Shown: positions 1-64,000 of the stretch, piece after piece | Layout of the letters: the number at the start of each line of letters is the position of its first letter | Numbering within the stretch: position 1 is the stretch's first letter | NCBI GenBank assembly: GCA_040218735.1 | Contig: JAVJQW010000067.1 | Coordinates: forward strand, 64,001-128,000 | Origin: Deltaproteobacteria bacterium | GTDB taxonomy: Bacteria > Myxococcota > Kuafuiibacteriia > Kuafuiibacteriales > Kuafuiibacteriaceae | Direction of reading: 5' to 3' | Length of the DNA stretch: 64,000 nucleotides | Program-made: the position numbers and the translations under genes | Notes under the pieces: model-generated | What the model saw: the letters and a program-made list of their open reading frames with translations, nothing else | Told to the model about the DNA's origin: nothing | Database searches by the model: none

Positions 1-499
1 AACGGCTAGGTACGGACGACGTGGGGGACGAGGTCGGTCCGCCCGGCGCCGAGATCTTTCATCCCTCGCGCCGAACCTCCACTGCTACCTCTCTCCAGAG
101 CGATGGACGGCGAGACCCGCCGTGCTGTTCGCTCTGGTCTTTGGCAACCATCGCAGCGCCCTCCCGAGCGCACGTTTTGCGGCACCAGGCCCGCGTCGGA
201 GGTCCGCCTGCGGCCGCTGGGTTGTCCCGGAGGGCCCCGGGACAATCTGGCCGTCGCCGGCGTGCCTCGTCTCGCGTCCGTTCGTCACCACCACGTCGTC
301 CGCACGGACAACCTCCGATCCGCCTAGACCCCGATCAAGGGCGTTTTTCGCGCAGCGATTTCGACGTTCTGCAAACGTTCGACAACGCTCGGGATCCGCG
401 GCGTCCGTCGATTGTCCGTCGTCCTCCGTCCCCAGGATTCACAGATTCATCCACAGGCGGTTCAGGCTCGCGCCCACCACGATCCCCAGCGGCCGGCCC

Positions 500-723
500 G
501 CAACACGTTGGCGCGCAAGCGATCCCCGCCGCCGCCGCCCGGAACACAACGCCATGACTCGGTTTGCGCGACACGCGGTCTGCAACACGTTGCTGCGCAG
601 TGGGGTTTGGTCCACATGTCGCGCAACACGTTGGGCCGCAACGAAATCCAGATCCCAGGTTTCGCGAACCCTTGCGGCGCAACCTGAAGCGCTCCGCGTC
701 GTGCGGAATTCGTTGCGCCCCAC
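500..723. repeat. Phased array of a ~19-bp motif GCAACACGTTG-nnn-CGCAA with 41-bp period
   Basis: Exact GCAACACGTTG at 500, 582 and 623. Degenerate copies (7-8/11 matches) at 541, 664 and 705. CGCA(A/G) at +14 in four units (514, 596, 637, 678). Confidence 0.7.
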
Positions 724-798
724 CAAGTTGTCGGTGCGAGTCGCACTCGTTTCGCAAAGCGGTTCATGGGGCTCGAAACATCCGCTAGATTCGGCCCG

Positions 799-1629
799 AT
801 GGGACAAGCCGCCACCCAAGATCCCCCGGCACCGGTGACCTGCGCCGAGTGTTCGACGGAGAACCGATCCGGCGCGCGCTTCTGTAAAGCGTGCGGCGGA
901 TCCATCGCGCCACCGCCCGCCTGCCCGAAGTGTCAGGCGGAGATCGTCGCCGACGCGAAGTTTTGTTCGGAGTGCGGCGCGAAGCTCGTCGGCGCGCGCC
1001 CCGCGCCGAAGCCGAGCGCGCCGCCCGCCGCTGCGCCGAAGCCCAAACCCAAGGCGTCGAAAGCGCCTCCCCCGCCACCGAAGAAGGTCACGCCGTCGTC
1101 GAACATCACGACGAACCTCCTCTTCTTCGCGGCGATCCTGATGGCGTTGGTCGTGGTCATCTACGTGATGAACAAGGACGAGCCCAAGACGATCAGCCCG
1201 TTCCAGGGCGGCCCCGCGCCGGGCGCCGCCACGAAGCCGCCGGACGCCACGCCGCCGCCGTCCACCGCAGCGGCCGCGCCGGCCGCTGCGCCGGTGAAAG
1301 GCCGTATTCAGCTGTCGGAAGCGCTCAAGAATGAGGGCGTAGGGACGATCTACCTGATCGTGCGGAACCAGGGCATGCCGAACCGCGGCCCGCCGATCGC
1401 GGTGCGCAAGATCGACGCGAGCGCGCTCCCCGTGGAGTTCACCGTCGGACCGCAAGACGTGATGATGCCGAACATGCCCTTCACCGGCCCCTTCGATCTG
1501 TACGCGCGCCTCGATCGCGACGGCAACGCGATGACGAAGGAGCCCGGCGACGTCATCAACGAACAACCCACGTCGGGCGTGAAGCCGGGCGACGCCAACG
1601 TCGAGATCGTCCTCGACAAACGTCTGTGA
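799..1629 (+). CDS. Double zinc-ribbon membrane protein with C-terminal CcmI/CycH-like Ig domain
   Basis: Four CxxC pairs (CAEC, CKAC, CPKC, CSEC), Pro/Lys linker, one TM helix, C-terminal 'GPPIAVRK...LPVEFTVG...YARLDRDGNA'. ATG at 799 chosen over TTG/GTG alternatives upstream. Confidence 0.75.
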   Translation: MGQAATQDPPAPVTCAECSTENRSGARFCKACGGSIAPPPACPKCQAEIVADAKFCSECGAKLVGARPAPKPSAPPAAAPKPKPKASKAPPPPPKKVTPSSNITTNLLFFAAILMALVVVIYVMNKDEPKTISPFQGGPAPGAATKPPDATPPPSTAAAAPAAAPVKGRIQLSEALKNEGVGTIYLIVRNQGMPNRGPPIAVRKIDASALPVEFTVGPQDVMMPNMPFTGPFDLYARLDRDGNAMTKEPGDVINEQPTSGVKPGDANVEIVLDKRL

Positions 1630-1639
1630 GAGGAGCCGC

Positions 1640-3040
1640 TTGACCCAGCCCGATCCCGAAAAGCCGATCGAGACCGGAGACCTCGAGGCGCTGTCCGAGG
1701 ACGACCGGCACCTGATCGTGGAGCTGCTCCCGGACGGTCGCATGCGTGCGCCCGAGCAGGCGACGCGCGACATCCTGCGCGACCGCCTCCGCCGCGCGGA
1801 GGTGCTCCCCACGGGTCACGGCTGGGCGGTGCTCCGCGCGCTCGCGCCGTCGGAGGTGAGTGACACGCAGGCCCGCCGCGAAGTCGTCGCGGCCGGGACG
1901 ATGGACGAGTCCGGGCTGTCGGTGATCGACTTCATCGGCTTCCTCGCGTCGGGGTACCAAACCGGCGTGCTCGCGGTGTCGAACCACGAGACCGAGCGGG
2001 CGATCTACTTTCACAACGGGGACGTCGTGTGGGCCTCGTCCAGCTCGCCGGAGGATCGCCTCGGCGAGCTGCTCGTCACGCGCGGCAAGATCACGCGTGC
2101 GCAGCTCGACCAGGTGACCGAAGGCGGCGCACGGCGCATCGGCCAACGCCTCGTCGAGCTGGACTTCATCGCGGCCCACGACCTGTGGACGATGGTCCAA
2201 GCGCAGCTGCGCGAGATCTTCGATCGTCTCCTCGCGATGGACTCGGGCGTGTGGTCCTTCGCGCGCGTCTCCGAGGAGGTCCTCGCGGAGTCGCAGATCC
2301 ACATGTCCACGCAGGGCCTGTTGGTCGACGCGCTCCGGCGCCTCGACGAGCTGCAGGTCTATCGGCAGCGCGTCCGCTCGTGGGACGTCGTCATCGAGCG
2401 CAAGACGGTGGCGAGCGCGGCGGACGCCGGCGACACCAAGGAGAACCTCGAGCGCGTGACGAAGGAGCTGCGCACGGACGGCGCCGCGCTGTTGGCGCAC
2501 CTGCCTGCGAGCGCGTCGATTCGCACGCTGATGCGGCTCCTCGGCAAGAGTGAATTCGAAGTCACGCGCACGGTCTATCACCTGCTCCGCGCGAACCTCG
2601 TCGCGATCGTCGAGCACGAGACTGGCCCCATCCCCCGCCGCAACCCGGTCACGAGCAAGCAGGCGGCGGAGATCGTCGAGATCTACTCGATGGCGCTGCG
2701 CGAGATGTTCGAGGAGGTCGCTCGCATCCACCGCGCGGCGCTCCTGCACAAGACGGCGACGGAGTTCTTGCGGGACGAAGCGTCGGGCACCGAGTTCACG
2801 GCGTTCTACAAGACCGTGCAGCTCGGGACGGACGGGACGATCGACGCCGAGCGGATCCTCGAAGGCCTCGACGACGCCGACCTCGCGCCGCAGCAGCTCT
2901 CGGACGCACTCTCGGAGATGATGTTCTTCGTCCTGTTCCAGACCACCGAGGTCCTCGGGCGCCGCCGCGGTGACGACCTCGCGCGCCGCGTCAAGATGAT
3001 CCACGGCATGCTCACGAACGGACTGAGCGAAGCCGAATGA
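1640..3040 (+). CDS. DUF4388 (PatA-N-like) domain protein
   Basis: 'TGVLAVS...RAIYFHNGDVVWASSS...RLGELLV...RIGQRLVE' pattern typical of myxobacterial DUF4388 proteins. TTG start after a GAGGAG RBS. Confidence 0.8.
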   Translation: MTQPDPEKPIETGDLEALSEDDRHLIVELLPDGRMRAPEQATRDILRDRLRRAEVLPTGHGWAVLRALAPSEVSDTQARREVVAAGTMDESGLSVIDFIGFLASGYQTGVLAVSNHETERAIYFHNGDVVWASSSSPEDRLGELLVTRGKITRAQLDQVTEGGARRIGQRLVELDFIAAHDLWTMVQAQLREIFDRLLAMDSGVWSFARVSEEVLAESQIHMSTQGLLVDALRRLDELQVYRQRVRSWDVVIERKTVASAADAGDTKENLERVTKELRTDGAALLAHLPASASIRTLMRLLGKSEFEVTRTVYHLLRANLVAIVEHETGPIPRRNPVTSKQAAEIVEIYSMALREMFEEVARIHRAALLHKTATEFLRDEASGTEFTAFYKTVQLGTDGTIDAERILEGLDDADLAPQQLSDALSEMMFFVLFQTTEVLGRRRGDDLARRVKMIHGMLTNGLSEAE

Positions 3041-3663
3041 ACCGACGCACGGCGACGCTCGCCCTCGCCCTCCTGGCCGTCGCCTGCAAGGAGGAGGCGA
3101 AGGCCCCCGAAACCGAACGCGACGCCGGCGCGCAGATCACCGCGCTCGACGCCCCGGACCTCGGCGTCCGTGTGCCACTGCTGTCGAGCTGGCGCGCTGT
3201 GACGACACCGGCGAGCGACGAGGAAGGCGCGAGGACCGTCGCGGCCGCGCGCCGCCTCCCCGAGAAGAAGCCTTTCCTCGCCGTCCCCCGCCTCGTGCTC
3301 ACGGTGCAGGAGACGGTGATGCAGGAGCCCGAGCCGGTCTTCCGGGACACCCTGCAGGAGCTGAAGTCGATCGGCACGCGCACGAACGTGCAGGTCATAC
3401 GGACGGCGTTGTCCAGCCGCCCGATCGCGGGCGGCACCATCGGGGACATCGAGATGGTCTACACGCTCCTGGGTCCGAAGCAGACCGCCAAGACGATCGT
3501 CCACCGATCGATCGTCGCTTTACGTACTCGCTCGGACGAAAGCCGTGCCATCGTCTCGGCCACGGCCACCTACCTCCAGAACGACCGCGAGTTGGTCGGG
3601 GCGGAGGTGCAGGTGATGTTGGACGGCTTCGAGCTGTACCCGCCGCAGAAGACGACACCATGA
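3037..3663 (+). CDS. Putative lipoprotein
   Basis: Lipobox-type signal MNRRTATLALALLAVA-C. ATGA overlaps with both neighbours. Confidence 0.75.
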   Translation: MNRRTATLALALLAVACKEEAKAPETERDAGAQITALDAPDLGVRVPLLSSWRAVTTPASDEEGARTVAAARRLPEKKPFLAVPRLVLTVQETVMQEPEPVFRDTLQELKSIGTRTNVQVIRTALSSRPIAGGTIGDIEMVYTLLGPKQTAKTIVHRSIVALRTRSDESRAIVSATATYLQNDRELVGAEVQVMLDGFELYPPQKTTP

Positions 3664-4733
3664 CGGAAGACAACCTGACCGAGCTCGTCCCGCCGCTCCG
3701 CGACGTGGACCGCAAACCGATCGCCGGCCTCCCCGACGAACTGATCGAGCTGCACCTGCACGCCGGCGGCGCAGTAGCGCCCCACATCCTCTACGCGATG
3801 GCCCACGAGCAGGGCTTCAAGCTGCCCGTGAAGACGTACTTCGAGTTCGTCGACCTCGTGTCGTCGAACCCGAACAAGGTGAAGAGCCTCGACGACTATC
3901 TGAAGATCCTCCACGAGTGGACGGAGAAGATTCAGTCGAGCCCGCACGCGATCGAACGCGCCGTCTACGAGATCCTCGCGAAGGAGTACCGCGGCTCACG
4001 TGTCAGCACGATGGAGCTGCGCTTCAACCCGATGAAGCGCAACCTCGGCGGCGAGCGGGACGTCGACCACATCATCCACGCGGCGCTGCGCGGGCTGGAC
4101 CGCGCGTGCCTCGAGTACGGCATCAACGCCGGGCTGATCTTCTGCCTCGCGCGGGAGTTCTCGGCCGACCTCAACGACATCATCATCGAGAAGGCGATCA
4201 AGTACCGGCACCGCGGCGTGGTCGGGATCGACCTCGCGGGCACCGAGAAGAACAACCTGGAGCTTCAGAAGGAGAGCGTCGAGCGCTTCGCCTCCATGTT
4301 CCAGCGCGCCCGCGAAGCCGGCCTCAAGACGACCGTCCACACCGGCGAGACCCCGCACACCAACGCCGACGGCGTCATCGCCACCGTGCGCCGCCTGAAG
4401 GTGAACCGGATCGGCCACGGCATCCGCGCCGCCTACAGCGAAGAGGCGATGAAGATCCTCCGCGAGGAAGGCGTGACGCTGGAGATCTGCCCGACGTCGA
4501 ACCTGCACACCCGCGCGGTCGCCGACCTCGACGAGCTGAAGTTCGTCCTCCACACGTTCCTCGACCACGGCGTGAAGTTCACGATCAACACGGACGCGAC
4601 CTACATGCTGAACACGGATCTGAGGCGCGAGGTCGAGCTCCTCGCCACGGCGAACATCTTGAACGCCGACCAGATCGCGCAGTGCTTCGCCAACGCCCAC
4701 GCCGCCAGCTTCCTGGAGGGCGGCGGTGCCTGA
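3660..4733 (+). CDS. add: Adenosine/adenine deaminase family protein
   Basis: ELHLH, HTGE, RIGHG, CPTSN and INTD motifs. Confidence 0.9.
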   Translation: MTEDNLTELVPPLRDVDRKPIAGLPDELIELHLHAGGAVAPHILYAMAHEQGFKLPVKTYFEFVDLVSSNPNKVKSLDDYLKILHEWTEKIQSSPHAIERAVYEILAKEYRGSRVSTMELRFNPMKRNLGGERDVDHIIHAALRGLDRACLEYGINAGLIFCLAREFSADLNDIIIEKAIKYRHRGVVGIDLAGTEKNNLELQKESVERFASMFQRAREAGLKTTVHTGETPHTNADGVIATVRRLKVNRIGHGIRAAYSEEAMKILREEGVTLEICPTSNLHTRAVADLDELKFVLHTFLDHGVKFTINTDATYMLNTDLRREVELLATANILNADQIAQCFANAHAASFLEGGGA

Positions 4734-4869
4734 CATCGTCAGGCATCGTCCGACCGACGTGCCCAGGCGGCGACCATCGGTCGGCTCCGTGAAGGGCCTG
4801 GAGGGCGGCGGTGCCTGACATCGTCAGGCATCCCAGGCGGCGACCATCGGTCGGCTCCGTGAAGGGCCT
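4712..4869. repeat. Tandem duplication (85-bp + 70-bp units) containing palindromes, between convergent genes
   Basis: Unit 1 (4712-4796) and unit 2 (4797-4866) are identical except for a 15-bp deletion (GTCCGACCGACGTGC) in unit 2. Each contains the hairpin TGCCTGAC-ATC-GTCAGGCA. Confidence 0.9.
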
Positions 4870-4880
4870 CGAGGCCTGAG

Positions 4881-7800
4881 CTACTGCTTCTTCTTCAGCG
4901 GCGTGTTCCAGATCAGCGGGCGCGTGCGCGGCAGCGTCACCGTGTCGGACTCCACGGCCTCGTAGCCTTCCATCTCCAGTCGCACGCGATACGGCACGTT
5001 CGCCTGCAGGCCGTCGATCGTGACCGGGGTCTTCTTCGCGTGCCGCTCGCCGTTGATGAAGACCGTCGCCCCCGGCGGCGTCGACTGCAGGACGAGCTGC
5101 GGCTTGCCGGGGAGGATCATCGGGATCGCGAGGAACGCGACGCCGCAGAGGAGCACGACGGCGACCGCGACCAGACCGACGATCAGCGCGCGTTTCTTGG
5201 TCGAGGGCCCACCGGGCGCGGCCATCGCCGGGATGTTCTGCATCTCCAGCGGGGGCCCCAACGGCGCGGTGTCCGTGGCCGGGTTCATCGGCGTGAGGTT
5301 CTGCGGCGTGAAGTGCAACGCGGAGCCGGTCGCCTTCGGCGGTGCGTCCTCGGGGCGAACGACCTCCCGGATGCGGCGCCCCAGCATCGACGCGGAGCGG
5401 CCCGGCACGGAGACGTCCCGCGCCGCCGGCTGACTCGGTGAGCTCAGACGCGCGTCCGCGGGGTTCGACAGCACCGCGGACAGCGACAGGTTCGACGGGG
5501 GCACGTTGGTGCTCCCGATCCGCCCCGCGTTCGGGTTCGGCGCGTTGAGCGGCTTGGGCACCTCCGGCGCGATGAGCGCCGAGTACTCCTCGCCCGCGAT
5601 GCTGGGGACGTTCGCCGGCTCGTCGCTGTCATCGAGCGGGCTCGGCTGCACCGGCGGCGCGTCGTCGTCGTCGTCGATCGCAAACTCGAAGTCGAGGCCG
5701 CCCAGCTCGGGGAGGCTCGGCTCCGGCTCACCGGCCGGCGCGTGGAGCTCGGAGGGGTGCACCCCCGTCGACGTACGCTCCTCGCCGCCGTCCTGCGTCT
5801 CGTCGTGATCCGCGGCGACGCGGTTGAGGCGAATCGCGCCGAGCGCCTCCTGGCCTCGCTTGGGTTTCGGGCTCGGAGGTTTGGTCTCGGCTTCGAACGA
5901 CGGCGCCTCCGTCGGCATCTCGGGCTGCTTGGTCGGGTCGTAGCTCCCGCCGACCGGGACGTCGACGCCGGCCGACAGGTAGTCGGACGTCACGCCGGCG
6001 ACGGTGCGTCCGTCTTCGTCCCCGCGGTCGACGAACGGGACGGGCAGCTCGGGCTCCTCGTCCATCGCGCGGACCGTCTCGGAGTGCTCCTGACCCATCG
6101 CGCCGATGTCGGGCATCGCGCCGAGGTCGTCGTCGTCGTCGTCGTGCAGCGCGGCGAGCATGTCGACGGACGGCCCGCCGGCGATCGTTGCGTCGCTCGA
6201 CCACGCGGTGCTGTCCGGCCGCGACGCGGACTCGGGCAACATGCCCTCTGCGAACTCGCGGGTCTTGTCGTCGTCGTACTCGACGCGCACACCACCGTCG
6301 CCGATGTCCGAGTCGTAGCGGTTGGCGGCGATCGTCGCGTCGCCCTCGAAGTCGACGGCGGCGCGCTCCGCCATCTCGACCGTGACCTTCGACACCGCGA
6401 TCGTGGCATCGTTCGTCGAGTCGACCCGGATGGCCGCGCCGGTCGCGATCGTCCGGTCGATCACCGGCTCCGCGTCCATCAGGTCGAGGTCCACGTCGTC
6501 GTCGTCGTAGACGACGATCGGCTCGTGATCCGCGACGGGCTGCGGGTCGAGCGAGAACTCGCCGGTCGCCGCGTACGCGTCACGCGACGCCGTCTCGTCG
6601 TCCCAGATGGCGGGGTCGCCGGCGATCGTCGCGTCGCCCTCGAAGTTGTCGGACAGCTCGCCCCACGCGTCCGGGTCGTCCTCGAACACGTCGTCCATCG
6701 AGTCGACCGCGTCCGCGAGCATCTCGCCCGTGGTGGGGCCGACGCTCGCCTCCGACGCGCTCGCCGTGTCGTTCGGGTCCAGCGCGACGATCTCCGAGGA
6801 GTCGACGGCCGGGACGTCCGAGCCGAGCAGCTCCTCCACCGGCGGCGCGCCATCGGGGTAGCCGACCGTCGCCTCGTCCCACGGGTCGTCCGAGAAGAAC
6901 GCGTCGTCGTCGCCGCCGTCCTCGAGGGGACCGAGGAGCGACTCACCGACGTCCATCGCGAGCACCTCGGACGGTGTGTCGACCTTGGGCCGGTCCGGGA
7001 GCGTCCCCGGTCGTATCTCGTCCGGGTTGAGCGTCACCGACTCGGACAGCAGCGACACCTCGTCGGTGCGCGGCCGCGGCGGAGGCTCGGCGGCCTCCGG
7101 CGGGGGTTGGTGCGGCGGCGCGAACTCGGTCTTGTCGTCGTCGTAGGGTGTCTTCTTCCGCGGGACCGTCTCGTCGCGCGGGCTCCCCGGGATCGCGTCG
7201 AGGCCGTGGACCGTCGCGTCCTCGTCCCAAGGATCCTCGTCGTCGTCGTCACCTTCCGGACGCTCGATGACGCCCTCCTCCAGCATCACGCCGCGGGAGT
7301 CGTCGAGCGGCTGGACCATCGAGTTCGACGGCGCCGGGATCGGCGGCCGCGGGTCGACGCTCCCGCCCCCTCGCCCGCGGCGGAGCGGCACGAGCTCCTC
7401 GGACGGCTCGGGCGCTTCGAGCGCGGCGTCGCTCGCCTCCTCGACGTCGATGTCGTCGTCACTCGCCTCCTCGCCGTCGAAGTCCGGGAGGATGACCTCG
7501 CCGACGCCCTGGAACACGACGGTGCCGCCGCGTTCGCGCGACAGCTCCTCTTCGAAGAGGTCCGACACCCACTTGCTGATCGTGATGTTGTTGACGCGCT
7601 CGCCGCTCCCGTTGACGAAGTCTTCCAGGGCGACCTGCAGCTCCTGAGCGTTTGCGTAACGCTCGTTCGGATCCTTGGTGAGCGCGTTGTCGATGATCTC
7701 GGCGAGGGTGTCCGGGATGTCGGGGTTGAGCTTGCGGCAGTCGACGTGCGGGTCCTGCACGATCGACTTGAGCGTCTGGATCGAGTTCTCCTTCTCGAAC

Positions 7801-8495
7801 GGGCGCCGCCCGCACAGCAGCTCGTACAGGACGATGCCGGCGGCGAAGAGGTCGGACCGCGCGTCGGTCTCCTCGCCGCGGATCTGCTCCGGCGACATGT
7901 ACGCGTACTTGCCCTTGAGGACACCGGCGCGGGTGTGGGCGATCTTGGTCGCGGCCTTCGCGATCCCGAAGTCGACGAGCTTCACCGTCCCGGAGAAGGA
8001 CACGATGATGTTCTGCGGAGAGACGTCGCGGTGGACGATCTTGAGCGGTCGCCCGTCGATGTCCTTGCGCGTATGCGCGTAGTACAGACCTTCGCAGGCC
8101 TGCGCGAGGCAGCGCGCGATGTACGTCGGAGGGAGCTTCTGTCCGAGCCCGCGCGCCTTCTTCGCGACCGAGGACAGGTTGCGGCCCGGGATGTACTCCA
8201 TCGCGATGAAGTAGGTCTCGTCGGACTTCCCGAGGTCGTAGATCTGGACGATGTTGGGGTGCGAGAGCTTCGCGACGATCCGGGCTTCGTCCCGGAACAT
8301 GTTGATGAACTCTTCGTCGTAGGCGAGGTGCGCGAGGATGCGTTTGATCGCGACGACCTTCTCGAAGCCCTCCATCCCGACCATCTTGGCGAGGAACAGC
8401 TCCGCCATTCCGCCGGTCGCGATCTTACGGAGGACCTCGTATCGCCCGATGCGTTCGTGGGCACCGGATGAGTGACTGGCCAGCACCGGTTCCAA
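4881..8495 (-). CDS. Hanks-type Ser/Thr protein kinase with long acidic linker, TM helix and PEGA domain
   Basis: GGMAELF, AIKR, HRDVSPQN, DFG and YMSPEQ motifs. C-terminal TM helix followed by 'STPPGATVFING...LEMEGY' (PEGA). Confidence 0.92.
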   Translation of the reverse strand: MEPVLASHSSGAHERIGRYEVLRKIATGGMAELFLAKMVGMEGFEKVVAIKRILAHLAYDEEFINMFRDEARIVAKLSHPNIVQIYDLGKSDETYFIAMEYIPGRNLSSVAKKARGLGQKLPPTYIARCLAQACEGLYYAHTRKDIDGRPLKIVHRDVSPQNIIVSFSGTVKLVDFGIAKAATKIAHTRAGVLKGKYAYMSPEQIRGEETDARSDLFAAGIVLYELLCGRRPFEKENSIQTLKSIVQDPHVDCRKLNPDIPDTLAEIIDNALTKDPNERYANAQELQVALEDFVNGSGERVNNITISKWVSDLFEEELSRERGGTVVFQGVGEVILPDFDGEEASDDDIDVEEASDAALEAPEPSEELVPLRRGRGGGSVDPRPPIPAPSNSMVQPLDDSRGVMLEEGVIERPEGDDDDEDPWDEDATVHGLDAIPGSPRDETVPRKKTPYDDDKTEFAPPHQPPPEAAEPPPRPRTDEVSLLSESVTLNPDEIRPGTLPDRPKVDTPSEVLAMDVGESLLGPLEDGGDDDAFFSDDPWDEATVGYPDGAPPVEELLGSDVPAVDSSEIVALDPNDTASASEASVGPTTGEMLADAVDSMDDVFEDDPDAWGELSDNFEGDATIAGDPAIWDDETASRDAYAATGEFSLDPQPVADHEPIVVYDDDDVDLDLMDAEPVIDRTIATGAAIRVDSTNDATIAVSKVTVEMAERAAVDFEGDATIAANRYDSDIGDGGVRVEYDDDKTREFAEGMLPESASRPDSTAWSSDATIAGGPSVDMLAALHDDDDDDLGAMPDIGAMGQEHSETVRAMDEEPELPVPFVDRGDEDGRTVAGVTSDYLSAGVDVPVGGSYDPTKQPEMPTEAPSFEAETKPPSPKPKRGQEALGAIRLNRVAADHDETQDGGEERTSTGVHPSELHAPAGEPEPSLPELGGLDFEFAIDDDDDAPPVQPSPLDDSDEPANVPSIAGEEYSALIAPEVPKPLNAPNPNAGRIGSTNVPPSNLSLSAVLSNPADARLSSPSQPAARDVSVPGRSASMLGRRIREVVRPEDAPPKATGSALHFTPQNLTPMNPATDTAPLGPPLEMQNIPAMAAPGGPSTKKRALIVGLVAVAVVLLCGVAFLAIPMILPGKPQLVLQSTPPGATVFINGERHAKKTPVTIDGLQANVPYRVRLEMEGYEAVESDTVTLPRTRPLIWNTPLKKKQ

Positions 8496-8579
8496 AGTTG
8501 CTAGGGGGCCTCGAACCCCTCGTGAAGCCTACGGTAGCCCGAAATCGGCGTCAAACACGCTCCGGGCCGCTGGGGGCGC

Positions 8580-9350
8580 TCATTTCGGGGTGAATTCTGC
8601 GGAGATCAGCGCCCAGGCGTGCACCACGGCGCCATCGCGACCGTCGTTGTACACCGCAGCGCGTCGCGGGAGCACGAAGCCGCCCAGCTCGACCCGCCCG
8701 TCCCATTCGACGCGGGCCACGATGAACGGGGCGATGTCGCGGCCCGTGGTGTCCATCCGCACCACCTGTCCTCCCTCGTGCCACACGACGATCTGGTCGT
8801 AGGCCGACGTCGCCGTCGGCGGATCGCCCCAGGTGAAGAAGGCGCGGCGCCGGCCCGCCACTGAGGGCAGACCGCGACGGTACGGAACGGACGCGGCAAC
8901 GAACGGGAGCTCGAAGAGGTGGCGGACCGAATCGAGCACCAGCCCGGTCGCGTCTCGGTCTTGGCGCGTGTCGACGCGCCCCCGCCGCGTCTGGTCCCCG
9001 TCCTGCAGCGTGTAGTCGTAGACGCCGTGGACCCCCGGCTCGAAGCGGAGGGTGAGCAGCACGTCGGACTCCTCGAGCCCGAACGCGAGGCGCGCCGGCG
9101 TGAACGGGACCGAGCCGCGCAGCTTCATCTCGATCGCCGGCTGCGACGCCCAGCGCTCGGGGGCGCCGTGAAAGGCGCCGACCTCATCGAGGAAGTGCTG
9201 CGCGTCGGCCTCGCTCCCGAGGGGCCCCACGTCGAGCGACGCGAGCAGCAAGTCGGTCCGGAACACGACGAGCGCCGCCACCCCGAGGAGCAGCACCAGG
9301 GCACACAAGAACCCGAGCGCACGCAGCACCCCGCGTCGTATCGGCGTCAC
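8580..9350 (-). CDS. Hypothetical membrane-anchored protein
   Basis: N-terminal hydrophobic helix; divergent from tetR; fills the gap between genes. Confidence 0.65.
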   Translation of the reverse strand: MTPIRRGVLRALGFLCALVLLLGVAALVVFRTDLLLASLDVGPLGSEADAQHFLDEVGAFHGAPERWASQPAIEMKLRGSVPFTPARLAFGLEESDVLLTLRFEPGVHGVYDYTLQDGDQTRRGRVDTRQDRDATGLVLDSVRHLFELPFVAASVPYRRGLPSVAGRRRAFFTWGDPPTATSAYDQIVVWHEGGQVVRMDTTGRDIAPFIVARVEWDGRVELGGFVLPRRAAVYNDGRDGAVVHAWALISAEFTPK

Positions 9351-9373
9351 GATCCCAGGCTAAGCGTGGTTGT

Positions 9374-9401
9374 TATTTTTATTCAATCCAGTACAAAAAT
9401 A
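9374..9401. promoter_or_regulatory. Probable TetR operator/promoter (AT-rich inverted repeat)
   Basis: TATTTTT-N14-AAAAATA in the short AT-rich gap between divergent genes, just upstream of tetR. Confidence 0.55.
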
Positions 9402-9406
9402 TCGAC

Positions 9407-10003
9407 ATGGCGGAACGACGCGGACGCCCCCGGGCGTACGATCCCGAAGAAGCCCTGGACGCAGCGATGGCGGTCTTCCGCGCACGCGGTTACGGCGGGA
9501 CGACGCTGGACGCATTGAGTGAGGCGACGGGGATGCAGCGCCCGAGCCTTTACGCGGCCTTCGGCGACAAACGCGCGCTCTTCGATCGGACGATCGAGCG
9601 CTTCGCGCGACGAATGGACGAGGCGACGACGGCGGCCCTTCAGGCGCCGAAGCTGGCCGAAGCACTCGTCACCGCGTTGTTCGCCGTCGTGGATCTCTAC
9701 GCGCCGGTGAACGGTCGTGGCGAAGGCTGTCTGGTGTTCGGGGTGGCCTCGGTCGAGGCGGTCGAAGCGCCCGAGCTCGCGGCGCTCCTCGACGGCGCGA
9801 TCCGCCGCGTCGACGTGAAGTTCGAGCGCCGCCTCGCCGCCGCCGTCGAAGCCGGCGAGCTGTCCGAGGCCACGGACGTCGCTACGCTCGCACGCCTCCT
9901 GACGGCCGTCGTGCACACGCTCTCGTTGCGCGCCCGCGCCGGCACTACGCGCCGAGCGCTACGCGCCCTCGCCCGCCGAAGCGTCGCGCTCCTCGTCGAG
10001 TAG
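9407..10003 (+). CDS. TetR/AcrR family transcriptional regulator
   Basis: 'RGRPRAYD...ALDAAMAVFRARGYGGTTLDAL...PSLYAAFGDKRALF' HTH; GCL motif. Confidence 0.92.
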   Translation: MAERRGRPRAYDPEEALDAAMAVFRARGYGGTTLDALSEATGMQRPSLYAAFGDKRALFDRTIERFARRMDEATTAALQAPKLAEALVTALFAVVDLYAPVNGRGEGCLVFGVASVEAVEAPELAALLDGAIRRVDVKFERRLAAAVEAGELSEATDVATLARLLTAVVHTLSLRARAGTTRRALRALARRSVALLVE

Positions 10004-10025
10004 GTGTCGTGAGGCGGCCTTCGGC

Positions 10026-10670
10026 CTAGAACGGGAGGGACTTCACTTCTTCGAACATGCGGCCGTAGAGGCGGTCCGCGTAGTCCTCGATCCGCTTCTC
10101 CTGGATCCGGCTCATGCTCGTCGCGCTGATCTTCGCGGACCAGACGCTCTTCGTGCTCGTCTTCGGCGCCTTGGGGTGGATGGCGGAGATCGACAGCGTG
10201 CTGATCAGCGGCGCCTTCTTCGCGACCACCGCAGCGATCTGCGAAGCGTCCTTCACGACCTCGGCGCTCTTCGTGCCCTGGAAGCGGATGTAGACGACGA
10301 CGTGCTTCGGCTCCTCGTCGTTGATCAACACGTCGAGGACGCGCCCGTCGACACGCGTGCCCTTGAAGCCGGACTCGATCGCCTTCTTGGCGAGGTCCGT
10401 GGCGTTGCCGGCGAGGCTGTCGACCTTGTCGATCGCCTTGGTCAGCTTCTTCTTGTTCCACCCGATGTCGCGCGCGACCATCTTGATCTGCCGCGCCCGC
10501 GACTTCTGCTTCGCGATCTTCGGGTGCTCCAAGGCGGTCTCGAAGTACTTCGCGCCGTAGTAGTCGTCGGCGGAGATCTCGCCGATCTCCGCGGCGGACG
10601 CCGCACCGGCGAAGAGGAAGGTGAGAGCGGCGGCCGAAGCCGCGAGGAATCGAACGTTCATGGGATGCAT
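10026..10670 (-). CDS. Hypothetical exported protein
   Basis: Signal peptide ending AASA-AE; Lys-rich globular mature region; typical codon usage. Confidence 0.75.
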   Translation of the reverse strand: MHPMNVRFLAASAAALTFLFAGAASAAEIGEISADDYYGAKYFETALEHPKIAKQKSRARQIKMVARDIGWNKKKLTKAIDKVDSLAGNATDLAKKAIESGFKGTRVDGRVLDVLINDEEPKHVVVYIRFQGTKSAEVVKDASQIAAVVAKKAPLISTLSISAIHPKAPKTSTKSVWSAKISATSMSRIQEKRIEDYADRLYGRMFEEVKSLPF

Positions 10671-10758
10671 GTCTCTTCGGTTGGGGGTCTGATAGCCGAG
10701 GTGCACTCCGAACCTCATCGGTCATCCGACGAGACCGGAATCGCCCCTATTCATCGCG

Positions 10759-12363
10759 TCATCGACGGTTCTTCTTGCGCGCCTTCGCGGCCTGCTTCTT
10801 CTTCTTCTTGAGCTTGCTCTTGTCGATCTTCTTCTTGGGCGGCGGCTTCGCCATCGTCGCGAAGTACTCCCGCTGGCCCTGCGCCTTCTCCGGCTTCGCG
10901 CTGTAGTCGAACGGCTCTTCTTCGGGTTCTTCCTCAGGCAGCTCGAACGCGTCTCCGAACAGCTCGGCGAGGTCGAGGCCGCGCAGCTTCCGCACCTGCG
11001 CGAGCTGATCGAAGCCCGGGATCTTCGTCAGCAGCGACGGCTGATCCCCGAGCGCGATCATCATCCGGCGCATCGTGTCGTATTTCGTGAGGACCTCGAG
11101 GATCTGCTTCTCCTCGCGGCCCGTCCCCGTACACACGCGCTTCATCCGGCTCGGGTCGCGCAGCAGCGCCGGCCGGCGCCGCTCGAGTGGCGTCATCGAG
11201 TCGTGCACCGCGATGATCTTCGTGAACTCGCGCTCGTCGGGGCGGAACCCCTCCGGCATCCCCTCCTGGAACATCGGCATCTTGTCGAAGAGGTCCTTGA
11301 GCGACCCCATCTTCTGCAGCACGCCGATCTGCTCGACGAAGTCGCCCATGTCGAACTGGCCGCGGAACATCCGCTCCGCGTCCTCCTCGGCCTTGTCGCT
11401 GTCGACGTGGCGCTCGAACTCCTGCACGAGCCCCACGACGTCGCCCATCCCGAGGATCCGCGACGCCAACCCGTCCGGGCGGAACTCCTCGAGGGCGTCG
11501 GTCGTCTCGCCCATGCCGAGGAACTTGATGGGTTTGTTCGTGATCTCCTTGATCGACAGCGCCGCGCCGCCACGCGCGTCACCGTCGAGTTTCGTCATCA
11601 CGAACCCGGTGATCCCCAGAGCGTCGTCGAAGGCCTTCGCCGTCCGCACCGCGTCCTGACCGATCATCGCGTCGACCACCAGGAGGATCTCCTGGGGCTT
11701 CGTGCGGTCCTTGATGCGCTTCAGCTCGTCCATCAGCGCTTCGTCGACCGCGAGGCGACCCGCGGTGTCGAAGATGACGACGTCCTTCTTGGTCTTGCCC
11801 GCCTTCGCGAGCGCGTCCCCGCACAGCTGCAGCGGATCCCCGCCGCGCTGCGAGAACACCGGCGCGTCGATCTGCTCGCCGAGCGTCTCCAGCTGGTCGA
11901 TCGCCGCCGGGCGCTGCACGTCCGCCGCTACGAGCATCGGCTTCTTGTCGTGCCGCTGCGCGAGGTGGCGCGCGAGCTTCGCGGAGGTCGTCGTCTTACC
12001 AGAGCCCTGCAGGCCGACCATCATGATCGCCGTGACGCCCATCGGCGCGAACGTGAGCGGCTCGGTGCCCGGCCCCATCAGGTTCTCGAGCTCTTCCTGA
12101 CAAATCGCGACGAAGCGGTGGTACGGCCCGATCTGCTCGGTCTTGCCGTCCCGCGACATCGTCGCGACGCCCTCGACCAGCTCCTCCTTCGCCCGCGCCT
12201 TCACACGTTCGAGGAAACGCTTGGCGACGTTCAGATCGACGTCGGCCTCCAGCAGTGACAGCCGGATGTCCCGCAGCGCCTCGTCGACGGAGGCGCTCGA
12301 CACGACGTCCCCGCGGAGGCGGTCCTTGGCGGCTTTGAACCCTTTCGCGACGGTTTCGAGCAT
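10759..12363 (-). CDS. ffh: Signal recognition particle protein Ffh (SRP54)
   Basis: LLEADV, GLQGSGKTT, DTAGR and TKLDGDARGGAALS motifs; M domain; start at MLETVAKGF. Confidence 0.9.
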   Translation of the reverse strand: MLETVAKGFKAAKDRLRGDVVSSASVDEALRDIRLSLLEADVDLNVAKRFLERVKARAKEELVEGVATMSRDGKTEQIGPYHRFVAICQEELENLMGPGTEPLTFAPMGVTAIMMVGLQGSGKTTTSAKLARHLAQRHDKKPMLVAADVQRPAAIDQLETLGEQIDAPVFSQRGGDPLQLCGDALAKAGKTKKDVVIFDTAGRLAVDEALMDELKRIKDRTKPQEILLVVDAMIGQDAVRTAKAFDDALGITGFVMTKLDGDARGGAALSIKEITNKPIKFLGMGETTDALEEFRPDGLASRILGMGDVVGLVQEFERHVDSDKAEEDAERMFRGQFDMGDFVEQIGVLQKMGSLKDLFDKMPMFQEGMPEGFRPDEREFTKIIAVHDSMTPLERRRPALLRDPSRMKRVCTGTGREEKQILEVLTKYDTMRRMMIALGDQPSLLTKIPGFDQLAQVRKLRGLDLAELFGDAFELPEEEPEEEPFDYSAKPEKAQGQREYFATMAKPPPKKKIDKSKLKKKKKQAAKARKKNRR

Positions 12364-12493
12364 GGGCCGGGGTGGGGCAGGAGCTAACACGCCCGTCACG
12401 GTTCTTGAAACAAGTTTGCCGACCCCCTGGGGCCCGCCCGGGGCACTTTGTCGTTTACATCGGGGGGCGCCCCCCACTACATCCGGACCCCGC

Positions 12494-15445
12494 GTGGCCA
12501 AGAAGAAGAAGAGCGACAAGGCCGACCCGTCGCAGACGCCCGAAGGCACGGCCGCGCCGGCCGAGGCCGACGCCGATCTGGATCCGATCTGCGAGACCTC
12601 CCTCGAACGCTTCATGACGTTCGGCGCGATCCTCACCGTCGGGCTGGTGGCGATGCTCTTCCTGCTGGTCGTCAACCGAGTCTTCGACGTCCCGAAGGCC
12701 GTCGCCCTCAAGGTCGGCGGCGGCGGACTCCTGTTGGTCTGGCTCCTCGTCGGCCTCTTCGGCCGCGGGTTCGCGTGGACCAGCGTGCGGGTGTTCCTCG
12801 CCCCGGTCATCGCGCTCGCCGCGGCGGTGACGCTCTCGACCCTCTTCTCCCTGGACGTCGCGACCAGCGTCTACGGCGTCTACGAACGGCAGTTCGGCCT
12901 GCAGGGCTTCCTCGGCTGCGTCGGTCTCTTCATCGTGACCGCCACGTGCCTGAGGAGCAAACGCGGCGCCGTATTCGGCCTCGCGTGCCTCGCGATGTTC
13001 GGCGGCGCGATCGGCACCTACGCCCTCCTCCAGGCCACCGGGCACGACCCCTACCCGTTCTTCCCGAAGCCCCACAACAAGGTCTACGCCTACCTCGGCA
13101 ACGCGACCTTCGCGGGCAACGCCCTCGCCCTCATCGCGCCGATCTCCACGCTCGTCGCGATCGTCGCGGCCGTGAAGACGATCCGCACCGGCAAGGCCGA
13201 CGAGGACGTCGGCACCAGCATCGTCGGCGTGGTCCTCGCCTCCACCGCCGTCATCCTCGCCCTACAGATCGCCCCGGCCTGGTTCGCGGAGGGCAAGGCG
13301 GGGGTGTCCGAGGCGACGCAGCAGTCCTACTTCAAGTTCGGCGTCGCAGCGTCCTTCGCGCTGACGCTCCTCTTCGGCGCGCTCGGGAGCTGGGGCCCGA
13401 AGTCGATGCGCATGGCTACCGCGTCCACCCGGCACATGCTGGACGGAGCCGCGGCCGGCGCGCTCATCGCCGCCGCGATCGGGATCGGTATGGGGCTATT
13501 GTTCACGCGCACGCGCGGCGCGTGGGTCGGCACGACCTGCGCCGTCGTCGGCGGCCTCGTGCTCCTCCCCGGTCTATTCAAACGAACGCGCTTCTACGGC
13601 GCCGTGCGCGGTGCGTGCTGGGGCTCGCTCGCGTTCGCGACGATCTTCATGACCACCTACGTGCTGAAGGCGGAGTCGTTCTGCTCCGACCCCAAGTCTC
13701 GGTGCATGCTCATCGCCAACACGATTCGCTCGATCCCCGCCGCGTTCGATCCGAACCGCACCGACTTCGGCAAGGGCCAGGGGACCCGGCGCTATCTGTG
13801 GATGGAGAGCCCGCGTGTCCTCGTCGATAACGCCGACACCCTCGACCGCATCTTCGACGACGAGGCCTACGCCGCGCAGTTCGCGCCGGCGATGGAGGCC
13901 CTCGACATGGACCTCGACCTCCCGAAGGCCCCCAGCGAGGAGGACCGCGCGTCCGAGAAGACGTGGCGCAGCATCCTCGTGTGGCCGTTCGGGATCGGCA
14001 TCGAGACCTACCGCTACGCCTTCATGAGCCACAAGTCGAAGCGCCTCGAAGCGCTCGACCCGATGACGAACCACGACAACCCGCACAACAACTACCTGTA
14101 CGTGCTGGCCTCGTTCGGCATCGTCGGCCTCGCCGCGTACCTGTGGGTGCTCTACCGGCTCCTCACCGTGAGCTTCTCGCGCTTCTGGCGCACGCCGCGC
14201 CGCGCGCTGGTCGAGACCGGCAGCGGTCACGAGCCCGACCTCGTGACGAAGTGGACCTTCGAGGAGTCGGCCGACCCGCCGCGCCTCGTCCTCGAGACGG
14301 CCGACCCCAAGCGCATCAAGGCGTCGCTGGAGGCGGCCAACATCGACGCTTCGTTCCGCATCGAAAACGACAAGCTCGTCGTCACCAAGTTCGACGCAAA
14401 GACGAGCCTCGACGCGATCGCCAACGCGCCGATCGAGGGGGAGCCGACGATCGCCGACCGCGCGATCGCGTTCGGCGTCGTGACCTCGTTCTTCAGCTAC
14501 TCGGTGTACTCCATCGCGGGGTTCGACTCGGTGGCGTGCTCGGTGTTCCTGTACTTCCTCCTCGGCTGCGCGGCGGTGTTCTTCGAGCCGAGCGTCGGGG
14601 AGCGCATCCGCCCGATCGGCGTGAACATCAAACGCCAGTGGGCGACCTTCCGCGGTCGTGATCCGGACGAGGTCGACAACACCTCCCCCATCCCGCTGTC
14701 CGTCGCGCTCGCGTTGATCGGTGTGCTCCTCCTCGGCCCCTTCCCGGGCGGCGCCATCCAGGGCGCGAAGATGACCTGGGACGCCGAGGTCGCGTTCGTC
14801 AACGCTCGGCGCGCCTCGCGCGACGGCATCAAGGCCAAGCTCGACGCCCTCGCGGAGGCCGTGCGCATCCACCCCTACGAGAGCTACTACAAGCAGGAGC
14901 TCGGACGCTCCTACGCCGAGGCCGCGCGTGCGTACGTGCGGCAGTCGATGGCCCTCGCCCGCAAGGGGAAGAACGAGGAGGCCCGGGCTTTCCGTCAGCA
15001 GGGGGAGACGTTCGCGCGCAACGCGACCGCGATCCTGTACGCCGCCCTCGACCACGCCTGGGCGCCCGAGAACATCTTCATCACCGCGTTCCAGATGCAC
15101 TACGCGATCGGCGAAGTGCAGCAGGCCGAAGCCGCGCTGGAGCGCGCGCTCGTGCACAGCCCCCACCTCGGCGCGGTCCGCGGTAACCTCGCGGTGCTGA
15201 AGGTCGAGCGCGGCGCGTTCGAAGAGGCGAAGAAGGACGCCGAGTGGGTCCTGGAGGTCGATCCGCGCAGCGCGATCGCGCACCGGGTGATGGGCCAGTA
15301 CTACACCGAGAAGAAGGACTGGAAGAAGGCCAAGGCGCACCTCGACAAAGCCAAACGCTACGGTCGCGGCGACCGCGCCATCGACCGCGCGATTCAGCTC
15401 TACGAGCAGGCCAAGAAGGCCGCCGAGACCTCCACCACGGGCTGA
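12494..15445 (+). CDS. O-antigen ligase/Wzy_C-like polytopic membrane protein with C-terminal TPR repeats
   Basis: Many TM helices; GNA, TRTRGAW, GIGIETY and PHNNYL motifs; C-terminal TPR-like helices. GTG start at 12494 is inferred. Confidence 0.75.
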   Translation: MAKKKKSDKADPSQTPEGTAAPAEADADLDPICETSLERFMTFGAILTVGLVAMLFLLVVNRVFDVPKAVALKVGGGGLLLVWLLVGLFGRGFAWTSVRVFLAPVIALAAAVTLSTLFSLDVATSVYGVYERQFGLQGFLGCVGLFIVTATCLRSKRGAVFGLACLAMFGGAIGTYALLQATGHDPYPFFPKPHNKVYAYLGNATFAGNALALIAPISTLVAIVAAVKTIRTGKADEDVGTSIVGVVLASTAVILALQIAPAWFAEGKAGVSEATQQSYFKFGVAASFALTLLFGALGSWGPKSMRMATASTRHMLDGAAAGALIAAAIGIGMGLLFTRTRGAWVGTTCAVVGGLVLLPGLFKRTRFYGAVRGACWGSLAFATIFMTTYVLKAESFCSDPKSRCMLIANTIRSIPAAFDPNRTDFGKGQGTRRYLWMESPRVLVDNADTLDRIFDDEAYAAQFAPAMEALDMDLDLPKAPSEEDRASEKTWRSILVWPFGIGIETYRYAFMSHKSKRLEALDPMTNHDNPHNNYLYVLASFGIVGLAAYLWVLYRLLTVSFSRFWRTPRRALVETGSGHEPDLVTKWTFEESADPPRLVLETADPKRIKASLEAANIDASFRIENDKLVVTKFDAKTSLDAIANAPIEGEPTIADRAIAFGVVTSFFSYSVYSIAGFDSVACSVFLYFLLGCAAVFFEPSVGERIRPIGVNIKRQWATFRGRDPDEVDNTSPIPLSVALALIGVLLLGPFPGGAIQGAKMTWDAEVAFVNARRASRDGIKAKLDALAEAVRIHPYESYYKQELGRSYAEAARAYVRQSMALARKGKNEEARAFRQQGETFARNATAILYAALDHAWAPENIFITAFQMHYAIGEVQQAEAALERALVHSPHLGAVRGNLAVLKVERGAFEEAKKDAEWVLEVDPRSAIAHRVMGQYYTEKKDWKKAKAHLDKAKRYGRGDRAIDRAIQLYEQAKKAAETSTTG

Positions 15446-15449
15446 GGCG

Positions 15450-16655
15450 TCAGTCCGCCGTCCCGGGGCCGAGGGACGGCGTCGCCTGCTGCCCCGACAC
15501 CGAAGAGACGAACCGCACCTGGCCGCTCTTCAGCTCGACGACCACCGCGCGCCCGTCGACGTCACCGCGATCGTCGAACCCCAGTGAGCCGGTGACCCCG
15601 TCGACGGCGGGGCCGGATCGCAGCGCTTCGTGGATCCGCTCGCGGTCGTCGGATCCGGCGCGACCGATCGCGAGCAGCGCGACACGCGCGGCGTCGTACC
15701 CCAGCGCGGAGAGTGCGTTCGGCGCCTCGTTCATCTTTGCGACGAACCGCTCCGAGAACGCGGTCACCGTGGCGCGTGGCTCGTCGGAGGCGAAGTGTGT
15801 GGTGAACCGCGCCCCCTCCAGCGCGTCGCTCGCGCGCCGGACTTCTTCGGTGTCCCAGCCGTCCGCGCCGAGGAAGCGCCCCTCGAACCCGAGCGCCCGC
15901 GCGGTGCGGACGATGCGCAGCACCTCGCGCTCGTAGCCGGGGATGTAGATGGCCTCGGGGTCCGGCGCGAGCAGATCCTGGAGCATGGGCCGCACGTCTT
16001 CGTCGCGCGCTTCGAACGTGGCGCTCGCGACGACCTCGCCGCCGCGCGCCTCGAAGGTCTTCGTCATCGCGTCCGCGAGCCGTACGGAGTACGTGCTCCC
16101 GACGTCGCGGAGCACCGCGATGCGTTTCAGCTTCAGGCTGTCGCGCGCGTGCAGGGCCATCGCGGTGCCCTGAAACGGATCCGTGAAGCAGATCCTGAAC
16201 ACGTAGCTACCGGACGCCGTGAGCTCGCGCGCGGTCGCCGACGGGCTGATCATCGGCGTCTTCGCGCGCTCGGCGACCGCTGCTATCCCCATCGCGGAGT
16301 CCGACGAGACGCCACCGATCAACAGCTTCGCGCCGTGCTGGACGATCGCGTCTTCGGCGGCCTTCTTCGCGCGGTCCTTGTTGCCGCGCGCGTCGACGTA
16401 ACGAACGCGCACCGGCTTGCCGAGGACGCCGCCGCTGTCGTTCGCCTCCAGCACCGCGAGGTCGATCCCGGACTTCACCGCGACGCCGTAGCTCGCGCGC
16501 GGGCCGGTGAGCGGGAGGACGGCGCCGATGACCACGCCCTCGTCGCGCGCGCGCTTCACGAGGTGCTTCCGCCCGTCGGCCGGGCAGCCGAGCAGTCCGA
16601 GGCTCACGGCGAGGGCCGCGAGCGACGCGAGGGGCGCGGCGGGGGAGCGGCTCAA
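15450..16655 (-). CDS. Type 1 periplasmic substrate-binding lipoprotein (LivK-like ABC branched-chain family)
   Basis: Lipobox LLGC; 'IGAVLPLTG...N..GGVLGK...ISPSAT...FRICFTD.FQG...GYDA'. TTG start overlaps the upstream gene's stop. Confidence 0.85.
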   Translation of the reverse strand: MSRSPAAPLASLAALAVSLGLLGCPADGRKHLVKRARDEGVVIGAVLPLTGPRASYGVAVKSGIDLAVLEANDSGGVLGKPVRVRYVDARGNKDRAKKAAEDAIVQHGAKLLIGGVSSDSAMGIAAVAERAKTPMISPSATARELTASGSYVFRICFTDPFQGTAMALHARDSLKLKRIAVLRDVGSTYSVRLADAMTKTFEARGGEVVASATFEARDEDVRPMLQDLLAPDPEAIYIPGYEREVLRIVRTARALGFEGRFLGADGWDTEEVRRASDALEGARFTTHFASDEPRATVTAFSERFVAKMNEAPNALSALGYDAARVALLAIGRAGSDDRERIHEALRSGPAVDGVTGSLGFDDRGDVDGRAVVVELKSGQVRFVSSVSGQQATPSLGPGTAD

Positions 16656-18520
16656 GAGATCAGCGTTCCGACGACCCACAGGATCAACACCATCAGCACG
16701 AACAGCCCGAGCGCGACCTTCCACATCGTCGGCATCCCGCCCTCGTCCTTCTCGGCGTCGGCCTTCTTGAAGGCGTAGAACCCGAGGATGGTGCCGACCT
16801 GGTTGAGGTACTTCTGGATGCGCTCGTCTTCGGGGTTGGCGTTCTTCAGCTCGCGATAGCAGCGGACCGCGAACTCGATCTGCTTGGCCTCCAGGCACGA
16901 CTTGATGAAGACCTGGTGCGCCTCGTCGTCGTCGAGGCGGCCGCGGACCTGCGTCCAGTGCTCCTGCAGCGAGCGGTTGCCCTCGAGGCTGTCGCCGCGG
17001 GGCGGAGCGACGAGCGCGCGTATCAACACCTGCGCGATCGCGGGGGTCGTGATGTCGCGCGCCTCATCGACGAAGAGGCGGATGGGATCCACGTCCAGCT
17101 CTTGCAACTTGAGTTGCAGAGACGAAGTGCTCCCCTCGACGCCGACCACCCGTCCGGGCACCTCGACCTCGCGCCCCTGCGTCGTCGTGAAACGCGCCGA
17201 GACCTTCGTCCCGAGCGCGAGCGGCTCACGGCTGTCGAGCACGACCTCGCCGTCGTAGGACATGGCGCGGATGCGGCCGCGCGTGACCTGGCCTTCGCCG
17301 AGCGTCACCTGGGCGCGGACCATGTTGACGTTGAGGTCGAAGCGGCCCTTCGCGACGACGGCGTCACGCGCGATCTCCGCGTCCTCGCGCGCCTCTTCGA
17401 TCGCGAGGACCAGCTGCTCCATCTCGAACGGCTTCTCGATCGAAGCGCGCACCTGCGCGCGCGTATCGAGGGTCTCGATCGCGAGCGGAATCCCGCAGAG
17501 CGTCACGATCGGGCCCGCGAACCGCTCGAGCGGCGCGAGGGCTTCCTGCCCTCCATCGCGATGCGCCTGACCGTCGGCGATCTCCAGGACGGCGGCATCG
17601 AACGGCTGCTGATCGATCGCCGCGAGCATGCCTTCCACGTCCACGACGCGGCAGGTGTACCCGCGCTCCATCAGCTTCGCTGCGGTCTGCGCGGCGACGC
17701 GCAGGTCCGGCGCCGCGACGAGCAGGCTGCACGGCAGACGAATCTCTCGGGTCGCGGTGGCGGACGCCTCGTCGATCGGGAGCGCGTGGATCCCGTGCGC
17801 CTGCAGCGAGGTGTACTCGGTCGACGACGGCTCGGTCGGGCCGAGCCCCGTCGGCAGGGGCACCCGGCGCGCGCGCTGCGCGCCCTCCCCCGGCGTAGGG
17901 AGGGTCGGTGACACGGGGGCTTCGGCGCCCGCTCCGGGCGTCGGCATCGCCAGCCCGACCGGCGGCACAGCCTGCCCGCCCGGCGCCGGTATCTCGGGGT
18001 ACGACGGCGCCGGTTCCGCCCCGCTCGGCGCCGGCATGCGCGGATAGGAGGGCGCCGCCTCCGCCCCGCTCGGCGCCGGCATGCGCGGGTAAGACGGCGC
18101 GGACGCTTCACCGCTCGGCGGCGACGTTCGGGCGGGCGGCTCCGCGGGCGTCGGGAGGCGTGGGAAGGACGGCTCGGGTGAAGGCGTCCACGTGTTGGGC
18201 GTCGGGGACGCAGGCTCACCGACCGGCGAGCGGTCCAGGCTCGGCATCGTGTCGGCCGGCGGCGGGATGCTCGGCGCGCGCGGCGCCTCGGCCGGATCCA
18301 CGATCGCGCGCGGCACCGGCGAGAAGGGGTCGAGGTCGATGCGCTCCGTCGGGAGGCCCGGCTCGGACGAGGGCCGCGATGAGAACGCGCTGGGATCGAG
18401 CGGCGCCTCACCCTCCGGCGAGCTCGCCGACTCGACCTCCGTGCGCAGGTCTCCCTCCGCCGACAGGATCAGGTCCGCCGCCAACTTGGACGGACCGCCT
18501 TGCTTGTTCTGCTCGCTCAT
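16652..18520 (-). CDS. Pro-rich protein with degenerate receiver-like and PilZ-like domains and C-terminal TM anchor
   Basis: Pro-rich N-terminal half; 'FDAAVLEI...IEKPFEMEQLV' (REC-like); 'PLALGTKVSARF...EVPGRVV' (PilZ-like); C-terminal hydrophobic helix. Confidence 0.7.
   Translation of the reverse strand: MSEQNKQGGPSKLAADLILSAEGDLRTEVESASSPEGEAPLDPSAFSSRPSSEPGLPTERIDLDPFSPVPRAIVDPAEAPRAPSIPPPADTMPSLDRSPVGEPASPTPNTWTPSPEPSFPRLPTPAEPPARTSPPSGEASAPSYPRMPAPSGAEAAPSYPRMPAPSGAEPAPSYPEIPAPGGQAVPPVGLAMPTPGAGAEAPVSPTLPTPGEGAQRARRVPLPTGLGPTEPSSTEYTSLQAHGIHALPIDEASATATREIRLPCSLLVAAPDLRVAAQTAAKLMERGYTCRVVDVEGMLAAIDQQPFDAAVLEIADGQAHRDGGQEALAPLERFAGPIVTLCGIPLAIETLDTRAQVRASIEKPFEMEQLVLAIEEAREDAEIARDAVVAKGRFDLNVNMVRAQVTLGEGQVTRGRIRAMSYDGEVVLDSREPLALGTKVSARFTTTQGREVEVPGRVVGVEGSTSSLQLKLQELDVDPIRLFVDEARDITTPAIAQVLIRALVAPPRGDSLEGNRSLQEHWTQVRGRLDDDEAHQVFIKSCLEAKQIEFAVRCYRELKNANPEDERIQKYLNQVGTILGFYAFKKADAEKDEGGMPTMWKVALGLFVLMVLILWVVGTLIS
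17976..18120. repeat. Intragenic 45-bp tandem repeat (about 3.2 copies; PSGAEAAPSYPRMPA)
   Basis: Units start at 17976, 18021 and 18066, with a partial unit at 18111. Confidence 0.85.
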
Positions 18521-18568
18521 CGCGAACGCGTCCGACGTCCCCCGCCCGCGGGGGGCACCGGCCAGAGG

Positions 18569-18781
18569 TTACTCCATCACGGCGATGATATCGCCCTCCG
18601 AGATGGGCTGACCTTCTTCGACCTTGATCTCCTTGATGGTGCCGTCGTCGTCGGCCTCCACCGGCATCTCCATCTTCATCGACTCGAGGATCGCGATCGT
18701 GTCGCCCTCCTCGACCTCGTCGCCGACCTTCACCTCGATCTTCCAGACCGTGCCCGTGATGTGCGCCTTGACCTCTGCCAT
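18569..18781 (-). CDS. Stand-alone biotin/lipoyl carrier protein
   Basis: 70 aa with the ESMKME biotinylation motif. Confidence 0.9.
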   Translation of the reverse strand: MAEVKAHITGTVWKIEVKVGDEVEEGDTIAILESMKMEMPVEADDDGTIKEIKVEEGQPISEGDIIAVME

Positions 18782-18861
18782 CGGTGCTTTCAGCCTTTCC
18801 GCCTCATCGGACTCGACGTCAAGGGTGATCGAGGCTATGCGTTGGGAGCCCCTACGACACG

Positions 18862-20721
18862 ATGGGAGTCTTCTCCACCTGCGCCCTCGCGCTCGCCCTC
18901 GTCACCCAGACCCCGGTGCCGGATGTCCCCTTCGAGGGGGGCTTCCCGGTCACGCGCTCCGATCGCATCTTCGAGCTGACGGACGTCGAGCGCGGGATGC
19001 GCGGCGTGGGATACACCGTATTCGCGGCCGACGTCCCCGAGCGCTTCGAGTTCGAGGTCCTCGGCATCATGCAATCGATGCTCGGACCGGGCCGCGACGT
19101 CATCCTGGTCAAGCTGATCGGCGAGAAGATCGAGTTCACCGGGGTCATCTCCGGCATGAGCGGCAGCCCGACCTACCTCGACGGCAAGCTGCTCGGCGCC
19201 GTCGCGTACCGGTTCGGCGCCTTCTCGCGCGAGCCGATCGCCGGCATCACCCCGATCCGGAGCATGCTCGACATCGACCAGGGCAAGGAGGTCGGCCCGA
19301 TGGCCCGCCTCGGTGGCCTGCCGCTGCACCGCACGGTCGAGGTCTCCGACTTCCGCGCACGGGACCTCCCGCCCATACCCTTGCCGGACCGACCCGCGAC
19401 CGCCACGCGTGACCTCGTCCCCATTGCGGCCCCGCTGTCGATCTCCGGCCTCGACCCGGACAACGCTCAGGCCCTCGCGACGCGCCTCGAAGGCGCCGGG
19501 TTCGTGACCATCGCGGGCGCGGGCGCCCCCGTGGGCGGCGTCCAGGACAACGGCCCGGCGATGGCCGGCGCGGTGAAGGCGGCGCCGATCGCGCCCGCCT
19601 CACCGATCGCCGCGCTGCTCGTGCGCGGGGACATCAACCTCGCCGCCGTCGGCACGGTGACGATGGTCGAGAAGAACCGCGTCTACGGGTTCGGACACCC
19701 GTTCATGGGCTACGGCCACGTCGCGTTCCCGATGGCGACGGCGGCGGTGATCAACACCCTCGCCTCCCCGGCCGGCTCCTACAAACAGGCTGCGCCGGCC
19801 CGCACGGTCGGTTCGATCTCCCACGATCGGCTCACGGCGATCGCGGGCAACCTCGGCGACGAGGCCCCGATGATCCCGGTGCGGGTCCTCGTCCAGGACG
19901 CGCGCAAGTCCCGCGCGACGCCCGGGTTCGAGTCCAACTTCGAAGTCGTGGACAGCCCGATCTGGTTGCCGGTCATGCTCGACAACGTCGTCGCCTCCGC
20001 CGGCGGTCGTCGGCTCGGGTACGAGGCGGGCGGCACCGTCGACTACGAGGCGCACTACCAGATCGGCGAGTACACGCTGTCGATCGAGGACACGATCTCC
20101 GCGCCTTCGCCGCTCCGGGTCACGTCGTTCGCGTCGCGCGACGTCGCGACGCTCGCGACGATCATCGAGCGCAACGACTTCGAGGGGCCGAAGATCACGA
20201 AGATCGACGTCCGGATGCGCACGCGCCCCGACGTGCTCCTGGAGGAGATCGTCGCGGTGACGCCGAGTGAGCTCGACGCGAAGCCCGGCGAGACGGTCCG
20301 CGTGGTCGCCGAGCTGCGTCCGTTCCGGAAGAAGACCGAGAAGGTCGCGCTGGAGATCACCGTGCCGAAGGACGCCTCCGGGACGATCGATCTCTACGTC
20401 GGCGGTGGCCTCGAGCTCGACCGTCGCGACGGCAACGCGCGCGGACCGATCACCCCCGAGTCGCTGGAGGACCTGCTGGGTCTGCTCGCGAACCGGCGCC
20501 CGGCGCGGGCGCTCTACGCACGAATCTACGAGCCGGCCCTCGGTTACCGCGACGGCACGGCGTTGTATCTGGACCTGCCGGTCTCGCAGCGTGCGGCGCT
20601 CGCCGCGGAGCTGAAGTCCGGCCAGGGCAAGACCGAGGAGACGATGGGCCCCGAAGTACACATCACTCGCCCCTACGTGGTGACGGGCGGACGTTCGGTG
20701 AAGGTGACGGTGCGGCGATGA
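18862..20721 (+). CDS. SpoIVB peptidase S55 domain protein
   Basis: 'GVISGMSGSP...GKLLGAVAY...GITPI' and 'FGHPF' motifs; signal peptide. Confidence 0.85.
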   Translation: MGVFSTCALALALVTQTPVPDVPFEGGFPVTRSDRIFELTDVERGMRGVGYTVFAADVPERFEFEVLGIMQSMLGPGRDVILVKLIGEKIEFTGVISGMSGSPTYLDGKLLGAVAYRFGAFSREPIAGITPIRSMLDIDQGKEVGPMARLGGLPLHRTVEVSDFRARDLPPIPLPDRPATATRDLVPIAAPLSISGLDPDNAQALATRLEGAGFVTIAGAGAPVGGVQDNGPAMAGAVKAAPIAPASPIAALLVRGDINLAAVGTVTMVEKNRVYGFGHPFMGYGHVAFPMATAAVINTLASPAGSYKQAAPARTVGSISHDRLTAIAGNLGDEAPMIPVRVLVQDARKSRATPGFESNFEVVDSPIWLPVMLDNVVASAGGRRLGYEAGGTVDYEAHYQIGEYTLSIEDTISAPSPLRVTSFASRDVATLATIIERNDFEGPKITKIDVRMRTRPDVLLEEIVAVTPSELDAKPGETVRVVAELRPFRKKTEKVALEITVPKDASGTIDLYVGGGLELDRRDGNARGPITPESLEDLLGLLANRRPARALYARIYEPALGYRDGTALYLDLPVSQRAALAAELKSGQGKTEETMGPEVHITRPYVVTGGRSVKVTVRR

Positions 20722-22889
20722 GCCGATGGATTGCGATGGTGGCGGGCCTGCTCGTGGCCGGCACGGCGTACGCCGAGCCGACGCTCGAGCTGAGCGTGAG
20801 CGGGCCGAAGGAAGTGTTCGAGGGCGACCCGGCGTCGACGAGCCTCGACGCGCAGGGGCAGATCCACATGGGCCCCACGCTCGTCGATCTCACGAAGGGC
20901 ACGGACCACCCGATCGTCACGATGCACCCCGGCGCCAGCGGCGGCGCCTACGCCGGGACCGCCGGTGGCGGACTGCTGTCCGTGAGCGCGGGTGGCAAGG
21001 TGACGACGCTGTTCGAAGCGTCGAAGGAGAGCGTCTCGGCGATCGCGGTGCTCGGTCGCAAGATCTACGCGGCGACGATCCCCGACGGGAGCATCGTGCG
21101 CGTGGACGGCGGCAAGAAGACCACGCCGGTTCTGAAGTCGGAGGCGAAATACGTCTGGGCGCTGCACCCCGACGGCAAGGATCTGATCGCGGCGACCGGT
21201 GATCCCGGGCAGGTGCTCCGCGTGCGGATGAACGGCACGACGGAGGTGCTGTTCGACCCCGACGAAAAACATGTGCGCGCGCTGGTGAACCACGACAAAC
21301 GCGGGTGGATCGCGGGCGGCGGCGACAAGGGCATCGTCTACCAGCTCACGAAGGACAAGAAGGCGGTCGCGCTCTACGACTCGACGATGGAGGAGGTCAC
21401 GGCGTTCGCGGTGGACCCGAAGTCGGGGGACCTGTTTGCGTCGTTCGTCAGCGAGTCGAAGGCGGGGACGCTCCTGCCGAACCAGTGGATCGGCCCCGTG
21501 AAGGGCGACACGAGCGACGACAGCTCGCCGATCAAGGGCAGTGAGATCGTCCGCATCTCGAGCGACGGACACGTCGAGAAGCTGTGGTCGTCGAAGACCG
21601 AGGGCGCGATGGACCTGCACTTCGACGCGAAGGCTCAGCGGCTGGTGTTCGTCACCGCCGCGTCGAAGAAGGGGCGCGCGCGTGTGTACGCGGTCGACAC
21701 CGCGGATCGAAACCGCCTGCTCCTGCTGACGAGCCTGGAGGCGCCGATCGCCACCTCGATCCTCGCGGCGCCGACGGGCGGCGCGTACTTCGTCGGCACC
21801 GCGCCGAGCGGGCAGATCAATCGCGTGGGTCCGGGGCTCCGCACGAAGTCGGAGTACATCTCGAAGGAGCAGGACCTCCGCCGGTCGTCGAAGATCGGTC
21901 GCCTGTGGTTCGACGCCGACGTCCCGAAGGGCGCGAAGGTCACGCTCGCGATTCGCGGCGGCAACACCAAGGAGCACGACGACACGTGGACCGACTGGAC
22001 GGGCGCGGTGACCTCCGCGGACGGCGGGCCTGTCGACCTCCCCCGCACGCGCTACGTGCAGATCCGCGCCGAGCTGTCGGGCGGCACGAACGCGGCGCCC
22101 ATCGTGAAGTCGCTCCACGCGTCGGTGGTGCGCCAGAACATCGCGCCGAAGGTGACCGAGGTCTTCATGCTCCGCCGCGGGGTCTACATGGCGTCGCTGC
22201 CGAAGGAGGACGACAAGGAGAAGACCGTCACGCTGTCGAGCAACGTCATCCGCGATCTTCGAAAGCCCGAGCGCAACAACGATCGTACGCGCGCGCGCCA
22301 GGGATCGCGGCCGGGGATGATGACCGTGGCGTGGACGTCGACGGACCCGAACAGCGACGACCTCCTCTACCGTGTCGAGATGACGCGGCTCGATCCCCCG
22401 GCGATGGACTGGAACACGGTCGCGGACGGGCTGACGGATCAGTACTGGTCGTTCGACTCGCGCGCCTACCCGGACGGGCGCTACCGGTTCCGCGTCACGG
22501 CGTCGGACCGCCCTGCGAACCCGCCGGACGCGGCGCTGACGGATCGGTTCGAGTCGGAGCCGTTCGTCGTCGACAACGGCGCGCCGAAGATCCGCAAGGT
22601 CGCCGCGCGCAGCACCCGCGCCGGGCGCGTTCGCATCGAAGCGGTCGCCGAGGACGACACGTCCGCGATCGGCGTGGCAGAGTTCGCGGTGGGCGGCGGG
22701 CCCTGGCTCATGCTCCCCGCGAAGGACGGCCTCGTGGACGCGAAGTCGGAGGCGCTGGAGGTGGACGTGACGGACTCCGACGAGGTCGGCGCGGTGAAGC
22801 TCGGTAAGGGCAAGCGGACGGTCCTCATCCGCGTCGAAGACGACGCCGGAAACGAAGCGACCGCGTCGACGACGGTAGACGTCCGCTGA
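20718..22889 (+). CDS. Secreted beta-propeller protein with C-terminal Ig/FN3-like domains
   Basis: Signal peptide; repeated 'Y(A/V)(G/A)T..G' blades; 'DPNSDDLLY' and 'DGRYRFRVTASD'; ATGA-coupled to the S55 gene. Confidence 0.8.
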   Translation: MSRWIAMVAGLLVAGTAYAEPTLELSVSGPKEVFEGDPASTSLDAQGQIHMGPTLVDLTKGTDHPIVTMHPGASGGAYAGTAGGGLLSVSAGGKVTTLFEASKESVSAIAVLGRKIYAATIPDGSIVRVDGGKKTTPVLKSEAKYVWALHPDGKDLIAATGDPGQVLRVRMNGTTEVLFDPDEKHVRALVNHDKRGWIAGGGDKGIVYQLTKDKKAVALYDSTMEEVTAFAVDPKSGDLFASFVSESKAGTLLPNQWIGPVKGDTSDDSSPIKGSEIVRISSDGHVEKLWSSKTEGAMDLHFDAKAQRLVFVTAASKKGRARVYAVDTADRNRLLLLTSLEAPIATSILAAPTGGAYFVGTAPSGQINRVGPGLRTKSEYISKEQDLRRSSKIGRLWFDADVPKGAKVTLAIRGGNTKEHDDTWTDWTGAVTSADGGPVDLPRTRYVQIRAELSGGTNAAPIVKSLHASVVRQNIAPKVTEVFMLRRGVYMASLPKEDDKEKTVTLSSNVIRDLRKPERNNDRTRARQGSRPGMMTVAWTSTDPNSDDLLYRVEMTRLDPPAMDWNTVADGLTDQYWSFDSRAYPDGRYRFRVTASDRPANPPDAALTDRFESEPFVVDNGAPKIRKVAARSTRAGRVRIEAVAEDDTSAIGVAEFAVGGGPWLMLPAKDGLVDAKSEALEVDVTDSDEVGAVKLGKGKRTVLIRVEDDAGNEATASTTVDVR

Positions 22890-22910
22890 CGCGTGCCCAT
22901 CTAAGCTGCC

Positions 22911-23168
22911 ATGACGGAAAGCAAGTTCTCTCAGGGTTTCGAACGCATGAAGGCGGACCTGCTCCGCGCCCGCGATGAGCTGAAGGTGCAGATGCACCTC
23001 GCCTCGATGGACGCCAAGGACGCCTGGACGAAGCTGGAGCCGAGGGTCCGCGCCTTCGAAGAGCAGGCGCAGCAGGTCGCGGTCGACACCGCGGACGAGC
23101 TGGAGAAGGTCGCTGGCGACCTCGCCGAAGAGCTCGAGAAGATCCAAGAGAAGATCCGCAAGCCCTGA
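22911..23168 (+). CDS. Small helical hypothetical protein
   Basis: 85 aa amphipathic helices ('RDELKVQMHLASMDAKDAW'); good codon usage. Confidence 0.75.
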   Translation: MTESKFSQGFERMKADLLRARDELKVQMHLASMDAKDAWTKLEPRVRAFEEQAQQVAVDTADELEKVAGDLAEELEKIQEKIRKP

Positions 23169-23177
23169 CGGGCGCGG

Positions 23178-25190
23178 TCAGCCGCCGATTCGGAACGGCA
23201 AGAGCGCTTGCGCCGGCTCCGCGGCGGCGCGGGAACGCACGCGCGCCCACTTCGCGGCGCGCTTCGACGCGGGGTCGTCGCGTTTTTCGAGGAGCCTCGC
23301 GCGCAGCTGCTCGGCCTCCTTCACGCGGCCGGCGGAGGTCATCGCGACCCACGTCGCCACCGCGAGCGCGCCCGCGTCGTCCTTCTCGTGTTCGAGGAGG
23401 TTCGCGAGCGCGACCATCCCGTCGACGTCGCGCAGACGGCTCTGCTCGATCGGGATCTCGGCGAGCGAGAACAGCCCCTCGCTCGTCACGACGATCGGCC
23501 CGGGCGCCTCGGGGTGCCCGCGCTCCACGCCGATGATCCGCCCGGCGACGTGGGCGCGGTCGAGGAGCTTTCCGTCGCGGTCGTAGAAGATGACGTCGCC
23601 GCTCTCGAACGCGAGGGCCACACCGTCCGCCGTCGTGTCACACGCGACCGGCTTCGCGGGGCCGCGGATGGTCGCCGTCTTCTCACCCGCGACGATGTCG
23701 ATGACCTCCACCGAGCCATCCTCGTACCCGACGCAGCCGTACCGCCGCGCCGCGCCGAGGAGCCGCGGCGACGGCCCGAGCGGGATCGGTGCCTTGACCG
23801 GCTTTCCGTTGTACGTCCGCAGGAGCACGAGGCCCTCCGGCGTCACGATGACGACGATGTCGCGCGTCATCAGCACGTCCGTCGGCTCCTCGAGCGGCGT
23901 CCGCCACGCGGGCGTGCGTTTGCCGGGGCGCAGGAGCGCGACTTCGAGCGTGTCACCGCTGCCCTTCGGCCGTGCGAGAACCACGACGCCGCCCGCGCTC
24001 GACGCGAGCGGTACAACCTCCAACGCGAGCTGCCCCACCTTGCCGAAGCTGACCTCGAGCCACACCACGGCGTCGTCGCCCTTCACGCCGACGAGCCCGC
24101 TCGTGAGCTCGATGCGCTCCGGCCCCGCGTCCTTCGGGAGCTGGAGCGGGAGCTTCACGGACCACCGGGGCCTCAGGTCTTCGTCGAGGCGCGCCATGCG
24201 GCCGCGGTCGAGTGTGATGAGCTGATCACTCGCCGCCGCTACGAGGCCCCGCACCGGCGGCCCACGGTCCACGATCGTCCCGGTCCGCGGATCGAAGGTC
24301 CACCGTTCCCCGACACCGCGGCGGGCCTGCACGACCCACCCCTTCTTCCGACCGACGACGACCGGCCGCTCGCCGAGCGGGAGCTGGAGCGCCCAGCGCT
24401 TCGCGCGCGCACGTGTGTAGCGGAGGAAGGACATCCAGCCCTCCTTGGCCTCGTCGTAGCGACCGCGCTGCCCGTCGACCTCCGCGCGCTCCGCTGCGGA
24501 CGCCGCGAGCGACGAACGGTCGGAGCTCGACTGCCCCGTCGCGAGCAGCGCCCCCTCGGCGCGCGCGCGTCCGAAGATCGCCTCGGGGATGAACACCTCG
24601 CGCCGGTAGGTCCGCGCGCGATCGAACATGACGGCGGCCTGGCGGTAGCGACCGCGCTGGTAGCGCAGCTCCGCGAGCCCCAGGAAGCGGTGTACGGCGA
24701 AGACGTGACCGACCTGCTCGAGGAGCGCGTCGACGCCGGCCGGTCGGTCGAGCCCGGCCTGCTCCGCGGCGAAGAGCGCGGCGCGGATGGTGTGCGCCTC
24801 CAGCTCGCGCGCGACGCCGGCGATCCGCACGCGCTTCGTACCGGCCTTCGTCTGCACCTCGAGATCGATCGTGAGCTGGTCGTCGTCCGAATCGACGGGT
24901 GTAACCCGGCCGCGCACCACGGCGTCGAGCTTCGCCGCCGCGAGATCCTTCGTGTCGACGACGAAGGGCCGACTCCGCACCGTTGCCCCGAGCCGCTCCA
25001 GGTGCAGCGCGACGACGTCGGAGACCCGCAGCGCGGCCCAGGTGGCGTCGCTGCCCGCCTCGGCCCCGGGCGACGCGAACTCGACCACCGCCACCGTCGG
25101 CGGCGGGCCTTTCTGCTGCTCGAGCTGGGCCGGCGTCGGCCACCACGCGAGCCGCAGGACCTCGGCGAGGAGCGCCGCGAACAGGAACAC
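23178..25190 (-). CDS. TPR plus PQQ/WD-like beta-propeller protein
   Basis: N-terminal hydrophobic segment, TPR-like helices, repeated 'W' beta-blades. GTG start at 25190 after GAGG. Confidence 0.6.
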   Translation of the reverse strand: MFLFAALLAEVLRLAWWPTPAQLEQQKGPPPTVAVVEFASPGAEAGSDATWAALRVSDVVALHLERLGATVRSRPFVVDTKDLAAAKLDAVVRGRVTPVDSDDDQLTIDLEVQTKAGTKRVRIAGVARELEAHTIRAALFAAEQAGLDRPAGVDALLEQVGHVFAVHRFLGLAELRYQRGRYRQAAVMFDRARTYRREVFIPEAIFGRARAEGALLATGQSSSDRSSLAASAAERAEVDGQRGRYDEAKEGWMSFLRYTRARAKRWALQLPLGERPVVVGRKKGWVVQARRGVGERWTFDPRTGTIVDRGPPVRGLVAAASDQLITLDRGRMARLDEDLRPRWSVKLPLQLPKDAGPERIELTSGLVGVKGDDAVVWLEVSFGKVGQLALEVVPLASSAGGVVVLARPKGSGDTLEVALLRPGKRTPAWRTPLEEPTDVLMTRDIVVIVTPEGLVLLRTYNGKPVKAPIPLGPSPRLLGAARRYGCVGYEDGSVEVIDIVAGEKTATIRGPAKPVACDTTADGVALAFESGDVIFYDRDGKLLDRAHVAGRIIGVERGHPEAPGPIVVTSEGLFSLAEIPIEQSRLRDVDGMVALANLLEHEKDDAGALAVATWVAMTSAGRVKEAEQLRARLLEKRDDPASKRAAKWARVRSRAAAEPAQALLPFRIGG

Positions 25191-25299
25191 CCCACCTCGG
25201 TCGCCAAGATCCGAACCTACGTCAAGAGGCCCGGGGGGTTCCGCCCGGACGAGGGCCAAGGGACGGCGGGGCCCAGGAGGGGTGTTATGTTCCGCGAGC

Positions 25300-25836
25300 A
25301 TGTCCTCGAAGACGTTCCTCGTGGCAGGCGGCAGCCTGATCGTGGGCGCCGGGCTCGGCGCCTTCGTGATGCAGACGATCTACGGCGGCCCCGCCGAGCG
25401 CGTGGATCCCTCCCCCGAGCGCAAGCTCGTGTGCCCCGAGCCGAAGGCGTGCATCTGCCCGCCGCCGGTCGACTGCGGCGACAACGGGATCGTGCCCGAC
25501 GGCGCCGAGCCGGTCGGCGACATCGCGGCGATCGAGGTCCCGGACACCACACGACCTGGCCTCCCCGCCTCGGCGCTCAAGCTCGCCACGACGGCGGTGC
25601 GCGACGCGATCGCGCCCTGCCTCGTCGACACCGAGGGGCTCGGCGGCCACGTCCTCCTCCGCCTCACGGTCACGTCCACGGGCGGCCAGGGTTTCATCCG
25701 CGAGGCCGAGGTCGAGAAGACCAGCGGCGAGGTGGCGGACGTGCCGGAGTGTGTCGCGGCCTACGCCCGACGCGCGAAGTTCGACTTCGAACCCGAGGGC
25801 GAGACCGAGCTGAAGCTCCCGCTCCGAGTCCCCTGA
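25300..25836 (+). CDS. Membrane-anchored protein with TonB-C/AgmX-like C-terminal domain
   Basis: N-terminal TM helix, Cys/Pro linker, 'IAPC...GHVLLRLTV...ECV...LKLPL'. Confidence 0.65.
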   Translation: MSSKTFLVAGGSLIVGAGLGAFVMQTIYGGPAERVDPSPERKLVCPEPKACICPPPVDCGDNGIVPDGAEPVGDIAAIEVPDTTRPGLPASALKLATTAVRDAIAPCLVDTEGLGGHVLLRLTVTSTGGQGFIREAEVEKTSGEVADVPECVAAYARRAKFDFEPEGETELKLPLRVP

Positions 25837-25867
25837 CCGGTTCCCCGAACCGGGTCCTTCGACCGGA

Positions 25868-26614
25868 CTACTGGCCCTCGCCGCGCAGCATCGTCAGCGG
25901 CGTCTTGAAGATGATCTCCAGGTCCGTCTTCAGCGCTTCCAGCGGGCTCTCCAAGATCGCCGAGTACGACAGATCGAACAGGAGTTTGTTCGCGAACATC
26001 TTCGTGTCGCCGACGCCCTCCGGGAGCTGGATCGACCCCAGGAAGTCCTGCAGCGCCTTCGACTCCTCCTTGCCGCCGAACGAGCCGTCGTAGTTCAGCC
26101 GGATCTGCGCGAGCCCGGTGATGCCGGGTTTGATGAGGCGCATCCGCTCCTGGAAGAACGGCACGCTCGACTCGATCTTCTCGAGCAGCTCCGGCCGTTC
26201 CGGGCGCGGTCCCACCAGGCTCATCTCGCCGCGAAGCACGTGCAGCAGCTGCGGCAGCTCGTCGAGGCGCGACTTGCGCAAGAAGCCCCCGATCGGCGTC
26301 AGGCGCGGATCGTTCTTCTGCGCGAGGACCGCCCCGGTCATCTTCTCCGCGTCCGTCCGCATCGTCCGGAACTTGTACATCTGGAAGGTGTGGTACCCGG
26401 TGCGGCGGCGCCGCTCCGTGTGCGGGGGCCGGCTCGGCGCGATGTCCGAGCGCCGCTCCGCCGCGACGCGGGTCTGGCTATAGAAGACCGGCCCCTTGCT
26501 CGTGAGCTTCACGGCCGCCGCGACCACCGGGAAGAGCGGAGCCGTCATCGCGAGGCCGATCGAAGCGCCCGCCACGTCGATGGCGCGCTTCGCGATCCGC
26601 GTCTTCCAGTCCAT
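25868..26614 (-). CDS. Bacterial sugar transferase (polyprenyl-phosphate hexose-1-P transferase domain)
   Basis: [42 protein letters not shown] and KPGITGLAQ motifs. Confidence 0.92.
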
Positions 26615-26711
26615 GGGGAGGCCCCTGGATCGGTAGCCCCTGCTCGGACCGCGGTCAACCGACGCTCCGCCTTGCGGCCGGCTCCCGATTGGAGGTATTC
26701 GCAAACACAGG

Positions 26712-27158
26712 GTGTCGAACGACGTCGAGCAGTTCCGCTTCGTGGTGCCCGGTCGGCTGGAGTACCGCGACGCCGCGCGCGCGTTCCTCGCGTACGTGTG
26801 CGACCGGCTCGCCGGGCGCGGCCGCCTCCCGGCGGACCTCGGTCACCGGGTCATCTCGGCGTTCGTCGAGGCGTTCAACAACGCCGTCATCCACGCCTAC
26901 GCGGGCGAGGCGACGGGCTCCGTCGAGGTCGAGATGGAGGTGCACCCCTCGCACCTGTCCGTCCGCATCCTCGACGCAGGCCGCACGTTCGTCCCCGAGC
27001 AGGTCCCGGAGCCGGACCTCGACGCGCTCCCCGAGGGCGGCCTCGGGCTCTTCATCATTCGCAACTTCATGGACCGCGTCGACTACGGCCGGCAGGGGGA
27101 CAAAAACGTCCTCACCATGGAAAAAGATCTCCAAACTTCGACCGAACGAGAAAGCTGA
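26712..27158 (+). CDS. rsbW: Anti-sigma factor Ser kinase (RsbW/SpoIIAB-like)
   Basis: GHKL-type motifs EAFNNAVIHAY, DAG and EGGLGLF. Confidence 0.85.
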   Translation: MSNDVEQFRFVVPGRLEYRDAARAFLAYVCDRLAGRGRLPADLGHRVISAFVEAFNNAVIHAYAGEATGSVEVEMEVHPSHLSVRILDAGRTFVPEQVPEPDLDALPEGGLGLFIIRNFMDRVDYGRQGDKNVLTMEKDLQTSTERES

Positions 27159-27165
27159 ACAAGGG

Positions 27166-27507
27166 ATGCTGGACTACGACAAAACCGAACGCGGCGACGT
27201 CACCGTCTTTTCGCTCAAGGGGAACCTCGACGCGCTGACTTCGCCCTCCCTGAAGAAGGAGATCGAGGCGCTCCTCGCCGCGCGGAAGATCAACGTGGTG
27301 TTCGACCTCGCCGGGTTGGAGCTGATCGACAGCTCCGGCGTCGGCGCGATCGTCTCCCTCTTCAAACGCGTGCGCACGCTCCAGGGCGACGTGAAGATCG
27401 CGCGCCTCGCGGGGCAGCCGTCGGAGATCTTCAAGCTCCTTCGACTCGTGCGGGTGTTCGACATCTTCGACACCGTCGACGAAGCCGTCGCGAGGTTCGG
27501 CGCTTAG
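27166..27507 (+). CDS. rsbV: STAS anti-sigma factor antagonist (RsbV/SpoIIAA-like)
   Basis: GNLD and IDSSGVG (phosphoacceptor Ser); 113 aa. Confidence 0.9.
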   Translation: MLDYDKTERGDVTVFSLKGNLDALTSPSLKKEIEALLAARKINVVFDLAGLELIDSSGVGAIVSLFKRVRTLQGDVKIARLAGQPSEIFKLLRLVRVFDIFDTVDEAVARFGA

Positions 27508-27514
27508 AGGTCCG

Positions 27515-29302
27515 ATGGGTCCCTTCACCGGACGCCTCCGCGAGCTGGAGGGCCCCAACCAAGGGGCGGTCTACGAGCTCAAGGACGTCTGCGTGCTCGG
27601 GCGGGCCCTGGACTGCCAAGTCCACATCCGGGACCTCACGGTCTCGCGTCGACACGCTCGCATCACGCGCGTCGATGGTCGCTTCCTGGTCGAGGACCTC
27701 GGGTCCGGCAACGGCACCCTCGTCAACGACCAGGCGGTCACGCGGCACTTCCTCGAAAACCGCGACATCATCCAGGTCTGCAGCGCGAAGTTCGAGTTCC
27801 TCGAGTCGAAGAAGCCGCAGATCATGACCGACGCCGTGACGATGGTCGGCACGGTCCAGAAGAGCGCGCACATCGTCGGCACCGTCGACGCCGCGCAGCC
27901 GATCATCCACCAGGACGCCAACGCGCTCACGAACGTCACGAGCCCGCAGGAGCTGGTGCGCATGGCGTCGCGCCTCAAGACCATCTACGCCGTCTCGGAC
28001 GCCATCACGAGCATCCTGGATCTCGACGAGCTCCTCCCCGAGATCCTCAACCGCCTCTTCGAGATCTTCCCGCGAGCGGAGCGCGCCGTCGTCATGCTGG
28101 CGGACGAGGAGACGGACTCGCTGATCCCCAAGGCGATCAAACGCCGCCGTGAAAACGATCGCGGCGAGCTCACGCTTTCCCGTACCATCCTCCACGAGGT
28201 CATGGAGAAGCGCCGCGCGGTCCTCTCGCACGACGCGATGGAGGACCAGCGCTTCAAGAGCGGGCGCAGCGTCGCGAACTTCGGCATCCGCGCCATGGCC
28301 GCGGCGCCGCTGTTGTGGCGCGGCGAGACGCTCGGCGTGGTGTACCTGGACAGCGCGGGCATCGCGGCGTTCTCGCAGGCCGACCTCGAGCTGCTGACCG
28401 GCATCGCGCATCAGGCCGCGGGCGCGCTCGGCAACGCGCGGCTGCACGAAGAGCTACTGAAGCGTCAGCGCCTCGAACAGGACCTGCACCTCGCCGAGCG
28501 CATCCAGCAGAGCTTCCTCCCCAAGCGCATCCCGGAGGTCGGCGGGTACACGTTCTCGGCACGTTACGATCCCGCGTACGAGGTCGGCGGTGACTTCTAC
28601 GACTTCGTGAAGCTGCCGAACGAGCAGCTCGGGATCGTCGTCGGCGACGTCTCGGGGAAAGGCGTCTCCGCCGCGCTGTACATGGCGCGCCTGACGCGCG
28701 ACCTGAGGTATTTCGCGCTCGCGGAGAGTGATCCCGCGAAGGTGCTGCAGTGGATGAACCGCGCTGTCCACGACAGCGGCCAGGACCACATCTTCGTGAC
28801 GCTCGTGTACATGGTGCTCGCGCCGAAACAAAAGCGCGTCACGATGGTGAACGCGGGGCACATGCCTCCGCTGTTCCGCCGCCGCGCCGAGGGCCGCATC
28901 ACCAGCCTGGAGCGTACGTCCGGTCTCCCGTTGGGGGTGTTGCCCGACACCGAGTACGAAGCCGAAGAGTTCGCGCTCGAGCCCGGCGACAGCATGATGA
29001 TGTACACCGATGGCCTGGTAGAGGCGATGAATCCTCACCAGGAGATGTTCGGCATGGAGCGTCTCACCGAGACCCTGTCGCGGGGACCGTCCGGGGCCAA
29101 TACCCTCCTCGTGCGGGCGGTGCAGGCCTGCCAAGCGCACGTCGTCGATGCACCGCAGTTCGATGACACGACAATCGTGTGCTTCGGACTCGACGTAGAT
29201 GCAGCGACTCAGGACATCGTGATCCCGAACGAGACGACCGGTACGATGGACCGGGCCCGGCAAGCCGCGATGCGCCGCATCCGCGGTCTTGACATCGACT
29301 GA
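27515..29302 (+). CDS. FHA-GAF-SpoIIE (PP2C, RsbU-like) phosphatase
   Basis: FHA (GR...SRRH...NGT), GAF, and PP2C motifs VGGDFYD, GDVSGKG, NAGH, YTDG, DDTT. Confidence 0.9.
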   Translation: MGPFTGRLRELEGPNQGAVYELKDVCVLGRALDCQVHIRDLTVSRRHARITRVDGRFLVEDLGSGNGTLVNDQAVTRHFLENRDIIQVCSAKFEFLESKKPQIMTDAVTMVGTVQKSAHIVGTVDAAQPIIHQDANALTNVTSPQELVRMASRLKTIYAVSDAITSILDLDELLPEILNRLFEIFPRAERAVVMLADEETDSLIPKAIKRRRENDRGELTLSRTILHEVMEKRRAVLSHDAMEDQRFKSGRSVANFGIRAMAAAPLLWRGETLGVVYLDSAGIAAFSQADLELLTGIAHQAAGALGNARLHEELLKRQRLEQDLHLAERIQQSFLPKRIPEVGGYTFSARYDPAYEVGGDFYDFVKLPNEQLGIVVGDVSGKGVSAALYMARLTRDLRYFALAESDPAKVLQWMNRAVHDSGQDHIFVTLVYMVLAPKQKRVTMVNAGHMPPLFRRRAEGRITSLERTSGLPLGVLPDTEYEAEEFALEPGDSMMMYTDGLVEAMNPHQEMFGMERLTETLSRGPSGANTLLVRAVQACQAHVVDAPQFDDTTIVCFGLDVDAATQDIVIPNETTGTMDRARQAAMRRIRGLDID

Positions 29303-29381
29303 CGTCACCCCGCGTTTACGCGCAAGTCACCTTGCAGCGACTTGATCGCACCACCCGACGTCCGCTACTGCGGGCGATAAG

Positions 29382-31280
29382 ATGAACTTCACGCGAGCGC
29401 TCAGCGCCCTCTCTCTTTCGACTCTCCTCATCACTGGGTGCGGCGGCACCAACGGTGAAAACGGTGCTCAGGGCCCGGCGGGTCCGGCCGGCCAAGCGGG
29501 CCCCGCGGGACCGCAAGGCCCCTCGGGCATGGACGGTATGGATGGCATGGACGCGGAGGTCCCGCGCGCGGGTGTCTTCCGCCTCACGATCCTCCACAAC
29601 AACGACGGTGAGTCCGACCTCATCAACGCCGGCGGTGACCTCTCGGAGTACGGCGGCGTCGCTCGCTTCAAGGCCGTCGTCGATCGCGCTCGCGCCGAGG
29701 CGGACGAAGACAGTGACGGCTCGATCCTCGTGTCCTCCGGCGACAACTTCCTCGCCGGCCCCGAGTTCCGCGCCAGCCAAAACGACCGAACCTTCTACGA
29801 CGCGACCGCGCTCGAAGCGCTCGGCTACGACGCCATCTGCCTCGGCAACCACGACTTCGACTTCGGCCCCGACCTCCTGGCGGAGTTCATCGCGCAGTTC
29901 TCCGAGGTGCAGTACCTCTCGAGCAACCTCGACTTCTCCGCCGAGCCCGCGCTCGCCGCGCACGTGACGAACGGCCGAATCGCCGCGAGCGTCACCGCGA
30001 CCGTCGGCGGAGAGCTGATCGGCATCATCGGCGCCACCACCGAGGCGCTGCGCAGCATCTCCAGCCCGCGCAACGTCGTCATCGGCAGCGTCGTCGATGC
30101 GGTGCAGGCGGAGGTCGACACGCTCGAAGCGGCCGGCATCAACAAGATCATCCTCATCAGCCACCTGCAGTCGCTGACCGAGGACGTCGCGCTCGCGCCG
30201 CAGCTCTCGGGCGTCGATGTCATGGTCGCCGGCGGCGGCGACGAGCTCCTCGCGCAGCCCTACAACCCGCTCATCCCCGGCTCGACCGAGGTCGGCCCCT
30301 ACCCGACCATCGCGCGCGGCGCGGACGGGCGCTCGACGTACGTCGTCACCACCGAGGGCGGCTATCGCTACCTCGGCCGCCTGATCGTCGACTTCGACGA
30401 GGACGGGCACATCGTCGAGGTCGACCGCAGCAGCGGACCGATCCGGGTCTCGGGCAACGCCGACGACGACGACGCCGTCACGCCGGACGCGGGGCTCGTG
30501 ACGAGCGTCGTGGAACCGGTCGAGATGTTCCTCGATTCCCTCGATTCGAACGTCGTCGCGACGAGTGAGGTCGGCCTCGACGGCCGCCGCCCCGAGATTC
30601 GCATCGAAGAGACCAACCTCGGCAACCTCGTCGGCGACGCGTTCCTCTGGGAGGCCCAGCGCGTCGCGGCGGACTTCGGCGTCGACGCACCGCAGGTCGC
30701 GCTCGCGAACGGCGGCGGCATCCGCAACGCCAACGTCATCCCGGCCGGCAACATCACCGAGCTCGACACCTTCGACATCCTGCCCTTCGGCAACTTCCTC
30801 TCCGTCGTCGAGGACGTCCCGGTCTCGCAGTTCGTCGAGATCCTCGAGAACTGCGTGTCCGGCATCGAGAGCGTGAGCGGCCGCTTCGCGCAGATCGGCG
30901 GGTTCGAGTTCTCCTACGATCTCGCCGGCACGCCGCAGGTCGTCGACGACGACGGCAACGTGCTCACCGTGGGCTCTCGCATCGTCGACGTCACGCTCGT
31001 CGACGGCGCAGGCACGCGCACGAGCCTGGTCACGAACGGCGTCATCGTCGACACCAACGCGACGGTCGACATCGCGACCTCCGCGTTCCTGGTGCGCGGC
31101 GGCGACCAGTATCCGTTCCGCGGCGCGCAGCGCGTGGAGCTCAACACCCTCGGCGTGACCGACCAGCAGACGCTGCTCGACTACATCACGGCGGAGACGA
31201 TGGACGGCGGCCTAGGCGGCACGATCTCGATGACGGACTACCCCGAGGGTGGCACCGGCCGCATCGTCGAGCTCCCCTGA
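29382..31280 (+). CDS. Lipoprotein bifunctional metallophosphatase/5'-nucleotidase with collagen-like stalk
   Basis: Lipobox ITGC; (Gly-X-Y)x12; LHNND, SGDNF, GNHDFD, NGGGIR, LPFGN and GGDQY motifs. Confidence 0.9.
   Translation: MNFTRALSALSLSTLLITGCGGTNGENGAQGPAGPAGQAGPAGPQGPSGMDGMDGMDAEVPRAGVFRLTILHNNDGESDLINAGGDLSEYGGVARFKAVVDRARAEADEDSDGSILVSSGDNFLAGPEFRASQNDRTFYDATALEALGYDAICLGNHDFDFGPDLLAEFIAQFSEVQYLSSNLDFSAEPALAAHVTNGRIAASVTATVGGELIGIIGATTEALRSISSPRNVVIGSVVDAVQAEVDTLEAAGINKIILISHLQSLTEDVALAPQLSGVDVMVAGGGDELLAQPYNPLIPGSTEVGPYPTIARGADGRSTYVVTTEGGYRYLGRLIVDFDEDGHIVEVDRSSGPIRVSGNADDDDAVTPDAGLVTSVVEPVEMFLDSLDSNVVATSEVGLDGRRPEIRIEETNLGNLVGDAFLWEAQRVAADFGVDAPQVALANGGGIRNANVIPAGNITELDTFDILPFGNFLSVVEDVPVSQFVEILENCVSGIESVSGRFAQIGGFEFSYDLAGTPQVVDDDGNVLTVGSRIVDVTLVDGAGTRTSLVTNGVIVDTNATVDIATSAFLVRGGDQYPFRGAQRVELNTLGVTDQQTLLDYITAETMDGGLGGTISMTDYPEGGTGRIVELP
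29445..29552 (+). repeat. Collagen-like Gly-X-Y x12
   Basis: GTNGENGAQGPAGPAGQAGPAGPQGPSGMDGMDGMD. Confidence 0.85.
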
Positions 31281-31350
31281 TGTTGCGCCTCGTCCACACC
31301 GGCGAGCCGCGGATATCACTCGTCGCCGATGTCTCCGATCTTACGTCGCG

Positions 31351-32901
31351 ATGCGACGCGCGATCGGGATCGGCGGCCTCCTCCTCGCCCTGGGTTGTGT
31401 CCCAGACGGTGTGGTGGATGGCTCGCCGGCGTTGGACCTCGCCGTCGAGGACGGGGACACGACGTTACCGCCCGCGACGACCCACGGGCCCGACGCGGTC
31501 GCCATTCCGCCGGAGCTGATCCCCGTCCCCCTCGCCTTCGACGGCGTCGATGCACGCGCGCCGCTCGCGGTCTTCCTGAACCGCAGCGGCGGCACCTTCC
31601 AAAGCGGCGGCAACGACTCCAGCACCAACGCCTCGTTCATCGTCCAGGGCGGCGCCCGCACCGTGCCGGCGTACAGCGGCTCTTCCGCGCAGTGGACGCA
31701 GATCGTCGACTGCGTGCGCGGACGCTTCGCCGGGTTCAACGTCGCGGTGACCACGACCGAGCCCGCGGAGGGTGCGTACGTCGAGGTCGTCGTCGGCGGG
31801 GAGCCGAGTGACATCGGCTACGACGAAAACGCCTCGGGCGTCGCGCCCGTCGACAGCGAGACGTGTGTGGTGCTGCGCTCCTCCGTCGCGTTTGTCTTCG
31901 CGGACAAGATCGGCAGCCACCGCACGGAGCGCATCTGCGAGAGCATCGCGCACGAAGTCGGCCACACGGCCTCCCTCGACCACGCCTTCCTGTGCGAGGA
32001 CCCGATGAGCTACCTGTTCGGCTGCGGCGCGAAGACTTTCCAGGACACCGACGCCGCGTGCGGCGAGTCCGAAGAACGCGCGTGCTCGTGCGGGCGCGCC
32101 TCGCAGAACAGCGTCGAGATCCTCCACCTCAAGCTCGACTCCGACGTCCCGCTCGCGCAGCTGCGTCCGACGCAGCTCACGGTCGAGACGCCGTCGGTGC
32201 GTCCCGGTGAATCGGCGCGCGTCCGGTACGCGCGAAGCAACGACGCCGAGGACGACGCGGGACGCTTCGCGGACGGCTACTTCCTCACCGCGGACCGAAC
32301 GATCTCGCAGAGCGACGACCGCCTCCTGCGGCGCGCCGGCCGCCCCGCCCTCCCCGCGAACACGGAGCGCGGGCCGTACACGGTGACGCTCGACATCCCG
32401 GAGGACGTCGCGCCAGGGGCGTACTGGATCGCGTACTGGGTCGACTACCAAAACGCCGTCGAGGAGTCGGTCGAGGACGACAACATCCTCATCGCTCGCA
32501 TCACCATCGCGCCGCCCTGCGACGGCGACTGCGAAGACGGCGAGGTGAACCTCCGCCCGTCGCTCCTGGAGGCACCGACGCCGACCGTGGACGCCGGCGC
32601 GAGCATCTCGGTGCGCTACGAGCGCAGCAACGACGGCACCGCCGGCTCGCCGCGCTTCGCGGACGGCTACTACCTGTCGACCAACAGCTACATCAGCACG
32701 GCGGATCGCCTGCTCGTCTCGTCCCGGCGCGGCGAGCTCGCCGCGGGCGCGACGGCGGGACCGTTTCGACGGTCGCTCACCATCCCCGCGGACGTCACGC
32801 CGGGGACGTACTGGATCGGCTATTGGGTGGATCACGAACGCGAAGTCGAGGAGACGAGCGAGAGCGACAACCGCCGCGCGGTGCAGATCACGGTCCGATG
32901 A
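31351..32901 (+). CDS. Lipoprotein zinc metallopeptidase with two CARDB-like domains
   Basis: Lipobox LALGC; HEVGHTASLDH followed by Met-turn 'DPMSY'; two 'PG.YWI.YWVD....VEE..E.DN' repeats. Confidence 0.8.
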   Translation: MRRAIGIGGLLLALGCVPDGVVDGSPALDLAVEDGDTTLPPATTHGPDAVAIPPELIPVPLAFDGVDARAPLAVFLNRSGGTFQSGGNDSSTNASFIVQGGARTVPAYSGSSAQWTQIVDCVRGRFAGFNVAVTTTEPAEGAYVEVVVGGEPSDIGYDENASGVAPVDSETCVVLRSSVAFVFADKIGSHRTERICESIAHEVGHTASLDHAFLCEDPMSYLFGCGAKTFQDTDAACGESEERACSCGRASQNSVEILHLKLDSDVPLAQLRPTQLTVETPSVRPGESARVRYARSNDAEDDAGRFADGYFLTADRTISQSDDRLLRRAGRPALPANTERGPYTVTLDIPEDVAPGAYWIAYWVDYQNAVEESVEDDNILIARITIAPPCDGDCEDGEVNLRPSLLEAPTPTVDAGASISVRYERSNDGTAGSPRFADGYYLSTNSYISTADRLLVSSRRGELAAGATAGPFRRSLTIPADVTPGTYWIGYWVDHEREVEETSESDNRRAVQITVR

Positions 32902-33000
32902 CCCAGCCCGTCGCCGAGCGCGACATACGGCCCAGCCGACCGTGCGACGGGTGATGATCCGAGTGAATCGCGTCGGACCACGAGAGCGTCCAATAGGGGC

Positions 33001-33465
33001 GTGCCGACCGCCCCCCGACGTACCCGCTCGACGATCGTGAAGCGCCTGTCCCGGCTGCTGCAGCACGGGACCGACGAGAAGTACACGTTCCTCCCGCACC
33101 ACCGCGCACCGGCGCTGGCGTGGATCGACGAGGCGGCGCAGGGCGACGACGCGATCGTCGCGGTAGGGGGCGTGCTGAAGTTGATTCGTGTGCTCCGGGT
33201 GCGGCACGCGTCTCCGAGCGCGGCCGACTGGCTGAGCGACCTCGTGAAGGCGTCGCGAGCTGCGCTGCGCATCGTCACGTTGCACTGGTCGAGCGGCAAA
33301 CGCGCACGACTCGGTGCAGACCTGTTGCCGGTGAAGACCGGCCGAGCCCCACGCTACGGCGCCGCCCCGGCGGCGGGCACCGTGCGGGCGGGGTCCTTTC
33401 TCGAGCCCGGGCGCGACCTGAGGAGCGCCCATATCCAAAAACGAATCATGAGGAGGAAGTCATGA
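33001..33465 (+). CDS. Hypothetical protein, translationally coupled to the downstream gene
   Basis: 154-aa ORF filling the gap; ATGA overlap with the next gene. Confidence 0.6.
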   Translation: MPTAPRRTRSTIVKRLSRLLQHGTDEKYTFLPHHRAPALAWIDEAAQGDDAIVAVGGVLKLIRVLRVRHASPSAADWLSDLVKASRAALRIVTLHWSSGKRARLGADLLPVKTGRAPRYGAAPAAGTVRAGSFLEPGRDLRSAHIQKRIMRRKS

Positions 33466-34580
33466 GTGAAGTAGGCGGCGCAGGAAGCGCGAGTGGAACC
33501 AGTGGACCCGACAGCACCGGAGGGGTCGGCGACGACAGTGGCGTGAGCGAAGCCGAAGCGTCCGGCGTCGCGGCGGACGCGGAAGCGGCCAGCGACGACG
33601 ACGCTGCGACGGTCGGCGAGTCCATCGCCGCGGAGGCGAGCACCGACACGTTCGAGGGCGCCGCGTCGACGGACGACGACGCGGTCGACGCCGCGGCCGA
33701 CGAAGACGCAGTGGAGGCGGCGGCGGAAGAGGACGCGGTGGACGACGGCACGACGGCGGAGGCGACCATCGAGGCCGCCGCCGCGGACGTGGACGCGCCC
33801 GCCGAAGAGGCTGTCGAGGAGGAACCGGTCGAGGAGCCCGGGTTGTTGGAGGCGGCGGCGTCCTACGTCGGGCAGACCGCCAAGGGTTACGTGACGGGCG
33901 CGGCGAACACCGTGCTCGACGCCGCCAACCTCGTGAACAGCGGCGTCAACCTCGGCCTCGAAGCGGTCGGTGTGGACTACCGCTTCGACACGGACATGGG
34001 CATCGCGCCGACCTCGGAGGCGGAGCGTCACGCGCAGAACGCCGTGACCGTGGCGAGCGCCGTGGCGGGGGTCGCGGGGCTCGCGAAGAGCGCTCCCGCG
34101 ATCGCACGCGGCGTCGACGCGGGGATCGACGCCGCGCGCGGGGTCGTGACCGGAACGCGCGCCAAACCCACGGGCCCCGCGGCACCCGCAGCAACGGCCA
34201 CCGGCACCACGACGGCGGTCGCCAACGTGGGGGACCTCCGCCCGAGCGAAGTGGCGAAGATTCAAGCGGCGGCCGACGAGCTGGGCGCGGATCTCTACGT
34301 CGTCGGGAGCGCGGCGAAGAGCGCGCGTCGCAACGTCGATACGGATCTCCCGCTCGCCGACTTCGGTGCGCCGAAGGCCGGGACACGGAGTGACATCGAC
34401 TACGCGGTGCGCACGGATCTCGACGACGCGGCCAACGCGCTCGACCTCCCGGACGTGGACCCGAGCTTCGGCGTCCGCGGTGTCGACTACCTCACGTTGG
34501 ACAACTCACCGGCGATTCGGTTCAGCCCCGGTCGGCCCCCCGAGCTCATCGAGGGGACCGGCCGAATGACGCTGGACTGA
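33462..34580 (+). CDS. Acidic low-complexity protein with C-terminal nucleotidyltransferase-like (GS...DxD) domain; putative effector/toxin
   Basis: AGGAGG RBS; D/E/A-rich N-terminus; Gly/Ala helices; 'LYVVGSAA...RSDIDY'. Confidence 0.7.
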   Translation: MSEVGGAGSASGTSGPDSTGGVGDDSGVSEAEASGVAADAEAASDDDAATVGESIAAEASTDTFEGAASTDDDAVDAAADEDAVEAAAEEDAVDDGTTAEATIEAAAADVDAPAEEAVEEEPVEEPGLLEAAASYVGQTAKGYVTGAANTVLDAANLVNSGVNLGLEAVGVDYRFDTDMGIAPTSEAERHAQNAVTVASAVAGVAGLAKSAPAIARGVDAGIDAARGVVTGTRAKPTGPAAPAATATGTTTAVANVGDLRPSEVAKIQAAADELGADLYVVGSAAKSARRNVDTDLPLADFGAPKAGTRSDIDYAVRTDLDDAANALDLPDVDPSFGVRGVDYLTLDNSPAIRFSPGRPPELIEGTGRMTLD

Positions 34581-34596
34581 CGGGGTCGGGGGGCGC

Positions 34597-35160
34597 CTAG
34601 CGGATCATGTTCTGCTCGGCGATGACCTGCGAGCAGCGTTTGCCGCCGAGGATCGAGCGCTGGAGCGTCTCGAACTTCGGGAAGCGCGCGTACGACATCA
34701 GCTTGTCGTAACAAGGCGTCCCCTCGATCTTCGCGCTGGCGCCCATCACCTCGGCGAAGTGGATGCGCTTCATGACGGCGTCGTCGCGCGCGCGGAGGAT
34801 CAGCTCGATGCCGCCGGCTTTCGACGCCTGCACGCGCGCGATCGGCGCGGTGTGGGTGTCGCCCTTGTCGCACTGCACGATGACCTCGTCGATCTTCACC
34901 TGCACCTTGGTCGGCGGGCGCGCGCACCACGCCTCGGGGACCATGGTGTCGTCGTCGAGGCGGGTGATCTCACCGTCCGGGTACCAACGACCGATGAGGT
35001 TGTTGATCAGACCCTTCTCGTCGGTGTTCGGGGGGAGCTTCGTGTAGTCCGGCACCGAAGCATCGAGCACCACGGTCTCGACCTTCGTCTCCCCCGGGCA
35101 GCCCACGAGGGCCGCCGACAAGACGAGCGACGCGAGCGCCGCAGGCCTGGTCACCTTCAT
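34597..35160 (-). CDS. Putative lipoprotein
   Basis: MKVTRPAALASLVLSAALVG-C lipobox; four further Cys. Confidence 0.75.
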   Translation of the reverse strand: MKVTRPAALASLVLSAALVGCPGETKVETVVLDASVPDYTKLPPNTDEKGLINNLIGRWYPDGEITRLDDDTMVPEAWCARPPTKVQVKIDEVIVQCDKGDTHTAPIARVQASKAGGIELILRARDDAVMKRIHFAEVMGASAKIEGTPCYDKLMSYARFPKFETLQRSILGGKRCSQVIAEQNMIR

Positions 35161-35233
35161 CGGCCGAGGGTGTATCACGCGCTCGGGTCTCACGAAAGCG
35201 CCCGACCACCGAGGTCTTCGCCGTAGAGCCCGC

Positions 35234-38200
35234 CTAGTCCGTCGTAGAACCCGAGGTGCCCTCGACTTCGGATTGCACCGTCGGATCGTCGACCGCCGAA
35301 GGCCGCGCAGGCGTGGTCTCGAACAGGCGCCCCCGGAACAAGGGATCCAACTCGTGGAACGCATCCGGGTCGAGCCCGAGCCGTTCGAGGGCCCGCCGCA
35401 GCAGCCCGCGGTACTGATTCGCCATGGAGGTGCTCGCGTCGATCCACGACTGCGGCCAGCCGCGATGACGACCGATCATCGCCGTCCACTCGTGCGCGCG
35501 CACCTCCTCCGCGTAGTTCTCCGCGGGTCCGAGGAGCTGACGTGCGTAACCGCGGACGTGGTCGCGGTAGAGGTGGTAGAGCTCGTGGAAGGCTTCGAGC
35601 TCGGACGGCCGCGGCGTCCCCTCCGGCGTCAGCACCGTCCCCGGGCGCCCGACCTCGGGCGCGCGATCGTAGGCGGCCGTCGCCCCGGGCGGGAGCTCCC
35701 CGGGGCGAGCCTGCCGCACGCCGCCACCGAGTGCTTCGATCGTGGCCTGCATCCGCGCCCACAACGCTGCGTCCATCGGCTCGAGCTCGCGCGCCCGCGA
35801 GTGGTGCCTCGGGTCGAGCTGCCACCCGTCGTAGTCCGCGCTGCCCGGCATTCTCGACTGTTCGGCGAGCAGCCCCAGGACGTACCTCGGCGCCGACAGT
35901 CGCATCTCCTCGAGGTGCAGACGCCATCCCTCGTAGTTGATCGCCGGGACGTCCGCCCCGCCAGGGAGGTTCGGCGTCTCGGAGGCTCGCCCTTGGATCA
36001 CCCACGCCCTGGCCTGCGGGTGGATGTACATCGTCCGCCGCAGCCCGCGGAAATAGTCACGATCGCCGTGGCTGAAGTCCTGTTCCGTGGACCCCGGGTT
36101 GTCGATGCCGTCCACGCCGCTCGGCGGGTGGATGTGGGCGTCGATCACGAGGCGCCCTTCGATTCCGCTGGCGAGCAGACGCTGGTACGCGATCACGCGC
36201 GCGTTCGCCTGGTCGGGATCGACGCGGAACCGTGCGCTCCGGTGCTCGATGTCCGCCCGCGTGACGTCCCGCGGGATGCTGACGTCCGGGTCCGTGAAGA
36301 TGGCCACCAACGATCCCGTTCCGCGCGCGTGCGCCGGGACGAGGCGAGCGTCGAGGCCATGCGCCTGGTACACCGAGATCGCGGCGGCGGCGTCGACGGG
36401 GTTCTTGAACTGCACGATCTGCCCCGAGACCTCCCCGAGGAACGTGGCGTCACTCGAAGCGTCCGGTACGCCGTCGACCCGTCGCCCCCCCGCGGCCCGC
36501 CCGCGAAGCTCGGCGATCATGTAGTCCCGGAACGCGTCCGGCACGAAGTTCAGATCCAGCGGCGGCAACATCAGGGGCTCGGTCGGACGCATCGCCGGGT
36601 CGGGTCGCAACCGCGGTTCGACGGCGAGGCCCCAGTCACGGAGCATCTGGTCGAGGCTCCGCAGATCGACGCGCGTCGTCGCCGATCCCACGTCGCTCCC
36701 GCACCCCGGCGCATCGTCGGCGCCGCGCGGGGTCCGAATCATTCGGCGCCGTGAGCCGACGCTCGGAGCTCGACCCGCCCGCGAGATGAACCTCGTGGCG
36801 CGTCGGATCCCTGCGTCGATCGGGAGGAGCTCCGCGACGAGCTCGAGCAGACGATCGATGGCCGCGGAGCGTGTGTCGGCGTCGCCGGACAGCAGGTCCG
36901 GCAGCAGATCGAGCGCGTAGCTCCCGGCCGGCAAGATGAACGCGAGTCGCTCCGCGGTCGTGAGCGCCCGGAAGGTGACCTCGCCGATGCGCTCTGCGCG
37001 ACCCACCGCACGCCCTGCCGCGAGCACGCGCTTCAGCCGCTGCGCCGTGATCCCCCCCGCACGCGCCGCCGCGAGGACCTTGAGCTGCGCGACGGCGCCG
37101 GCACCGAACCCCTCGACGTACGACTCTCCGGCGATCACCGCGACGGCGGACGTATCGTAGAGTAACCCTGTCACGACATCTCCGCGGCTGTACGCCTCGC
37201 CGCCGTCGCTGAAGAAGGTTGCCGGGAGGTTGGCGAGGCCCATGACGGTCGCCGCCATGTTCGCGACCTCCAGCTCGGTGTAGCTCGTCTTCACCGGCGT
37301 CCGCGACTGCAGCAACCCATCGAGCTCCGGGTCGCCGCTGGCGGACTTCGCGATGCGGTCGACCATCTCGTGGTAGCGCGCGGTGACGGCGGCGACGAAG
37401 AAGTCGTACTGCTCCGCGGTGAGGCGCTCACGCACCGAACGCAGCGCGTCGAGCCTCTCTTCGTCGGTCGAGAGGCCGTGGCCGAGCCAGTCCCAGATCT
37501 GCCCCTGCCGCGTGGTGTAGACGCTGTGAGCGCGCGCGAAGCCGCGTTCGTTCTCGCCGATCCAGCCCTTGTACATCGAGACGGCGTAGACCACGTCGAG
37601 CGGGACGCCGTAGCCGACCAGGTCTTGTAAGAACCCTTCGATCGAGTAGAGCGCGGTCTGCAGCGGCGAGAAGACGTAGGAGGCGCCCGTCCCGATGTAC
37701 CCCATCGTCTCCATCCAGCGTGTCTTGAACTCCTCCCAGTACGACGGCGTGGACGGGACCGATTCGATCGGCACGCCGTCGACGCGCCAACCGACGAGGC
37801 CCCAGTCCTCGCCGTGCCCCGTGGTGACGAACTGGTCGCCGTGACTGATCGCCGTCGTGACCTGCTCGAAGCCCGCGTCGAAGTGCCACCGCGAGATGCT
37901 GTCCTGACCCATCGCGAAGACCTTCACCCCGCCCTCGTTCGACGGCTGGAACACGTAGTTCTTGGTGCTGACGCTCGTGTTGGCGTCGCCCCGCGTCTCG
38001 ACGTCGATGTGCAGACGGCCGTCGCGGATGCGCATCGAACGCACGCGGTACTCGACCCCGTCGACCTTCACCCACGCGCCACCGCCCTTCAGCGCGTTGG
38101 CGAATGGACGGTTGAGCTTCGCCATCTCGGCGACGGTCCGCTCGAAGACACGGGCGACGTCGGGGTCGAGGTATTCGGGGTCGACGTCGAGCTCGAGATC

Positions 38201-41200
38201 CGTCGCGAGGACCTTCGGGTCGAACACGAGCTCCCCGCGCTCGCCGTCGGGCCACACGTAGCGTGCCTCCGACTTGCCGGCGACGAGGTCGACACGCGTC
38301 GTCCCCTCGAAGAAGCCGGTCATGACGAACTCGCGCTCCCCGTTCAGCTCGACGACCTTCCCGATGCCGATGCGATCGAAGTCGCCGGGGATGACCGCGA
38401 TCTGCTCGTCCTCCGCGAGGAGCCTCGTCGCGTCGCCGATGCGCACCCGCTTTTCTCCGTCCTCGCTGCGCTCCACCTGCACCCGTCGCTGGCCGTCGAG
38501 ATCGACCCAGCTATCCACGCGCGGCACGCCGTCGGCGCCCTTGTCGACGATGACGATGCGATCGTCGCGCACGTGCGCGACCTGACTGGCTTCGAGGACG
38601 CGTTCGAACGTGCCCGCGCGGACCTCGAAGCGCCCCTCCTCGTCGATGTGCACCGTCGTCGTCAGGTCGCCAGCGACCTCGCGTGCGTACGCCCCGTTGG
38701 CGTAGGTCGTCTCGGTGACCCCTTGGCCGTTCTTCTCGCGGATCGTCCCGTCGGACTCGACGACGTTCTCGCGACCGTCGCGCTCGAACCGAACCACCCA
38801 GTGGTAGGGGCTGTTCTGAACGATCTGAACGTTCTTCACGCCTTGCGCACGGAGCAGCTCCACGAAGTCCTCGGGCCGGCTCGGCAGGCCCACCGCGAGA
38901 CCGGGCACCACCGCCACGGCCCGGTTCACGAGCGTGTCCATCCTCGACTCGAGCCACTCGACGGTCTTCGTCAGCTCGATACGCTCCTTGGCGGGCAGCG
39001 TCGGATCCCGCAGCGCCTCCTCCGCCGCCTCGCGCTCACCACGGAGCCGCTCCACCTCGGGCCGCAATCGCGCAGGGTCGAAGTCCTCGCCGCGGGGGAG
39101 CGCCTGGGCCCCGTCGTCGTCGCGCAGCAGCGCTCGGGCGGCGTCCACCTCGGCACCGAGGCGAACGAGGGCCTCGAAGGCCGCCTTGTCCTTCGGGTCC
39201 ACGTCGAGCCTCGCCTTCGCGTCTTCGACCTGGTCCACGAGCTGGTCGACGTGGACCGCGGCGTCGGATGCTTCCGCGATCTGCTTGCCGTCCAATACGG
39301 CGAGCCGACGCTCCACGGCCTCCAAGCGCTTCAACTTTGCGCGGTACACCACCTCGTCACCGAGGGGGTTGTCGATCAGACCGAGGTGTCGCGGATTGCG
39401 GGGGTCACCGAACAGCTCGAGCTCCAGCGCGAATCGCTCACGTCGGAGCGCGAGGCGCTCACGCGCCAGGTCCAGGTCGGCACCGGCGTACCACCCCGGC
39501 GGGAACCCGAAGCCGTTGGCCTTCACGTCGTCGTACCGCAGATCGTCGAGCGCGGTGCGGGTCTCCTCCTCCCCGAGTCTGCGCACGGGGACACCCGGTC
39601 CACCGGCGACGGGGAACGCCACGGGCCGCGGCGACGGAACGTCGAGGTTCACGGCAGCGGGCGCGGCGGCGCCTGGGGGCTTGCCCAACGCGAAGTTGAA
39701 CTGCGTGACACGCTCCGTGACGAGCTCGCCGAGGCGAATCGCAAACGCGTTGAAGCGCAGCTTCTCGAACTCCTGGACCGTACCGACGAGCGATCGGTTC
39801 TCGCGCCCGAGCGCATCGAGCTCGGCGCCGAGCTCGGTGAGCGCCATCTCGAGGTCGACGATCTCCGCGCGTAGTTGTCGTGCTTCGTCCGCCGCGCCGG
39901 GCTGGTTGGCGATCTGCCGGAGCCGCCGCTGACGATCCTCGATGCCGCGCGAGTAACCGCGTGCCTCGCGGCTCCCGCGCTCCATGCGATCCCCGTTGCG
40001 TCGGAGGGTGTCGCGCGCCTTCTCCGCCGTCGCCTTTCCGTCCTTCAGCGGCTTGGCGAGGTCGATGATCATGTCGTTCTTCGTCGCGATCGCGCTCGCG
40101 TTGGGCTGGCCGAGCTTGGCCTCCGCGTCCTCCAGGCTCGACAAGGCGATGTCCAAAGCCTCTCCGCGCTCCGCGAGGTCCTGGTCGCTCATCTGGGTCC
40201 AGTAGTCGAAGCCCTTGCCACCGACGGCCTCCGTCGCGGCGCCCAGCGCACCCGACGCCGCCTGCACGACGTTGCCGAGCCGATTCACCTCCGCCTCCAG
40301 CTGACGAATCTCGGCCTGCTGCGCCGGCGTCGGGTTCGGTTGTCCGCGGAGCCCGTCCAGGCGGGCCTTGGCGTCCTCGAAGGCCTGCGCCGACGAAGCC
40401 ATCCGCTTCTGCGCCTCGTGGTGCCGCCGCTCCGCGGGGGTCATCGCCTCGAGCTTCTGCTGCTCGTGTGCGCGACGGCGGTTGGTGAGCGCCGCTTCTT
40501 TCGCGCGGATCGGCGCGGTCTTGGATTCCCAGCGCCCTTTGTCGCCGAGGTCCTGACTGTGTTGCCGGTTGAGGTCGGTCAGGTCCTGCCGAATCTCACG
40601 CTGCGCGTCGACGTCCCCGGAGTCCATCGCATCCTGAAGCTCGTTGCGCAGACGCTGTGACTCCTTCTCGTAGTCCCTCTCGAGGTTCTTGAACTTCTTC
40701 TCGTCCTCCTCGTAGGTGTTGCCTTCGCGATCGTACGCGTCCTTCGCGTCGTCGATGTCGCGCTGCTCCTCGTCGATCGCCTTCGACTCCGCCTGCGCCG
40801 CCCGACGCTTCGGGTCGTTCCTTCGCCGCTTCTGCTCGTCCTCGACGTCCTGCTTCTCTCGTTCGACCTCGTCCTTCGCGTCTTGGACCTCCTCCTCGAG
40901 CGCCTCGAGCTCCTCTTCGTTGCCCTTCACCACGAGCGCTTCGAGCGGGACTTCGGGTGCCTTCGGACGCAGCGGCGCCGCCGCGGGCGCCGGACCTCCG
41001 GGCCCCACGGGCGGCACCACCGGCGGCATGATTGGCGGCATGATCGGCGGGAGCTGCCCGGACACGAGGCCCGGCGTGGCGGCGGCGTAGACGTCCCCGG
41101 TCAGGCGCTGCGTGACGTTCGTCGTCGGCGTGTTCGTCGGCGGCGTGAACGTCGGCGTCTCCGGTTCGGCTTCGAGGGAAGGGGTGACGAGGGAGGAAGA

Positions 41201-41224
41201 GAAGAGCCCGTTGAATTCGACCAT
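35234..41224 (-). CDS. Giant (~1996 aa) putative polymorphic toxin/effector: coiled coils, beta-rich region, hydrophobic helices, JAB/MPN-like and HExxH domains
   Basis: Uninterrupted ORF; HIHP...SHGD (36125-36136, 36062-36073); FHELYH...EE (35573-35587). Start set by the position of the sigma54 promoter. Confidence 0.75.
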   Translation of the reverse strand: MVEFNGLFSSSLVTPSLEAEPETPTFTPPTNTPTTNVTQRLTGDVYAAATPGLVSGQLPPIMPPIMPPVVPPVGPGGPAPAAAPLRPKAPEVPLEALVVKGNEEELEALEEEVQDAKDEVEREKQDVEDEQKRRRNDPKRRAAQAESKAIDEEQRDIDDAKDAYDREGNTYEEDEKKFKNLERDYEKESQRLRNELQDAMDSGDVDAQREIRQDLTDLNRQHSQDLGDKGRWESKTAPIRAKEAALTNRRRAHEQQKLEAMTPAERRHHEAQKRMASSAQAFEDAKARLDGLRGQPNPTPAQQAEIRQLEAEVNRLGNVVQAASGALGAATEAVGGKGFDYWTQMSDQDLAERGEALDIALSSLEDAEAKLGQPNASAIATKNDMIIDLAKPLKDGKATAEKARDTLRRNGDRMERGSREARGYSRGIEDRQRRLRQIANQPGAADEARQLRAEIVDLEMALTELGAELDALGRENRSLVGTVQEFEKLRFNAFAIRLGELVTERVTQFNFALGKPPGAAAPAAVNLDVPSPRPVAFPVAGGPGVPVRRLGEEETRTALDDLRYDDVKANGFGFPPGWYAGADLDLARERLALRRERFALELELFGDPRNPRHLGLIDNPLGDEVVYRAKLKRLEAVERRLAVLDGKQIAEASDAAVHVDQLVDQVEDAKARLDVDPKDKAAFEALVRLGAEVDAARALLRDDDGAQALPRGEDFDPARLRPEVERLRGEREAAEEALRDPTLPAKERIELTKTVEWLESRMDTLVNRAVAVVPGLAVGLPSRPEDFVELLRAQGVKNVQIVQNSPYHWVVRFERDGRENVVESDGTIREKNGQGVTETTYANGAYAREVAGDLTTTVHIDEEGRFEVRAGTFERVLEASQVAHVRDDRIVIVDKGADGVPRVDSWVDLDGQRRVQVERSEDGEKRVRIGDATRLLAEDEQIAVIPGDFDRIGIGKVVELNGEREFVMTGFFEGTTRVDLVAGKSEARYVWPDGERGELVFDPKVLATDLELDVDPEYLDPDVARVFERTVAEMAKLNRPFANALKGGGAWVKVDGVEYRVRSMRIRDGRLHIDVETRGDANTSVSTKNYVFQPSNEGGVKVFAMGQDSISRWHFDAGFEQVTTAISHGDQFVTTGHGEDWGLVGWRVDGVPIESVPSTPSYWEEFKTRWMETMGYIGTGASYVFSPLQTALYSIEGFLQDLVGYGVPLDVVYAVSMYKGWIGENERGFARAHSVYTTRQGQIWDWLGHGLSTDEERLDALRSVRERLTAEQYDFFVAAVTARYHEMVDRIAKSASGDPELDGLLQSRTPVKTSYTELEVANMAATVMGLANLPATFFSDGGEAYSRGDVVTGLLYDTSAVAVIAGESYVEGFGAGAVAQLKVLAAARAGGITAQRLKRVLAAGRAVGRAERIGEVTFRALTTAERLAFILPAGSYALDLLPDLLSGDADTRSAAIDRLLELVAELLPIDAGIRRATRFISRAGRAPSVGSRRRMIRTPRGADDAPGCGSDVGSATTRVDLRSLDQMLRDWGLAVEPRLRPDPAMRPTEPLMLPPLDLNFVPDAFRDYMIAELRGRAAGGRRVDGVPDASSDATFLGEVSGQIVQFKNPVDAAAAISVYQAHGLDARLVPAHARGTGSLVAIFTDPDVSIPRDVTRADIEHRSARFRVDPDQANARVIAYQRLLASGIEGRLVIDAHIHPPSGVDGIDNPGSTEQDFSHGDRDYFRGLRRTMYIHPQARAWVIQGRASETPNLPGGADVPAINYEGWRLHLEEMRLSAPRYVLGLLAEQSRMPGSADYDGWQLDPRHHSRARELEPMDAALWARMQATIEALGGGVRQARPGELPPGATAAYDRAPEVGRPGTVLTPEGTPRPSELEAFHELYHLYRDHVRGYARQLLGPAENYAEEVRAHEWTAMIGRHRGWPQSWIDASTSMANQYRGLLRRALERLGLDPDAFHELDPLFRGRLFETTPARPSAVDDPTVQSEVEGTSGSTTD

Positions 41225-41237
41225 GCCCGGGTGCATC

Positions 41238-41252
41238 GCAAGCCGAGTGCCA
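41238..41252 (-). promoter_or_regulatory. sigma54 -24/-12 promoter of the giant gene
   Basis: Minus strand reads TGGCAC-TCGGC-TTGC, an exact consensus match; ATG lies 14 nt after the -12 C. Confidence 0.8.
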
Positions 41253-41280
41253 GGCCCGCGCGACGGTCGGTCGCCACCTC

Positions 41281-41325
41281 GTCGTGCAGGCGCGTGCACA
41301 ACGACGCCGTCGTGACGTGCACGAC
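41281..41325. promoter_or_regulatory. Candidate enhancer (activator-binding) motifs
   Basis: GTCGTGCA (41281), GCACAACG (41296) and CGTGCACG (41316); the same motifs recur at 45137-45168. Confidence 0.6.
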
Positions 41326-41330
41326 CCGAC

Positions 41331-43052
41331 TCAATCGTCGAGGATGCGCGCGACGATGTCGTCGATGCGCGTGGTCGCGCCGCTCGCCGTGGCCTCCGTG
41401 AGCTCGAAACGCAGGCGCGACGCACGCTCGGGCGTCAGGGCGTCGAGGCGCGCCCACGCGGCCGCCGTGCGCTCGGTGCGTTCGGCGCGGTCGGCGTCTT
41501 CGCTGCGTCCGCTGCGTTCCGTGCGTTCGGCGCCTGCGCTGCGTTCCGTGCGTTCCATGCGCTTGGTGCGTTGCCTGCGTTCGGCGTCTGCGCTGCGTTC
41601 CGTGCGTTCGGCGCCCACGCTGAGCACGCTGCGTTCGGTGGGTTCCGTGCGCTCGCTGCGTCCGGTGCGTTCGGTGCGGAGCGCAGCGGGAGGCTGGTTC
41701 GGCTCCAGCGCCGCGCGCTTCACGACCGGCGTCCTCTCCTTCGCGGCCGCCGCCGCCTCGCGTCGCGCCGCGCCGCGCGCTCCCTTGGGGGCCTCTCGCG
41801 GCCGCACCTGTGGCGTCGACTTCACCGCCGTCGCAGGGCTCGATCGCGGCGACCACCACGAGACGACGTCCCGCGCCGCGAACCCGGCGAACGCCGCGCA
41901 CGCAAGAGCGAGCGCCAACACGAGCCACGATGCTCCGCGACGTGCTCGCGTCGCCGGCGGCGGCGCCCAGTCACTCATCCGACGCGGCGTGCGGTCGTCG
42001 CGGGCCGTGGTCTCGGCGGTCACGAGCGCGCCCACCGAAGTCGTCGGCGCGAGGGTGTTCGTCGCGGGCATCGGCCGACGCGGCGCCTCCTCAGCGGCGG
42101 GTTCGAAGCGTTCGACCAGCGCGGCCAGATCGCGCTCCGCGGTGGTGTGTCCGTCGAGCGAAGGCAACAGACCCGTAAGCGCCTCCACCAGCTCGCGGTG
42201 CGTCGGTCGTTCGTCGGGGACGCGGTTCAAGCCCCGCGCAATCACGTCGGCGAGCGATCGTGGAAAGTCGGGACGAAGCGCATCGACCCTCGGCGCATCC
42301 CGCGTCACCAACCGCGCGACCATCGCCGCGAGGTCTCGGCCCTGAAACAGCCGCGTCCCCGTCGCACACTCGAAGAGGACGATGCTCGCGCTGAACACGT
42401 CGGACTTCTGATCGAGCGGCGCGCCGGTCGCCTGCTCCGGAGAGAAGTAGCCGGGCTTGCCGCGGAGCACCCCCGAAGCGGTCACGTGCGACTGAATCGC
42501 CGTCCGCGCGATTCCGAAGTCCGTGAGGCGCACGACCCCCGTCCGATCGACGAGGATGTTGTGCGGAGAGACATCGCGATGCACCAGCTGGAGCGGCCGG
42601 CCATCGTCGGACGGGAACGCGTGGGCGTAGTCGAGCCCGGCCGCCAACCGCAGCCCGATGTGCGCCACGACGGCCGGCGACATCGCCTCCTCGGCGTCGA
42701 CGAGCTGCCCGAGGAGCCGGTTGAGCGGGAGGCCGTCGACCAGCTCCATCGCGATGTAGATCCACTCACCCTCGCGGCCGAGGTCGATCGTCCGCACGAT
42801 CGACGGGTGCGAAAGCGCCGACGTCGCGCGCGCCTCGTCGATGAACATCACCGCGGTCTGCGACGTCATGCGGGGCGCACGCACCAGCTTCAGCGCGACC
42901 ACCTTCTCGAACCCGGCCCGCCCGGAGTACACCGCCGACCACACTTCGCCCATGCCCCCACGTCCGAGGCGCGAGAGAAGTGTGTACGCGCCGATCCGAT
43001 CCCGGGGAGCGGGACGTACCGCAAGCGGCTCCAAGGGGAGGCCTGCGCGCAT
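41331..43052 (-). CDS. Hanks-type Ser/Thr protein kinase with TM helix and repetitive C-terminus
   Basis: GRGGMG, ALK, HRDVSPHN, DFG and YFSPEQ motifs; TM helix. Start uncertain (43052 ATG or 43034 TTG). Confidence 0.9.
   Translation of the reverse strand: MRAGLPLEPLAVRPAPRDRIGAYTLLSRLGRGGMGEVWSAVYSGRAGFEKVVALKLVRAPRMTSQTAVMFIDEARATSALSHPSIVRTIDLGREGEWIYIAMELVDGLPLNRLLGQLVDAEEAMSPAVVAHIGLRLAAGLDYAHAFPSDDGRPLQLVHRDVSPHNILVDRTGVVRLTDFGIARTAIQSHVTASGVLRGKPGYFSPEQATGAPLDQKSDVFSASIVLFECATGTRLFQGRDLAAMVARLVTRDAPRVDALRPDFPRSLADVIARGLNRVPDERPTHRELVEALTGLLPSLDGHTTAERDLAALVERFEPAAEEAPRRPMPATNTLAPTTSVGALVTAETTARDDRTPRRMSDWAPPPATRARRGASWLVLALALACAAFAGFAARDVVSWWSPRSSPATAVKSTPQVRPREAPKGARGAARREAAAAAKERTPVVKRAALEPNQPPAALRTERTGRSERTEPTERSVLSVGAERTERSADAERRQRTKRMERTERSAGAERTERSGRSEDADRAERTERTAAAWARLDALTPERASRLRFELTEATASGATTRIDDIVARILDD
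41467..41678. repeat. Intragenic 9-nt-based repeats encoding (ERTERS)n
   Basis: Recurring GTGCGTTC/GCTGCGTTC units; protein reads 'ERTGRSERTEPTERS...ERTERS...ERTERT'. Confidence 0.8.
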
Positions 43053-44382
43053 GTCCAACGGATTCGGAGAAGTCGAGACCATCAAGCGCGGTACGTCCGC
43101 GTCGGCGCTTCAGATCGCCGATTCACCCGGGAGGAGGTTGATCGTCTTCGGGCGCGGCCCCACCCGCACGATCGAGGTCCCCGAGGAGGGCCAGTGGCTC
43201 GTCGGGCGCGCGCCCGACGCTGCGTTGCGCCTCGACGACGGTGAGGTCTCGCGCGCACACGCACGTGTCACCTTCGGCCGTTCCGTCTTCATCGAGGATC
43301 TCGAGAGCGCCAACGGGACGCTGGTGCGCCTGGAGGCGGCCCGCGCCGGACGGCGCACGGAGGTCCGCACGGGCGACGCGGTGCAGATCGGCCCCTTCAC
43401 CCTCGTCCTCCTCGGGCAGCAACCCCTCGAGCGCGACGCACACGACTTCGTCATAGCGTCGTCGGCGATGCAGCAGCTCTACGACCTGATCGATCGCATC
43501 GCGGTGGGGAGCATCAGCGTCCTCATCTTCGGTGAGACCGGCGTCGGCAAGGAGGTCACCGCCGAGGCCGTGCACCTGCGCTCGCGTCGTCGCGACGGCC
43601 CGTTCGTTCGGCTCAACTGTGCCGCGCTCACCGAATCCATCATCGAGAGCGAGCTGTTCGGCTACGAGAAGGGGGCCTTCACCGGCGCCGTGGCGTCGAA
43701 GCGAGGGCTCATCGAAGCCGCCGACGGCGGAACGCTGTTCCTCGACGAGATCGGCGAGTTGCCGCTGTCGTCGCAAGTGAAGCTGCTGAGGGTCCTCGAA
43801 GAGCGGCGCGTGCGGCGGGTCGGCGCGCTCGAATCACACCCGGTCGACGTCCGCATCGTCGCCGCGACCAACCGCGATCTCGAGCGTGAGATCGCCGCGG
43901 GCAGCTTCCGGGAGGACCTCTACTTTCGGCTCAACGGCATGCCGCTGGAGGTCCCGCCGCTGCGTCTTCGCAAAAGCGAGATCGCGGCGCTGGCGGAGCG
44001 GTTCGTGACGCTCGTGTGCACACGCGACCCTCACCTCGTCCCGCCTCCGATCTCGACGCAGGCGTTGGCGCACCTCGAGCGCTACGACTGGCCCGGGAAC
44101 ATTCGCGAGCTCCGGAACGTCATCGAACGCGCCGTGCTGTTGGCGCAGGGCGGCACGATCGAGGTCGAGCACGTCCCGCTCGACGGCGTCGTGACGTCGA
44201 CGAAGACGGCCGCCGCCTTGCCCTCTCAGGTCCAGGCCTTCGAGCGGGATCGTATCGTCGCCGCGTTGGCCGCGTGCGACGGGAACCAGACCCAGGCCGC
44301 CGAGCGGCTGGGTATCGCGAGGCGGACGCTCATCAACCGCCTCGACCAGTACGACATCGAGCGTCCGCGGAAGGGGCGCTGA
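43051..44382 (+). CDS. FHA-domain sigma54-dependent enhancer-binding protein
   Basis: FHA (GR...SRAH...NGT), [36 protein letters not shown] and a Fis-type HTH. Confidence 0.93.
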
Positions 44383-44383
44383 T

Positions 44384-44617
44384 TCACGCCGCCCGATCGA
44401 CATCTCGGTGCTCGAGCATCAGCCGCACCAGCGTCTCGCCGAGCTGCCGACTCACCGGGTCGGGCGACCCCTTCTTCACCGACAGCGGGCCCCCACTCGC
44501 ATTGAGCGCCGCGCGCCGCGCACGAATCTGCTCCGCGAGCGCGAGCTCCCCGAGCCCGGCGCTCTCCAGACGCTCCCAGATCAGACGCCGTCGCGCCGCC
44601 GCCTCCTCCGCCTTCAT
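44384..44617 (-). CDS. Small hypothetical protein (77 aa)
   Basis: TGATG overlap with the upstream gene's stop; 'MKAEEAAARRRLIWERLE...'. Confidence 0.55.
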   Translation of the reverse strand: MKAEEAAARRRLIWERLESAGLGELALAEQIRARRAALNASGGPLSVKKGSPDPVSRQLGETLVRLMLEHRDVDRAA

Positions 44618-45081
44618 CAGCGCTGCCCAACTTCCGACGCCGCCTGCTTGGCGTTGCGATCGTAGGCCTGCACGCAGTTCGAGAGCGCGTCGAAGAGCAT
44701 CTGGCGCTCGTCCGTGAGGCGGTTGAGCTCGACGACCTGCACGTCGACCGAGCGCGACGGGTCGGTGTCCATCCCCGCGTTGATGGTGTCGACCTTCTCT
44801 CGGATGCGCTCGTCGGAGCTTCGCATCGCGCGGATGAGCAGCAACATGATGAGCTCGGCGATGGAGCGCCCGACCCCCGCGAGCGGATCCAAGCCCGCGT
44901 CGCGGACGAGGCGCATCGTCCCGTCGACGACGCCTGCGCCGTTGGGGCCGGCCACGGTCGGGAGCACCGGCGGCGGCGCCTGGCTCGCATCGTAGCCGTC
45001 GACGGGCGCCGCCGTCGGCACCTCCTCGGACGGCGGCGCCGTCGTAGAGATCGGGGTGGTGGTCGCGTTCGTGACGTTCAT
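44617..45081 (-). CDS. Hypothetical helical protein with type III needle/filament-like C-terminus
   Basis: T/P-rich N-terminus; C-terminal 'QMLFDALSNCVQAYDRNAKQAASEVGQR'; sigma54 promoter directly upstream. Confidence 0.7.
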   Translation of the reverse strand: MNVTNATTTPISTTAPPSEEVPTAAPVDGYDASQAPPPVLPTVAGPNGAGVVDGTMRLVRDAGLDPLAGVGRSIAELIMLLLIRAMRSSDERIREKVDTINAGMDTDPSRSVDVQVVELNRLTDERQMLFDALSNCVQAYDRNAKQAASEVGQR

Positions 45082-45094
45082 GCCCGGACGTAGA

Positions 45095-45109
45095 GCAGCG
45101 ACCGTGCCA
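45095..45109 (-). promoter_or_regulatory. sigma54 -24/-12 promoter
   Basis: Minus strand reads TGGCAC-GGTCG-CTGC (GG-N10-GC); ATG lies 14 nt after the -12 C. Confidence 0.72.
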
Positions 45110-45136
45110 ACCGCGCCGCAGCCGCGTTCGCGCGCG

Positions 45137-45168
45137 GTCGTGCACGTCCTGGCACAACGTCGTGCACG
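45137..45168. promoter_or_regulatory. Candidate enhancer: direct repeat GTCGTGCACG x2, 22 bp apart
   Basis: Copies at 45137-45146 and 45159-45168, with GCACAACG at 45152. Confidence 0.62.
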
Positions 45169-46590
45169 CTACTGCTCGACGACGACGAGCGTCCCGCGGG
45201 CGCCCGCGACGACGAGGTCCTCACCTCCGTCGAGCGCGAGGTACGCGTCGGAGGGCGACGCGCCTTCGTCGCCGAGCGCGACGTTCACGCAGTCGATCGC
45301 GGTCGCGAACAACAGGACCCCTGCACAACCCAACGTCACCGCGATCCGCGGCCCGAACCGAGCCACGTCGTTGGCCGCGGACAGACGGCCCGCAGCGTCG
45401 AGGCACGGGGCGATCGATCGCGGGAGCGTCGGCGCATGTTCGACGAAGCCCGCCCCCTCCGCGCGGAGCACTCCGGGCGGGAGCGTCGTCATCCACGTCT
45501 CGTCGTCGGCGCTCACGGCGAGCCCGGTGGGGTCGACCGTCTCGGCGGACGTCAGGGTGCGGGTCGTGAACGTGTCGGTCGTGAGGTCGCCCTCGAAGAC
45601 GACGTTGGTCGCCGCGACGACATCACGCGTGGTCGCGCGCAGGACCCGCTCGACGCGACGACCGGGCGCAACCGGAAGGTCCGCGAGCCGCTCCACCCGC
45701 CCGTCGACGCGGAGCACGAGCCGCACGCCCTCCTCTCCCGCCGCGATGGCCTCCCCGGCGGCGTCGAACGCGACGGCGCGCAGGCCGCGGTCGGCTACGA
45801 CCGTCGCGGTGCCCGCCCACGTGAGCGTGCGGCCGACGATCGAGAACGTGTACAGGCGCCCTTCGACACACGCGGGATCTTGGTCGCAGCCGCGCGCGGT
45901 CGCGGCGACGACGCCCGAGAAGCCGTCTTCGTTTCGGACGACGTCGAGGTCGAGCGCCTCGACGTTCGTCGCGCCGTCCAGCGGGAGGAGCTCGTCGTGG
46001 GTCGGTGCGCCGGGGAGGTCGTCGCGCGTGAAGAGGTAGATGTTACCGCGCGACATCGCGACCGCACGGTCGTCGTCGAGCCTGCGCACTCGGGTGAGGT
46101 CCGCGGCGTAGGCCGGCGCGGAGGGCAAGAGTGAAGCGGCGGTCGCAAACGGGACGAGGCGCGCCGCCGCGCACTGCGGGGGCGCCGGCTCGGACCACGT
46201 CAGCGCTTTAGCGACCTCGCGATCCGTCGCGACGAACCGATCTTTCTCCAGCAAGAGGATCTCCACGTCGGCGGGTACGGGGCCCTCGATCCGTGACGCA
46301 CCGTCGAACGTCGGCGCGTCGGGCGGCGCCCCCAACGCGAGGCCCGCGCCCTCACCGAGCGGCGCGCGGAGCAAGATGAGTTGCGCCTCGTCGAGGTCGA
46401 CGGACAGGCGTGTCCGTGGCTCCGTCCGCCCGTCGACGATCGTGAACGGCCCGACGATCTCGACCGGGGCGGCCCCTTCGACGACGACCGCGAACGCCAC
46501 CGGCGCGTCGAGCCCCTCCAGCGTCACGTCGAGCTGGCGGGAGCCACAGCCGAGCAAGAGCGCGGCCGCCGCGACGCACCAGGACCGCAT
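45169..46590 (-). CDS. Lipoprotein with probable beta-propeller
   Basis: MRSWCVAAAALLLG-C; repeated '(V/A)AG..G.' blades. Confidence 0.7.
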   Translation of the reverse strand: MRSWCVAAAALLLGCGSRQLDVTLEGLDAPVAFAVVVEGAAPVEIVGPFTIVDGRTEPRTRLSVDLDEAQLILLRAPLGEGAGLALGAPPDAPTFDGASRIEGPVPADVEILLLEKDRFVATDREVAKALTWSEPAPPQCAAARLVPFATAASLLPSAPAYAADLTRVRRLDDDRAVAMSRGNIYLFTRDDLPGAPTHDELLPLDGATNVEALDLDVVRNEDGFSGVVAATARGCDQDPACVEGRLYTFSIVGRTLTWAGTATVVADRGLRAVAFDAAGEAIAAGEEGVRLVLRVDGRVERLADLPVAPGRRVERVLRATTRDVVAATNVVFEGDLTTDTFTTRTLTSAETVDPTGLAVSADDETWMTTLPPGVLRAEGAGFVEHAPTLPRSIAPCLDAAGRLSAANDVARFGPRIAVTLGCAGVLLFATAIDCVNVALGDEGASPSDAYLALDGGEDLVVAGARGTLVVVEQ

Positions 46591-47356
46591 GGCTCCGAAC
46601 GATATCAGAAGACGTGGTAGCGTCCGGCGCGTGGTGGGCCTCGTCGCGATCGTCGTCGTGGCCGGACTCGACGCCGATCCCGCCGAGCTTCGCCGGACCG
46701 CAGCACGCGCGATCACGACGCACACCACCCTCGACGTCTCCGCCGACGACCTCTTCGCGCCGGACCTGTCCCGCGAGACCGTCGCGGCCTGCGCGACGGA
46801 CGATCGTTGTTTTCGCGCGCGCATCCGCGACAGCGGCTTCGGCGGGCGCTACGTCGTCGTGATCTCCGCGGCCGACAGCCCCGCGGGCGCAGTATCAGCG
46901 GTGCGCGTCGTGGACGCCGAAGGTCGAACGGTGGGCCGCGCGAGCGGCGCGCTGATCCCCGGCGCGCTCGATGCGCAGCTGAAGGCGGCCTTCCCGTCGG
47001 AGGTGTGGGGCGCGGTCGCGACCGTCGCGATCCGCAGCGCCCCCGCGGGTGCCACGGCGACGTTCGACGGACGTCGCTGCCAGACCCCGTGCCCACCAAG
47101 ACGGGTGGCCCCCGGACGTCACGACGTCCGGATCGAGCAGCTGTCGTACGAGCCCTTCGCGACGACCTTCGACGTCCGACGAGGCGACGACCACGTCATC
47201 GATGCCGTGCTGAACGACGTTCCCGCGCGCCCCGTGTACACACGCTGGTGGTTCTGGACCGCCGCCGCCGCGGTCGTCGCTGCGGGTGTGACCACCGCGG
47301 TCGTCGTCGGGACGCGCTCGGGTCCGACCGATGTGTGCCTCGGCGGCGGGTGTTAG
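46589..47356 (+). CDS. PEGA domain protein
   Basis: 'IRSAPAGATATFDG...TP...PGRHDVRIEQLSY'; C-terminal 'PVYTRWWFWT' plus hydrophobic helix. Start uncertain (46589 or 46631). Confidence 0.75.
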   Translation: MAPNDIRRRGSVRRVVGLVAIVVVAGLDADPAELRRTAARAITTHTTLDVSADDLFAPDLSRETVAACATDDRCFRARIRDSGFGGRYVVVISAADSPAGAVSAVRVVDAEGRTVGRASGALIPGALDAQLKAAFPSEVWGAVATVAIRSAPAGATATFDGRRCQTPCPPRRVAPGRHDVRIEQLSYEPFATTFDVRRGDDHVIDAVLNDVPARPVYTRWWFWTAAAAVVAAGVTTAVVVGTRSGPTDVCLGGGC

Positions 47357-47360
47357 TCCT

Positions 47361-48044
47361 TCAATGCGAGGACGGGAGCGCGCGGGCGCGAACGCCACCG
47401 AGCAGCGCGAGGAGCTCTTCGCTCGAGAGGTCGTCGGGTACGCCGAGCGCGTGCGGCACGCCGCCCTGCTCGTACGCGACACCCTCCCCCAACCGGCCGA
47501 GGCCGGTGATCGCGGGCCACCGCACGATCGAGCGCAGTGAAGCGTCCCGCGTGATCCCGGCGCGCAGCACGCGGACCGCCGGCGTGCGCGCGTCCTCGTG
47601 GCGGAGCGTCACGATCACACACTCGCCCTCGCCCGCCGCGTCGATCAGCGTCGACGCATCGCCGCGCGCGAGGCGCGACGGACCGCGAGGGTCCGGACGG
47701 AGCGGCGGCCCCCACCGGCCCTTCGCGTGGAAGTGCGCCGCGACCGGGTCCTCGACGTAGAGCACGTCCTCGCCGGCGACGAATCGGTACCCCGAGTCCG
47801 CGCGCTCGACGTTCGCCGGGTTCGGCGCGAGCAACGCGCGCGCGAGGTCATACGCCATCCCGTGCGCCCCCTCGCCGGACAGCGACGCGAGCACGGCGCG
47901 GTCCTCGGCCCGGCCCGCGCGCGCCATCGTCAACGCGAGCTGCGCGCGGCGGTCGGGGGCCAGCTCGGGATCCGCGAGATCCTCGGCGATGCCATCGAGG
48001 GCCGGATCCGTGATCCCCGCCTCCTGCGCCACCGCGAGGAGCAA
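47361..48044 (-). CDS. Hypothetical protein downstream of gyrA
   Basis: ORF fills the gap and is co-oriented with gyrA; start uncertain. Confidence 0.55.
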   Translation of the reverse strand: MLLAVAQEAGITDPALDGIAEDLADPELAPDRRAQLALTMARAGRAEDRAVLASLSGEGAHGMAYDLARALLAPNPANVERADSGYRFVAGEDVLYVEDPVAAHFHAKGRWGPPLRPDPRGPSRLARGDASTLIDAAGEGECVIVTLRHEDARTPAVRVLRAGITRDASLRSIVRWPAITGLGRLGEGVAYEQGGVPHALGVPDDLSSEELLALLGGVRARALPSSH

Positions 48045-48082
48045 CCCCTCCGGCCCGAGGTCCGCGGCGAGGTAATGCTCGG

Positions 48083-50737
<2,655 letters not shown>

Positions 50738-50812
50738 ACTAAAAGAGACGGTTGTCTAGCCCGGCGTGCGTGGGTGGTAAAGCGCTAGGTTTGGCGCTAG
50801 CTTCCGCGCGCG

Positions 50813-52168
50813 ATGACCGACAAAGACGCCATCCGCGAACAATTCTCGGCCCACCAGATCCGACGCGTGAAGATCGGCGGATTCGACGTCGACGGGGTCC
50901 TGCGCGGCAAGTACGTCTCGCCCGAGAAGTTCTGGTCGATCGTCGACGGCGGCATGGGGTTTTGCGACGTCATCTTCGGCTGGGACTCCGCGGACGTCTG
51001 CTACGAGGACGCGAAGTTCACCGGCTGGCACACCGGCTACCCGGACACCCCCGCGAAGATCGATCTGGACACCTTCCGCGTGATCCCCTGGGAGCCCGGG
51101 ACCGCCGCGTTCATCCTCGACTTCGAAGCGCAGGACGGAACACCGACCGCCGTATCCCCGCGCCAGCTCCTCCGATCCGTCCTGAAACGCGCCGACGACA
51201 TGGGCTTCGCGGTGACCGCCGCGATGGAGTTCGAGTTCTTCATCTACCAAGAGGAGCCCGAGGAGCTGCGCGAGCGCGGCTTCTTCCGCCCCCGCCCGCT
51301 GTCACCCGGGATGTTCGGCTACTCATGGCTCCGCACGTCGCAGAGCTCGGGGCTGGTGCACGACCTGTTGGACGCGTGCGACGAGTTCGGCCTCCCGATC
51401 GAAGGTTTCCACACCGAGACCGGCCCCGGCGTCTTCGAGGCGGCGCTGCGCTACACAAACGCGCTCGAAGCCGCCGATCGCGCCGCGCTGTTCAAGACGG
51501 TGGTGAAGGAGATCTGCAGCCACCGCGACCTGATGGCGACCTTCATGGCGAAGCCCGCGAACGGCCTACCGGGTTGCTCGGGACACACGCACCAGTCGCT
51601 GCAACACAAGGACTCGGGCGCGTCGGCGTTCTTCGATCCGAACGCCGACCGCGGCATGAGCCAGACCTGTCGCCAGTACCTCGCCGGGCAGCTCGCGCTC
51701 CTCCCGGACATCGCCGCGCTCCTCGCGCCGAACATCAACAGCTACAAGCGACTCCTCGACGGGAACTGGGCGCCGAACGCCGCGACGTGGGGCGTCGAAA
51801 ACCGCACCTGCGCCATCCGCTACATCCCGGGCACCGACAAATCGACGCGCCTCGAGCACCGCTTCCCCGCCGCCGACACGAACCCGCACACCGCGCTCGC
51901 CGCGATGATCGCGACGGGCCTGTACGGGATCGAAAACGGGCTCGAGCCGCAGGACGCAGTGTCCGGCAACGGCTACACGACGGACGCGCCGAAGATCCCG
52001 ATGTCCCTGCACGCGGCGACGGACGCGCTGGAGAACAGCGCGACGGTGAAGGAGATCCTGACCCCCGACTTCATCGACCACTACGTGATGTCGCGGCGCT
52101 GGGAGGTGCTGCAGTCCGAGAAGGCGGTGACGGACTGGGAGCTGCGGCGCTACTTCGAGCTCGCGTAG
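50813..52168 (+). CDS. Glutamine synthetase family protein (gamma-glutamyl ligase-like)
   Basis: D.DG.LRGK, EFEF, HTETGPG.FE, TFMAKP, GCSGHTHQS, NSYKRL, WG.ENR and RLEHR motifs. Confidence 0.9.
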   Translation: MTDKDAIREQFSAHQIRRVKIGGFDVDGVLRGKYVSPEKFWSIVDGGMGFCDVIFGWDSADVCYEDAKFTGWHTGYPDTPAKIDLDTFRVIPWEPGTAAFILDFEAQDGTPTAVSPRQLLRSVLKRADDMGFAVTAAMEFEFFIYQEEPEELRERGFFRPRPLSPGMFGYSWLRTSQSSGLVHDLLDACDEFGLPIEGFHTETGPGVFEAALRYTNALEAADRAALFKTVVKEICSHRDLMATFMAKPANGLPGCSGHTHQSLQHKDSGASAFFDPNADRGMSQTCRQYLAGQLALLPDIAALLAPNINSYKRLLDGNWAPNAATWGVENRTCAIRYIPGTDKSTRLEHRFPAADTNPHTALAAMIATGLYGIENGLEPQDAVSGNGYTTDAPKIPMSLHAATDALENSATVKEILTPDFIDHYVMSRRWEVLQSEKAVTDWELRRYFELA

Positions 52169-52192
52169 CTCGGTCCGGCGGGCCTCGCCGCT

Positions 52193-52825
52193 TCAGCGGA
52201 TCCAACCCGGCGGCACACTCGCCTTGCGCGCCTCCTCGGGGATCGCGACGGTCAGCTCGTGGTTGAGCTCGTCGATCTCCTTTTCGAGCGCGTCCATCTT
52301 CTTCTTCGCGTCGTCCATCTGCTTCTGCTGCCCGGGCAGCAGCCCGTAGCCGCCCTTGATGGCGATGGCGTTGTACGTCTTCTGCTCCTTGTCGAACTCG
52401 GCGAGCGCTGCCTTCAGCCGCTGCCGCGCGCTCTTCACGCGGTTGCGCCAGAACTCCTCCGTCTGCGCGCGTGCCTTTCGACGCTCCCGGATGTGCTCGA
52501 GCTGCAGGTCGATCGCCTGGATGCGGCGCTGGCGCTCCTCCTCCTCGATCTTCGCCTGGAGTAGGCGCTGGCGCTCGGCCTTCATGCGCTCGCTCTCGAC
52601 GCTGTCCTTGCCGCGCGCCTTCTCGATCTTGCGTAGGCGCTCCGCGCGGTCCCGCTCGAGGTTGTTGTAGTAAGCGCGCCGCTCGGACGGGAGCTGCGCG
52701 AGGCTGTCCGTGTAGACGATCGTCCCGTCTTTCTTCTTGAACTTGTAGACCTGTGCCGAGGCGCCGGCCGACAGCAGCGAGAAACCGAAGGCCACCAACA
52801 GGGCCGTGGACATCCTGCGCATCAT
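52193..52825 (-). CDS. DUF4124 exported coiled-coil protein
   Basis: Signal peptide; 'QVYKFKKKDGTIVYTDS'; C-terminal 'EEARKASVPPGWIR'. Confidence 0.8.
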   Translation of the reverse strand: MMRRMSTALLVAFGFSLLSAGASAQVYKFKKKDGTIVYTDSLAQLPSERRAYYNNLERDRAERLRKIEKARGKDSVESERMKAERQRLLQAKIEEEERQRRIQAIDLQLEHIRERRKARAQTEEFWRNRVKSARQRLKAALAEFDKEQKTYNAIAIKGGYGLLPGQQKQMDDAKKKMDALEKEIDELNHELTVAIPEEARKASVPPGWIR

Positions 52826-52835
52826 GCTCGCTAGT

Positions 52836-54431
52836 ATGGCACACCCGCCGATGGCACAGCTCCCCCTAGGACTCGGCGCGCGCAAGCGCGACGACGACGA
52901 CCGGCCGGCGCGCACGGTCCTCTCCGTGGGGCAGGTGCAAAACCAGCTGCGCCGCACCGTCGAGGGGCGCTTCCGTCACGTCGCGGTGCAGGGGGAGATC
53001 TCCAACCTGCGCGTCCCCGGATCCGGGCACGCGTACTTCACGCTCAAGGACCGGCACGCCGCGCTGAAGGCGATGATGTTCCGCGACGACCTTCGGCAGG
53101 TCGCGTTCCGTCCCAAGAACGGGCAGGAGGTCGTCGCCGCCGGGCAGGTCTCCATCTACGAGAAGAGCGGCGATCTCCAGCTCGTCGTCCGCACCCTGGA
53201 GATCGCCGGCGTCGGCGCGCTGTACGAGAAGTTCGAGCGCAACAAGGCGGAGCTGATCGAACGCGGCCTCACCGCGCCCGAGAACAAACGCCCCATCCCG
53301 CGCTATCCGCGGCGCATCGGCGTCGTCACCAGCCACCACGGCGCTGCGCTGCGCGACGTGCTGCGCACGATCGATCGCCGCGACCCACGCGCGCACGTCA
53401 TCCTGGTCGACACCAAGGTGCAGGGGCGCTCCGTCGAGTTCGAGATCCGCACCGCGATCAAACGCCTCGACGCGAGCGGGCTGGTCGACGTGATCATCCT
53501 TTGCCGCGGCGGCGGGAGCCTGGAGGATCTCTGGGCCTTCAACGAGCTGCCCGTCGCGCACGCGATCGTCGAAGCCCAAACACCGATCGTCACCGGCATC
53601 GGCCACGAGACCGACACCACCATCGCGGACCTCGTCGCTGACGCCGTCGCCTCCACGCCCACGGCGGCCGCCGAGCGCTGCGTCCCGATCCGCGCGGACG
53701 TCATCGCGCGCATCGAGCGGCAAGAGAGCCGGCTGCAACGTAACCTGCACGCCCGCCTCACGGCCGCTTCGCGTGACCTCTTCCGCCTCCAGGATCGGCT
53801 GCGCGATCCCACCGCGACGATCCGCGCCCGCGCGCAGCAGATCGACGATCTCACGCTCCGCGCCGAGCGCGCCGTAGACGCGAAGCTCAAAGCCGAAGCG
53901 GATGGCCTCCGCACCCTCGAGCACCGCCTCCGCGAGCACGCCCCCGCGGCGAGCGTCGCCCGCACCCGCGAGCGGCTCGACGCCGCGACGGCGCGACTCG
54001 AACCGCTCATCCGACGCCGCATCGAAGCCGCGCGCACGCAGCTCGAAGCGGGGCGCGGACACCTCGATCCCCTCGTCCGTCGACGCATCCACGACGAACG
54101 GCAACACCTCGACCGCCTGGCCCGCTCGCTCACCCCCGCGGCCGAGCGCCACGTGCGAACGCAGCGAGGTCGGCTGGACGCCACCGTCGCCGATCTGGGC
54201 CCCGCCTCAGAGCGCGCCCTCGCCGCCCGCGGCGAACGGCTCACGCGCGTGCTCGGCCGGCTCGAGGCGCTCAGCCCGCTGAAGGTCCTCGGCCGCGGCT
54301 ACGCCGTGGTGCGGGACGAAGAGGGCCACGTCGTGGCGTCGAAGGACGCCGTGGCCCCGGGCGATCGGGTCACGGTTCGGGTCGCCGACGGGCGCTTCGC
54401 GGCGCGCGTCGAGGACGACCAAGAGCGTTGA
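52836..54431 (+). CDS. xseA: Exodeoxyribonuclease VII large subunit
   Basis: GEISN, SGHAYFTLKD, RGGGSLEDLWAFN, GIGHETD, TPTAAAE and LSPL.VL.RGYA motifs. Start is 52836 or 52851. Confidence 0.95.
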   Translation: MAHPPMAQLPLGLGARKRDDDDRPARTVLSVGQVQNQLRRTVEGRFRHVAVQGEISNLRVPGSGHAYFTLKDRHAALKAMMFRDDLRQVAFRPKNGQEVVAAGQVSIYEKSGDLQLVVRTLEIAGVGALYEKFERNKAELIERGLTAPENKRPIPRYPRRIGVVTSHHGAALRDVLRTIDRRDPRAHVILVDTKVQGRSVEFEIRTAIKRLDASGLVDVIILCRGGGSLEDLWAFNELPVAHAIVEAQTPIVTGIGHETDTTIADLVADAVASTPTAAAERCVPIRADVIARIERQESRLQRNLHARLTAASRDLFRLQDRLRDPTATIRARAQQIDDLTLRAERAVDAKLKAEADGLRTLEHRLREHAPAASVARTRERLDAATARLEPLIRRRIEAARTQLEAGRGHLDPLVRRRIHDERQHLDRLARSLTPAAERHVRTQRGRLDATVADLGPASERALAARGERLTRVLGRLEALSPLKVLGRGYAVVRDEEGHVVASKDAVAPGDRVTVRVADGRFAARVEDDQER

Positions 54432-54437
54432 CCTCGG

Positions 54438-54692
54438 GTGCCCTTCGACGCGACAAGTCCTCCCGTGTCCGAAGCGCGCCCCACGTTCGAAGGCCTCATC
54501 GAGGAGCTCGAGGGGATCGTCGAGCGCCTGGAGTCGAGCGAGCTGTCCCTGGAGGACGCGATCGACGCGTACCAGCGCGGCGTCACGCTCGCGAAGGAGG
54601 GGCACCAGCGCCTGCAGGACGCCGAGCAGCGCATCGAACGCCTCACCCGCGACGGCCGGACCGTCCCGCTCGACGGTGCCGAGGGGGCCTGA
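54438..54692 (+). CDS. xseB: Exodeoxyribonuclease VII small subunit
   Basis: 'FE..IEELE.IV..LES.ELSLE.AI..YQRG...L..AEQRI'; follows xseA. Confidence 0.92.
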   Translation: MPFDATSPPVSEARPTFEGLIEELEGIVERLESSELSLEDAIDAYQRGVTLAKEGHQRLQDAEQRIERLTRDGRTVPLDGAEGA

Positions 54693-55555
54693 TGCTCCTC
54701 GACCTCGCCCAGGCGCGCGTCGAGCCGGCGCTCATCGAAGCGCTCGAACGCATCGGCGCCCCCCTCCCCGCGGACGGACCCGCCGGCGCCCACGCGGTGC
54801 CCGCCCGCCTCGCCGAGGCGATGAAGTACGCCGTGACCTCGCCGGGTAAGCGCCTGCGCCCGGCGCTGGTGCTCGGCGGCGCCCACGCGGTCGGTGCCGA
54901 GGTCGACGACGTGCTCCCCGCGGCGTGCGCGGTGGAGATGGTGCACGCCTACTCGTTGGTGCACGACGACCTCCCCGCGCTCGACGACGACGACACCCGG
55001 CGCGGCCTCCCCGCGTGCCACAAGAAGTTCGACGAAGCGACCGCGCTCCTCGCGGGTGACGCGCTCCTGACCGAAGCGCTCGCGCTCGTCGCCGACCCGC
55101 GCCCCCTCGCTGCGGGCCGCCCGATCGACGCCGCGCGCCGCGCCGCGGCGACGACGGAGCTCGCGCGCGCGATCGGCGCAGCGGGGATGGTCGGCGGACA
55201 ACAGGACGACGTCACGCTCGGCGAGGACGCCACCCGCACGCAGCTCTACACGATCCACCGCCGCAAGACCGGGCGCCTCATCGCGGCGTCGGTCGCGTTG
55301 GGGGCGATCGTCGGAGGGGGGTCGGACGAAGACATCGCGGCCCTGCGCGCGTTCGGCGCGGACATCGGCCTCGCGTTTCAGCTCGTGGACGACATCCTCG
55401 ACGCGGACGGCGTCGTGCCCCACGTCGGGAACGACGCGGCCCGCCAGGAAGCCGTGGAGCTCACGGTCCGCGCGACCGAACGACTTCAACGCTTCGAAGG
55501 CCGCGGCGCCCCGCTCGCCGAGGTCGCGGAGCAGATGGCGGAGCGCATCCGATGA
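54692..55555 (+). CDS. ispA: Polyprenyl diphosphate synthase (IspA-like)
   Basis: GKRLRP, HAYSLVHDDLPALD...RRG, GQ..D, KTG and FQLVDDILD motifs. Confidence 0.9.
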   Translation: MLLDLAQARVEPALIEALERIGAPLPADGPAGAHAVPARLAEAMKYAVTSPGKRLRPALVLGGAHAVGAEVDDVLPAACAVEMVHAYSLVHDDLPALDDDDTRRGLPACHKKFDEATALLAGDALLTEALALVADPRPLAAGRPIDAARRAAATTELARAIGAAGMVGGQQDDVTLGEDATRTQLYTIHRRKTGRLIAASVALGAIVGGGSDEDIAALRAFGADIGLAFQLVDDILDADGVVPHVGNDAARQEAVELTVRATERLQRFEGRGAPLAEVAEQMAERIR

Positions 55556-55812
55556 AACGCCTGCTGATCGTCCTCCTCTTCGCCGTCGGGAGCCTCCGCT
55601 GCTCGGGTCCGTGCCAGACCCGCTCGGACTGCGACGACGGGGAGTTCTGCAACTTCAACACCGGGGACTGCGTCACCGGCTGCGAGTCCGACGGCGACTG
55701 CAGCCCGTCCACGTACTGCGACACGACCAAGGGCCAGTGCGCGTTGCGCAACATCGTCCGCCCCATCCCGGACGGCGGCACGACCACCAGCACCGCCCCC
55801 GACGCCGGATGA
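55552..55812 (+). CDS. Small Cys-rich lipoprotein
   Basis: Signal peptide plus two 'C....DC....(F/Y)C...TG.C' modules; overlaps both neighbours. Confidence 0.75.
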   Translation: MKRLLIVLLFAVGSLRCSGPCQTRSDCDDGEFCNFNTGDCVTGCESDGDCSPSTYCDTTKGQCALRNIVRPIPDGGTTTSTAPDAG

Positions 55813-56585
55813 AGCCGAGGAAGTCGCGCGTGGACGCCCTCCTCGTGGAACGCGGGTTCGCCGACGACCTCCGCGTGGCGCGCGGCCTGCTGATGGCCGG
55901 GCGTGTGATGATCACCGAACCGAACCGCGGCGAACGCAAGATCGAGAAGGCCGGCGAGCCGGTCGACGTCGCGTCCTCGCTGCGCCTCGTGAACGACCAC
56001 CGGCGCTTCGTCTCCCGCGCCGGCGACAAACTCGACGGCGCGCTCGACGCCTTCGGGCTCGACGTCACCGGCCTCACGATCGTCGACCTCGGCCTGTCGA
56101 CCGGCGGCTTCACGGACTGCCTCCTCACCCGCGGCGTCGCGCGCGTGCACGGCGTCGACCTCGCGCAGGGGATCGTCGACTGGAAGCTGCGCACCGACGA
56201 TCGCCTCGTCCTCCACGAACGCACCGACGCCCGCACGGTCACGCGCGAAGCCCTCGGCATCGAACCCGACGGCTCGGACCGCGTGGACGGCGTGACCATC
56301 GACGTCTCGCTCGTCTCGCTCACCGACATCCTCGGCGCCGCCGCCGGCCTGCTGGACCCGGGCGGGTTCGTCGTCGCGCTGATCAAACCGCAGTACGAGG
56401 TGCTGCCCTCCGTCCTCGTCGACGGCATCGTGGAAGACGACGCCGCGCGCGCCGCCGCAATCGACGAGGTCACCGCGTTCGCGGGCTCGGTCGGGCTCGA
56501 CGCGCAGAGCGTCGTGGCGTCCTCGGTGCGCGGGACGAAGGGCAACCAGGAGCACCTCGCCCACTTCGTCCGGAGGGCGCCGTGA
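55809..56585 (+). CDS. tlyA: TlyA family RNA methyltransferase
   Basis: S4-like RVDALLV; FVSRAG.KL; G.STGGFTD; DVS..SL; LIKPQYE; GNQE. Confidence 0.9.
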   Translation: MKPRKSRVDALLVERGFADDLRVARGLLMAGRVMITEPNRGERKIEKAGEPVDVASSLRLVNDHRRFVSRAGDKLDGALDAFGLDVTGLTIVDLGLSTGGFTDCLLTRGVARVHGVDLAQGIVDWKLRTDDRLVLHERTDARTVTREALGIEPDGSDRVDGVTIDVSLVSLTDILGAAAGLLDPGGFVVALIKPQYEVLPSVLVDGIVEDDAARAAAIDEVTAFAGSVGLDAQSVVASSVRGTKGNQEHLAHFVRRAP

Positions 56586-57559
56586 GGATCGAGCACCTCG
56601 TCCTCGGCACCCTGGTCGACAACGCCCCCGTCGCGCGAACCTACGCGCTGCGCCCCGGCGTGTCGGTGATCGTCGTGGACGACCCCGACGCGGTCGCGTC
56701 CGCCGTGCGCGACACCCTGACGCGCCCCGAGCGCGACGGCTCCGTGGTCCCGTTCGTCAGCGTGGAGATCCAGCACGACGACATCATCCTCACCGTCGCC
56801 GACGACGCCGCGGGCGGGGTCCGCATGATGACGCGCGGTCGCGCCGGCGCGATCCCCGAGGTGCTGGAGATCCACCGCTCGGATCCGGAGGAGATCATCG
56901 ACGGGGGCCTCGACACGATCTTCTCCGCCGTCGCCCACGCGGCCGGCGCGAAGGACATCGAAGACGTCGCGCCCTCGCTCGCGGTCGTCGACGCGGACGC
57001 CGTCGTCGACGACATGTCGCCGCAGGCGCGCCGCTTCCTGGAGTCCTCGCGCCGCGCGCAGGAGCTCGCCGCCGCGGTGCGCGGCATCGACGATCAGATG
57101 ACGGCCTCCGTCGTCCCCGATTGGCTGTGGATCGCGACGGGCGTCGGCGGCCTCGGCGTCTTCTGCACCGCGATCGCGTTTCTGTACCCCGAGCTGCGCG
57201 TCATCCTCGTCGCGGCGCTCGTCGTCCTGTCGGTGATCGGCTTCTCCGCGTACGGCTACCGCGCCGCGCAGGAGATGAAGACACGCGCACGCCTCCAGGA
57301 CGAGCGCGCCAAGCTCCGCGCCCGCCGCGAAGACGCCCGCGCCGAGGCGCGCGCCTTCTCGGATGAGCTCGTCGCCGCAGGCACGGACCCCAACGCGCTG
57401 TTGGTCGCCCTCGGTGATCTCCCGCGCGAGGCCCCGGCGATTTTGGGCGCGACCGACCTCGACCTCGCAGCGCTCGCGGACTCGGGGCGCCAAGTCCTCG
57501 TTTTTTCGCGGCATCCGCCGTCCGACGAAGACTGCCTCGTCCGCCCGGCCGACGCCTGA
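56582..57559 (+). CDS. Hypothetical two-TM coiled-coil protein
   Basis: GTGA overlap with tlyA; two TM helices flanked by coiled coils. Confidence 0.7.
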   Translation: MRIEHLVLGTLVDNAPVARTYALRPGVSVIVVDDPDAVASAVRDTLTRPERDGSVVPFVSVEIQHDDIILTVADDAAGGVRMMTRGRAGAIPEVLEIHRSDPEEIIDGGLDTIFSAVAHAAGAKDIEDVAPSLAVVDADAVVDDMSPQARRFLESSRRAQELAAAVRGIDDQMTASVVPDWLWIATGVGGLGVFCTAIAFLYPELRVILVAALVVLSVIGFSAYGYRAAQEMKTRARLQDERAKLRARREDARAEARAFSDELVAAGTDPNALLVALGDLPREAPAILGATDLDLAALADSGRQVLVFSRHPPSDEDCLVRPADA

Positions 57560-57659
57560 CGCGCTTGGTTCGGATGAGGGCGGTCACGCCCCACGAAACC
57601 GATGTTCGGTGGAGGAATAGTGTCCTTTCAGCCGGCGTTGCACCAACAGAACGACGCAA

Positions 57660-57846
57660 GGGCCGACAAAACGAGCCCGGTTCGTTCGAGCCAGTAACCG
57701 AGGGTTGAAACGCCCGACCCCTCCCCGGCCCGTGCAGGCCCTCGGACTACTGGCGTTCTTTCGCAGTTGGGTTTTGGCCCCGGGGAGTGGTGGTCGTTGA
57801 AGAAGGGGCAGCTTCGACGGTCGTCATTCTCCGGGGTCTCTTTTTT
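57660..57846 (+). ncRNA. Candidate structured small RNA (rod-like hairpin plus long terminator)
   Basis: Nested stems GGGCC/GGCCC, GAGCCCGGTT/AGTTGGGTTT, GCCAGTA/TACTGGC and CCGAGGG/CCCTCGG in a 335-bp non-coding gap. Confidence 0.55.
57778..57846 (+). terminator. Rho-independent terminator-like hairpin
   Basis: 25-bp stem (57778-57802 with 57812-57836, many G-U pairs) followed by TCTCTTTTTT. Confidence 0.75.
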
Positions 57847-57894
57847 CCCCACCATCGGTCACCCATCCGAATCGATGTTTGCGACACTCCATCC

Positions 57895-58785
57895 ATGAAG
57901 GCACCGCGCTTCGTCGAAGGGGGCCGCATCGGCGTCTTCGCGCCCGCGAGCGCGTTTGATCCCGAACGTTTCAAGCGCGGCGTAAGTACGCTGGAAGGCC
58001 TGGGGTTCGAGGTCGTCCTCCACCCGCAGCTCGCGCTGAAAACGGGCTTCCTCGCGGGGGCCGACGACGCGCGCATCGACGCGTTCCTCGAACTGCTCGC
58101 CGACGACAGCATCGACGCCCTCATCGCCGCGCGCGGCGGATACGGTGTTCATCGACTCCTCCCCCGCCTCGACCCGGCCGTCGTCGCCGCTGCGAACAAA
58201 CCGATCGTCGGGTTCTCGGATCTGTCGGCGCTGCACGCGGTCGCGCAGCGCGGCGGGTTGGTCTCCTACCACGGCCCCGTCGTCACGCAGCTCGGCGACC
58301 TGTCGTACGACGACCACGCGGCGCTCGTCGACACGTTGGCGGGCCGCTGGTCGCGCACGATTCGCGCGGCGCACACGATCGTCGAAGGCGTCGCGGAAGG
58401 CCCGCTGATCGGCGGGTGCCTCTCCGTGCTCACGCCCCTTCTCGGCACGCCGTACCTCCCGCCGCTCGACGGCGCGATCCTCGTGCTCGAGGACGTCGGC
58501 GAGCCGCCCTACCGCATCGACCGCCAGCTCACGCACCTGGAGCTCGCGGGGGTGTTCGACCGCGTCGCGGGGATCGCCGTCGGCGAATTCGTGAACTGCC
58601 GTTCGCCGCGCGAGGGCGAGCAGTCCATCGACGAGGTCCTGGACGAACGTCTCGGTCGATGGGCCTGCCCGGTCGTCGCCGGGTTGCCGTTCGGACACGG
58701 AACGGTGAATCTCACGCTACCGCTCGGCGCCCATGCGCGGCTCGATGCCGCGGCGCGGACGCTCACGGTCGCGAGCCCGACTTGA
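57895..58785 (+). CDS. ldcA: LD-carboxypeptidase (peptidase S66)
   Basis: APAS, RGGYG, GFSD (Ser), GGCL, LEDVGE (Glu) and FGH (His) motifs. Confidence 0.9.
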   Translation: MKAPRFVEGGRIGVFAPASAFDPERFKRGVSTLEGLGFEVVLHPQLALKTGFLAGADDARIDAFLELLADDSIDALIAARGGYGVHRLLPRLDPAVVAAANKPIVGFSDLSALHAVAQRGGLVSYHGPVVTQLGDLSYDDHAALVDTLAGRWSRTIRAAHTIVEGVAEGPLIGGCLSVLTPLLGTPYLPPLDGAILVLEDVGEPPYRIDRQLTHLELAGVFDRVAGIAVGEFVNCRSPREGEQSIDEVLDERLGRWACPVVAGLPFGHGTVNLTLPLGAHARLDAAARTLTVASPT

Positions 58786-59975
58786 CCTCACCGATCGACA
58801 TCTTCGCCGCGGGCGCCCGCGACGGCGTCTACCCCGGCGGACAGCTCGCCGCGTCGCGCGAGATGAAACGCATCGTCACCGCGGCGGTCGGACGCATCGG
58901 CCCCGGCCTCGAACCCACCAGCGACAAGGTCAACTACGACCTCGCCTCGCTCACCAAACCCCTCGCGACCACGGTCCTCGTCGGCAAGGCGCTGGAGACC
59001 GGGCTCTGTGATCTCACCGATCCGATCTGCAAGTTCGTGCCGGGCGTCGATCCCGAGATCCGCATCGAGCACGTGCTCGAACACTCCGCCGGCTTCCCCG
59101 CGCACCAACGCTTCGACCGGACGCTCCCCGACACCGTGACCCCCGGCTCCTGGGACGCCTGGCGCCACATCGTCTTCCGCGCCGCGCACACCCCGCGCAC
59201 CGCGCGTCCCGGCCTGAAGTCGGAGTACAGCGACATTGGCTTCATCCTCCTCGGCGCCGCGCTGGAGGTGATGTTCTGCCGGCCGCTGTCGATCGCCTAC
59301 GCGCAGCTCGGCACGCACCTGTTCTACCGCGACCGGCGGGGCACACCCGCGCTCCCCCCCTTCCTCCCGCCGTGGCCGATCGCCCCGACGGAGGACGACT
59401 GCGCCATCGGCTTCGTGCACGACGAGAACTGTCGCGCGATGGGCGGCGCGGCCGGACACGCCGGGCTGTGGGGCAACGCGGAGGGGACCCTCCTCCTCGC
59501 GGAGCAGCTCGTCGCCGCGTACCACGGCGATCGCCGGTGCCTCCTGCAGCCGGAGACCGTGCGCCGACTCTGGCAGCCCAGCCTCGTGAAGGGATCGACG
59601 CGCACGCTCGGGTTCGACCGTCCGTCGAAGGTCGGCAGCTCCACGGGCGGCCGGTGGCCGAGCTCCAGCGTCGGGCACCTCGGATTCACGGGGACCAGCC
59701 TGTGGATCGAGCCGGACCGCGCGCTGATCGTCGTCCTCGTGACCAACCGCGTGTGTCCGACGCGCGCGAACAACATGATCCGGCGCCTCCGGCCCGCGCT
59801 GCACGACGCCGCGTGGACGTCGTGGGCGCGCCCCATGGTGCGCCCCCGCAAACGCCGCGCCGCGGGCGTGCGTGCGCTCCCGCCGGACCGCGCACCCACG
59901 ATGCGAATCGAGATCGACAGCGGGGAGCGGCCGACGGACCCGCAGGTCCCGGCCAAGAAGCGGCGACGTCAGTAG
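58782..59975 (+). CDS. Beta-lactamase-family serine hydrolase
   Basis: SLTK (SxxK), YSD, VHDEN, GHAGL and GHLGFTGTS motifs; TTG start overlaps the ldcA stop. Confidence 0.88.
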   Translation: MTSPIDIFAAGARDGVYPGGQLAASREMKRIVTAAVGRIGPGLEPTSDKVNYDLASLTKPLATTVLVGKALETGLCDLTDPICKFVPGVDPEIRIEHVLEHSAGFPAHQRFDRTLPDTVTPGSWDAWRHIVFRAAHTPRTARPGLKSEYSDIGFILLGAALEVMFCRPLSIAYAQLGTHLFYRDRRGTPALPPFLPPWPIAPTEDDCAIGFVHDENCRAMGGAAGHAGLWGNAEGTLLLAEQLVAAYHGDRRCLLQPETVRRLWQPSLVKGSTRTLGFDRPSKVGSSTGGRWPSSSVGHLGFTGTSLWIEPDRALIVVLVTNRVCPTRANNMIRRLRPALHDAAWTSWARPMVRPRKRRAAGVRALPPDRAPTMRIEIDSGERPTDPQVPAKKRRRQ

Positions 59976-60340
59976 TCGCGCAGGAACTGGCAGGCGCCGT
60001 CCTTCGCCTCCAGCTGCATCGGCATCAGGTCCTGGCTGGTGCTCGTCTTCACGAACAGCCCCACGCGCGACCAACCCGGGGAGACCGGACGCACGAACGC
60101 GAGCTCGACCGCGCTGTCGCGCAGCAGGCGCGCGCGCATGGAGGGGGTCTTCACCAGCTCGCGCAGCGCGGCTTCGTCCTTGGCGTTCGCGGCGGTGACG
60201 AGGCGCGTCGCGCAGTCGTCCGCTGCCGCGCCGAGCTGAAGGCCGCTCGACAGGAACACCCCGACCGCGATCAGCCCCGCGACGACGAGCGCGACCTTCG
60301 TGGAGGTGCGTCCGAAGATCGCGCGGAGCAGCTCACCCAT
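59969..60340 (-). CDS. Hypothetical membrane-anchored protein
   Basis: N-terminal TM helix; overlaps the exonuclease stop. Confidence 0.65.
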   Translation of the reverse strand: MGELLRAIFGRTSTKVALVVAGLIAVGVFLSSGLQLGAAADDCATRLVTAANAKDEAALRELVKTPSMRARLLRDSAVELAFVRPVSPGWSRVGLFVKTSTSQDLMPMQLEAKDGACQFLRDY

Positions 60341-60923
60341 CGGTCTTCTCCGGCTCGCGGATGTTGCCGTTCATCAGCGCGCAGAACACCGAAGCGAGGT
60401 GGCTGGCGTCGGCGCCGGCGTGATGCAGGCGGTCCAGGTCGATTTCCTCGTAATCCGTGAGGTAGCGCTTCACGTTCTTGAGGCTGGTGGCGTTCCAGGG
60501 GATGTCGAGGCGGCCCATCGCGAGCGCCTTCGTGTCGATCGCGGAGTGGCCGAACGGGTTGTCCACGTCCGCGTGACCGCAATAGTAGGTGAAGAACATC
60601 CAGTCGAACGGCGCGTTGTGTGCGACGAACACCGGGCGGTCCTTCGCCTTCGGTTTCCGCTGCGACTCGATCCACCCGACGATGCGGGACATGGCCCCCT
60701 CCGGGGAGAGGCCCTCGGACTCCAAGCGCACCGCGTCCAGGCCGTTCACGCGCATCGCCGCGTCCTCGAAACCCGGGAAGATGGGACGCAGCTCCACGTA
60801 CATCTCCTCGAAGCGCTGGTAGCGCCCCTCGAAGCGCCGCACGTGCGACACCCCGACCGACAGGAGGTTGTGGATCCCCGGGATCGGCCCCGAGGACTCG
60901 ACGTCCACGCAGAAGTAGTCCAA
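60333..60923 (-). CDS. DEDDh 3'-5' exonuclease
   Basis: VDVESSG, HNAPFD, IDT and HHAGADA motifs; TTG start inferred. Confidence 0.85.
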   Translation of the reverse strand: MDYFCVDVESSGPIPGIHNLLSVGVSHVRRFEGRYQRFEEMYVELRPIFPGFEDAAMRVNGLDAVRLESEGLSPEGAMSRIVGWIESQRKPKAKDRPVFVAHNAPFDWMFFTYYCGHADVDNPFGHSAIDTKALAMGRLDIPWNATSLKNVKRYLTDYEEIDLDRLHHAGADASHLASVFCALMNGNIREPEKTDG

Positions 60924-60987
60924 CGCCCTGGCGTATAGCGGACCGAGCACAGCCGCGCCGCAAAAAAAGGAGTAGCATCCCCGGGGG

Positions 60988-62676
60988 ATGCGGACGGCGA
61001 GCATCACCGCGCTGGCCCTGTGGGTCGGCGCGTGCGGGAGCCCGGTGCTCGACCTCGGGCAGTCCCGGCACGACGGCGGCGCGCCCGTCGTGCGCGACGC
61101 CGGCGGGGAGACGCTCGACGGCGGCGCGAACCCCCGCGACGCGGGTCGCCTCGATGGCCCGAAACCCGACCTCGTCGTCGCCGCGCTGTCGGCGCCCCCC
61201 GCGACCCACGTGCCGGGGGAGGCGTTGTCCGTCACCGTCGACGTCGAAAACCGCGGCGAGCGCAGCGCACCCGAGACCGTGGTCGAGGTGCGCCTCGAGC
61301 GCATCGACGGGTCGTCCCGCGGCGTTCGGTTCTTCCAGATCGGGCTCATCTCGTTCGGCGCGATCGCGCGCGGCGACCGCGAGACCCGCACCCGCATCCT
61401 CCCGGCGCCGCCGTCGTTGGAGACCGCGCGGTACCGACTGGTCGTGGAGGTCGACCCCGACGAACGCATCGACGAGTCCGACGAGTCGAACAACCTCCTC
61501 GACGGCCCGGTGTTCACCGTCAGCCACGTCGTGGTGACGCCGACCCTCGACTTCGGCACCGTGGGGCTCGGCTGCACGGCGGAGCTGTCGGCGCGGGTGG
61601 AGAACCGCGGCACGACGCGCGTCGTCGTCGCCCCCTCCGTGCTCGACCCCGCCGGCGACGTCGCCTTCCAGCTCGACGCCCCAACGAGCCCGCGTGCGCT
61701 CTCGCCCGGGAATGGCTTCGACATCACCCTCACCTTCGCGCCGGACGCGATCGACGCGTTCACGAGCCAGCTCTTCCTCCGCCACTCGCAGCTCGCGGGG
61801 GACACGCCGCTCCCGATCCGGGGCATGGGCGACATCGAGCCGCTCCGCGAGGAGCGCTTCGCTCAGCGCGCGGCGCCGCTCGTGGACTTCCTGTTCGTCG
61901 TCGACGACTCCCCCGACATGACCGCGCTGCGCGACCGCCTCGTCGCCGCAGCGGGGCCGCTGTTCGAGCACCTCGCGGCGAGCGGCGTCGACTACCACGT
62001 CGCGATCACGACGACCGACGTGTCCGTCGACGGACCGCGCGGCGCCTTCGTCGGCGATCCGAAGGTCATCACCCCCGCGACCCCCAACGGCGCGCGGGTC
62101 TTCGAGACGAGCGTCGTCGAGACGGAAGCGAAGGTCCCTTCGTCGGGCGGCCTCGCCGCGTCGCGCCTCGCGCTGAGCCCCGAGAACCTGGACGGCGTGA
62201 ACGTGGGTTTTCTGCGCGAGGACGCTTCACTCGCGGTGATCTACGTTTCGAACGAGGACGACACGTCGGGGGACGACGTCGCCAACTTCATCGCGGACTT
62301 CCGCGCCTTGAAGGCACCCGACGGCGAGCAGCGCTTCGTCGCCCACGCGATCGTGGGGCCGCCCAACGGGTGCGTCGTGGAGGGCGCGCGCTACGCAAAC
62401 GTCGCGCGCACTACGGGCGGGTTCGTCGATGCGATCTGTGTGTCGGACTGGACGGGGATCGTCACGCAGTACCCGGGGGCGGGCTTCGGCTTCGCGGTTC
62501 GCTTCGACCTCTCCCGCGCGCCGGTGCCAGGGACGGTGGAGGTCGAGGTCGACGGGACGACATTGCCGTCCAACGCCTGGCGCTTCGTCCCGAACCCACC
62601 GGCGGTGGTGTTCGAAGGGTCGGCGGTGCCGGAGCCGGGGGTCGAGGTCGTGGTGAAGTACCGAACGCCGTGTTAG
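60988..62676 (+). CDS. Lipoprotein with CARDB, Ig-like (choice-of-anchor D-type) and vWA domains
   Basis: Lipobox VGAC; 'VDPDERIDESDESNN' (CARDB); 'LDFGTV'; 'DFLFVVDDS...AITTTD...GFLREDA' (vWA). Confidence 0.8.
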   Translation: MRTASITALALWVGACGSPVLDLGQSRHDGGAPVVRDAGGETLDGGANPRDAGRLDGPKPDLVVAALSAPPATHVPGEALSVTVDVENRGERSAPETVVEVRLERIDGSSRGVRFFQIGLISFGAIARGDRETRTRILPAPPSLETARYRLVVEVDPDERIDESDESNNLLDGPVFTVSHVVVTPTLDFGTVGLGCTAELSARVENRGTTRVVVAPSVLDPAGDVAFQLDAPTSPRALSPGNGFDITLTFAPDAIDAFTSQLFLRHSQLAGDTPLPIRGMGDIEPLREERFAQRAAPLVDFLFVVDDSPDMTALRDRLVAAAGPLFEHLAASGVDYHVAITTTDVSVDGPRGAFVGDPKVITPATPNGARVFETSVVETEAKVPSSGGLAASRLALSPENLDGVNVGFLREDASLAVIYVSNEDDTSGDDVANFIADFRALKAPDGEQRFVAHAIVGPPNGCVVEGARYANVARTTGGFVDAICVSDWTGIVTQYPGAGFGFAVRFDLSRAPVPGTVEVEVDGTTLPSNAWRFVPNPPAVVFEGSAVPEPGVEVVVKYRTPC

Positions 62677-62689
62677 CGGCGCCGCGATC

Positions 62690-63319
62690 TCATTCGCAGG
62701 CGGCGTCGATGCGCGCGAGGTGGACGGAGCGCGGCGCGAGGGCGCGGAGCGTCTCGGCCACCGTCTTCGCTTCGTCCTTGCGGTCGAGCCCGCACAGCGC
62801 GAGCGCGCGGGCGGCGAGCGCCTCTTCGCGGAGCATCCCCTGCGGGAACCGCGCGTCGTAGGCATCGACGTGGGTGAGCACCGCGGCGTGGTCGCCGTCG
62901 CGGAGCGCGACGCGAACCTGTGCGAGCAGGCCGGCCTGCTCGGCGAGGGTGCTGACGTCGACGTCGGCGGGCGCATCCGCGGTGTCCGCCGCGGCCCCCT
63001 GCGCCACCGGCGCCGTCGCAGCGGGCGGAGTCACCGGGTCCTGCTCGGGGGTCGCCGAGCGGGTCGTGTAGAGCGCGGTCGCGAGGCCGGCGGTCACGAG
63101 GACGGCCGCGCCGATCTTGAGCGCGAGGCCGGAGCCGGTCGCCGTGGCGGCCGCGCTGGCCGGGGCGGAGGCGGAGGAAGCGGCCTCGGCCGTCGCCGGG
63201 AGGGCGGCGATGCTCGCCGCCACGAGCAGCTTCACGCGGGCCTTGTCGGCCGGGGACGGGTCGTGCGCATCGCGCGCAGCGTCGAGGAGCGCCAGGGCGT
63301 CGGGTCCGAGCTGATTCAT
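62690..63319 (-). CDS. Putative membrane anti-sigma factor with C-terminal TPR-like domain
   Basis: ATGA-coupled to the ECF sigma gene; TM helix; 'RFPQGMLREEA' motif. Confidence 0.7.
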   Translation of the reverse strand: MNQLGPDALALLDAARDAHDPSPADKARVKLLVAASIAALPATAEAASSASAPASAAATATGSGLALKIGAAVLVTAGLATALYTTRSATPEQDPVTPPAATAPVAQGAAADTADAPADVDVSTLAEQAGLLAQVRVALRDGDHAAVLTHVDAYDARFPQGMLREEALAARALALCGLDRKDEAKTVAETLRALAPRSVHLARIDAACE

Positions 63320-63951
63320 GACAGCCGCTCCTCCTTGGCCTTCTGTCGCTGCACCGCAGCTTCGAAGGCGGTCCGTGCGGCGCGTAGCCGCGAGTACACC
63401 GTGTTGACCTTGACCCCGATCGCCTCCGCGATCTCGGGCGCGGTCATCTGTTCGAGCTCGGAGAGGACGAACACGGCGCGTTTGTCCTCGTCGAGCTCAC
63501 CGAGGAGCCGGTCCAACATGCGCCGTGCTTCGTTCTGCGACGCCGCGGCCTCCGGCCCCTTCTGATCCACATCGGCCATCTGCGGCGGAAGTGGATCCAA
63601 TCCGCCCTTTCGAGCCAGCCCGCGTCGATGCGTTCGCGCGACGCGCAGCGCGATCCCGAAGAGCCACGTTTTCACACTGGAGCGCCCCTCGAAATCCGCC
63701 AAGCGACGGTACACGACCAGGAAGACCTCCTGGACCACGTCGTCCATCGCGTCGTCGTCGATGCCGAGTCTGCGGACGCTGCGCCATACGAACTCGAAGT
63801 GCTCCTCGTACACTCCTTCGAACGTCAGCGCGGTCGCCGCGTCAGAAGAAGAACTGGGGGCCGCCACCGTCACTGTCGATACCCTCGAACCCCCCCGGCC
63901 CGCACGCATAGCCGGAGCTGGACCGAGCGCACCCAGGACGGTGGTCGACAT
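63316..63951 (-). CDS. ECF RNA polymerase sigma factor
   Basis: Region 2 'DDVVQEVFL...F.GRSS.KTWL'; region 4 'EIAEAIG...NTVYSRLRAAR'. Start uncertain. Confidence 0.9.
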   Translation of the reverse strand: MSTTVLGALGPAPAMRAGRGGSRVSTVTVAAPSSSSDAATALTFEGVYEEHFEFVWRSVRRLGIDDDAMDDVVQEVFLVVYRRLADFEGRSSVKTWLFGIALRVARTHRRGLARKGGLDPLPPQMADVDQKGPEAAASQNEARRMLDRLLGELDEDKRAVFVLSELEQMTAPEIAEAIGVKVNTVYSRLRAARTAFEAAVQRQKAKEERLS

Positions 63952-64000
63952 CCCGGACAGTGAGTGACCGGGGCCCGATTCATCCGTCACCAAAAAACAC

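What the first reader, a model, noticed from the sequence alone, without database searches (positions are those of the whole stretch)
35234..47356. Self-contained kinase / FHA-activator / sigma54 regulon driving a giant effector and a needle-like protein from twin promoters
Seen: a divergent Ser/Thr kinase and FHA-sigma54 activator pair sits between two target genes whose upstream regions match element by element. Both have a sigma54 box (TGGCAC-N5-TTGC at 41238-41252; TGGCAC-N5-CTGC at 45095-45109). In both, the ATG is exactly 14 nt after the -12 C and is preceded by CCGGGC. Both have GTCGTGCA 28-29 bp and GCACAACG 43-44 bp beyond the box, plus a further CGTGCACG. Known: FHA domains bind pThr, and FHA-bearing enhancer-binding proteins link kinases to sigma54 transcription in myxobacteria. 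Inferred: the adjacent lipoprotein and PEGA protein sense a surface cue, the kinase relays it, and the activator co-induces an export/attack module. I know of no described system with this organisation.
Basis: partly seen in the sequence, partly recalled or inferred. Interest (0 to 1): 0.88.

Follow-up and report, generated by a model that had tools for sequence, protein, structure and literature searches.

The report
Twin leaderless sigma-54 promoters, one activator
A kinase and a phospho-threonine-reading sigma-54 activator sit between two near-identical promoters that appear to switch on a 2000-residue modular protein and a small helical protein with a tiny partner; this kind of switch is common in this bacterium, but its sigma-54 promoters abut the start codon.

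Summary
The composite motif occurs twice in the 11.6-Mb genome, only at these two sites.

Two of the shared features are not specific to this pair:
- A start codon lies 12-16 nt after the -12 element at 45 of 65 strict sigma-54 boxes, against 12-17% for control motifs.
- GGGC-ATG is the general context.
Sigma-54 promoters here appear to make leaderless mRNAs as a rule.

The specific part is a palindromic upstream site, expected 0.02 times by chance.

The kinase/FHA-activator pairing is also common: 25 of 43 FHA-activators in this genome have a kinase within 3 kb.

The targets:
- The 154-aa protein is a short, distant member of a ~400-aa family. One member of that family lies next to a type III export gate in three genera.
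- An overlooked 77-aa gene overlaps its stop codon.
- The 1996-aa protein is modular. A relative 36-41% identical over the shared scaffold ends in an AvrB/XopAH-type effector domain.

The sensing role proposed for the lipoprotein and PEGA protein is unsupported. No RNA data exist, and no DNA of distant relatives could be fetched.

The parts
34597..35160 (-). 187-aa lipoprotein gene 73 nt downstream of the giant gene. Possible second gene of the P1 transcript.
   Evidence: ORF with an N-terminal signal peptide and a Cys. No Pfam or NCBIfam family. No paralog in the genome. Co-transcription is inferred from the short gap only.
35234..41224 (-). Regions: Thr/Pro-rich N-terminus; charged coiled-coil region (about 100-500); conserved scaffold (to about 1480); two C-terminal modules (about 1560-1747 and 1813-1983).
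   Evidence: High GC3 frame. Start at MVEF is conserved in P0006, P0007 and P0009. No Pfam, NCBIfam or PDB family. Relatives: P0005 98%, P0006 89%, P0007 86%. P0009 is 41% and 36% identical over the scaffold and 54% over module B, and has an added AvrB/XopAH-type end. P0010 is 37% identical over module A.
41238..41252 (-). P1: sigma-54 -24/-12 box TGGCAC-N5-TTGC. The ATG at 41224 follows 13 nt after the -12 C.
   Evidence: The spacing class is shared by 45 of 65 strict boxes.
41281..41325 (.). P1 upstream site. Palindrome at 41281-41303: two 9-nt arms, 8 of 9 complementary, with a 6-nt spacer. A second inverted repeat lies at 41309-41325. The site sits in the 106-nt gap after the kinase stop codon.
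   Evidence: The RNA fold of the gap is no better than shuffles (z -0.35 and -0.56). No terminator-like or sigma-70-like site.
41331..43052 (-). 573-aa Hanks-type Ser/Thr kinase. One transmembrane helix (373-391), then a charged repeat tail.
   Evidence: Pkinase E 1.6e-37. G-loop, VAIK-type Lys, HRD, DFG and SPE motifs, and the TM helix. The repeat tail carries an insertion/deletion in a related strain, at 41489-41671.
43051..44382 (+). 443-aa enhancer-binding protein: FHA + sigma-54 AAA+ + Fis-type HTH. Its ATG overlaps the kinase ATG back to back (CATG at 43050-43053).
   Evidence: FHA E 8.6e-12, Sigma54_activat E 7.9e-69, HTH_8 E 1.9e-14. GAFTGA, Walker A and B, and FHA GR/SxxH/NGT residues. 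Start codons.
44384..44617 (-). Its ATG overlaps the stop codon of the 154-aa gene by one base. Proposed partner or chaperone of the 154-aa protein.
   Evidence: High-GC3 ORF. Stop/start overlap. A 96%-identical homolog exists. The cluster at 90% identity or more has members on the window's genome and on both related contigs. No family and no paralog. The partner role is inferred.
44617..45081 (-). 154-aa protein: disordered Thr/Pro-rich N-terminus (1-56) plus a helical hairpin (74-106, 110-153). A short divergent member of a ~400-aa family.
   Evidence: AF2 mean pLDDT 62, hairpin blocks 69-85. Family profile E 3.4e-7. Alignment A1 has 7 invariant columns. Close homologs are 80%, 79% and 60% identical.
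45095..45109 (-). P2: sigma-54 -24/-12 box TGGCAC-N5-CTGC. The ATG at 45081 follows 13 nt after the -12 C.
45137..45168 (.). P2 upstream site: palindrome at 45137-45159 plus a further CGTGCACG at 45161-45168. It lies in the 87-nt gap and abuts the stop codon of the upstream lipoprotein gene.
   Evidence: RNA fold z -0.09 and +0.87.
45169..46590 (-). 473-aa lipoprotein gene upstream of P2. Membership of the module is unproven.
   Evidence: Lipobox directly after the Met at 46590. No family and no paralog.
46589..47356 (+). 255-aa membrane protein with a PEGA domain. It is divergent from the lipoprotein gene, with back-to-back start codons (CATG at 46588-46591). Membership of the module is unproven.
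   Evidence: PEGA E 3.6e-10. Two hydrophobic segments. PEGA is also found fused to kinases at window 4881-8495 and on contig C18.

Best explanation
This is a small local sigma-54 regulon. It is one of about 25 paralogous kinase/FHA-activator cassettes in this genome.

Proposed mechanism:
1. The FHA-AAA+-HTH activator (43051-44382) binds as dimers to an imperfect palindrome. The palindrome has 9-nt arms (left arms CGTTGTGCA / CGTTGTGCC; right arms TGCACGACG / TGCACGACC) and a 6-nt spacer. It is centred about 40 bp upstream of the -24 element, next to a second GTGCAC-containing repeat. The site occurs at both promoters and nowhere else in the genome.
2. The activator remodels sigma-54 RNA polymerase at the two -24/-12 boxes.
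3. Because the start codon lies 13 nt after the -12 C, both transcripts are leaderless, or have at most 2-3 untranslated bases.
4. One transcript encodes the 1996-aa modular protein, perhaps with the downstream lipoprotein. The other encodes the 154-aa hairpin protein and the translationally coupled 77-aa protein.
5. The single-pass membrane Ser/Thr kinase encoded back to back with the activator gates it through phospho-threonine recognition by the FHA domain.

Shown here: the sequence elements, their uniqueness, the domain content and the genome-wide spacing rule.

Inferred: who binds the palindrome, the kinase-FHA link, the transcription start sites and co-induction.

Least certain step: that the products are exported cargo of one of the organism's type III-like export systems, with the 77-aa protein as chaperone.
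For: - Motifs and coordinates.
- The composite motif has 2 hits in the genome, both here. The core is expected 0.02 times. Of 17 fuzzy sites, only these 2 are followed by a box. The pair ties for 2nd of 2080 in register-anchored similarity.
- Only these two of the 65 boxes have two or more TGCACNAC-type half-sites within 150 nt upstream; one other has a single half-site.
- Activator and kinase domains and catalytic residues.
- One rpoN gene.
- Leaderless rule: ATG/GTG at offset 12-16 in 45 of 65 boxes. Control motifs give 26 of 213, 33 of 199, 17 of 144 and 4 of 25.
- 24 of the 45 products start with a hydrophobic, signal-peptide-like N-terminus directly at that Met. This fixes those start codons.
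- The giant's start at MVEF is conserved down to a relative only 40% identical overall.
- RNA folds of both gaps are no better than shuffles, and there are no terminator-like sites. This favours a DNA site over an RNA hairpin.
- Kinase/FHA-activator linkage: 25 of 43 FHA-activators against 6 of 49 non-FHA activators have a kinase within 3 kb.
- Synteny: the giant, 154-aa and 77-aa homologs lie on the same contig in two related lineages (69,843-nt and 225,295-nt contigs). The locus tags of the giant and the 154-aa gene are four steps apart. The whole locus is collinear in a strain about 98.5% identical.
- Export reading:
  - The genome has 7 FHIPEP hits.
  - A family member lies between TPR proteins, after FlhB and before FlhA, on C23. 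The same adjacency to FlhA/SctV is seen in G004 and G008.
  - Neither target has a signal peptide or a TM segment.
  - P0009 carries an AvrB_AvrC / XopAH-type C-terminus.
Against: - No transcript data. No RNA run holds this DNA, so no start site or RpoN dependence is shown.
- No DNA of the 80-89%-identical relatives could be fetched. Promoter conservation across species is therefore untested.
- The giant was not found in the 19 other genomes of the family, under a stricter first look. The best activator matches in other genera have no such palindrome or twin promoter nearby. The neighbourhood is conserved only among close relatives.
- The genome has about 92 activator ORFs. Another one could serve these promoters.
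- The palindrome centre is only about 40 bp from the -24 element. From recall, this is closer than most characterised enhancers.
- Both promoters lie directly downstream of co-oriented genes, so read-through is possible.
- Export reading:
  - Only 1 of the 5 family paralogs of the 154-aa protein in this genome whose surroundings I examined is in a type III cluster.
  - The locus is not near any FHIPEP gene.
  - Fold matches of the hairpin are generic.
  - The giant itself has no recognised effector domain.
  - Its C-terminal model failed, with pLDDT 37.
Confidence: 0.6

Rival explanations
1. The two promoters are real sigma-54 promoters, but they are served by a different activator among the roughly 92 in the genome. 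The adjacent kinase and FHA-activator control something else. Adjacency is coincidental, or reflects only shared ancestry of the island.
For: There are 92 activator ORFs and 43 FHA-activators. Only 8 of 45 leaderless sigma-54 promoters have any activator gene within 5 kb, so most targets are remote from their activator.
Against: The palindrome is unique to these two promoters, and both flank this activator at 0.9 and 2.2 kb. No other locus has two strict boxes around one activator. The genes stay together on the same contig in three lineages.
Confidence: 0.15
2. The shared GTGCA palindromes are not enhancers. They could be operators of a repressor or another transcription factor. They could instead be 3'-end hairpins of the upstream kinase and lipoprotein genes that happen to resemble each other.
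For: Both palindromes lie within 10-50 nt of the stop codon of a co-oriented upstream gene. They are inverted repeats able to pair. They lie closer to the -24 element than typical enhancers (recalled).
Against: The predicted RNA stability of both gaps equals that of shuffles (z -0.35, -0.09, -0.56, +0.87). There is no T-tract terminator and no Rfam family. The two sites share sequence and register relative to the box, not just pairing potential.
Confidence: 0.1
3. The regulon is real, but its products have nothing to do with type III export. The giant could be a polymorphic toxin or surface protein delivered by another route, with the downstream lipoprotein as immunity protein. Alternatively the giant could be a cytoplasmic scaffold, and the 154-aa/77-aa pair an intracellular coiled-coil pair.
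For: The giant's C-terminal modules recur separately at the ends of otherwise different or longer proteins (P0009, P0010). That is the polymorphic-toxin pattern. A small lipoprotein gene follows 73 nt downstream. Four of the 5 examined family paralogs of the 154-aa protein in this genome are outside type III clusters. The hairpin fold is generic.
Against: Neither target has a Sec or lipoprotein signal or a TM segment. The one recognisable domain in any relative is of a type III effector family. A family member keeps a conserved place beside FlhA/SctV in three genera.
Confidence: 0.4
4. The -24/-12 matches are chance or relics. The giant and the 154-aa gene are transcribed by read-through from the kinase and lipoprotein genes, or from unrecognised sigma-70-type promoters.
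For: Both genes follow co-oriented genes after gaps of 106 and 87 nt. Reversed or permuted control motifs of the same composition are frequent in this G+C-rich genome: 144-213 hits for three of the four controls, and 198 for the reversed pattern.
Against: Both boxes fit the strict consensus and obey the spacing rule shared by 45 of 65 boxes, against 12-17% for controls. No sigma-70-like site was found in 40900-47400. Two chance boxes each paired with the same unique palindrome at the same distance is very unlikely.
Confidence: 0.05

Closest known systems
FHA-domain enhancer-binding proteins and the sigma-54 regulon of Myxococcus xanthus (Jelsbak, Givskov and Kaiser 2005; seen only as a reference-list entry; content recalled)
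   Same: Same activator architecture (FHA + sigma-54 AAA+ + HTH). Same presumed input from Hanks-type Ser/Thr kinases instead of a histidine kinase. A genome with very many activators and kinases.
   Different: Here the kinase gene is back to back with the activator, and the two targets with their binding site can be read directly from the sequence. The targets are lineage-restricted proteins. The promoters are leaderless. No genetic or biochemical data exist for this locus.
Activators encoded inside secretion-system clusters: VasH of the Vibrio cholerae type VI system driving the hcp operons, and HrpR/HrpS of the Pseudomonas syringae type III system (recalled; reviews on type VI regulation seen as listing only)
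   Same: A dedicated sigma-54 activator next to secretion-related genes co-induces more than one promoter that encodes exported components.
   Different: Those activators lack an FHA domain and sit within a complete machine cluster. This locus has no machine genes, and the link to a secretion system is indirect.
Thr-phosphorylation switch PpkA/PppA/Fha1 of the Pseudomonas aeruginosa type VI system (recalled)
   Same: A membrane Ser/Thr kinase read by an FHA domain to fire an export or attack system.
   Different: There the FHA protein acts post-translationally on the machine. Here the FHA domain is fused to a transcription activator. No phosphatase gene is in the locus.
Type III needle and filament subunits with small chaperones (SctF with YscE/YscG-type partners; recalled)
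   Same: A small protein whose ordered part is a helical hairpin, followed by a very small, well-conserved gene. A family member is flanked by TPR proteins beside FlhB and FlhA.
   Different: No sequence match to any needle family. The protein is 154 aa with a 56-residue disordered N-terminus. It is not in a machine cluster. The structural match to the Shigella needle/rod entry (Z 9.4) is tied with dozens of unrelated hairpins.
Modular (polymorphic) effectors and toxins, and the AvrB/XopAH type III effector family (Pfam PF05394, NCBIfam NF041403)
   Same: A conserved ~1500-residue N-terminal scaffold with exchangeable C-terminal modules among relatives. One relative ends in an AvrB/XopAH-type segment.
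   Different: The window's own protein has no AvrB segment and no recognised toxin domain. The match in P0009 covers only the last third of the family model and is below NCBIfam's cut-off.
Leaderless gene expression with the promoter abutting the ORF, as described for the -10 element in Deinococcus-Thermus (PMC12340547; listing and abstract only)
   Same: A promoter element at a fixed short distance from the start codon, and no Shine-Dalgarno leader.
   Different: There the promoters are sigma-70-type. Here the fixed element is the sigma-54 -12 box. Searches listed no paper whose title or abstract describes this. I read passages in two of the listed papers and in one comparative sigma-54 paper.

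Membership tests
Sigma-54 (RpoN) dependent promoter | Conserved GG at -24 and GC at -12, with TGGCAC-N5-TTGC-type spacing | tested here: met
   Both sites match TGGCAC-N5-YTGC exactly.
Sigma-54 (RpoN) dependent promoter | The organism encodes sigma-54 | tested here: met
   One Sigma54_DBD hit, E 5.9e-66, on contig C9.
Sigma-54 (RpoN) dependent promoter | Transcription starts about 12 nt after the -12 GC and depends on RpoN and an activator | not testable with these tools
   No RNA run holds this DNA. Needs 5' mapping in wild type and mutants.
Bacterial enhancer-binding protein (sigma-54 AAA+ activator) | AAA+ domain with a GAFTGA loop and Walker A/B, plus a C-terminal HTH | tested here: met
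   Sigma54_activat E 7.9e-69 and HTH_8 E 1.9e-14. GAFTGA at 208, Walker A at 161, DEI at 232.
Bacterial enhancer-binding protein (sigma-54 AAA+ activator) | Binds an upstream inverted-repeat site of its target promoter | not testable with these tools
   A candidate site exists. Binding needs EMSA or footprinting.
FHA domain (phospho-threonine reader) | FHA fold with conserved Arg, Ser-x-x-His and Asn-Gly-Thr residues | tested here: met
   FHA E 8.6e-12 at residues 49-114. GR at 52, SRAH at 67, NGT at 88.
Hanks-type Ser/Thr protein kinase | Gly-rich loop, catalytic Lys, HRD, DFG and APE-type motifs | tested here: met
   Pkinase E 1.6e-37. GRGGMG at 30, ALK at 53, HRD at 158, DFG at 178, SPE at 204.
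Type III needle protein (SctF/MxiH/YscF family) | Sequence match to the family model | tested here: not met
   No Pfam hit even at E up to 10. No NCBIfam hit. A family profile against PDB sequences found no needle.
Type III needle protein (SctF/MxiH/YscF family) | Helix-turn-helix hairpin fold of about 80 residues | tested here: inconclusive
   The hairpin at 74-153 is predicted at pLDDT 69-85 per block. The Shigella needle/rod entry scores Z 9.4, tied with many unrelated hairpins. Foldseek found nothing below E 0.001.
Type III needle protein (SctF/MxiH/YscF family) | Encoded within a type III machine cluster | tested here: not met
   No machine gene in the 64-kb window. None of the 7 FHIPEP hits is on this contig.
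The ~400-aa family with a conserved C-terminal helix-loop-helix (alignment A1; no database name) | Match to the C-terminal two-helix module | tested here: met
   hmmsearch E 3.4e-7 with a profile of 10 members from other genomes. Invariant D90, I93, D113, L119, R121, D124 and A144. phmmer hits to four G000 members.
The ~400-aa family with a conserved C-terminal helix-loop-helix (alignment A1; no database name) | Conserved N-terminal and central regions of the full-length members | tested here: not met
   The 154-aa protein aligns only over the last ~95 residues. The N-terminal and Gly/Met-rich middle parts are absent.
Polymorphic (modular) effector or toxin | Conserved delivery scaffold with exchangeable C-terminal modules among relatives | tested here: met
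   P0009 shares residues 167-1478 (36-41% identity) and module B. It lacks module A and adds an AvrB-type end. P0010 has module A at the end of an otherwise unalignable protein.
Polymorphic (modular) effector or toxin | A recognised toxin or effector domain in this protein | tested here: not met
   No family for the whole protein or for five segments. The HExxH at 1880 and an HxH-P-x-S-G stretch near 1698 are leads from recall only.
Polymorphic (modular) effector or toxin | Cognate immunity gene directly downstream | tested here: inconclusive
   A 187-aa lipoprotein gene follows after 73 nt. It has no family and no paralog. Its conservation in relatives was not tested.
Leaderless mRNA | 5' end within about 5 nt of the start codon and no Shine-Dalgarno leader | not testable with these tools
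   Predicted from the box-to-ATG distance. No RNA data.

The most novel reading that the evidence does not exclude
In this myxobacterial family, sigma-54 promoters have been rebuilt so that the -12 element sits a fixed 13-15 nt before the start codon. Enhancer-dependent transcription then yields leaderless mRNAs as the main mode.

Within that system, this locus is a dedicated Thr-phosphorylation-to-transcription switch. It co-fires an orphan cargo set for one of the organism's six or seven type III-like export gates. The set comprises a minimal hairpin subunit with its own 77-aa chaperone, and a 2000-residue scaffold that carries exchangeable effector modules.
Probability: 0.2. Interest if true: 0.8.

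Novelty: new variant of a known kind. Interest (0 to 1): 0.55.

Why it matters
The switch itself (Ser/Thr kinase, FHA-activator, sigma-54) is a known kind, and it is mass-produced in this genome. This copy is useful because everything needed to test the pathway can be read from 12 kb. It has one kinase, one activator, one palindrome found only twice in 11.6 Mb, and two targets.

The wider point is the promoter architecture. If sigma-54 promoters here really start transcription at or next to the AUG, two things usually studied apart are coupled in dozens of genes. Those two things are enhancer-dependent initiation and leaderless translation. The coupling is strongest in one family:
- 36 of 65 boxes in this genome;
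- 194 of 622 in 19 relatives of the same family;
- 112 of 1381 in other families of the phylum.
That would give a clean sequence rule for annotating start codons and sigma-54 regulons in these large genomes.

The targets point to a pool of lineage-restricted, possibly exported proteins in a bacterium with an unusual number of type III-like export gates.

Tried and rejected
- **RNA evidence.** No RNA holder is listed for this DNA.
- **Laying contigs of four DNA runs.** This showed a collinear locus in close strains. The table of differences was cut off at 37265, so promoter conservation could not be read.
- **DNA of more distant relatives.** Four collection scans found nothing:
  - 154-aa protein in genome contigs;
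  - its alignment in metagenome contigs;
  - P0009 in metagenome contigs;
  - the giant alignment in genome contigs.
- **Giant protein in the 19 other genomes of the family.** Not found, under a stricter first look.
- **Best activator matches in other genera.** No palindrome and no twin boxes within their 1.5-kb flanks.
- **Third promoter with CCGGGC-ATG (contig C9, 646117).** It has no GTGCA half-sites upstream, so I do not count it in the regulon.
- **Shared-8-mer ranking of promoter pairs.** It did not single out this pair. It was replaced by a register-anchored score.
- **RNA structure or terminator reading of the palindromes.** Folds equal shuffles. There are no terminator-like sites and no Rfam family. 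One CRISPR-repeat match inside the activator gene is below its threshold.
- **Structure of the giant's C-terminal 497 residues.** The model failed, with pLDDT 37, so no fold search was made.
- **Protein atlas.** No score of 0.9 or more for the giant.
- **PDB sequence search with the giant.** One weak, irrelevant hit.
- **Fold searches with the 154-aa model.** Generic hairpins only.
- **Complex prediction of the hairpin with the 77-aa protein.** Never accepted: the queue was full at every attempt, so no verdict.
- **Jelsbak et al. 2005** is not held.
- **Supplementary files** were not consulted.
- **A JAB/MPN-type or metallopeptidase reading of the giant's C-terminal motifs.** This rests on recall only. 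Pfam gave no hit for that segment.

Full report
**Setting.** The window is positions 64001-128000 of contig C20 of an 11.6-Mb assembly with 69% G+C and 70 contigs. A rough phmmer census of its six-frame ORFs found 92 sigma-54 activator ORFs, 256 Ser/Thr kinase ORFs and 93 FHA ORFs. It has one rpoN. That is the make-up expected of Myxococcota (inference). The source of one homolog calls its organism 'Deltaproteobacteria bacterium'.

**Gene map.** Codon-position G+C and ORF reading with Pfam give this order:
- lipoprotein of 187 aa (34597-35160, minus strand);
- a 1996-aa protein (35234-41224, minus);
- Ser/Thr kinase (41331-43052, minus);
- FHA + sigma-54 AAA+ + HTH activator (43051-44382, plus);
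- a 77-aa ORF (44384-44617, minus);
- a 154-aa protein (44617-45081, minus);
- lipoprotein of 473 aa (45169-46590, minus);
- PEGA membrane protein (46589-47356, plus).

**Observation.**
- On the minus strand, TGGCAC-N5-TTGC (41252-41238) and TGGCAC-N5-CTGC (45109-45095) are each followed by 13 nt ending in CCGGGC, then ATG.
- Upstream, both carry CGTTGTGC-N7-TGCACGAC. This ends 28 nt (P1) or 27 nt (P2) before the box. It is an imperfect palindrome with 9-nt arms and a 6-nt spacer.
- Both also carry a further CGTGCACG-containing repeat.

The composite pattern occurs twice in the genome, at these sites only. The core alone is expected 0.02 times from the frequencies of its two 8-mers (319 and 1462 hits). 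With one substitution allowed per arm there are 17 sites, of which only these 2 are followed by a sigma-54-like box. Only these two of the 65 strict boxes have two or more TGCACNAC-type half-sites in the 150 nt upstream. A register-anchored comparison of all 2080 pairs of upstream regions puts this pair in a tie for second place. A plain count of shared 8-mers did not single it out.

**What is not specific to the twins.** Of the 65 TGGCAC-N5-YTGC sites in the genome, 45 have ATG or GTG 12-16 nt after the box. Four control motifs give 26 of 213, 33 of 199, 17 of 144 and 4 of 25. ATG counts peak sharply at offsets 13 (15 sites), 14 (14) and 15 (7).

These are real start codons. In 24 of the 45, the product begins at that Met with a hydrophobic, signal-peptide-like segment, and one is a prepilin-like protein. 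The four bases before the start tend to GGGC, with C at -1 in 38 of 45. A third box with CCGGGC-ATG on contig C9 has no half-sites and is not part of this regulon.

By the usual numbering (recalled), transcription starts about 12 nt after the -12 C. On that basis these mRNAs have 0-3 untranslated bases.

Leaderless expression is broader in this genome. I took 735 starts anchored by a lipoprotein-like N-terminus:
- 244 have a Shine-Dalgarno-like word (145 in random controls);
- 75 have TANNNT 5-9 nt upstream (3 in controls);
- 9 have a sigma-54 box at the fixed distance (0 in controls).

Two divergent gene pairs in the locus have start codons overlapping on CATG: kinase with activator, and lipoprotein with PEGA protein. 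This fits the same habit.

The trait is phylogenetically graded. The share of boxes followed by ATG at N13-15 is:
- 36 of 65 here;
- 194 of 622 in the 19 other genomes of the family;
- 112 of 1381 in 41 genomes of other families of the phylum.
The 12 highest genomes are all in the family.

My literature searches for leaderless plus sigma-54 listed no title or abstract describing this. I read passages in two of the listed papers. One proposes a leaderless sigma-A transcript in myxobacteria. The other treats the two topics apart. A comparative sigma-54 paper holds none of the terms 'start codon', 'UTR' or 'translation start'.

**The switch.**
- The kinase has all its catalytic motifs and one transmembrane helix (373-391). 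After the helix comes a charged repeat tail that differs by an insertion/deletion in a related strain.
- The activator has GAFTGA, Walker A and B, an HTH, and the FHA residues that bind phospho-threonine.
- The pairing is not unusual here. 25 of 43 FHA-activators have a kinase domain within 3 kb, against 6 of 49 activators without FHA. The linkage supports a functional kinase-to-FHA connection. It also removes the claim that the organisation is unprecedented.
- The palindromes are better read as DNA sites than as RNA hairpins. The folds of both gaps equal shuffles. There is no terminator-like or sigma-70-like site and no Rfam family.

**The small target.** The 154-aa protein has three close homologs only, at 80%, 79% and 60% identity, and no database family. 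AlphaFold predicts a disordered N-terminus of 56 residues and a hairpin of two long helices.

Its C-terminal ~95 residues match the strongly conserved C-terminus of a family of ~400-aa proteins in related genomes. The match is weak but consistent: a profile gives E 3.4e-7, and there are seven invariant columns.

This genome has four full members and two weaker ones. One full member lies between two TPR proteins, after FlhB and before FlhA, in a cluster that also holds FliM/N, FliO, FliP, FliQ and FliR homologs. The same placement, about 1.1 kb upstream of an FlhA/SctV gene, is seen in two other genera. It is not seen in three further genomes. Three other full members and one weaker member of this genome are in unrelated surroundings.

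The genome has seven FHIPEP hits.

Fold searches return generic hairpins, among them a type III translocator fragment and the Shigella needle/rod entry, with no separation from unrelated proteins. 'Needle-like' is therefore a fair description of shape and a lead, not a membership.

**The overlooked gene.** A 77-aa ORF starts on the last base of the 154-aa gene's stop codon. Its cluster at 90% identity or more has members on the window's genome and on both related contigs. One member is 96% identical. It is thus better conserved than the 154-aa protein (about 80%) or the giant (86-89%). I propose that it is the partner or chaperone of the hairpin protein. The complex prediction could not be queued.

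**The giant target.** No family is recognised in it, and its C-terminal model failed.
- Close relatives at 98%, 89% and 86% identity lie on the same contigs as the 154-aa and 77-aa homologs.
- An exhaustive search with the last 497 residues found just two further proteins.
- P0009 (2385 aa) shares the scaffold, at 36% identity over 167-747 and 41% over 772-1478. It also shares the last module, at 54%. It lacks the module at 1560-1747 and adds a C-terminus that matches Pfam AvrB_AvrC above its cut-off and NCBIfam XopAH/AvrB below its cut-off.
- P0010 (1249 aa) has the 1560-1747 module at the end of an otherwise unalignable protein.
This is the pattern of a delivery scaffold with exchangeable ends.

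The N-terminal MVEF is invariant in all four aligned sequences. The residue before it, where annotated, is Gly. That agrees with a GGC-ATG start.

**Conservation.**
- The locus is collinear in a strain about 98.5% identical, found in a metagenome run.
- The three target genes stay on one contig in two further lineages.
- The giant was not found in the other 19 genomes of the family.
- The best activator matches elsewhere lack the palindrome.
The regulon is therefore young, or confined to one genus-level group.

**Verdict.** That interpretation remains unproven. The sensing role of the lipoprotein and the PEGA protein is a guess. The only hint is that PEGA domains are fused to kinases elsewhere in this genome. 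The export or attack reading is plausible but indirect.

The ATG spacing is the local face of a family-wide habit of placing sigma-54 promoters directly against start codons.

Noticed in passing
Whole genome (G000); e.g. window 41238-41224 and 45109-45079: Sigma-54 boxes are followed by a start codon 12-16 nt later at 45 of 65 strict sites. The context consensus is GGGC-ATG. The share with ATG at N13-15 is 55% here, 31% in 19 relatives of the family and 8% in other families of the phylum.
   Followed up: yes
Window 43050-43053 and 46588-46591: Two divergent gene pairs (kinase/activator, lipoprotein/PEGA protein) have start codons overlapping back to back on CATG. There is then no intergenic DNA, so each promoter must lie inside the other gene.
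   Followed up: partly
G000 contigs C23, C59, C41, C70, C38, C9, C16: Seven FHIPEP (FlhA/SctV) hits in one genome. The C23 cluster (about 303-326 kb) holds FliM/N, FliO, FliP, FliQ, FliR, FlhB and FlhA homologs, two TPR proteins and a member of the hairpin family. FHA-activator genes lie within about 5-17 kb of the FHIPEP genes on C9, C38 and C70.
   Followed up: partly
G000 C42:130969-134794: Another cassette of the same build. An FHA-activator has a kinase 462 nt away. A leaderless sigma-54 promoter 2.9 kb away drives an 80-aa protein with a Thr/Asn-rich N-terminus.
   Followed up: no
G000 C23:342530 with C67:135111; C21:40176 with C60:118923: Other pairs of sigma-54 promoters share upstream sequence: 13 shared 8-mers in one pair, and 22 nt in register in the other. 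They may be further small regulons or duplications.
   Followed up: no
Window 41489-41671: The charged repeat tail of the kinase, after its transmembrane helix, differs by an insertion/deletion in a strain about 98.5% identical from a metagenome run.
   Followed up: no
Window 43480-43953: Depth in the laid metagenome contigs jumps 50-fold or more, with many joints and loose ends. This is cross-mapping of the conserved AAA+ domain from other activators, not a feature of the locus.
   Followed up: partly
Window 4881-8495 and G000 C18 (L019:11923-13932): Ser/Thr kinases with a C-terminal PEGA domain. PEGA thus recurs as a kinase-linked extracytoplasmic domain in this genome.
   Followed up: no
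Window 26712-29302: A partner-switching set: an anti-sigma-type HATPase, a STAS protein and an FHA-GAF-SpoIIE phosphatase. This is another FHA-read signalling module nearby.
   Followed up: no
Window 33462-34580: A 372-aa protein with an acidic, Ala/Asp/Glu-rich N-terminal half and no recognised family. It lies just beyond the 187-aa lipoprotein gene, on the opposite strand.
   Followed up: no
G000 C49:27678-30347: An 890-aa protein whose C-terminus weakly matches the hairpin-family profile (E 3e-4). It may be a long form of the same module.
   Followed up: no
Upstream of family members on G000 C23, C39 and C49: CCGATAA-like words upstream of these genes recall the sigma-28 type -10 element. 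This is from recall and was not tested.
   Followed up: no
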